Below are positions 1 through 64,000 of a DNA stretch of 64,000 nucleotides, in pieces. Source of the stretch: Hormiphora californensis. Its lineage: Eukaryota; Animalia; Ctenophora. Numbering within the stretch: position 1 is the stretch's first letter; each line of letters opens with the position of its first letter. Made by a program: the position numbers and the translations under genes. A model generated the notes under the pieces. The model was not told the DNA's origin. It was given only the letters and a program-made list of their open reading frames with translations, and searched no databases. The stretch spans positions 1,302,001-1,366,000 of the forward strand of contig CM035352.1 of assembly GCA_020137815.1 (NCBI GenBank), given 5' to 3'.

Positions 1-3
1 CAG

Positions 4-3000
4 GTATCTCCATTCCACCACCCCAGCTTCAAAACGTCGTTAAGATGGATAGTTGTCTCTCTCGTCTCTCCCTTACCATATCTGATACAGAGTCCGAGTA
101 TTTCGATGCAGGTACAATTTACTAATCCACTTTGTGAAAATATGTGACCAGTTCTATAAAGATGATATGATAGTAGTTTAGCAACTACTCAAACTCATGA
201 TTAATTCCCAATTTCAGATTTTGAACCAGATTTTGAGCAAAGAAATGTGAGTATTAATCCGCCACCGCCTGTTCGTACACGCCGTAGCTGGCGATCTTGG
301 TGTTTTCTGATATGAACTGTGTGTAATAATGGTAACCATGGTAACCATGGTAACCACGTGGCTTGTTACCATTGTTGCCATGTGATGAGTTCTTGTATAA
401 AAAGTTTATGTGTGATGTCTAGTAATCGTGATATACGTGAAATCCTTTTAGCACCCTTTATGTTCAGATGTGTTTAATATTGTTACTAATTATTTCATTA
501 ATCCAATGATTACTAAATTAAACCAATATGTTTATCAATGTTTACCCGCTGAAATGTGATCTACTTTTGCTTCCTTCCTTAGACAGCTGCCATATAATGT
601 AGAGCTGTCCAAGTGGGGTCACTGTTTGTTGAATAAGGGGTGGACTTTACCAGTCACTTTCGGGTAGGAATATAACTGAATGTGCCTGATATGGACTAAT
701 GAAAATATCGATTTCAGTGTTTCTTTGAGGGTCACCAGAAGTTAATGGCTACAAACAGTGCAGACAGTAGCAAATCAGATGATTCCTATCCAGGAGGTAA
801 TAAGAATAACGTGATGCCCTTAAATGGTGTTATGTGTCACGTGATGCCCTTATATGGTGTTATGTGTCACGTGATGCCAGGGACAATTGTAGCATACGAC
901 GCTGTTTAGCTGTTCCAAGTTCAATTCCAATTTTATACAGATCTATAGATTATTTTGAGGGCTGGTAAATTAACCCACTATCAACTAATACCCCGCCCCT
1001 CAGTTGGTAAGATAGAGCCGAGTCAGAAGTTGCTCTTTATTGTGTTTCACGGTGGGACCCTCCTTGATGTTGGTACTGATACCACCAAGATGGCTGACTG
1101 CCAGCTACTTCAACAAAGTCTCAGTAACGTGGTCAATACCATCTGTCCTACATACAAGAACAGGTATGTTTAATCACTTCGTCCTGCAGAGTTTATGTGT
1201 GCAACCTTTTTAACTAGTCAGAGTCTGAGGAAGTGACTGAAAATCAGTCAAACAAATTTTAAATAACAACACATAAAGATAGAAATTTTTTAACAACAAA
1301 AAAAGGATCAGCAACAACAATTTGTTCAATAACAACAAACAGCAACAGCCCAGCTGTTAATATAATACACACACTTTTCCACACTTCTCTCAGCTCCCTT
1401 CCATTCTGGTAGAATTCGAATCAGAGTTCAGAGACTTCTGTAGTCGGGAATGACCGGCGACCCCTAAGTACCACACAGTTAAGCAGCAACGTTTCGAATA
1501 TATATTGTCTCTCAGCCTGTACAGCTCAACTCTGATATCAAGTTGGTATCGAAGACACCTCACACTCTGTTCAGGTCGCCGGGCGACCTTCGCGCGCGCA
1601 AGGGGTAACTTCGTAACCAAGATATCAAGCTTCCCCATTTTGCGGCTCACTAATCCGTAAGGATGCTTCGAAGTTTGATTTAGGGTTGAGCGGTTTGATC
1701 ATCCGAATGACATGGAACGTCACCACATACACAATAGGGTCCACCAAACAGTTGACATAAGTTAAACACTCCATAGCGTATACAAGCTGGGGTCGGGCCT
1801 CAGGGAATGCGACCCTGGTAACCAGGTTAGGTAGCCAGGTTGCCATGGTGAAAACACTCACTGCAATGGTCCTGATAGTGGCCTTGGTGCATAGATCATG
1901 CTCCTGACAGATCCCTCTAGTGTAGAGGCGGCGTATCATGAGGGAGTAGGCGATGATGGAGAGGAAGAAAGAACATCCCATTGTAACAACCTGCAATGGT
2001 ATCAGGTCACGTTCAAGAAACAGATTTTGGAAATAAACATGGAGGGCTAGGAGAGTGCTTCATTTACTACTTTAGTACTGCCCTCTAACATCACGATTTG
2101 AAATGTGTCCTACAGCTACCCCTCTCTCTATCCCTACGTAAAATGTACCTTGCATATGATGTGGTGTGTCATGGAATTGCTCCAAAGTTGCTGAGACAAC
2201 ACACAGACACGTGATCTGTTTCCCTCAGACAAGTTATCTCCAATCTCCGTTCCCTCAAGGGGTATCACAATCAGGGTGACAGTAGGTATCAGAACTGCCA
2301 CAAAGTTTCCTATACCTGCCCATATCAGGTGGAGTTGCTGCTTGTACCTGGGGAGAGAGAACTTTTAGAAAATATCAAGCAGACACTTTCTAATTTGGAA
2401 GAGCCACACCGGGAGTTAACACTTTTACAAAAGAAGGGAACTGTTGTCTCACAAAAGACTGCACTCTCGGAACCAGGCAACTGCAGTACCCCCCCCCCCC
2501 CCCCCCCCCCCCCCGTAGTACTCACTGATGCGGGTAGAATACGCCAATAATCCTATCGACAATCAGAGGAAGAACGCTCAGAAGATTATAACTACTGAGC
2601 CAAAGGAATGCTGTTGACATCCCATCACATAGCTGATCAGAGTCAATTGTCATAGCTGAAAAGGAAAGTAGATGAAGATTAGGGACTTTTAGCAAGGTTT
2701 AGAGAAGGACTGCATGGACTTTTTAACTTGGACAATGAAAACCCTCAATGGGGGTCCCCCATGTCCCTCAACGTATTAGATCGCACTCAATATATCTCAC
2801 TTACAGATGGGTCGAAGAACAAGCCCATGAATGCTTAGTAGAAAACAGGAGAGAACCAGCGTACTGTAGGATCGGTAGTGAACCTCTAGGGTATCGAGGT
2901 TTCGTACCTGAGCCAGCCTTTTCAACAAAATTCCTGTTGAGGTGTAGAATTGTTACCCGTAGCGCAAGGAACCAAGTAATCTACCAGAATCAGGAAATTC

Positions 3001-6000
3001 AACAGCACTGCACGGGAAGTTCTAACATAACTTCAACAAATTTCTTGTTTTGTACAAACAGTCTAACTTAGCAACAAATTTCAAAAATTGTTTTACCTCC
3101 ATTTGCACAGAATGCGGGGACCATTATTATCATCAGACAGATCGTATAGACATCCATAGCTAATTAATAATTATAATTCTAAAATGGAATTGTTTAGAAA
3201 ATATTGAAATCAAATAAACATTGTGCGTTATATGTACTATTATATTAAATTGATTTATTTCACTAGTACTAAATCATATTTCTCCGGTACAGGGTAGAGA
3301 TAAAGCTAGTGGCATGCCCCCAGGTGTGTGCGGATGTGGTATCAACCCTTGTGGGTGTCCTCCCCTCAGTAGGTTCCACAGGTAAACAAAACGGAGAAAA
3401 GTTAATGTTAAATTATGTTAATGTTAAGTTAATGTTAATGTTAAATTATGCGAGAAGTTTATTCCGGATTTAATTTTGGGAGGAGAAAACTAAACTCGTG
3501 ACAGGTATTTAGAGACATTTCCCTTGAAGCGTCACCGTCACTCAACAGAGGAGGGAGATAAAATATTGCAGCAATTAAAAGCAAATTCTTTATCAATATT
3601 AAAAATAATTTTCTTTGAATTTGAGCGATATATTTTCGTCACTTAGCAAGTTAGGTAAAAAGATATTGATCGTACGATGTTAGATGCATAGAAGAATGAA
3701 GATATTACTCTAGAAATTAGTTCTTTTTACTTTTAGCATTAAAAAGAGCAAGATGCAGCATACCTCGCGAAAAGAGTTTAACGGCGTAATGAAGCTATTT
3801 AAATTGAGACAAGCTGGGCAACTCATCAACTCTATATAAGTTTGTTCTACAACGAAATAATACAGCTGTATTTAGGACGCAACACATGTTTCATATATAG
3901 TTTGTTCTATAAAATTAAATTATAGAAGATTTACGAAGACTTAGAGTTTTAGAATCAGCGTTGGGTTCCCAGAAACTAGTATGTAATCTAAGTTCTAACT
4001 ATACAACTACAGTCGGACCCCGATTTAGTGGCCCCCGATTTAGTGGCACCCCGATTTAGTGGCAGGATTTTTTTCCCCCAAAAATTTTTTTGATTTTTTT
4101 TTGAAATTTTTTTGAAAATTTCTTGAAAATTTTTCAAAGGAATACCAGCCACGTCCGAATCGTGTTTCGAATCAGTGAATCTTATCTCATGTCCTGCTGC
4201 TAATTAGACGGTTCGGAACGAACCGATACGTGATCCCCATGGGGCCATTGAATCATAAGTTCACCAAGCGTCAAAATTTCGATTCGATGGAGATCACGTT
4301 TCGATTCGTTCCGAACCGTCTAATTAGCAGCAGGACATGCGATAAGATGCACCGATTCGAAACACGATTCGGACGTGGCTGGTATACCTTAAAAATTTTA
4401 CAACTTTTTTTTTGCAAAATTTTACAGTACGATTGTCAATGCTTTGATCGGTGCTCCCCATAAATTTTTAGAGAAAAAGTTATTTTGAAATTTTGATACT
4501 TCCTCACCCGCTTAGGGTGCCCCGATTTGGCATGGTATCACGTATCAGTTCGTTTCTAACCCGCTAATTAGACAGGACATCCAGGAAGCTGCACCGATTC
4601 GATACACAAATCGGACGGGCTGGTATAACTTAGAAAATTTTTCACAATTTTTTTGAAAAATTTATTTGATAGTTTTCTATTACTAATCAGAAATGATCAT
4701 GTAATCAATACATGAATATTGCATATAACAGTTAGAGGTGTCTTTAGTCTTAGTATAGCATTTTGGGCATAAAATAGGTTTTTAGGGGCCAAATATGGCT
4801 CGCCCCGATTTAGTGGCACCCCGATTTAGTGGCAGGATTTCTTTTCCCCGAGGATGCCACTAAATCGGGGTCCGACTGTATAGCTAACTAATCGTACCCT
4901 CTTGATCGCTTTTAATAACGAACATCAAGAGAAACAGGGACAGTTGACTGAACAACTGTCTGCAATGATGTCAACATGTTCTGTCCCTGTTTCTCTCATG
5001 ATGGCTAAAAGGTTGAAATCGCTATTTAACTGATATTATCAGTTATCAGATAGTATCAGTTACATCATTTCAACCTTTTATCCTCCAATAACCCCACCCT
5101 ACCATTTCTAGTTCAAGTTCTAATAGCCATGATTAAACTGAAATGCAATGAGAAATCTAGCAGCCACAGATTTTATCAGTCAGTCCAAAAAGCATCGCAT
5201 ATTTATAATCTTTATGAAGTAAGGGCCAATTTGTTCAACTCTATGCAAGCTCTAGACCACTTATAAATCTCACATATAATCTCCCCAAAACATTTCAGAT
5301 CGTTGGTCAGCCCAGGATCCGGTAGACGCTGGTTATGGTCTGAACAGTGAACTGAATATTCCCTTTGAGGTGATCCCAATGCTAACAGCCCAGTCCTCCA
5401 AATACGAAGAGTCCCTCCGTGCGGTGTGCAGGGAGGCGAACACGGTGTTTGCTGGTTACAGGGAGGAGGATCCTACGTTTACACATAACCAGGTATCGAG
5501 ATATTATCAACCAGGATTCAGGAACCGACCGAAACAAGTAAAAAACCAATCAGAACTCGTTATTTAGGTCACGTGACTGGTTATCAGCCAATCAGGGACC
5601 AGTATTTCCTGATTCGGTCGGTTCCTGTTATCAACCCATGCAGTTATCAACTCCCCTAGTGTTATCACTATCAATTACAGACGGGCCACGATTTACCAGG
5701 CAAAACCCTTTCTGAGAATCTGGGTCCAACTGTACTAATTGCTGGTTGCTCACATGGCTTTCTAACTCATGTACCATTTTGCCAGGTTACAGTTATTGCA
5801 GATAGTGTTGGTGGGCTACTGGCATACGATATACTAACCCACGATGAAGAAGTACCTGAAATGACGTAAGTTTTAATTGGTCAATTATACCAAGTCACCC
5901 CAAGCTAACACTCTATACGGTAATGGGAATGATTTAAACAAACTGGCACCCCTGTCGACGCCGTGCGGCTCTCGCCGCTCGGTGTCGCCAGTGGTTGACC

Positions 6001-9000
6001 ACGGTCTTCCTGGAGCGTCTGAAGTAACATGCTCTGCATAAACTGATTGGTGGGTGGCCTTGCTACGGCGGAGTGGTGGACGTGCTGGGGCACCTAATAA
6101 GCGTGCTCGGTGCGGCCGCCGCTACTTTCGGGCAGGTCACTCGCCAGACGCAGCAAGTACAAACAAACAAACAAACTGGCACCTAATTTAGTATTTCCTG
6201 CTGCAAACTCCCCCTAATTACAGAAGGGCCGGGTCGCCTACAGCAACTACAGGTTCGCTTGGTGCGGGCACGACTGGTAAAGAAAAATACCGGTAGGCTA
6301 CTTCCACTGAGTGACCTGCACTGCGATCCTCTGATTTCTATTTAGAATTTAGTATCTTACTGATCCTTCTTTTGGTAGTTAAAATCATGTCTATGGTTGT
6401 TCTACTACCCAAATATGTGCACCGAATTAAAAATAATCCAAGTGATATGTGTGATTAGGGTTGCTAGACAAACCGATACTAAACTGAGCAACCCATATAC
6501 CGTTACCCTTGTTTGATTTCTCTTGATTTGTAAAGTCACTAATATGTAGAATTCAAAAAGCAGCAAACCTGAAAAGTGAGAGCTAGAAAATAGAAATAGC
6601 TATAGAGCATGTATACAGTGTATAGTGTATACTATACACTGTATAGATCAGAAGTCAGAACAAAACCATTTGCACGCTCTCCATGAGTTTACGACCGCAT
6701 AGAAGAGATTTGAGAGATAGGTTTAGACACGATTCAGACGGTTCAAATGTCCACACAATGTCCACACATTGGCCAGTCATTACAATAAAAATGCAGGAAT
6801 AATATTAATGGAAATGTGATTGAGAAATTAATTATGTACAAGATTGAATTGTGTTGGGTACGTTACAACTAAGTTTCTAATCTTAATTCCCTTTTCAACA
6901 GGTTGAATTTTGCCGTGGATAAATTCTTCTCGTTTGGCTCTCCTATTGGAAATCTGGCACTTTACAAGGCATTGAGTGGGAAACCAGGTGATTATATCAA
7001 ACTCATCTCTATAGCTGCCAATATACAAGCAACAATGGTTCACAATTGTTCAAAACAGAGTTCCTATAGTTTTATCAGAATCACATATCAGAATCACATC
7101 AGAATCCTATCAGAATCATATCAGAATCATACAACACACTGAATCACATATATCAGAATCATACAACACACTGAATCATGAACACACACTCTAGAGAGAA
7201 CAACAACAACAGTGCCCAACTTGCTAATGTTATACAGAATGATATTAGCACTGAGGAGAGTTGATCTTTTAAACCCCCCCCCCCCCCTGCTAAACCCTCA
7301 CATTGTGATCCACACAAACTGAGGGTTCATCATATACAGCTCATCCCCGTTTTGTAGCGAGCTATCTGATTACATCATTCGTACACAATTGTCGAGAGGG
7401 TTTAAACATGAAAAACTAACACTACCCTTTCAGTTCACCCGAAGAAGATTCACACCCAATTCTATAACTTATTTTATGCATCATCGCCCGGGGCCATCCG
7501 AATTGAACCAATCCTGGATGCGCATCTGTCTGCCTTCCCCCCTGTCTGCATCCCTCGATTTAACAAGTAAGAGAAATCTACACAGTATTATAGGCTCCAT
7601 TTGTTGTAGGACGGAGATGAAATGTAACGACAAGTGGATAGTGTACACGAAAACTTTCGTCAGCAATCAAATCCTTCGATTATTTTAGACTAAACAATAT
7701 GTATGTAAACAATTATACCAAAACTAATTGAAATTAGTAGGCCGGAAAGGTTGCCCTATGATTTGAGCTACCTTTGCTACCGTAACATTCACGGGGTACA
7801 GACAGGGTATAACCGATGCTTCTTCTGTCTTCAAAAGGGAATGTACTGGTGCCAAAGGTAGCTCAAATCATAGGGCAACCTTTCCGGCCTACTAATTTCA
7901 ATTAGTTTTGGTATAATTTGCATCATTTTTGGGATTTTTTATCCATTTCGATGTTGTAGAACAGGTAAGGAGATGATGGAATCGCAAATTTGCAAAATTT
8001 TCATTTTTGACGTCATTTTGACGTCATAAAATGACGTCACGTCGTTATGATGTCATAATGATGACGTCATATCATCGGGATTACCTAGATGAAGATACTG
8101 ACCAAGTTTGAGATCAATTGGATGAGATTTGAGTCGGCTATGGCGAAAAACCCCATATCGTCATATCTATTTTTAAACAGTCATAACACTTTAGACGCGT
8201 TTTAAGACCCTTATACGTCTAGTTTTGAAAATTCGCGATATAGTTTCTGAAAGTTCAGACAATTCTCTTTCCATGATATAGTCTTTGATTTTCGATTAGA
8301 ATCCGTCTTCAGGGTGTAAATTGAGCTCAAAGAATTTTGGTCAGAGTCTGAAAAATGACGACTTTAAGACGTTCTGTAGGACGTTCCTGGGGATGATGGA
8401 AACCCTCACCCCGCTAATAACACAATAATTGAGTAGATCTACAAGCTAGTGAAAACGAGAAGTCTCTATCTCTTTCCGTTCGTTCAGAACCGTGTTCAAA
8501 AAAAGCGTCTCTCCTATGCGCGCGCGCGCGTGTCCGTTACACTGAATCTATAGCAAATGGGACCAGTCTGTAACTTCGGACCCAGATGAGATAGAGACTT
8601 CAAATTTTTAACATGAGTCAAAGACCCCAAGCCGGGTATTCATTCCAAATTTCAAGTCAAACCGATGAAAGAGAGCCACGCTAAAGCCTTTTGAAATCCG
8701 GCTTTTTCAGCCAAATACCCATAAAACGTATAACTGCGTTTCTGGCAGCGCTTTTGGGGGGGGGGGAATGGCAACCTTTGCGCTTGCCAGCGCAGTGATT
8801 TTGACTCTGACGCACAAAGCCTCAACGGCATGACAAGAACAAACACATACAACAAAATAGATGCCCGGAAATGTATACCCTGTAGCTATTGATATGCCGA
8901 ACCCTCATCTAGTGCAAATACACTGGATGTGTCTAAACTCTATACTATAACTACCCCCCCCCCCCATTTATTCAGAGTGCCGTTTGGAGCAGGTTCCAAG

Positions 9001-12000
9001 TATCTACTGAACTCTCTCCTAGAGGAACACAGGGACTATATGAACTCCCCAGTCCACGCCATCCACCCCACTGAAGTGGCCAGTACTGCGGGACAAGCCC
9101 GACCCATCAGCACGTCTAGTTTAGGTATGTCTAGTTAAGTTGTGAGACAATAAATATACTTGAACTAAATATACATTTTGGAAGGCGGTTTATAAAAATT
9201 CAACATGAATCAAGAGTGCAAATAAAGAATTAGTGAATAATTTACAAGTAATTATATCATTATGAGAATGAGAATGAGAATGAGAATGAGAATGAGAATG
9301 AGAATGAGAATGAGAATGAGAATGAGAATGAGAATGAGAATGAGAATGAAAATGAGAATGAGAATGATAATGGGAATGAGAATGAGAATGAGAATGAGAA
9401 TGAGAATGAGAATGAGAATGAAAATGAAAATGAGAATGAGAATGAGAATGAGAATGAGAATGAGAATGGGAATGAGAATGAGAATGAGAATGAGAATGAG
9501 AATGAGAATGAGAATGAGAATGAGGAGTCTGGAGGAGTCTGGAGGAAAGAATTAGCAGATCTCTCCAATTCTATTCTGACATCCTAATTCTTAACATTAT
9601 TATTAGTATTATTATTAGTATCGCCCTTATACACAGCAATGGCTAATCTCTCTCTATAATTATCTCCATCTCTCTCTCTCTCTCCCTCAAGCGATATATG
9701 CAGTACTAGTTGGGTGGGCAACAGATGTCAAATACAAATATGGGGGGGGGGGCATCCACCAGAATATTGATTCTCTCGCCCCCACGATCGAGCACTCGTG
9801 GTAATTGGTGCCCTCCCTTGCTGTGAGTAACAGGTGTAAAATAGAAATGACCTGATGGAAAGGGTTGTCAAAACAAAGATATATAGCATATTGTTCATTG
9901 GAAGCTGCAGATCTGTAGGGCGATGCAGGTGTTAAGTAATGGAGGGATAGGAGCTGCAGACGATAGAGCGAGCGAGAAACTGTTACAAAATTTCAATGGT
10001 GTGAATAACTGTAGCAAGTGTCGTTTCGTAGACAGTGATAAGTTCTAAAATGCAAGTTTCGAAATTCGAGAGTGGAGATTCTAAAATGGCAAAGATTTAG
10101 AAGCTCTGATACTAAAAATCCCCACTATCCTAGGTATGAGTGGTATATCAGAATGGTGGGGAAACAAGCGACTGGACTATGCTCTATTCTACCCTGAAGC
10201 ACTCCGATCCTTCCCCTCCGTGGTCCTACCATCTCTACTACACAGCAGCTACTGGGAGAACTATGACGTGGCTGCTTTCGTAGTTCAACAGGTATTTTAT
10301 TATTATCATTAGATAGTTAGACATGCTCTAACTGAACTCATCTCCCTCAAACAACTCTTTTCTCCCCCTATGAGACTCACAATGTTCCGGCAAAGCCAGT
10401 ATTAGAGAGATGGTTCCCCGCCATCTCCCGTGCAACCTACTCTGATCCCCTACAACAGAACTCTCTTCTCCTCTCTCAGCTCTCGGATCGTCTCCCCTCA
10501 CCCAGATCACGTGATGCACGCTCAGCCATCTCGATATAAATTATATCGAGATTATAATATCGACGATATTCCTACTCTTCTAAAAGATTGGCCCAAATTA
10601 TCTTCGCCTAAAATCTCTCCATAACTATTGTAACAAATAAATTTAAATATCGATTCTCCCCCCAAAGAATCAGTAAAATGTGTATCCTTAAATATTTGTA
10701 TTTTGTATCCTTCTAACCTACTCTTTATAACCATCAAACGTCCAAACGATCATCAAATACCTATCATGCCTTAGCTAACTCTCAGTCACCCATAAAGGGC
10801 GGTTTCAAACCCCTGTGACCTGGTATAGCACCAGCTCCCCAAGTCCCCTTGGGCCAAAGCAGCTTGGCAACATACCAGCCACATCACCCAGGACGGGGAA
10901 CGGGAGCCTGAATGTCGTTCGAAATATAAGGACTGAGAAACTAAAACAATGATGGCAGCTATTAGAATGAAGAATGAGACGGATCACGTTATAAAATGGG
11001 GTGGCGCGTCAGGTGTTGCATCTTGTCAGTCTATTTAGTCTCAAGAGAGACAGAGAGAGAATCTCTGAGAGCTAGAGAGGGGGAAAGAGAGAATCTCTGA
11101 GAGCTAGAGAGGGAGAAAAAGAGCTTTAGCCACTCATCAGTCTACACCACGTACTATGTAGTAGTCTAGTAGTAGTGAGCCCTATTATATATTACACAGA
11201 CACTTATTATAACACTCTTTATGACACTCATTAAGACCCTATTTTATCATTTCGCACCGTAACAGTGCTGCTTGCAGTCAAAATACGGTAACGCAAAATA
11301 CAGTAAGGAGACGCGCACGGTGCATAACGCGCGGCAAAAAGTTCATGTGTCAGCACGTACTAGCGCCCTGATTGGTCACGGTTGCGCGTCGTCTTACTGT
11401 ATCTTCGTTTTCCATTACCGTTTTCCCACTACAAGCGACCGTGTAAGATATGTATCACCTCAATTAGTCACTCTTTTCAGATTCTTGATGAGCAAATATC
11501 AAGCCAAACCAAACTCTTTCCAGGTCCTAGGATTGGATGAACTGATGCCACCCATAACCCCCTCCCACATAACACCACGATCTACGGAATCCGATCTTGG
11601 TAGTTGTTCGAATATCAACACAGAAAAGTGGCTGCGGAGACGCACTAAACTGAAAGTTAACAACCTTAATCCTAATCATAGGTAAGAAATGGAGAGATCT
11701 AATTCCCACCAATTACCGAACTCGTTTTATTGCTCTGTTTTTACATGTACTTCGCTAATTTATGCTGCATTTTGAACGGACAATTTTTCAATTTAAACTA
11801 ATTACACCCTCTTAGGTGTTTCGATGGTATATTTATGGAGGGTATGGATCAGGAGATTTTCGCCAAGTTCTTCTATGGACCCCTAGATGCCCTGAGCCTA
11901 GTTGGGGAGAGGGTGGATATTAGTATCAGAGAGACTCACCCGGGGAGCGAGTGGAGATACCTTGGAACCCAGGTACACACTATACCTACCACTATAAATA

Positions 12001-15000
12001 GGGTACACTGGGTAGTATTTATAGTATACACTATACACACTATCTTGTACACTATAATAGCTTCACTGCTTTCGAGCCCGAACACAACACAATGCAACTA
12101 CCACAATCATTTCTATAACTGCAGCTACTTCCTTCTTCTGCTTTTTGTGTGTTTGAAATTATAGCATCTTGATATTCCAAGCTATATAGTGTGCAGCTGA
12201 TGCATCTCAAAAGGAAGCTGTTACTATCTAGTGTCTCAGAAGGGGGAGGTTACTATCTAGAGTCTAACAGGTTACTAATCATCACCCCCACCCTGCAGGT
12301 GACACAGCCCGGTGGCCGGGTACATTTCCGGGTACCAGAGCGCCTCAGTACAGGCATGTACCCTGTTCGCTGTGTGGTTCGTGGAGATATGAGTGCAGCA
12401 GAGGGGTTCCTGGCTGTAGTCCCCCCTGAGACAGAGTGTGTGGTGTTCTCTATTGACGGGAGTTTTACACTTAATAAGACGCTCATGGGACGAGATGCTA
12501 AAATACGACCTGGCGCTGTTGAGGTGGGTGTTCTGTCTGACTGTAATCCAGTCAACTTGTTATGTCTGACTGTAATCCAGTCAGACCAATGCTCTGACAG
12601 CGGGCCATTGCTCTGTCAGGAGTAATCCGACTTGAATTTAGAAAACAATATTTTCAATAACGCCTTCCTCCCCCATTATAGGTGGTTCGGTTATGGCAAG
12701 AGCTAGGGTTCGTTATAATATACATCACGGCCCGGCCCGACCTTCAAAAGGAAAGTGTATTGGAGTGGTTGGGTATGCACAATTTCCCACACGGCATTGT
12801 AACGTTTAGTGATGGTATATCTCCTACGGACCCCCTCAAAGATAAAACGGAGTATCTTATTCGGTTAAAAAGTGAGGTATGTGTACTATACTATCACTAA
12901 ATTGTGTAGCAGATACATATCCTGGTCCATTCTCGAATATTGGATCACGAAGTTGTGTAAATACTTACTAGATGTTAATCCTGTTGACCTCATTTACTTT
13001 CCCAGTCGATCGGCTTTCACACCCCGGGTACATGGCAATCATCATTTACTAACCAACAAAACTCTCTTGCAGTGCAAGATTAACGTGTATGCGGCGTATG
13101 GCAGTGCTAAAGATATAAACGTGTACCAGTCGGCGGGCATACAACTGAGCAACATGTACATTGTAAAGCCTAAAAACCCGAAACGAAAACACCAGGTAAT
13201 ATTACAAAGCGTGGGAAATTGTTGAACTGAGAGAGATAATTAAAATGCGACAACAATTAGGAACATGAACAACAGCTCTAAAGACAAAACATATTTAGCT
13301 CTATTTCCGGAACCATGTTTTCTCTCTATCCTCTCTCTCTCTTCTTTCTATCTCTCTCATATTTCTCGACCACACCGAAAACAGTGGGGGATATCGCGTC
13401 CTCACCGGCTCTCCTCGCTTCCTTGGCAAATATTGCCTTTGTGTCTCATTTAGGTGTTAATTTAACTTCCAATTCCGGTATCTATTTGTCAGAAATTAAA
13501 TTAATATCGCACTAATTATATCCGACTTCGGGCATTCCTATGGTTTTCGAACTAAAACAGTACACTACATTACTATTATAGTAACACATGGAACATCTCC
13601 AAACCTCGATATGGCATACGAAGCATGTATTACACGACGTGCAATACACAGGTCTTTGTTATAAAGAGGCAATTACACATAGAGGCCTCTACTGCAATTA
13701 GATCTAGAGGGCGTGCTGCAAATATAAATCCACCAAAGTTGTGATATGACTTGGTGTTCCTTTATATATATTAGATAATTGTAGCATGGCCACTGGCATC
13801 TTTTTATCTCTCTCTATCTGATCTCTCTCTCTCTCTCTCTCTTGCTCACTAGTGATTGGCAGGGGGTGATGTTGTATTATGTTAAGATCCAGGGGCGCTT
13901 GTTTTTATGTAAAAGATGGGTAATTGCAAGCCCTCATAAATTTAGATAGAGTCTAGGAATCGCGATAGTGACATGCCCTATGTCATCTTTTACATAAAAA
14001 CATGTTCTAGCGCCCCTGGCAGCTGGCTCTTACAACACGACCACCGCCCCATGAATTAAACACAGTGAGAGCAACTTGTTTCCAGGGTGCACGTGTTATT
14101 ATTCAGCGGGGCCCCCAATATTCAAGGAAGATCACGTGTAAATTCCCAACATGCCATTTTTCATGTCGATATATTCGTATCTTATGGTACTGTATAGTAG
14201 ATAGCAGGAACCGACCGAATCAGGAAATACTGGTCCCCGATTGGCTGATAACCTGTCACGTGACCTAAATCTAATAAAGCTAATCCCGTGTGTCGTCGTT
14301 GATCCCTTACTCAACAAGTGTGTCGTGTTTTATTTCCATCCCAAAAATGATTTATTATGTTTTGGGCTTTCCACTGTGTACTAATTTGCTAATGCATGAT
14401 GCATTTCGTTATCCAGCCACACGAAGCAGCATTCTTGATAGATCAAGAGAATTTCACCAGCCACCTTGCAATACTGCGCCGTCGAATGAAGCGTCGGTCT
14501 AGTGCCGCAGCCAAGCTATTCGTTCCACATCTCTCGTTTCTTGAGTACCGTGAGTCTACCCACTGCGGCATATGAAGCATTATGATTTCATGTAATTGTA
14601 CATACTACCACGGCCTCTCGGGGGCTAGCTCCAAACCGGGGTCTTATGGAAGTTTGGGTTACAATATCACACCCCCGAATGATATCCCTCTTTATATGTG
14701 TATCATTTTTGTTGGGTTATGTTGTACGATGATGTATTTTATTGTAAAGTAAGTGTTTTAGGGGGAGTAAATAACCGTTATTAACATTCAAACAGATTCT
14801 ATCGCCCGCTGAAAATGGCATTTTTTTCCCTTCATTTAAAATCACGAGGCATTCTTTACAGATCCCTCTTTCCGGATTAAAGATAACTCCCCCTCTTTTT
14901 CTTGTACAATTTCCCATGTCCTTCTGAGTCACTGCCTGTGATTCACGAGAAGATCACTTCCAACTATGACACCCCATCTCCACAGGTGAACTGGATCCAT

Positions 15001-15210
15001 AATCAGACCTTTACGGACCACATGGCGGACCTGGTGAGACATGCCCCGACCAACAAATCCTGGACAAGGGTACCAATATCAGGGGACCAATTTAAATTCC
15101 CCGCCCAAAAGCGGGTTTCACGCTGTGGTACGATGAAAAGACAGTTTAGTTCAAAAAGCAGGACCTCGGAACACTTGCCTAGCACGGCGGAGGATCCTTT
15201 GAACACGTGA
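4..15210 (+). CDS. PITPNM: Membrane-associated phosphatidylinositol transfer protein (PITPNM/Nir2/RdgB-alpha family), 5'-partial: FFAT, DDHD and LNS2 regions
   Basis: Phase-consistent GT-AG exons: 4-111, 218-246, 718-796, 1004-1163, 3293-3381, 5299-5492, 5786-5865, 6902-6987, 7434-7566, 8976-9124, 10152-10291, 11524-11681, 11816-11972, 12299-12523, 12682-12876, 13053-13195, 14986-15210. Small extra exons near 6224-6720 are possible. Family motifs: FFAT-like [120 protein letters not shown]. The PITP domain lies upstream of the window. Confidence 0.93.
1625..3157 (-). CDS. Rhodopsin-class (class A) orphan GPCR, ~294 aa, nested antisense in a PITPNM intron
   Basis: Exons 3157-3097, 2933-2805, 2655-2526, 2347-2149, 1990-1625, with consistent phases. 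TM1 ..AFCANG, Cys before TM3, [15 protein letters not shown] (DRY-like), ECL2 Cys, TM6 TWLP, TM7 NCLVDPIVY. Confidence 0.88.
4010..4878. mobile_element. Non-autonomous Tc1/mariner-like TIR element (MITE)
   Basis: TIRs CAGTCGGACCCCGATTTAGTGGC...GCCACTAAATCGGGGTCCGACTG, TA on both flanks, subterminal CCCCGATTTAGTGG repeats, internal inverted repeats; related copy at 58084-58827. Confidence 0.85.
5519..5627. mobile_element. ~110-bp hAT-like MITE
   Basis: TIRs CAGGAACCGACCGAA...TTCGGTCGGTTCCTG; the 8-mer TTATCAAC occurs on both sides (left copy separated by 7 extra nt); partial inverted copy at ~14205-14268. Confidence 0.75.
7711..8882. mobile_element. Rearranged or truncated TIR DNA element with a ~65-bp perfect inverted repeat
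   Basis: 7711-7776 is the reverse complement of 7852-7918; the right end ...TATACCCTG|TA matches CAGGGTATA at ~7803; intronic, no coding signal. Confidence 0.5.
9262..9523. repeat. (GAATGA)n hexanucleotide microsatellite
   Basis: Directly visible; it explains the MRMR/FSFS ORFs. Confidence 0.97.
14205..14268. mobile_element. Truncated copy of the 5519-5627 MITE, opposite orientation
   Basis: CAGGAACCGACCGAATCAGGAAATACTGGTCCC..GATTGGCTGATAACC..TCACGTGACCTAAAT is the reverse complement of the right part of 5519-5627. Confidence 0.75.
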
Positions 15211-15816
15211 TATTAATTAATTAATGTGATATTAATTAGTTAATATGGTCCCGGTCGGAAAGTCGGAACACTTTCGAGATATTTTAATGTCTCAAAAACT
15301 GACCAAAATCTCTAAAATTGGTTTTTAAGGTACTTCTACTTATCTCAGGTACATAAAATTTTAGGAGTAGATAAACAAATGTATGAAAACTAATATCTGA
15401 TAAGAAAACAAGAATTATTGCATTATGTGTTCATAATGCTGTGTTTCCCTGCCCTACCGTTTCACGTATCACTGCCAACAGGATCAAGGCTTGGTCATAA
15501 TGTAATGTGAGATGCATACGATCTAGCTGGCGCGGCAGAGCATTTCATGTTTTGTTGAGTGGCGCGCGCACACACGTCCATCGAACTGTGTCAGTGAGGT
15601 GTTTGATGAAGGAGTAGCTCGTCACTGTGCGCGCGGCTCTAGTTGCTACACCGTTGCCCCTCGCAACGAAAGTGTGACCAAAATGGTCCCTCTACCGATT
15701 AGTTAGTATACCAAAATGTCGTTTTCGAATTCTAACCCTGCTATGCCTTTTTACAAAGTAAAAAGGCATCCGGGTGAATGCCTTCGGCATTCACCCGGGC
15801 AGGGAAAAAATACATT

Positions 15817-17337
15817 ACTCAACTGCTGTGGATCATAGGACAATATTTATAAATTTCAACCAGCTGACTTCGTGTTAGCTTTTTCTAGGAATCTTTTTCA
15901 ACAATAATATAGATAATCGTCTTCGTCACCTAGTAAACATTGGTTGAGTCGCTAAATACTCAACCAATGTGGATACACAAACACTTGAACTTCAGACAAC
16001 AAGTAAAGGTCAAAACAAAGTTGAAAGTTTGAAAATATAAGTCTTAGTAAGTAGGAAATTGTCCCAAGTTTTCATATTAGTTAAAACTGGAGCAAAATAA
16101 ACACTCAACTCGTGTGGATAATCAATATAAAGAACCCAATTACGGTTTATTCATCAGAAAATGATCTTTTTGAGATAATATTAGGTCACAGATGGACATG
16201 TGACCTTACAAAACAGTCACACTGATTATCAGATAATTCTACTCAACTGGTGTGGATAAAACCACTACCAAAACCAGCCACACGTCACAATTCTAGCATA
16301 TCCACACGAGTTGAGCGGATTTTGGGTACCAAATTGGGTAAGTTACGTGCACAAGCGTTGGGGCTATCTATTGTAGTAACTTATTTGCTACAAACAGATA
16401 ACTCAACCTCTGTGGATAAGTTTTTCTGACAAAATTTGATTTTTATCCACACTAGTTGAGTCATGTTGGATCCCCTTATTGATAATTAAGACTACTGATC
16501 AAATCCACATCGGTTGAGCAACACTTTTGAGTTCTAAATTCCTATAATTATCCACAATTTGAGTCGTTAGTTGCCACCAAAAGATAGTGAAACTAATGAT
16601 TTAAAGTAGTGATCACAAATATCCACACGAGTTGAGCAGATTTTGAGTATCAAATTGGGTAAGTTACGTGCACAAGCGTTGGAGCTATCAATTGTAGTAA
16701 TTTAATTGGTACAAATAGTAAACTCAACCTCTGTGGATAAGTTTTTCTGGCAAAATCTGATTTTTATCCACACTGGTTGAGTCATGTTGGATCCCCTTAT
16801 TGATAATTAAGACTATTGATTGAATCCACATCGGTTGAGCAACTCTTCTGAGTTCTAATTCCTAGAATTATCCACAATTTGAGTCGTTAGTTGCCAGCAA
16901 AAGATAGTGGAACTAATGATTTAAAGTAGTGATCACAAATAAGCTTATCCACAGCAGTTGAGTCAGTTTTGAGCACCAGTAATTAGTCAAATAGATGCCG
17001 AATCGATTGGCGAACTGATTAAAATCAATCTGAAGCCGAAATAATGTCCCTAATCCTTGGTTGAGTCGCTTTTTTACTAGAAAATGGATAATTATCCACA
17101 TTGGTTTAGCATTTTTTCTTTCTCTGTAGTGTCAAAATAGGTGTAATAAGATGCAGAATTATCCACAAAAGTTTCAGGACCATACCATTTATCCACTTTG
17201 GATGAGCACCGTTATCCACACAAAAATTATCCACACACTTTGAGGCCTTGTAAAGTAAAGCAGAAATGAGCTTTAACGTTCTAGTTTTCATATTCGTAAT
17301 TTAGAGATAATTTCGGGTGGATAACAATACTCAACCA
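15817..17337. repeat. Dispersed array of ~20 bipartite motifs (T)TATCCACA-NNN-GTTGAG in both orientations, including a ~320-bp direct duplication
   Basis: For example ACTCAACTCGTGTGGATAA at 16102, TTATCCACACTAGTTGAG at 16443 and TTATCCACAGCAGTTGAG at 16945; ~16299-16619 is repeated at ~16620-16940. Confidence 0.85.
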
Positions 17338-17782
17338 AGCAAAAGTACTATATTTAGCACAAAACTTTGGTACTACCCGCATCCTCCATATCCTTAAATC
17401 GATAGTGTTTACGCAGTGAATACAGAGCGAATGCAGAGTGAATGCAGAGCGAATGCAGAGTGAATGCAGAGTGAATGCAGAGCGAATGCAGAGTGAATGC
17501 AGAGCGAATGCAGAGTGAATGCAGAGTGAATGCAGAGTGGTTCCAGAGTGAATACGCAGTGAATGCAGAGTGAATACGCAGTGAATACGCAATCATTGGG
17601 GATATCCTACCAGAACTGTTTACGCAGTGAATACAGAGTGAATACGCAGTGAATACAGAGTGAATACGCAGTGAATGCAGAGCGAATACGCAATCATTGG
17701 TAATATCCTACCAGAACTAGAATGCCGTAAATACGCAGTGATAAAAAAATTGGATATTGTTGCTACAACCCGAAAAAAAGTG

Positions 17783-17847
<65 letters not shown>

Positions 17848-17896
17848 ATCTCTATCTCTATCTCTATCTCTCCCTCTATCTCTATACCTAGGTATA

Positions 17897-17940
<44 letters not shown>

Positions 17941-18042
17941 TTGTTAAATAATACGCAGTGATAGACAATATAATAGAGATAGTTTTCAGAAATAAATTAT
18001 GGTTATACACTGTTGGAAATTGAAACAATTACTGCACTGAAT

Positions 18043-18558
18043 TTATTTAAATGTAACTGACAGCTCCTCTCGCTTCAGTCCATACCAGCGTAGTGCATCA
18101 GAAAGAGAGACACCGTTCATAAGCGTTTCAATGAAATCATCTCCCAAATCAGGGCGTCTAGTGGAAGTAGATGGAGAAGTCTGGACAAATTTAGACACAA
18201 CTGCAGGGATAGAAGTAAGAGCTGGAGGAGTAGTCGAGGATGCAGTGGAATGGGTGGGACAGATTCCGCCGACATGTCCCGGCTGTTTGCAGATATTGCA
18301 GCTGATGGCTTGAATCCCCATATCTCTGGTGTTAGGTTTCACTGTCTGACCAAAATCTGAAGGAAGAAGGTCCTCAGGTGTTGTTCTGGTCCTCGGACGT
18401 CCTCTGGTTCTTCGTGGTGGTTGAACTCCAATCTCATGTAGACGAGGATTGTTGGAGGAGAAGTTGGCTCGGCGGGTCATTGCAGCGGCGGTTCGAGTTC
18501 GTTGAATGGTGGTAGATGAGGTAGAAGTAGTAGACGAGGTAGAAGTAGTAGTACTCAT
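18043..18558 (-). CDS. 171-aa intronless cargo ORF with an AT-hook-like motif and a CCHC zinc knuckle
   Basis: ATG-initiated ORF centred between the TIR arms; RRTRGRPRTR; CNICKQPGHVGGIC (C-x2-C-x4-H-x4-C); C-terminal helical segment DDFIETLMNGVSLSDALRWYGLKREEL. Confidence 0.65.
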   Translation of the reverse strand: MSTTTSTSSTTSTSSTTIQRTRTAAAMTRRANFSSNNPRLHEIGVQPPRRTRGRPRTRTTPEDLLPSDFGQTVKPNTRDMGIQAISCNICKQPGHVGGICPTHSTASSTTPPALTSIPAVVSKFVQTSPSTSTRRPDLGDDFIETLMNGVSLSDALRWYGLKREELSVTFK

Positions 18559-18923
18559 AGTGAAAACAATACAATAAAGATCTCACTGCTCGCATTTATC
18601 TATTTTCAGAGATAGTTACATGAACCTATCTATCACGCTATAGCATATAATGTTAGACGAGACCTTGATTGGTCATAATCACGTCGTGATCATATCGCCG
18701 ATTAAAGCAGATCGCATGGCCGATTAAAGCAGATCAGATGACCGATTATGACAGGTCACATCGCCGATTATGACAGATCACAAGGTCGATTATGGAATCA
18801 CATAGTCGATTATGGCAGGTCACAAGGTCGATTATGGAATCACATGGTCGATTATGGCAGGTCACATGGCCGATTATGGTAAGTCACAAGCAAACAGGCA
18901 TGAGGCCGGTAACGCAAACAAAA

Positions 18924-19528
18924 GGGAGAGGGAGATAGAGAGGGAGAGGGAGATAGAGAGAGGGAGATAGAGATAGAGATAGAGATAGAGATAGAGATAG
19001 AGATAGAGATAGAGATAGAGATAGAGATAGAGATAGAGATAGAGATAGAGATAGAGATAGAGATAGAGATAGAGATAGAGATAGAGATAGAGATAGAGAT
19101 AGAGATAGAGATAGAGATAGAGATAGAGATAGAGATAGAGATAGAGATAGAGATAGAGATAGAGATAGAGATAGAGATAGAGATAGAGATAGAGATAGAG
19201 AGGGAGATAGAGAGGGAGATAGAGAGGGAGATAGAGAGGGAGATATAGAGATAGAGATAGATATAGAGAGGGAGATAGAGAGGGAGATAGAGAGGGAGAT
19301 AGAGAGGGAGAGGGAGATAGAGAGAGGGAGATAGAGATAGAGATAGAGATAGAGATAGAGAGGGAGAGGGAGATAGAGAGGGAGAGGGAGATAGAGATAG
19401 AGAGAGGGACATAGAGATAGAGATAGAGATAGAGATAGAGATAGAGATAGAGATAGAGATAGAGAGGGAGATAGAGATAGAGATAGAGAGGGAGAGGGAG
19501 AGGGAGATAGAGAGGGAGAGAGAGAGAG
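18924..19528. repeat. (GAGATA)n/(GAGAGG)n compound microsatellite in the right arm of the Merlin-like element
   Basis: Directly visible; shorter complementary counterpart at ~17784-17935. Confidence 0.95.
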
Positions 19529-20986
19529 ACAAAACCACTTTTTTTTCGGGTTGTAGCAACAATATCCATTTTTTTTATCACTGCGTATTTACATTCTAGT
19601 ATTTACATTCTAGTTCTGGTAGGATATTACCAATGATTGCGTATTCGCTCTGCATTCACTGCGTATTCGCTCTGTATTCACTGCGTATTCACTCTGTATT
19701 CACTGCGTAAACAGTTCTGGTAGGATATCCCCAATGATTGCGTATTCGCTCTGCATTCACTGCGTATTCGCTCTGTATTCACTGCGTATTCACTCTGTAT
19801 TCACTGCGTAAACAGTTCTGGTAGGATATCCCCAATGATTGCGTATTCACTCTGCATTCACTGCGTATTCACTCTGGAACCACTCTGCATTCACTCTGCA
19901 TTCACTCTGCATTCGCTCTGCATTCACTCTGCATTCGCTCTGCATTCACTCTGCATTCACTCTGCATTCGCTCTGCATTCACTCTGCATTCGCTCTGTAT
20001 TCACTGCGTAAACACTATCGATTTAAGGATATGGAGGATGCGGGTAGTACCAAAACTTTGTACATTTAAAAAATTGGTAAAAGTGTTCCGACTTTCCGAC
20101 CGGGTCCATATGTGATATATTTTGACAGAGGATGTGTTTTTTCTTCAATAATATCATGTCATTGTGTATTAATTTTATGTGTGCTATAATTTTACAGAGC
20201 ACTTGTTAGCGTCATGGAATTGAAACTTTAAAACAAGCTGTTATACAGAGAATCAGATCACAGCCATGTACACAATTCAGTTATTGAGAGAATTGATTAA
20301 TTTAATATGAAATTCAGCGATAATTTTATCAAATTAAGATATTGAATTTGAAAATGAAGGTAAATTTAGTTTACTTTTAGAATAAGTTACACTTTCAGTT
20401 TTTGCTCCAAAATTTGAACTTGACACATTTCAATACAGTCTTTTTATATGCACATTGTGATTGTAACTGAATTTAATTCAAACAAATTGCGATTAAAGAG
20501 TATTGTTTTTCGTTATACTGTATTTAGAATTAAACTCCTAAAAGCATTTGTTAAGTAAGGGGTGGGACACCTCACACCACCTCTTACTCAACCTGTATCA
20601 GTATGGCGCCGCCAATCGCCATACCCCAATGCCCCATTTGATTCTCAATGTGCGCATCCTAATTCAAGTTGGACTAGGATCGGAGTTGAATTTGAATGTT
20701 GAAATATTGTATAGCGAGGGATTGTGATGACAGTTGTCCGTACCAGTAATTTACAGGTTCAGAACGCGTTCGAACGGACAATTAATAAAACGGAACGCGC
20801 CTTTAACTAAATTCTCCGACGCTTCTTGCAAGTGCGCGGCGCGCGCGAAAAATAAAGGATATTTTATTTCCTCAAATTCAAGAATTTGCACTTTTTTGGA
20901 TCAAAAACTCCGCCATTTTCGCCGATTAAATTTTCTTGAGCTGTGCTTGGCCAAGGAATGCAAGAGTTATGTCTTATGACTATAAT

Positions 20987-21453
20987 AGGGATCTCTAAAA
21001 AAGTTCAGTATTTACACAGCGTGCGCTGTGATTGGCTGAAATTTCTGACGATGAAAAATTTCAGCCAATCACAGCGCAGATTTCGAACCGTGGGAACAAA
21101 TTTTCTTCCCACGCCAACGTGGGAAAAATCGTAATGGCTTAACTGGTGTAAATTGTGCTCTTTCCGATGATATGCGGCTTTTTGCAGAAAAGTGAGAGGA
21201 AGTGGGGGCTGTCCCTCACAAATACGACGACGTGCGTGAAAAGGGGGTGACAACTTCAAAAAATCCGACTTTAGGGTCGGGTTATGGTTTTGTTTGGGGT
21301 TATCGGTTAGGGCTATCGATTCAGATATCAGATACCGTACGGCTATAGCCGTTTGAAAAAGTCGGTCAAAGTGGTAAACACGCTGCAAGGCACCCAGATT
21401 ATAATCGCGCCCTGTAAACGCTGTGTAAATACTGAAATTTTTTAGGGATCCCT
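20987..21453. mobile_element. ~470-bp MITE just upstream of the acyltransferase gene
   Basis: Imperfect ~35-bp TIRs AGGG(G)ATC(T/C)CTAAAAAA(G/T)TTCAGTATTTACACAGCG; internal inverted repeat GCGCTGTGATTGGCTGAAATTT...AAATTTCAGCCAATCACAGCGC. Confidence 0.7.
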
Positions 21454-21514
21454 ATAAACGTCGAAATTTGGTGCATAACTATTATTTACCGCTTTTATTC
21501 ACCACGAAATTAGA

Positions 21515-26317
<4,803 letters not shown>

Positions 26318-26607
26318 TACCAGTTATCTCTCTATCCCTTTCTCTCCTTGTTTTGTTCAAGGAGGGTCGAAGGCAATTCTTTCCCACGAGACTCGAGAGA
26401 ATCTGGGAATAAACTCTTTAATGTCTTTATCCAATCCGATCGGTCTACGTTCTAACCAGTGCCGTTAGACTATAGATTTTTACTAAGGACTGTGTCTATT
26501 TGATAGGGTACTTTTTATTTCGTCTAATACTACAGTTTCCAGTTTCCTAATTTGGTTCGTAAACATTTTAAAACACGCTGTTTTTTTTTCTGTGAAAATA
26601 ATGGGGT

Positions 26608-26696
26608 GGTGTAGAACAATATCACATTATCACAAGAGAGCGACCGATGTGGCGGCTTTCCGCCCCCTCGGTCATACCACGGACACGCGCTACACC
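26608..26696 (-). promoter_or_regulatory. SECIS element (type II) in the GPx 3' UTR
   Basis: Minus strand: GGTGTAG..ATGAC-CGAGGGGGCG-GAAA-GCCG-ccacat-CGGT-CGCTCTCTTG-TGAT..CTACACC. UGA/GA core, 10-bp helix II including G-U pairs, AAA bulge, apical mini-stem, helix I; ~200 nt after the stop codon. Confidence 0.88.
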
Positions 26697-26896
26697 GGGG
26701 TCGATGAGGGGGTATGTGTGACGAGACAACTACAAATCATCACACACCCTTCCCTAGCATCTAAATACTTGATATCAACTTGTTAAAAAAGTGTTCGAGA
26801 GAGAGAATTGTTGGCCCGCCAGGGGCCAAATGCAGCAGTTCGGATTGGGTTAAAACACCCAAAAAGTATCCAATTATTCCGTTAAAAAGAAATTAT

Positions 26897-29800
26897 TTAA
26901 AGATCATCGGATGCGGGTTTAGCCAGAAGAGCTTCAATATCAGGAATAAGGACTTCAGGGTTAACGTTGGGAGCCCACCGCTTGTAGGGCACTCCATTTC
27001 GGTCAGAAAGGAACTTGGTGAAATTCCATTTGATTGAATTTGTTAGAAATCCGGGGAGTTTCTCCTTTAACCACTGTGTGGGGGAGAGAGGGGATTAGAA
27101 TCATAAAATCATAGTTCAATTTCAAACAATTGGGGGGGGGGACAAGAATTGCATGGGGTTATTTGTACTCCTTACTCCACAAGTATTACCTTGTAAAGAG
27201 GAATGGCGGTATCTCCGTTCACGTCAATCTTATGGAACATATCGAATGTTACACCGTATTTGCTCTTGGCCCATGCGAAGATCTCCGCATCGGTTCCGGG
27301 CTCCTGGGATAGGGAAACGTTAGAATAGACAGATGACTGAGGACAACACCTGGTTCACCATGGCCAACTCACCTGAAACCCATTTCTCACTCCTTGGAGC
27401 GTGGGAAGAGTTAGCGCGAGGTAGTCTGGGAACGCGCAATGTGGCGGTTGCGCCCTCCACCCACACACAGAGGACCACACACTTTCAAATTCAGACACAT
27501 CATGCATGATGACTGTATTTATTCGAAATAAGGGCAATGTAGATGAAAATATAGCTCATATAAATGTCAAATATTCAGGTCGATATTGCTACTCTCCTTT
27601 CCCCTGAAATTAAACTGGGACTGGCGGTCGGCGGACACTATAATTACAGATTACAGAAGGGACAGCTGCAGTACCTATATTCTATAACCATGTTTACCTT
27701 GGGGCTCAGACCCCTAACTAGTAACTACTGGTACTGGCGGATAGTATAATATAATACCCATGTATTGATTTGATTTGATAAGAGCGGTTGCCATGGGCGT
27801 GAACCCCTGTTGGGGACCCTACGCACAGGGCCAATCACTTAGTGATACCAGCACCGCTAATGATGGCCGTGAGGTATGAGGGGGCGGTAGTTCCCATTTG
27901 TGGGGCCGACAAGAAATGGGAAGGGTTATGGGGGGGAATAACCCTGGTGGGGAAAGGCGACTGCTGCGGGGGAGGTGAGAGGAGGGTTGCAGCAGTCGTC
28001 TTGGGGATGCGCTGCATTGCACGCTTCAATTTCGTTGAAGCTTGTAAAGATAACGAATGATAACATCGCTATTATTATTGATACACCTTAGCAATGGTTG
28101 ATCTAGGTTTTCTAGTGCTTGAAATGTTAATTTATGACTATTTGGTCTGGTAAGCGCTGCCGGAAGTATTAAAAAAAACTGAAAAACTTAATAACGCCAT
28201 TTCTTTAAGCCCTTGCCAGAGCCGAGTTTTAAATTTTTTATTGTTCTATTTTTGGGCTCGTTTTAAAGCTAACACTATCACTAAGGTCTAAAACATTGAT
28301 GCGGTGCAATATCAGTAAACACTAAGATTTGAACGTCAAAACTTCAAATGTGGCACCCAATTTTCTGAGGTGAGATTGCAACTTCGACAGCACTTGCTAT
28401 TTCTGGTGTCAAGGTGGCAATATATCTTCAACTGGAATACATATAAAAACTGTTTTCCAATCGCAAAATTTCCATACTAAATGGTAGCGCATGTTTTATT
28501 TGGTCCTGACTCGTAATTCGGGGGATAATAGCCAAGTGTCAATCATTATGAATCCTTCTAATGTTAAAGTTATTTTGAAGAATATAGCCAAAAAAGTTCT
28601 TAGTTTTGATGTTCTTAGTTTTAGAGTTCCTTAGTTTTTCTACAGTTTAGAGTTCCTTAGTTTTTCTACAGTTTCTTTCATGATTTTCTTGAAGATTATT
28701 ACCGGTTTACTACAGTGCACCGCGGTAATGTGATCCTCGTGACATTTACGTACATACTTGCTGGATATCATAATTTGATTTGCCAGTAGTTGACATGTGA
28801 AACGATGATCTAATTGGTTCTATATTAAACTCTAAAGGATTTGTCCGCTGAAGTTGTACTTGTAAAACCTCCTCAATTAGGGTGGGCGGGGTGGGGCGGC
28901 GGGGCGGGGTGGCGGGTTTTTATGTTTCCCTGAGTGGTATGTGGAGTACACAGAGAAGCGGGAGCATACAATGTGAACTGATCTGTAGACGTGGAAGTAG
29001 AATTATCAGCTGTTTAAAGAAGGAGATACGCAGGGAGTTAGAGAGCACTGAATTAGAGAGAGAATGAGAGAATAGGGGATATTATAGGGAGCTCGGATTT
29101 GCGGGGAGATAGAGAGTACTGAATTAGAGAGAAAATATTATCTGGCGCTTTTATAAAGTATAGTAATTTGTCAGATATCGTCCCATTTCTGGGCAGCATC
29201 CCATTTCTGGGCATCATCCCTTCGCAGGGCATCATCCCTTCGCAGGGCATCATCCCATTTCTGGGCGCCATCCCTTTGCAGGGCATCATCCCATTGCTGG
29301 GCGGATCCTCGGCGTTAGCCTCGGGCGGGGCGATTCTCTCTAGACTGTGAGAGAGGTGTAGTGAGCGGAAAGAAGATGGTTTATATGGGACACACCGCCC
29401 AGGGCTGCTGCTCTGTTTCCCTGAGTGGTATGTGGAGTACACAGAGAAGCGGGAGCATACAATGTGAACTGATCTGTAGACGTGGAAGTAGAATTATCAG
29501 CTGTTTAAAGAAGGAGATACGCAGGGAGTTAGAGAGCACTGAATTAGAGAGAGAATGAGAGAATAGGGGATATTATAGGGAGCTCGGATTTGCGGGGAGA
29601 TAGAGAGTACTGAATTAGAGAGAGAATATTATCTGGCGCTTTTATAAAGTATAGTAATTTGTCAGATATCGTCCCATTTCTGGGCAGCATCCCATTGCTG
29701 GGCATCATCCCTTCGCAGGGCATCATCCCTTCGCAGGGCATCATCCCATTTCTGGGCGCCATCCCTTTGCAGGGCATCATCCCATTGCTGGGCGGATCCT

Positions 29801-32800
29801 CGGCGTTAGCCTCGGGCGGGGCGATTCTCTCTAGACTGTGAGAGAGGTGTAGTGAGCGGAAAGAAGATGGTTTATATGGGACACACCGCCCAGGGCTGCT
29901 GCTCTGTTTCCCTGAGTGGTATGTGGAGTACACAGAGAAGCGGGAGCATACAATGTGAACTGATCTGTAGACGTGGAAGTAGAATTATCAGCTGTTTAAA
30001 GAAGGAGATACGCAGGGAGTTAGAGAGCACTGAATTAGAGAGAGAATGAGAGAATAGGGGATATTATAGGGAGCTCGGATTTGCGGGGAGATAGAGAGTA
30101 CTGAATTAGAGAGAAAATATTATCTGGCGCTTTTATAAAGTATAGTAATTTGTCAGATATCGTCCCATTTCTGGGCAGCATCCCATTGCTGGGCATCATC
30201 CCTTCGCAGGGCATCATCCCTTCGCAGGGCATCATCCCATTTCTGGGCGCCATCCCTTTGCAGGGCATCATCCCATTGCTGGGCGGATCCTCGGCGTTAG
30301 CCTCGGGCGGGGCGATTCTCTCTAGACTGTGAGAGAGGTGTAGTGAGCGGAAAGAAGATGGTTTATATGGGACACACCGCCCAGGGCTGCTGCTCTGTTT
30401 CCCTGAGTGGTATGTGGAGTACACAGAGAAGCGGGAGCATACAATGTGAACTCATGTAATAAGCTTATATAAGTTCAACATTGCTGACCTGGTTTCCGAA
30501 CTGGTTACAGGGAAAAGCAAGAATGCTAAGTCCCTGGTCTGCGTATTTCTCCTCAAGCTGTTGTAGTTGTCGGTAGTTGATATCGGTCAAACCTCAGTTA
30601 GTCGCCACATTGACCACCAAAGTTACGTTGCCCCTGTAGGGGGAGGGGAGGGGTTAGTTGGGATGAAGTGTTAGTCGCCACATTGACCACCAAAGTTACG
30701 TTGCCCCTGGTATTATAGGGGGAGGGAGGGGTTAGTTGGGGTGAAGTGTTAGTCGCCACATTGACCACCAAAGTTACGTTGCCCCTGTGTAGGGGGAGGG
30801 GAGGGGTTAGTTGGGGTGAAGTGTTAGTCGCCACATTGACCACCAAAGTTACGTTGCCCCTGTAGGGGGAGGGGAGGGGTTAGTTGGGATCAGTGGAGAG
30901 GGAGGGGAGGGGTTAGTTGGGGTGAAGTGTTAGTCGCCACATTGACCACCAAAGTTACGTTGCCCCTGTGGAGGGGGAGGGAGGGGTTAGTTGGGGTGAA
31001 GTGTTAGTCGCCACATTGACCACCAAAGTTACGTTGCCCCTGTACGGGGAGGGGAGGGTTTAGTTGGGGTGAAGTGTTAGTCGCCACATTGACCACCAAA
31101 GTTACGTTGCCCCTGTAGGGGAGGGAGGGGTTAGTTGGGGTGAAGTGTTAGTCGCCACATTGACCACCAAAGTTACGTTGCCCCTGTAGGGGGAGGGAGG
31201 GGTTAGTTGGGGTGAAGTGTTAGTCGCCACATTGACCACCAAAGTTACGTTGCCCCTGTAGAGGGTGGGAGGGGTTAGTTGGGGTGAAGTGTTAGTCGCC
31301 ACATTGACCACCAAAGTTACGTTGCCCCTGTACGGGGAGGGAGGGGTTAGTTGGGGTGAAGTGTTAGTCGCCACATTGACCACCAAAGTTACGTTGCCCC
31401 TGTACGGGGAGGGAGGGGTTAGTTGGGGTGAAGTGTTAGTCGCCACATTGACCACCAAAGTTACGTTGCCCCTGTACGGGGAGGGAGGGGTTAGTTGGGG
31501 TGAAGTGTTAGTCGCCACATTGACCACCAAAGTTACGTTGCCCCTGTGTAGGGGAGGGAGGGAGGGGTTAGTTGGGGTGAAGTGTTAGTCGCCACATTGA
31601 CCACCAAAGTTACGTTGCCCCTGCAGGGGGAGGGAGGGGACGGGGTTAGTTGGGGTGAAGTGTTAGTCGCCACATTGACCACCAAAGTTACGTTGCCCCT
31701 GTAGGGGGAGGGAGGGGAGGGGTTAGTTGGGGTGAAGTGTTAGTCGCCACATTGACCACCAAAGTTACGTTGCCCCTGTAGGGGGAGGGAGGGGTTAGTT
31801 GGGGTGAAGTGTTAGTCACCACATTGACCACCAAAGTTACGTTGCCCCTGTGTAGGGGAGGGAGGGGTCAGTTGGGATGAAGTGTTAGTCGCCACATTGA
31901 CCACCAAAGTTACGTTGCCCCTGTACGGGGAGGGAGGGGTTAGTTGGGGTGAAGTGTTAGTCGCCACATTGACCACCAAAGTTACGTTGCCCCTGTAGGG
32001 GGAGGGAGGGGAGGGGTTAGTTGGGGTGAAGTGTTAGTCGCCACATTGACCACCAAAGTTACGTTGCCCCTGTTATAGAGGGAGGGGAGGGGTTAGTTGG
32101 GGTGAAGTGTTAGTCGCCACATTGACCACCAAAGTTACGTTGCCCCTGTACGGGGAGGGAGGGGTTAGTTGGGGTGAAGTGTTAGTCGCCACATTGACCA
32201 CCAAAGTTACGTTGCCCCTGTAGGGGGAGGGAGGGGTTAGTTGGGGTGAAGTGTTAGTCGCCACATTGACCACCAAAGTTACGTTGCCCCTGTGTAGGGG
32301 GAGGGAGGGGTTAGTTGGGGTTAAGTGTTAGTCGCCACATTGACATTTGACCACCAAAGTTACGTTGCCCCTGTAGGGGGAGGGAGGGGAGGGGTTAGTT
32401 GGGGTGAAGTGTTAGTCGCCACATTGACCACCAAAGTTACGTTGCCCCTGTACGGGGAGGGAGGGGGTTAGTTGGGGTGAAGTGTTAGTCGCCACATTGA
32501 CCACCAAAGTTACGTTGCCCCTGTTATAGGGGGAGGGAGGGGTTAGTTGGGGTGAAGTGTTAGTCGCCACATTGACCACTAAAGTTACGTTGCCCCTGTA
32601 GGGGGAGGGAGGGGGTTAGTTGGGATGAAGTGTTAGTCGCCACATTGACCACCAAAGTTACGTTGCCCCTGTAGGGGGAGGGAGGGGGTTAAAAAACCTT
32701 GAGTCTGGTGAAGCTGTGAGTGGTATATTGAGTCGCTTGACACTGGTTCCCGTGCTCCACAATTCAAGTGGTATACTAGGATGAGCGGTAGAGGAGGGAA

Positions 32801-34605
32801 ATCACGGTGCCCCCTAGGGTGTGTCAAGCAGGGTATAAGTAATGGGGCGATGGGTTGTAAATGGGGAGCTAAGAGGGGATTCCTGACAGGAACAGCCCTA
32901 GAGGGTGTGTGAGATGGGCTGTCACTTGCCATCATCTATTCATGGGAAAATAGGGAGGGGGAACTTTTATAAAAACAAGAAATATCTGAAATTTCACCAA
33001 AAACACCAATTTCTAACAACTTACTTGTACTTGGAGAGCTGCTGTTGATTCTCTAGAATATCAACAGCATTGAATTCGTATACCGATGAATACTGAAAGG
33101 GAGATTAGTGTATTGGAATAGTTGTGGACATGGACAATGGAAACACATTCGGGGAGAGCAGTCATTGTGAAAGAACATTCTGAACACATTGAGAGCACGT
33201 GTGCTTTGTAGCATTCTCATTTCTCAAGGATCTGCAGTCAATGAATGAACACATGTTCACTACCTTGCTGAAAAGATGGAACAAAACACTAGATACACAA
33301 CCCATGACACAGTGCAAAAGTAACTGTGGCAACTCTGAACAAATTTACACCAGCTGTGCAGATTTCAAAGAAGATCCCCCCATGTGATGAAAGAGTAATG
33401 GAAGAGAGGGTGAAACACAGGGTTCTCTTCTATAGAGACAATACTAATGACCACATATTTAGCAACCAAACTATCGGCTGGTCAAACACTGTATCCTACG
33501 ATTGATCCGGCTGCAGTTTTATGTTTTAGAGACGGAGACAGTGGTGGCTACTAGGTATTGAGTAAGTAGACTATGAACACGTGCTCAAAAAGCAAGATAA
33601 TTAATTTGAATGGTGGGGCTGCTCAGGGTACATGAAGTCACAGAGGAGCATATCAATTAATCAATCATCATGGCCAACTTACATCGTCGGGATTAAATAT
33701 AGTGGAGGCTGCTACGAGCCACGTCCAAAACGTCTGTGCAGCCATAGTGTCACACAAACGAGAAGTAACGATCTGGTTATAGCAGCTAGTTTTATAGCCC
33801 TCTTATCTTTATCTCTCTCACTCTCTCTCTCTCTCTCTTTTTTCTCTCTCTCTCTCACTCACTCATTATCTCTGTTTGCCGTGAGAAGTCACGCGATTCT
33901 AACCGTCGTCTCACGCCACACAAAGTCACCAGATGTGTTTGGTTGATAACACGTACCAGAGAAGTGCGTCCGAAACAAAAGATTCGCTCTGTGTGTTTTT
34001 TGTGGAAAGGTGTTGTGCTAAGTGCTTCATTTGCTAAACAAAGTCTCCAAGTTCCCGCAAATACAATCACGCCTTTGTTAGGTGAAATTCGATCAAGATT
34101 CAAGGGGAATTGGATTCTTCATAGATCATTTCCATACCTCTCTTTCTCTCTCTCTCTCTAGACTAAACATCTCTCTAGACTAAACATTAAGTACTTTTAG
34201 GCAGCGGCTTTTTTAAACAAACATTTCAGGTGTCAGATACCACGTAGGCGTGTTAAATACAAATAAACACAATGGACACTGGCAGTTTGACGAGCCCACT
34301 CTTGGCTCTTGCCCTGTTTGACAGGGTTTGAACAAAACAATCCCACTCGCATTGTTCGACCCCCTCTCTCCGCGGTACCCCACAACAATATAAAGGATGC
34401 TTAGAACATAACAAAAAGCCCAGAAACGGAAATACCCAGTAACATGCAAGCAGCTGCAGGAACGAACTTTTTTAAGGAGTTGTTTTTTGGACAGTTTTGT
34501 AGCTTCCGTTTCCACTTCAGGAGCAGCGGTCTCTGCCCCGCCCCCACAGGCACCTCCTCCACCCTGGGCCGAGCAGGTCTGTTCCTCTTTCTTTTTGAGG
34601 AACAT
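26897..34605 (-). CDS. GPX4-like: Selenocysteine glutathione peroxidase, GPx4/PHGPx-like; N-terminus may extend further upstream
   Basis: Exons 34605-34468, 33092-33025, 30633-30489, 27303-27190, 27073-26897, with consistent phases. [28 protein letters not shown](TGA 30594-30596)[10 protein letters not shown]..[31 protein letters not shown]; ends PASDDL*. Confidence 0.93.
28923..30452. repeat. 491-bp tandem repeat, ~3.1 near-identical copies, each with an internal 18-bp subrepeat
   Basis: The ORF track recurs at 491-bp spacing (29053/29544/30035); GGCATCATCCC-N7 subunits; lies in a GPx intron. Confidence 0.95.
30597..32690 (-). repeat. Minisatellite of 28 ~72-bp units, each a GPx 3' splice site plus the first 37 nt of the Sec exon
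   Basis: Minus-strand unit ACTTCACCCCAACTAACCCCTCCC(TCCCC)CTACAG|GGGCAACGTAACTTTGGTGGTCAATGTGGCGACTAAC; 28 copies counted by hand; the last copy continues into TGA GGT TTG ACC. Confidence 0.95.
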
Positions 34606-35348
34606 TATATGCGACCCTAGCTAGTGAGACGGTGTGAGAGAAGTTTTTAGTGAATTGTGTGCTAAACTCAGACACATTTAAAACAAAATGAAATTCAAGG
34701 AATTGTAAAATGGGGAGGAAGAGTGTAGATGTATTGTGAGTTACCACATAAAGTTAGAAGTAGTAGTAGAACAGTAAACACTGATAGCACAGTAGCAAGT
34801 GCGGTAAACAGTAAAGAAACAAGCTTACACTCAAGACTCTTGGTATCAAATACCAACAAGAATATCAGAGAGAAACAGTCAGTGCATACAACAAAGACAT
34901 GGAGAGGAGAATAATACAAGCGCACATTATGCAACAAGAATATAGGAAGAAGGAGAGAGAGAGGTGCAAGGCACTTAGCAAGACACGGAAAGGGTTGGCG
35001 GATGTCTAAATGGCCTATACACACGTCACACACACATCTATCCACACATACACCTAGTATACAATAGGCTGAGGACCTATGGCAGCTGTCACTTCAGAAG
35101 CGACTAAAAAGGAGTGGCGAGTGATCTGACGCCACACAGAGAGTCCCAGCTTTCACAAAAACGGTAGTCGTTACTAAATATTGAGTTCATATGACACCAC
35201 ACAGAGAAATATATGAGTTCATATAATGCAGGACAACTGCTGTGTATAGGACCTAGTTAAAACAGGTGTTGATATAGTCTAGGATGAAGGATCTCCGTCT
35301 CTAATATACTAATGGCATGTAACATATCCGGCAGGCAGTGGAATAGTA

Positions 35349-36858
35349 TAGTCCAGGCAAAGTTCGATTTAAAATCGGCATTTCTGCAAAAAAGCAAATT
35401 CCGGTTGATTTTGGTCAATTCGAGTACGCTGATTACGACTATAAACTTTTAGTGAACTTTTTCGTTGAGGAAAGTGGCTTAATTGGCCTTAATTGGTCAA
35501 AATTTAAAATGTGTCTAAAATTTATTCTGCATAGCTCAAAAAATCGGAAAAAATTATCGAAAAAATATTTCCAGATTTTATTTGTGTCGAAAATAGGCGG
35601 AATTGGCCTAATTGGGCTTAATTGGGCTTGATTACTGGAATTTAAAGTTTATTCTGCATAGCTCAAAAAATCGGGAGAAATTCACTGATTACCGGAAAAA
35701 TATTTTCAGATTTTATTTGTGTCGAAACTAGGCGGAATTGGCCTAATTGGGCTTAATTGGGCTTGATTACTGGAATTTAAAGTTTATCAAAAATGGATTT
35801 TATATAACTTAAAAAATCGAGAAAAATAAGCTGATTATCAAAAAAATACTCTTTGAATTTATTTTTGTCTCAATTAGACGGTAGAGCTAATTAAAAACCA
35901 ATTAAATCACCCAGTTGGTGTTGCGCAACATAATATGAGCCTCAGGAATGTAAAACTGAACTTAATTAGCCAATTCCTTCACTAATGTGTCCCCAAGGGT
36001 CTCCCCTATCTAGTAGGGTCAGAGGGGTATATTATGAGGCGTGAGAGGTATCTCCAAAATGCCGATTTTTACGATTTTCAGTTTCTCGCCTACAGCTACA
36101 GCACATGCAGTGTGCATGCACAATAGCCCGGAAATGAACATGTTGCACCTCGCACAGAATGTTAGGGTTTTCTATTGTATAAGGGGAGACCCTTAGGGAC
36201 ACATTAGTGAAGGAATTAGCTTATTAAGTTCAGTTTTACATTCCTGAGGCTCATATTATGTTGCGCAACACCAATTGGTTGATTCAATTGGTTTTTAATT
36301 AGCTCTACCGTCTAATTGAGACAAAAATAAATTCAAAGAGTATTTTTCTGATAATCAGCTTATTTTTCTCGATTTTTTAAGCTATATAAAATCCATTTTT
36401 GATAAACTTTAAATTCCAGTAATCAAGCCCAATTAAGCCCAATTAGGCCAATTCCGCCTAGTTTCGACACAAATAAAATCTGAAAATATTTTTCCGATAA
36501 TCAGTGAATTTCTCCCGATTTTTTGAGCTATGCATAATAAACTTTAAATTCCAGTAATCAAGCCCAATTAAGCCCAATTAGGCCAATTCCGCCTATTTTC
36601 GACACAAATAAAATCTGGAAATATTTTTCCGATAATCAGTGAATTTTTTCCGATTTTTTGAGCTATGCAGAATAAATTTTAGACACATTTTAAATTTTGA
36701 CCAATTAAGGCCAATTAAGCCACTTTCCTCAACGAAAAAGTTCACTAAAAGTTTATAGTCGTGATCAGCGTACTCGAATTGACCAAAATCAACCGGAATT
36801 TGCTTTTTTGCAGAAATGCCGAAATTTGGCCTATTTTTTTAGAACTTTTACTGGACTA
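35349..36858. mobile_element. Foldback-type non-autonomous DNA element with ~640-bp inverted arms
   Basis: ~35366-36006 is the near-perfect reverse complement of ~36183-36822; termini TAGTCCAG...CTGGACTA; flanking GTA (or TA) duplication; internal ~130-bp direct repeats. Confidence 0.85.
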
Positions 36859-38272
36859 GTAATAGGAAGGTAAATTCTGAATTACCGAACTTCAGGAATT
36901 AGGGACAGCTTTCAGCTAGCATTATACCAATACAGTGTGTAGTGACGCACATTGGTAAGACAAGAGGTAGGACGAAAGAAAGGACTCGAATGGCATAAGT
37001 CCTCTTCTCTCCTCTAGTGAAGTGTCATATTACAGGAAGATAATATATTCACCCGCTGCTACCACACATGATGGCTCGCATGGTAAGTTTATAACCAAAT
37101 CAGCAACCGGATTATAGAGGCTACAACAAAACTAGGAGGGACCGTACAGTATTGTTTCCATGGTAACGAAAGGGAGTACAATGAGGTGATGATTATCTCT
37201 AGTACTTAGTAGCTATTTCAGTGATAGGGAAGATGATCAACCATTTTGTAGAACTAGGAACCGAACAGTTTGATTTGAGACAGGGTTTTGAGACAGAGTC
37301 GAGCAAAGCAAATATCGGTAGACACGCAATATCACAGCTTATTAACTTACATTACCACTGTAAGATGTATTGTTGCTGCATATAATAGTGTAAGTGACTA
37401 TTGAAATCAAACAGGATGTAGAAATAGCAGCACATATTAAACCGTGTTTTAGTTTGCAAGCAGACATGAAAACACAAAATAATATCAGATATCAGACAAG
37501 TATTCTAGAGAAAGAGGCACAAAGTAAGAGTCCGGGAATCCTTTCTGTCACACTTGCACTTCACCGCAAAGTTATTACGTTTCAGAAATTACGAATGCTG
37601 AATTTACATATTTCTGGGACTGAGAGATACTGGAAAGAGACATGAATTAGGGAAGGAAAGGTCACAAAAAGGTGAGAGAGTAAATTGTACAAACTGAACA
37701 GGGTGGTTTCTACACGGACATCATTCTTAGAGAATTGAGGGAATTGCCCACTTATAGCTAGCTGCCAATATGAAAAGTATTATGACGAAGTATAGTAGTA
37801 TCTAAACACTAACAGCGTGTATAGCAGATGTACACAGTCAACTTACACTATGTGAGCTGTTGATGTAGGAGGAATTATTGTAAAAGTAAATCAAACAGAC
37901 TGTAGAAAGTGCAGCACATATTAAAACATATTTAACTTTGCAGGCACACATCTGAAATACACAGATATATCAGACACAAAACCAGATCAAAACATCCCAC
38001 AGATTGTATTGCCTTGGTCGACCCTGCTAACTGCTTTGAAGTTTGAACAAAATAAAGCTTTACCTTTGATAGAAGAGTAGCCTTCTCCGTTCTACCGGTA
38101 AAGGTAGCAGCGGTTGTCAGCGATTTCAACATTTCAGCTTACACCATGCGGACAACAGCAGCTGTTAAAAGAAGCAAAAACAAGCAAAATAATGTACACA
38201 GATACAGGTGAAATGTGTAAATTCCACTGCAAATCTGCACCAAATCAGTTCCGAATGTCTTGCGGAGGGGAA

Positions 38273-41200
38273 ATGCTGTTGAGGTTGACTCAATTTCGCG
38301 CGTTACATACAGATGCAGCGCGCAATTCAATCTGAAATGAATGACACGAATGAAAATTCTTTTCTGTTTTTTAGACATTGTTTTTCTTCTTTTTAACTTT
38401 CTTTAACTCTTTGAAAAGCGCTGCCTTATCAGTTATCGGGGGCCAGCAACGTTTGCCAATTTAACTATGATCTTTCATCTTGTATTGCTGTTTTTGCCAT
38501 GCACTTCGGCTTCTGCCAGATAGATTTCCTACAATTCAACTTAGAAGCTATAATTTTAAAATTTAAGTCAGCCAACAAATAACAATTGCAGTCCTACATA
38601 ATTTACATTTACTAATTAAATTCTAGGTTCCATGAAGTGCAATGCATGGCCAGGGAACGTACACTAGACGGCTGACTGCCAAAGGAGCAAAATGGGCTGT
38701 CATGGCCACTGCCGGTGTAGGGGGTATGAAACTGGTGAGATGAGTTTGTACAATCAAGTCCATGTTTTCACTTCTTAGGATTATCATGAGCCTAAGAATC
38801 ATACTATGTACCTGAATACCAGTCCTACAGATAGAAACTCAGATAGAAACTAATATAATCTGATATTTTAGGCGAGTAATAAAATCGAGGAAACTCATGC
38901 TGATGTCTCACAACGATTGAGCTTACCATTTGATACAATCGCCGGCGGTGTCAACTCTCTTGGAACCCAACTCAAGATCTATAAAAATAAAGGTAAGCAC
39001 GAATACATGACACTCATTAGTCTCAATGTGAAGTTAATTCTGTTTCTTTAGGACAACGGTTGTACGATGAATTAAAAGTGTCCGATCCTTTCTCAACATC
39101 ATCAGGTAACTGCCCAAATCTGTCAAAAACTCTCTGACTTTGTAACTTTGTACTGCCCAAAATCTGAAAGCACGTTACCACCACCGTCTCTATCAGTGAT
39201 TTTTACCACGTGTGTCTTTGTTTCCCGGTTTCTTGCACATCAGGTTACAGTCTGCTAACTACAGCAGGTCCACCTGGGATACCTCCCTCCTCTGCTCCTG
39301 CTACGACGGGAGAAACAAAGAAAGAACAGAAACCAGAGATTAAAATAACAGAGGTAAACATATGCTATGTTTGAGATGTATAACATAATGTGTCATTGTT
39401 TGGCATACATGTACATGATGTAGAGAAAATCTGAAACCTCTACACGTCACCCACTGATTGGTATGTGAGCTCCCTCCTCTTTCAGATTGTTAAGCCGGTT
39501 GTAAAGGATATACAGGTGGACACATCTGCATTGGAGGAACTGGCTAAGGTAAGCGACAACTCCCCAGTCCCCACCACTTCATAGCTCAAATAATAATTAA
39601 CCGCATCAGTCATGAATCGCTAATAACGGTATGATCGTTTTGTCATGATTAGCATTTTCAAGTAATTTGATAATTTGAACTGTTTGTTTCCCTGTTAGAA
39701 AGAGGAGGAGAAAGAGGAATTGCAAAGAAGGGAAGCAGAGCGACAAGCAGCTGCGGAACAGGAGGCAGCTTTGGCAGCGAAGCAAGCAGAGCGGGAGGCA
39801 GAATTGGCGGCTGCAGCGAGGCAAGCAGAGCGGGAGGTAGAATTGGCGGCTGCAGCGAGGCAAGCAGAGCGGGAGGCAAAAGAAGCAGCGGAGGCTGCAG
39901 CTGCAGAACAGGCTGAACAAAGAGCACAGATTGAGGAGGAGAATAGAAAGCTGAAGGAAGAACTCAACACCGCTGAGTCCGTGAGTAGTACCCCGTCTTG
40001 TGTGATTAGGGTATGATTGATCGGACGGTGTGTGTGACGTGTGTGTGTGACGTGTGTGATCGGGCGATGTGTGTGAAATGTGTGAGTGCTACGATCTGAA
40101 CTCTCTTGCTGACACACTCTTTCCTGTCGTGGCCATTAGGTCCGGATCGCTAAGGAAGAACTTGAAGCCGCAAATGAAGCATTGAAAACATCGCTAATGT
40201 CATTGAAAGCCGTAAGCACCTCTAGTAACCATGGTAACATTGTTCTGTTACCATGGTAACGCTTTACTTTTACCATAGTAACGCTACGTTTTTTACTGTT
40301 TACCACGTTATTATGTGTTTCAGGAATCTCACAAAACAGAAACAGAACTGAGGAAAGAACTGTTGAAGCTGCAGGAAAATTACAAGCGAGAGTTGGACAG
40401 GATCAGGGGTGAGAACGATAAACTAAAGTATCTGGTGAAGAATTCAACTGTCAAAACCACCACTGTCAAGGTATTATACCAAGGAGTATTTAACTGTAAT
40501 ACTGAGTAACAAAGTGAGGTCACCACTTTGTATGAATCATGTCCACTGTTCAGATTTGTGAACAGTTCTATGAACTGCTCACTGAAAGTTACTTACACAC
40601 TATCGAGCTAGGTTCTCTTCATTGCTAATTGCTGCTCAACTGTTGTTATGGTAGCAATTATATTGTTCAAGTATATTGCTATCTATAGCGAACAGAGAGG
40701 CTAATTGTTTGCTGCAGTAGTAGTACACTCCATGAAGTGGAGAGCAATTATGTTTACCAAGAGTGTAACCAGCCATGAACTGACTTCTAACTCCTCCCCC
40801 TAGAAATCTATAATTGACATATAACTCCTCCCCCTAGAAATCTATAATTCACATCTAACTCCTCCCCCTAGAAATCTATAATTGACATGTATGCGGATGT
40901 TCTAGACACCTTGTCGGATAACGACAACTCGTACAGCGTCCACGACCACCTCCCTCGGATCGTGGTGGTAGGAGATCAGAGCGCTGGAAAAACGAGTGTT
41001 CTAGAAATGGTCGTCAGGGCACGTATCTTCCCCAGGTACATCTTGTTTCATAGAGAGTGATGCGAGAACAAAATTTGAACTTGTTATGTAGGGGGCATAA
41101 AATGTCCAGCACTCTCCCGTGCTACAATATCTACTACTAACAGCTCTGTACTAACAGATCTCTAATTAATTACCCAGGGGACATGGTGAGATGATGACCA

Positions 41201-44200
41201 GATCACCAGTACAGGTGACATTGGGAGAAGGGAACCGACATACCGCACAGTTTAATGATTCAGACCGGGTCTACGATCTATCTTCAGAGAGTGAGGTGAG
41301 ACACCACTTTTTTTCAATTTTTCACTTGTTTCAATGTCTCTTTGAAATGCGACACATATTACATACATTTTCTATTTCTCCCTGGGAGGGAATCAAAGGG
41401 GCATGTCGATTTACAACAACTCATTTCACCCTCCTAGTTGGTTCAACTGCGTAGTGAAGTGGAGGGTCGGATGAAGGCCGCAGTAAAGGGAGGTGAAACG
41501 ATTTCAGCGGAGACAATCTCAATGACAGTCAAGGGACCTGGTCTGCATCGAATGGTGCTGGTAGACCTACCTGGAATTATTAGCGTAAGTGGAAATTATA
41601 CTTCCCAACATTCCAACTACTTACTGCAACTAGACAATCTCTATCTTGTCCAGCCAATTCTTCACTTACAACTCGATGTGTGTGGTTATCAATTCTCTTT
41701 ATAATTCTCTCCAGACGGAGACGGCAGGAATGAGACCTCGGACCAAGGAAGCCCTCCATGAGATGTGCAGCAGTTTTATGAGGAATCCTAATGCTATAAT
41801 ACTGTGTGTACAAGATGGAAGTATAGATGCAGAGAGGAGTAACATCACCAACCTAGTTCAGGTTGGTGGGTTCCTAATATATGATATATGGGGACATATC
41901 TCTTATCATATTTCTCACTTCAAGATGAGACAAGTTTCGAAAAAGATGTACTTCTATCTAGGGGCATTTTCATAACGACCCCCCTCCCCTAGGCTCACGA
42001 CCCCAAGGGAAAAAGGACGATATTCGTATTGACTAAGGTGGACCTAGCTGAGAAGAATATGGCCAACCCAACCCGAGTTAAAAAGATTCTGGAGGGGAAG
42101 TTGTTTCCTATGAAGGCGCTGGGATATTTTGCTGTTGTAACTGGACGGGGACCAAATGAGGATAGTATTGATACTATCAGAGCATACGAAGAGGACTTTT
42201 TCAGCCGATCTAAACTGTTCAGGTAAGTTATTAGTGATGGCAGTGAAATGTGATCAAATCTAAAGAGGTACATCCACTACTAAAGAAGAGAGAGAAAAGA
42301 AGACTGAGAAAGGAAGTTGAAGTATTGTACAAACTGTAACAAAGATGCCCTAAAGCATCATTATGTAATTGTGTATGTACATTGTACACGCTAGCTCTTA
42401 TTCTCTTTTTCTCTTGCATACAATAACAATACAAAAGTTCACAATTTGCACGGTATATCCTCCCCTCTCCCCGTTTAGATCCGGAGCTATGCGGGCTAGT
42501 CAGATGTCTACAAACAACCTCTCTCTCGCTGTTTCCGATTGTTTCTGGAAGATGGTTAGTGACTCGGTGGAACAGCAGTCCGACGTTTTTAAAGCCACCC
42601 GTTACAACTTGGAGGCAGAATGGCGAAACACTTTCCCCGGCATTCGAGAAATGGATAGGGTATGTTTTATTTACAGAGTGTTCGCATGTATCGTGGGTGG
42701 GTGTGTATATTTTTTGGAGTACCCTGCACTGCATGCAGTGACACATCTTGTCAGCCTGCGATTCAACAACTCAGAACTCGGTGTGCACATCAATTTTATA
42801 GGTTGGGAAAGTTAACGTAGGCCGCGAGGTCACGCCTTCAACATTACTCGCGCGATAAATCTTGGTAATTGCGCGCGCAAGCAGTTCAAGTACCCGACCA
42901 ACCGCTTCGACAGAGCTGATGAATGCAGCTGATGAGTCGGGATGTTTCTCTTCCGTATGTACTGTGTATCTGGTGGTAACACACGCCCTTCTCCCTTTCT
43001 CTCATACCACTCTCTAAATTACGTCACTAGAAGTTTACAACTGTGTATACAGTGTACTGATAATTATAAAGTTCGGGAGAGTCGGGACTCCTTTTGTTGA
43101 TACAATGGTCCCAATTTGCCATCTATTGTTCATGATTTATGGACATGCAAATAAATCAAGAAATCCGGATGTACTTTCTAAATTTGGAACTCTCCACGGA
43201 TACGTGCTGCGTGTATGATTTAAGAAAATTAACTTATACCTGTGTTGTTGAGACCCCTCTAACACACCACCTTTCTTCAGAACGATCTCTTCGAGAAAGC
43301 TAAAGATGAGATTCTGGACAAGATAGCAGCCCTACACAAGCTAACCCCCCTAGAATGGGAGACATTGATCCAGGAAGCACTATGGAGTGGGATCCAACAC
43401 AAGGTTGTAGATGAGATATATCTGGAGGCGGCTGAGTGTCATTCTGTATCTCACTTTAACACCAAGGTAAGGGTGGAAACTATCCCTTTTTATTTTCCAC
43501 ATTTGTATTTCATACGGGAGGGGGGGGGGGCAAACAAAAAAACATAGAGATAGGGAGTACCCCTTTTCAAGATCACTGTAATCATCACATAACACGTGTT
43601 CTAGGTCGACATAGCGCTGAAGGACTGGACAGATGATACTCTCCCCCGGATTTCAGTAGACGTTGGATGGCAGACACTATTCTCCCAGCTGACCAGTATC
43701 TTAATGAGCAAAAACAGTGAGGGTCGGGAATTCGGGGACCTGTTTCACCCTCTTAAACAGAACATTTTGGAGACAGTGAAGGAGCAGCACCACTGGCAGT
43801 ACAATGCCCTAGCTCGTCTGGTTAGTCGACCATCCCAGTATTATCAGGCCTCATCCCTGATCCCAGTCCCTTCTCTTCAGAAGAACACAAACACCACGGC
43901 TCTAACCCCATCCCTCTCTCACTGCCCTAACTATAACCCCTCCCTTTTTTAATATAACCCTCTCCCTACATATATCCCTCTACCCAGAGTGTGATCCAAA
44001 AGAACGCATTGGAGGACACGGCGGTAACTAACAAGATGCAGTGGGACAATTCTATCCTCTTTATGGAGAGGATTCTGAAGGAGAGGATAGACCTTGCTCA
44101 GGAGGATCTGGAGCAGTGTATTGGACCGGGATGGAGGGAACGGTGGACAGGGTGGAGAAGCAGGTTAGTCACACTTGTTATATGGGGCACGGAGACAGAG

Positions 44201-45388
44201 GGTCGAATGAGGCAACTAGCAGGGATAGTAGAATCAACCGTTGTTAGGTCTGGGGTACCCTTGGTCTTGTCTAACACAGTTCCAATGTTCAGGTCACCCC
44301 TGGAGGTGCAGTGTGTTGCAGCCAAGAACGAGTTACAGAAGTTGCTCCTGGCAGATGACCAACACGGGAAACACTTGGAAAATGATGAACTAACGACCGT
44401 CAGGAGAAACCTCCAGACTCAGGGCGTTGATGTACCGTATGAGAGTGTGAGTTGCATTTCAGAATGTTGTAACCATACTACAGTGGTTACCATAGAGACG
44501 TCTGTCCTACAACAAGCAACCTTGAAAACTGTCATTTCTCTAACTAAACCAAGTTTTATCTTTAGATTTGTAAAGTGTGGGAAAAGTTGTACAAGTTGAC
44601 CTTTCTAAACAGGGCGCTGACAAGCGCTCAGCAGTGCAGGAAAGCATTCTATCATCGCAACATAGGTAACACAGCTTAGGTCAATTAAATCAATCACACT
44701 CTGAATTGTGGGCGAATAAAAGTTTCACGTCAGATTCACTAGTAATCACTCAACAAGCTGTCTCCATCCCCCCCCCATACAGCGTGTAATGCAGTTGAGT
44801 GCAATGATGTGGTGCTCTTCTGGAGAGCCAACAAAATGCTGGAGATGACATCCAACGCTCTTCGCCTACAGATAATGAATACTGAAGGTAAGAAACGGAA
44901 ACGTCAAGCACCTTGCTGCTTTCTACCGTTCCTCAGTACTTTTTGATTTATGAGTTATAACCATAGCAAACAATGGTATCCCTGGCATTTAACCCCTCCT
45001 ACTCCCCTGCAGCACAACGTCTTGAGAAGGAGGTAAAGCAATATTTAGAGGACCTCTCCCACGACGAGGATAAGAAGAAGAGCCTGATAAAAGGAAAGAG
45101 GGTTGAACTAGCTGAAGAACTCCGTAAGTCAACCAATTGTACAGCTGTCGGTTGATGGAGCTTCAAGGCGTTATGACAAATAACGGGACCTGTACCCTCC
45201 TAGAGTTCATTTGTCTAGACGAGTTGTTCTAGTTCTACCATGCACCCTTCCCACTCCCACCCCCCCCCCCCCACGTGATCTAAATGTTATCCTAAAACAT
45301 GTTACTCTCCCTCTAAACAGGAAAGGTCCGGGGAATTCAAGACAAACTAGATGCGTTCATTGAGGAACTGAAGAAGGATCATCAGTAG
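38273..45388 (+). CDS. OPA1: Dynamin-like mitochondrial inner-membrane fusion GTPase OPA1 (5' exons less certain)
   Basis: Presequence-like [12 protein letters not shown]; [53 protein letters not shown]; [11 protein letters not shown]; [19 protein letters not shown]; TKVDLAE; [14 protein letters not shown]; [10 protein letters not shown]; ends [21 protein letters not shown]. More than 25 GT-AG exons. Confidence 0.95.
40787..40888 (+). repeat. Triplicated 34-bp unit: OPA1 splice acceptor plus first 17 nt of the exon
   Basis: TAACTCCTCCCCCTAG|AAATCTATAATT(G/C)ACAT x3; AGs end at 40803, 40837 and 40871; only the third continues as [10 protein letters not shown]. Confidence 0.92.
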
Positions 45389-46261
45389 ATTGTGTGACGT
45401 CACATGATGATAACCCCCCCCCCCCCCCCCCCCCATTGTGTTGAGAAAAGGAACCGTTGTGCCATATAAACTGAGTTTATAAAACTCCTATAAAGTATAA
45501 AACGGTTGAAAATTATTAGTTTTGACACGTTATTCTTTTTGCTATGCTGTGGACCAATTGCGTTAACGTGACTATCTAACTTAAGGTGTTTGGTATGAAA
45601 AGTATATTTGATTTGTGAAGATAAGACCTAAGTTAATGAACTATAATTTACAATTGAAGCCAATATAATCGATCTAGTCTACTGTAGACTCTACATGTGC
45701 AAGCTTATAATTAGTGACTCGTTATGCACTGTCATTTGAGCTCCTCCGGTATATATTTTTGTAATGTTTTGAGTTTGAGAGAGCCGTTTTATACATTTTG
45801 AAAATTAATTGTCATTTCTTCTTTTCTAAATCGCTGAAACTAGCCGCCCAATCAAACGCGCGAAAATTTAGAGAATAAACTGCAAGTTATGGCACGCGCT
45901 TTGTATTGACCAACGCGCCGCGCACGAGTAATCCAATCTAAAAAAAGTTTATTTCGCAGCTTTATACTTTTTTGTGCCATTTTTTTCAAATTTAAAATTT
46001 TGACTTTAAGTTTTGACCGTTCTAAAGGATCTCCTGACCGTTGTTGACGCTCCCTCTCTTATCTACCAAAATTGCCAATTGGCCTCCATACTTCCATATT
46101 TTAAAGGTCGGAATTCTCAAACTGTTCGCCCACCCTTGGGCCTTGACCCCTTGCCTTACCCCATGTGAATTGTCCGATTTATATTTTTGCGTGTCGAAAC
46201 TTCGATTTAAACATAAATCACCTTGTTAGCAAGAAGCCATGTAGTTAATCGACCCTGTGTT

Positions 46262-64000
<17,739 letters not shown>

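Follow-up and report, generated by a model that had tools for sequence, protein, structure and literature searches.

A GPx gene in the stretch of ctenophore DNA analysed here (64,000 nucleotides; hereafter the window) carries 28 tandem copies of a unit in which the 3' end of intron 2 is followed by the 37 nt with which exon 3 begins (Table 1). The array is real, well formed, and unusually long, but it is of an already known type, the mirage minisatellite. In our view it is probably tolerated, the 27 upstream copies being spliced out with intron 2 so that a normal mRNA is left.

The array and its host gene

The exon starts of the 28 copies lie on the minus strand from 32668 (first) to 30633 (last). 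Among the 27 spacings between them 72 nt occurs nine times, 73 nt five times, 77 nt four times, 75 and 78 nt twice each, and 71, 74, 76, 81, and 106 nt once each, the last spacing being 73 nt. Every copy has CAG before the exon start, and a motif like CTAAC, TTAAC, or CTGAC lies 19-42 nt upstream of it in 28/28 copies and within 19-31 nt in 27/28. The exon starts are identical across the 37 nt in 25 of the 28 copies and 20 of the 27 units are distinct, mainly through changes in the length of the C run. The main row for this array had a TRF score of 2988, by which chance is excluded by far. Only the last copy reaches the Sec TGA and the other 27 break off before it. The structure given in the initial annotation, namely 28 copies of an acceptor plus exon start with a modal unit of 72 nt and a last spacing of 73 nt, was borne out by the copy listing, and in the sequence the copies do break, as it had stated, exactly before the Sec TGA with the most 3' copy continuing into it. 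It had also placed a CTAAC-like motif in every unit. The motif is there in all 28, but the first copy has TTAAC and lacks the 17-nt segment ending in CTAAC that belongs to the unit.

Straight translation from each of the 27 upstream AGs runs into a stop, in 23 cases in the exon-start segment and in four in the intronic part. The shifted frames had been said to stop inside the exon-start segment, and this is right for the 23 but not for copies 6, 7, 8, and 24, in which the stop is intronic. That any upstream AG would give a truncated product agrees with the 27/27 stops on read-through, but it presumes that there is no second splice within the array. The unit length is a multiple of 3 in 14 of the 27 units; selection for frame was considered and rejected, because the 72-nt mode accounts for this number.

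The exon word that ends at the break is ACTAAC, which is the same as the branch-site word, and this short homology may have favoured a break before the Sec codon. It is suggestive only: the sharing of these 6 nt is tied with that of two other 6-nt exon words, and the match is found 11 nt into the intronic portion of the unit, away from the unit junction. The position of the break before the Sec TGA is most likely a single coincidence and incidental; in the other two arrays of the window there is nothing remarkable about the site of the break. The unit spans an exon-intron boundary, is 71-106 nt long, and carries duplicated splice signals, as in mirage minisatellites. Intron gain by tandem duplication of AG|GT does not apply, since the GPx unit has CAG|GGGC.

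Table 1. Positions of the features discussed, in window coordinates
Feature	Position	Strand	Remarks
GPx minisatellite	30597..32690	-	branch-like motif, C-rich tract, CAG, and 37 exonic nt; units 71-106 nt, mode 72
GPx exon 1, form a	34468..34605	-	first coding, 46 codons; matches the N-terminus of P0033, which goes on into exon 2
GPx alternative first exon, form b	33683..33770	-	ATG at 33745; joint 33683 to 33092 in X11, near-identical joint in X8
GPx exon 2	33025..33092	-	68 nt; donor GTAAGT at 33025; joints in RNA run X11
GPx true exon 3	30489..30633	-	145 nt; after the last acceptor; donor CAG|GTCAGC
GPx exon 4	27190..27303	-	agrees with P0032 and P0033
GPx exon 5, coding part to TAA stop	26897..27073	-	100% identity to P0001 over 58 aa
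SECIS-like element, 3' UTR	26619..26686	-	AUGA/GA core, AAA bulge, extra mini-stem
OPA1 mirage	40781..40888	+	acceptor plus 17-nt exon start, 34 nt x3
Formin mirage	63740..64000	+	acceptor plus 9-12-nt exon start (VSL/VSLD), 38-43 nt units, at least 7 acceptors, cut by the window edge

By similarity, rather than by a tree, the gene is that of a GPX4-like selenoprotein in which Sec insertion is predicted. The PF00255 domain was found on P0001, whose cluster (n=5) includes a protein labelled Pleurobrachia bachei and also P0033. The latter, from a 983-nt contig, runs from exon 1a through exon 5 with one exon-start copy and with W at the TGA position, and its best PDB matches are of the GPX4 type (E 5e-47 for a chain named PHGPx versus 4e-24 for GPX1). 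The in-frame TGA (Sec) is at 30596-30594 and falls opposite the catalytic C in the alignment to the matched PDB chain; the relatives show W at this position and one shows C. The W in the relatives presumably comes from the gene caller translating TGA. The SECIS-like hairpin matches Rfam SECIS_1 over its full length with the core intact, although the score of 22.3 bits (E 0.067) is below the gathering score of 35. The gene is like GPX4/PHGPx in PDB ranking and catalytic TGA, with the SECIS-like hairpin as a putative third feature, and what sets it apart are its two alternative first exons. Form b is hydrophobic and has 21 codons, like the N-termini of the relatives (it resembles P0003 and P0005), and form a is charged and has 46; the two may give differently targeted isoforms. 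In one cluster of related GPx proteins P0065 and P0009 differ at the catalytic position, where one has Cys and the other W, read as TGA, which would be a possible Sec/Cys exchange. An exact 22-nt pattern from the exon start was found in 0 stretches of the metagenome contigs, and a protein-level scan of these contigs (2 of 64 parts) gave at least 80 loci with 49-62% identity, none of which entered the conclusions.

The array in other samples and the spliced RNA of relatives

Of 23 sequencing runs listed, seven were compared with two stretches of the window, each of which holds one array unit. In DNA run X4 unit variants were found together with the boundary between the first copy and the intron sequence upstream of it; X4 is possibly the source sample and hence no independent witness, and its lack of cover on 30453-30596 is no proof of absence. 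DNA run X5, which is from another sample and another study, has a contig in which the exon start is continued by intronic sequence of the unit. It has unit length variants like those of the window and also one variant that is absent from the window, a loose end at 32687. The last copy in X5 continues into the TGA with three differences, one of which is synonymous and lies at 30600. This change removes the CTAAC word from the true exon, whereas the commonest decoy contig retains it. Unit variants turn up in DNA from two samples, which means that the array is no artefact; that it, or most of its length, arose in the assembly is very unlikely. The number of 28 copies is known from the assembly alone, with contig depth giving no copy number and no record spanning the whole array, and to this extent an artefact would fit, but 20 of the 27 units differ from one another, and both the unit variants and first-copy junction in X4, possible source sample though it is, and the passage from exon start into intron in X5 argue against it.

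How the junction is spliced was read from RNA contigs. In record 1 of RNA run X11 (788 nt) an uninterrupted sequence leads from exon 1b through exon 2 and one copy of the 37 nt to the TGA. X8, which is RNA by guess, has two shorter contigs in agreement with this: one links exon 2 with the exon start, and the second crosses the 37 nt and enters the TGA. Both runs have four differences in exon 2 and these are the ones seen in X5, which carries the array. The RNA of X8 and X11 is from environmental samples, and the animals behind these two runs and P0033 are relatives that may or may not carry the array. Matching contigs came from two of six RNA or RNA-guess runs and none came from X6, X7, and X10, where a zero can be false. 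Contigs lose rare variants and cannot reveal forms degraded by NMD; that X8 and X11 have no contig over the intronic part of the first decoy (32597-32631) was not counted as evidence, and their bin depths, 4.21 and 23.1, are 34/69 of the depth of a single contig.

Because the X11 contig runs unbroken through the repeated word, the way in which contigs are built suggests that decoy-containing forms are not abundant in the X11 sample, and because the mRNA contig of a relative has a single copy, the spare copies are likely removed with the intron. Normal GPx splicing is shown for close relatives, and strict use of the last AG is likely in the array carrier. The initial annotation had offered strict choice of the last acceptor by exon definition as one possibility. 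Use of the last acceptor fits X11 and also the mirage and CBS cases described below, but exon definition stands only as its presumed cause. A protein search with exon 1a returned two proteins, both of which are unspliced read-throughs into intron 1, and neither of the two has an array peptide.

Acceptor choice and the competing readings

Tandem duplications of the 3' end of an intron together with the 5' part of the exon are described for amphioxus globin genes in the available text of PMC3087553, which also cites Adh3 as the origin of the term mirages, with units of 10-72 bp, undisturbed splicing, and length instability. For Adh3 the instability is reported to be somatic, and a copy number that differs between haplotypes counts among the mirage features. 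Mirages occur in troponin C and PGBD5 as well and splicing is likewise undisturbed there, according to the part of PMC3902484 that was available. The amphioxus mirages (Adh3, BflGb6, BflGb9, troponin C, and PGBD5) and the GPx array are alike in having units of intron end plus exon start, spare splice signals, and several loci in a genome. The GPx units of 71-106 nt fall within the amphioxus range, which goes from 10-72 bp in Adh3 to 150-160 bp in the globins (PMC3087553, same text), and the normal mRNA reported in amphioxus would have its counterpart in the normal junction of the X11 contig and of P0033, both from relatives. The GPx array differs in that its host is a ctenophore, its gene codes for a selenoprotein, and its copies number 28 as against 3-6 in BflGb6. 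The Adh3 mirage of amphioxus was reportedly first described by Canestro et al. 2002, and Romano et al. 2002 is said to deal with human CBS 844ins68. In that CBS allele an acceptor junction is duplicated (68 bp) and the distal of the two acceptors is used, giving normal mRNA, as stated in the portions of PMC2630376 and PMC1802585 at hand; there are two copies in place of 28, and in CBS it has been shown that G runs drive the choice. The 37-bp VNTR in intron 7 of human F7 was seeded on an exon/intron boundary and its identical spare sites are silent though functional (PMC1557585, available text). It is on the donor side and its first site is used, whereas the GPx array is on the acceptor side and its last site is apparently the one used. 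Going by their listings, our literature searches gave nothing closer than these cases, and no ctenophore mirage was found in the literature searched for ctenophore minisatellites at splice sites; the accessible parts of PMC8527503 and PMC9925728 mention no such arrays.

The array would have begun with one local tandem duplication across the intron 2/exon 3 junction, and slippage or unequal crossing-over would then have expanded it. The last AG would win by exon definition, since no other copy has the remainder of the exon behind it and a usable donor at a distance of 145 nt. Nothing in the acceptor marks the last copy (CAG in 28/28; the branch-like motif within 19-31 nt in 27/28), which is a point against this reading, and by RNA folding with three window sizes the last acceptor was no more accessible than the decoys. 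Neither sequence nor predicted accessibility tells the acceptors apart, so it must be the downstream context that decides between them. The sole donor-like word in the unit, AAC|GTAACT, would be weak: among correctly placed donors without G at -1, eight of eight have G at +5, and the word in the unit has neither. On the other side, a crude position matrix gave 6.6 to GTAACT of the unit and 6.4 to the true donor, a point against a weak donor. A further point, against the use of the last AG, is that pairing across short introns would favour the first AG, which is 356 nt from the exon 2 donor while the last is 2391 nt from it, and the introns of the GPx gene and of OPA1 are mostly a few hundred bases or less. 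Rare use of an upstream AG would lead to stop-containing RNAs, which NMD would remove by the rule set out in the available text of PMC4105750. If NMD clears such leaks, then the array would be cheap to carry rather than regulatory.

The opposite reading is that decoy splicing is regulated, such that the upstream AGs are used more often the higher the copy number or the lower the selenium, and selenoprotein output is tuned by way of NMD. We regard this as unlikely. It would agree with all 27 upstream AGs being intact and leading to stops, with the break exactly before the TGA, with the presence of the array in two samples, and with the synonymous change at 30600 in X5, by which the true exon alone loses the branch-like word. 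However, X11, the sole informative RNA contig, crosses a single copy unbroken, and it is normally spliced with the codon at 30600 unchanged. Moreover, exons of OPA1 and formin, which are not selenoprotein genes, carry the same kind of array, and therefore the architecture is not special to selenocysteine. Some 105 nt separate the Sec UGA from the junction that follows, and by the 50-55-nt rule (PMC4105750, in the part available) the normal GPx mRNA would be an NMD candidate already without the array. The same text reports that in mammalian cells GPx4 mRNA, unlike that of GPx1, is unresponsive to selenium and to SMG1 knockdown. The sensitivity of GPx mRNAs to NMD, on which the initial annotation had relied, is thus correct for GPx1, but the analogy is weakened because the gene is GPX4-like and the mammalian GPx4 is insensitive. 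Its proposal that copy number tunes selenoprotein output through decoys and NMD found no support, with exons without Sec being alike and only the productive junction being seen in the contigs. A fuller version of this proposal makes the 27 acceptors a tunable leak: the more copies or the less selenium, the greater the loss, with the break ahead of the Sec codon retained as a guaranteed Sec-less dead end. This version is no more likely. If it were true, a polymorphic minisatellite would set the dose of a selenoprotein in a ctenophore; the array would amount to a new mechanism only if use of the upstream acceptors proved to be regulated.

Another way to arrive at the same normal mRNA is a CBS-like, sequence-specific silencing of the upstream acceptors in place of plain exon definition, for example through a protein that binds G or C runs which the duplication has brought together. 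The available text of PMC1802585 states that G runs between the identical acceptors of CBS 844ins68 promote the distal one, and in the GPx array every unit has GGGG at its acceptor as well as long runs of C. But the GGGG run and the C tract flank the last acceptor too, which is apparently the one used, folding gave no difference in accessibility, and the OPA1 and formin units are without such a G run. We therefore consider silencing improbable. Still less likely are alternative cassette exons, in which an upstream AG would pair with GTAACT of the next copy to insert 78-84 nt in frame, or 26-28 residues, before Sec: these are open on paper in six of 26 neighbouring pairs and the matrix score of 6.6 is in their favour, but the site has neither G at -1 nor G at +5, the two proteins from the exon 1a search show no array peptide, and extra residues immediately ahead of the catalytic one would be likely to disrupt the thioredoxin fold.

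With the array read as a tolerated mirage, mirage minisatellites are extended to ctenophores. The array is also a natural construct of 28 near-identical acceptors of which apparently the last alone is used, and as such it offers a clean test of 3' splice site choice in an early-branching animal whose introns are for the most part short. Over 37 nt a junction read matches all copies alike, and for this reason arrays of this kind can lead gene prediction and short-read mapping of junctions astray.

Other arrays and neighbouring features of the window

In the OPA1 array the last AG (exon start 40872) opens a conserved exon and the two upstream AGs lead to TAA. The closest named full-length relatives of this exon by identity are from Bolinopsis and Mnemiopsis (89%). 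Together with the Pleurobrachia bachei label in the GPx cluster, this leads us to read the window as that of a Pleurobrachia-type ctenophore. The boundary of the OPA1 unit fits short homology, with TGACAT in the exon and TGACTT in the intron. In the formin homolog P0232, VSLD comes directly after the preceding exon, as one copy encodes. The formin units contain CAG|GT, an arrangement that permits exact removal of the extra copies by intron gain or stepwise splicing. A functional role is more plausible for the formin array than for the GPx one. With three such arrays in 64 kb, mirages would seem to be common in this genome.

The 18-mer across the junction has a further occurrence no more than 1.5 kb away at 3 of the 45 acceptors and at none of the 43 donors, as against 45 of 400 random positions, a background that includes the arrays themselves. 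There is no evident enrichment of repeats at junctions in this list, which was made by hand from five genes after the arrays were seen, with other genes left out, and in which 3 of the 45 acceptors are not on an AG and about 4 of the 43 donors are off by a few bases. Tandem repeats with a period of at least 14 cover 12% of the window. Several were rejected as mirages: the one at 52561 is intronic in the cathepsin gene, those at 48045 and 25259 end before the AG, and those at 51448, 11054, 809, and 7118 have no following exon that was found. Tandem segments like a branch site or a pyrimidine tract, falling short of or lacking an exon start, are at 25259-25332 (+) and 51448-51649 (-).

Intron 3 of the GPx gene holds a 491-bp unit repeated 3.1 times with 99% identity (28923-30452), which begins 37 nt after the exon 3 donor and excludes that donor. 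The unit contains an 18-nt sub-repeat in seven copies, and the repeat either arose very recently or is a duplication made in assembly. A large inverted repeat with internal tandem units of 135 nt, MITE- or foldback-like, lies at 35400-36800, upstream of the GPx gene. At 17415-17718 and 19612-20005, long inverted arms made of 11-nt and 101-nt repeats enclose a 2-kb stretch that has a 179-aa ORF with a zinc-knuckle-like motif and a (GAGATA)n tract. This element looks like a transposon remnant. A gene of the papain family (cathepsin L-like) lies on the minus strand at about 47900-53100. It is apparently nested antisense in a formin intron, as a weak formin match at 47250-47393 (E 0.27) would indicate, and it ends in C-terminal cysteine-rich exons, which we take to be ShK-like.

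Follow-up and report, generated by a model that had tools for sequence, protein, structure and literature searches.

The window, the whole 64-kb stretch of Hormiphora californensis DNA analysed here, contains six intron-rich genes, which encode a PITPNM/Nir2-type protein, an AGPAT-like acyltransferase, a selenocysteine GPx, OPA1, an FH2 formin, and a papain-family protease. The gene models were built by hand and checked for open frames, and were supported by Pfam or, for OPA1, by a PDB match; the labels AGPAT and cathepsin L, which are more specific than the Pfam hits, denote what we take these proteins to be. The models omit the initial exons of OPA1, the final ones of PITPNM and cathepsin, and perhaps one exon of the formin; they supply 64 complete introns (median length, 224 nt), 67 acceptors, and 67 donors. 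When the last AG is used, the six models are open, except for an apparent one-base frameshift in formin exon 1 (~46555, plus strand), which reflects either an assembly error or a broken allele.

The papain-family protease is nested in a formin intron (48345–54419, minus strand) and carries cysteine-rich C-terminal repeats, presumably ShKT-like, and a rhodopsin-family GPCR fragment is nested in a PITPNM intron (1625–2059, minus strand). The four long coding tandem repeats of the modelled exons (39774–39878, 60317–60432, 60745–60815, and 61082–61461) all have periods that are multiples of three (39, 33, 36, and 21), which shows the selective filter on duplications. Putative elements bounded by long terminal inverted repeats, some of them nested and with internal minisatellites, were recognized by eye at ~15250–20110, 35370–36820, 57260–59575, and 4010–4880; they are likely to be non-autonomous DNA transposons.

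In three of the genes, GPx, OPA1, and the formin, a tandem array spans an acceptor (Table 1). For GPx, 28 copies of the start of exon 3 were found between 32668 and 30633, and CAG precedes all 28, although the bases immediately 5′ of it vary. Each decoy unit consists of ~35 nt of intron end and 37 nt of exon start, and the intact exon comes after the last copy. The preliminary description had given this array as 28 copies of ~72 bp; the copy number and a 72-nt core were confirmed, whereas the 27 upstream units range from 71 to 106 nt. The core is a multiple of three and has no stops in the exon frame. The 27 units comprise 20 distinct sequences, with an identical exon part in 24, and the variation is concentrated in the C-tract. 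Non-homopolymer variants recur, the ending GTACAG seven times and TACACAG four times. In total, the array occupies 2035 of the 2391 nt of intron 2.

Other features of the GPx gene were also noted. In intron 3, a 491-bp unit is repeated 3.1 times with 99% identity (28923–30452), beginning 36 nt past the donor, so that both introns flanking exon 3 are inflated by tandem arrays. The translation of an alternative first exon (34605–34460, minus strand) matches the N-terminus of protein P0124, and an exon at 33745–33683 resembles the N-terminus of P0001. The 3′ UTR contains a SECIS-like hairpin (26619–26686, minus strand; fold z −1.7) that scored 22.3 bits against Rfam SECIS_1 (E 0.089), below the gathering score of 35, and fits a live selenoprotein gene.

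For OPA1, three AGs end at 40803, 40837, and 40871, and the true acceptor is 40871|40872; the exon after the last AG aligns to human OPA1 residues 262–315 from its first residue (E 3e-21). The three copies are distinguished by substitutions, and the array accounts for 68 of the 401 nt of its intron. Three further short duplications of 12–14 bp (38828–38851, 41135–41161, and 41686–41710, plus strand) end 4–20 nt 5′ of OPA1 acceptors, and one of them repeats a branch-point-like word with AG.

For the formin, at least seven AGs were found from 63767 to 64000; the array reaches the window end and the intact exon lies beyond it. The copied exon start reads VSL(D), and VSL occurs at exactly the matching point in five of seven homologous formins; a sixth has VSL three residues later, and DAAM1 has VNM. 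This agreement indicates the same architecture as in GPx and OPA1, although the intact formin exon is outside the window. The homologs were retrieved with an alignment as query (102 hits), after a search with a single formin exon had yielded 139 candidates and no hits.

Table 1. Tandem arrays, duplications, and adjoining exons in the window
Feature	Position	Strand	Remarks
AGPAT branch-point-region duplication	25259..25332	+	2 x 36 bp, AG not included
Intact GPx exon 3	30489..30633	-	In-frame TGA (Sec) codon immediately after the duplicated 37 nt, where the copied exon part ends
GPx intron 2/exon 3 acceptor array	30597..32687	-	True acceptor at 30633, preceded by 27 decoy units
GPx exon 2, upstream partner exon	33025..33092	-	Joined to exon 3 in P0124
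OPA1 acceptor triplication	40781..40888	+	Unit of 34 nt, with 17 nt from the intron end and 17 nt from the exon start
C-run and CCCTAG array	51448..51649	-	28-32 nt, ~6.5 copies; mid cathepsin L intron, no annotated splice site
Formin FH2 exon 5′ of the array	63492..63620	+	Donor position conserved in two relatives
Formin (FH2) acceptor array	63759..64000	+	Unit of 38 nt, with 29 nt from the intron end and 9 nt from the exon start; one copy of 43 nt

These results bear out the architecture that the preliminary description had reported in the three genes, with 28 acceptor copies in GPx, three in OPA1, and at least seven in the formin, as well as its placing of the intact exon after the last copy in GPx and OPA1. 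The related duplication that it had described in AGPAT, as 39 bp of a branch-point region without the AG, does stop 9 nt before the AG, and its length is 36 bp.

Each of the three arrays far exceeds chance as a repeat. As previously stated, their units share no long identity: the longest word common to units of different arrays is 10 nt, and no 16-mer from the GPx, OPA1, or formin arrays occurs elsewhere in the 64-kb window. These results indicate three independent local duplications and, within the window, rule out a shared mobile element or introner unit. The units are bordered by short words that resemble one another, such as slippage would exploit: TGAC.T in OPA1, and in GPx ACTAAC, which is found in both the branch-point region and the exon. 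In the three arrays, the 5′-most acceptors have only 14, 18, and 9 exact upstream nucleotides in common with later copies, so that the first event can be reconstructed only in part. The recurrent unit variants together with the divergent 5′-most acceptors correspond to concerted evolution with divergent edge copies, as judged from these two features rather than from a tree.

Use of any of the 27 upstream AGs in GPx, or of either upstream AG in OPA1, leads to a premature stop, indicating that a functional protein requires the last AG. The only transcript-level evidence on AG choice among the three genes is P0124, which was called on a 983-nt contig and whose source is therefore presumably a spliced transcript. 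Its alignment to the GPx model is ungapped, spans the exon 2–exon 3 junction, and has 163 identical residues among 167; the protein contains the exon start once. Because it differs from the model at four residues, its source allele (or sister species) may lack the array. The premature stops and the single exon start in P0124 accord with the earlier proposal that the arrays are tolerated through use of the last AG. A further protein, P0123, matches the GPx model at 130 of 130 residues. It is clustered at 90% with a gene model of P. bachei, which itself matches at 118 of 118 aligned residues; a Pleurobrachia-like ctenophore is thus the likely source. In a metagenome scan with P0124 (27 of 64 parts, at least 80 loci), no ctenophore genomic contig was among the loci listed; these include two transcripts, L001 and L002 (72–73%), in which the exon start is single.

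Duplicated beta-globin 3′ splice-site substrates were reportedly the subject of work by Reed and Maniatis in 1986. According to the parts of later work that deal with such substrates, when the proximal exon is truncated, splicing occurs predominantly or exclusively at the distal site (PMC1450099, PMC5389562), which is favoured 6:1 to 25:1 (PMC1450099). The arrays described here are alike in that a proximal acceptor followed by a truncated exon would lose to a distal one with a full exon (PMC1450099, PMC5389562), whereas the beta-globin substrates are artificial, two-site, and spliced in mammalian extracts, and the introns here are short and from a ctenophore. By analogy, the distal-acceptor rule may carry over to ctenophores.

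Amphioxus mirages were reportedly the subject of a 2002 study by Canestro et al., to which later papers refer. As characterized in portions of those papers, mirages are minisatellite-like duplications of intron–exon borders, at either border, that leave splicing undisturbed; they occur in Adh3, the globins BflGb6 and BflGb9, troponin C, and PGBD5, differ in length from one haplotype to another, and show divergence of their edge copies, and a model of intron gain through them had already been put forward (PMC3087553, PMC3902484). The GPx, OPA1, and formin arrays likewise consist of a minisatellite-sized tandem unit spanning an intron–exon border, and in GPx and OPA1 the extra copies are intronic, with splice signals, and the authentic exon is intact. 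The combination of intron 3′ end and exon start resembles that of the BflGb6 mirage (PMC3087553, PMC3902484), the unit sizes overlap those of the Adh3 mirage (10–72 bp), and the edge copies diverge as in amphioxus. Unlike the amphioxus cases, the host is a ctenophore, the GPx array has 28 copies as compared to the 2–7 quoted for the globins and PGBD5, and all cases in the window are of the acceptor type, whereas amphioxus mirages occur at both borders.

Comparable human repeats are described in the literature passages considered. In CBS c.844_845ins68, intron 7's last 52 nt, together with the first 16 nt of exon 8, are duplicated, and the downstream acceptor is used while the upstream copy is spliced out, as predicted here (PMC7490669); that human polymorphism has two copies only, as compared to up to 28 in the present arrays. 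In intron 7 of F7 (IVS7), a 37-bp VNTR spans a splice site and contains silent pseudo-sites (PMC1557585), representing the donor-side mirror image of the acceptor arrays. Internal tandem repeats at exon–intron borders were also surveyed on a genome scale in human segmental duplications, where, unlike in GPx, OPA1, and the formin, they form new introns (PMC2812944). The preliminary description knew of no account of the architecture, but amphioxus mirages and CBS 844ins68 had already been published. The portion of the H. californensis genome account considered reports high indel heterozygosity in non-coding DNA and makes no mention of acceptor arrays (PMC8527503), and a literature search of limited scope found neither a ctenophore mirage report nor a genome-wide count of arrays at acceptors versus donors. 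The arrays are therefore of a known repeat kind, of which they are likely the first ctenophore examples. They extend the mirage kind to a ctenophore, and the 28 nearly identical sites of GPx provide a clean natural test of how an acceptor is chosen.

Taken together, the three arrays are probably mirage minisatellites that originated by local duplication and are tolerated through continued splicing at the copy that carries the full exon. A stretch of 34–72 nt would have been duplicated when slippage or repair joined short words that resemble each other and flank the acceptor, and the units would then have been expanded and homogenized by unequal exchange or slippage, perhaps most strongly where the unit contains an unstable C/G-rich tract, as in GPx with its 28 copies. 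By sequence logic, and for GPx by the protein of a near-identical allele, an intact product would be obtained only through the last AG. The upstream AGs would lose because only 9–37 nt of exon follows them, without enhancers or a downstream donor, as the in vitro behaviour of duplicated beta-globin acceptors suggests, and leaky use of them would be cleared by nonsense-mediated decay. The net effect is a longer intron. As splicing likely takes place at the last copy, the arrays probably do no harm.

Two other accounts of the arrays were weighed, and both are very improbable. One is that the arrays were created or inflated by the assembler or by read error. The assembly is locally poor, with 47 homopolymer runs in 55001–56000 against a median of 5 per kb, and the formin frameshift could have the same cause; however, the recurrence of non-homopolymer variants among the GPx units, 20 of 27 being distinct, would not result from random read error or a collapsed loop and makes an artefact unlikely for GPx, the OPA1 copies differ by substitutions, and the same architecture in lancelet PGBD5 was, in the portion of that report considered, confirmed by resequencing (PMC3902484). 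The other, which we regard as just as remote, is that the decoy acceptors are functional, tuning expression by unproductive splicing or serving as steps in recursive splicing. The retention of CAG in all 28 GPx copies could be read in this way, but is also expected under recent homogenization; the divisibility of the stop-free 72-nt core by three, and the formin junction, which reads AG|GT and scores above 6 of the 67 real donors, could be read likewise. However, every GPx route via an upstream AG runs into a stop, and the units are mutually unrelated and described as species-private. Recursive splicing is typical of introns of great length, whereas the introns here are short. Use of an in-frame micro-exon in GPx was rejected; none of the GTs inside the unit would bring back the reading frame.

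The reading of the arrays as tolerated local duplications leaves the question of their position. For the counts, 131 TRF rows were merged into arrays, each array was collapsed to one unit, and the units were placed randomly among tolerated positions. Arrays span 3 of the 67 acceptors and none of the 67 donors, and 45 of the 48 non-simple, non-coding arrays in the window span no annotated splice site. For all 48 arrays, 1.67 acceptor hits were expected versus the 3 observed (P 0.23), and for the 22 with a period of at least 20, 1.31 (P 0.14). When the transposon-internal and garbled arrays were removed by eye, 16 remained, with 0.71 expected (P 0.031), and for the 7 with a period of at least 20 and at least 3 copies, 0.38 were expected (P 0.004). 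With the null confined to gene bodies, P was 0.008–0.18, and across the 12 combinations of subset and null it was 0.004–0.23. The small P values arise because the subsets were chosen post hoc, in a window flagged for its three cases. The absence of donor hits was unremarkable in every subset (P 0.17–0.65), and the acceptor:donor ratio of 3:0 gave P 0.125. Counting arrays that span a site or lie within 25 nt of it, the ratio was 7:2 (P 0.09), and within introns 6 near-site arrays were found versus 3.96 expected (P 0.18). Decayed junction copies were sought in the 64 complete introns, where the background maximum was 11 of 16 matches at both site types; only those of GPx and OPA1 were found, and no donor-spanning copy.

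A mutational bias toward acceptors, in which C-rich polypyrimidine tracts (G-rich template) stall replication or invite slippage so that duplications favour 3′ splice sites genome-wide, is nevertheless conceivable, though we consider it unlikely. In its favour are the acceptor:donor ratios, the narrowed subsets, and the lack of donor-spanning copies, decayed ones included, in the 64 introns. In addition, C-runs of at least 5 occur at 13 of 66 acceptors versus 41 of 835 interior tiles, making acceptors ~4 times richer and a mild by-product bias plausible, and the variation among GPx units sits in the C-tract while the exon part is nearly constant. The GPx unit has the canonical G4 pattern, on the template strand, and its array holds 28 of the 51 such matches in the window; no canonical G4 motif is present in the units of OPA1 or the formin. 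The R-loops suggested in the preliminary description fit poorly, because R-loops prefer G-rich RNA and the RNA strand here is the C-rich one.

Against this bias stand the unfiltered and near-site P values, the selection of the window for its three cases, and, as far as the sources considered go, the amphioxus mirages at both borders (PMC3087553) and the human donor VNTR in F7 (PMC1557585). The C-run array located midway along a cathepsin L intron further indicates that such tracts expand away from splice sites, so that composition may explain some of the excess without a link to splicing. It was weighed as a possible fourth mirage and discarded, since the frame is not kept by the 50-nt AG...GT candidate exon that follows it, and the model lacking that exon gives an open protein; a one-base error in the C-run of the array is possible.

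Overall, three cases are too few to demonstrate special targeting of acceptors, and the data allow a mild acceptor excess without demonstrating one. The mutational process aimed at acceptors that had been suggested earlier is accordingly not shown: the count is 3/67 versus 0/67, the least selected test gives P 0.23, and P falls below 0.05 only in narrowed subsets. Any excess is probably mild and a side effect of the abundance of C at intron ends in this genome. It is rather improbable that several percent of introns in this ctenophore lineage bear acceptor mirages, with a true excess over donors driven by C-rich intron ends. If true, the composition of the splice signal would itself be a genome-wide mutational hotspot and a main way in which introns grow, and an early-branching animal with short introns would offer natural reporters, in the hundreds, of a strict rule that the last acceptor is used. 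A demonstrated genome-wide excess would tie splice-signal composition to mutation bias and to the evolution of intron length.

With regard to introns themselves, elongation is plain, as shown by the share of GPx intron 2 taken up by the array, whereas intron gain, which had been suggested along with it, is unsupported. Under the Rogers model, an exonic AG|GT proto-splice site would give rise to a new, frame-preserving intron, and no such site was found in the three arrays: the OPA1 unit contains no GT, the best internal GT of the GPx unit, although it outscores 10 of the 67 real donors, would produce a micro-exon of 7 nt and does not restore the frame, and the AG|GT of the formin is the old acceptor itself.

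A garbled, homopolymer-rich stretch (runs of 5 or more) at 54760–56000 is likely unpolished sequence. Acceptor-spanning arrays such as that of GPx can mislead gene predictors; the P. bachei model P0121 begins out of frame in GPx exon 3, which the Sec codon alone could explain.
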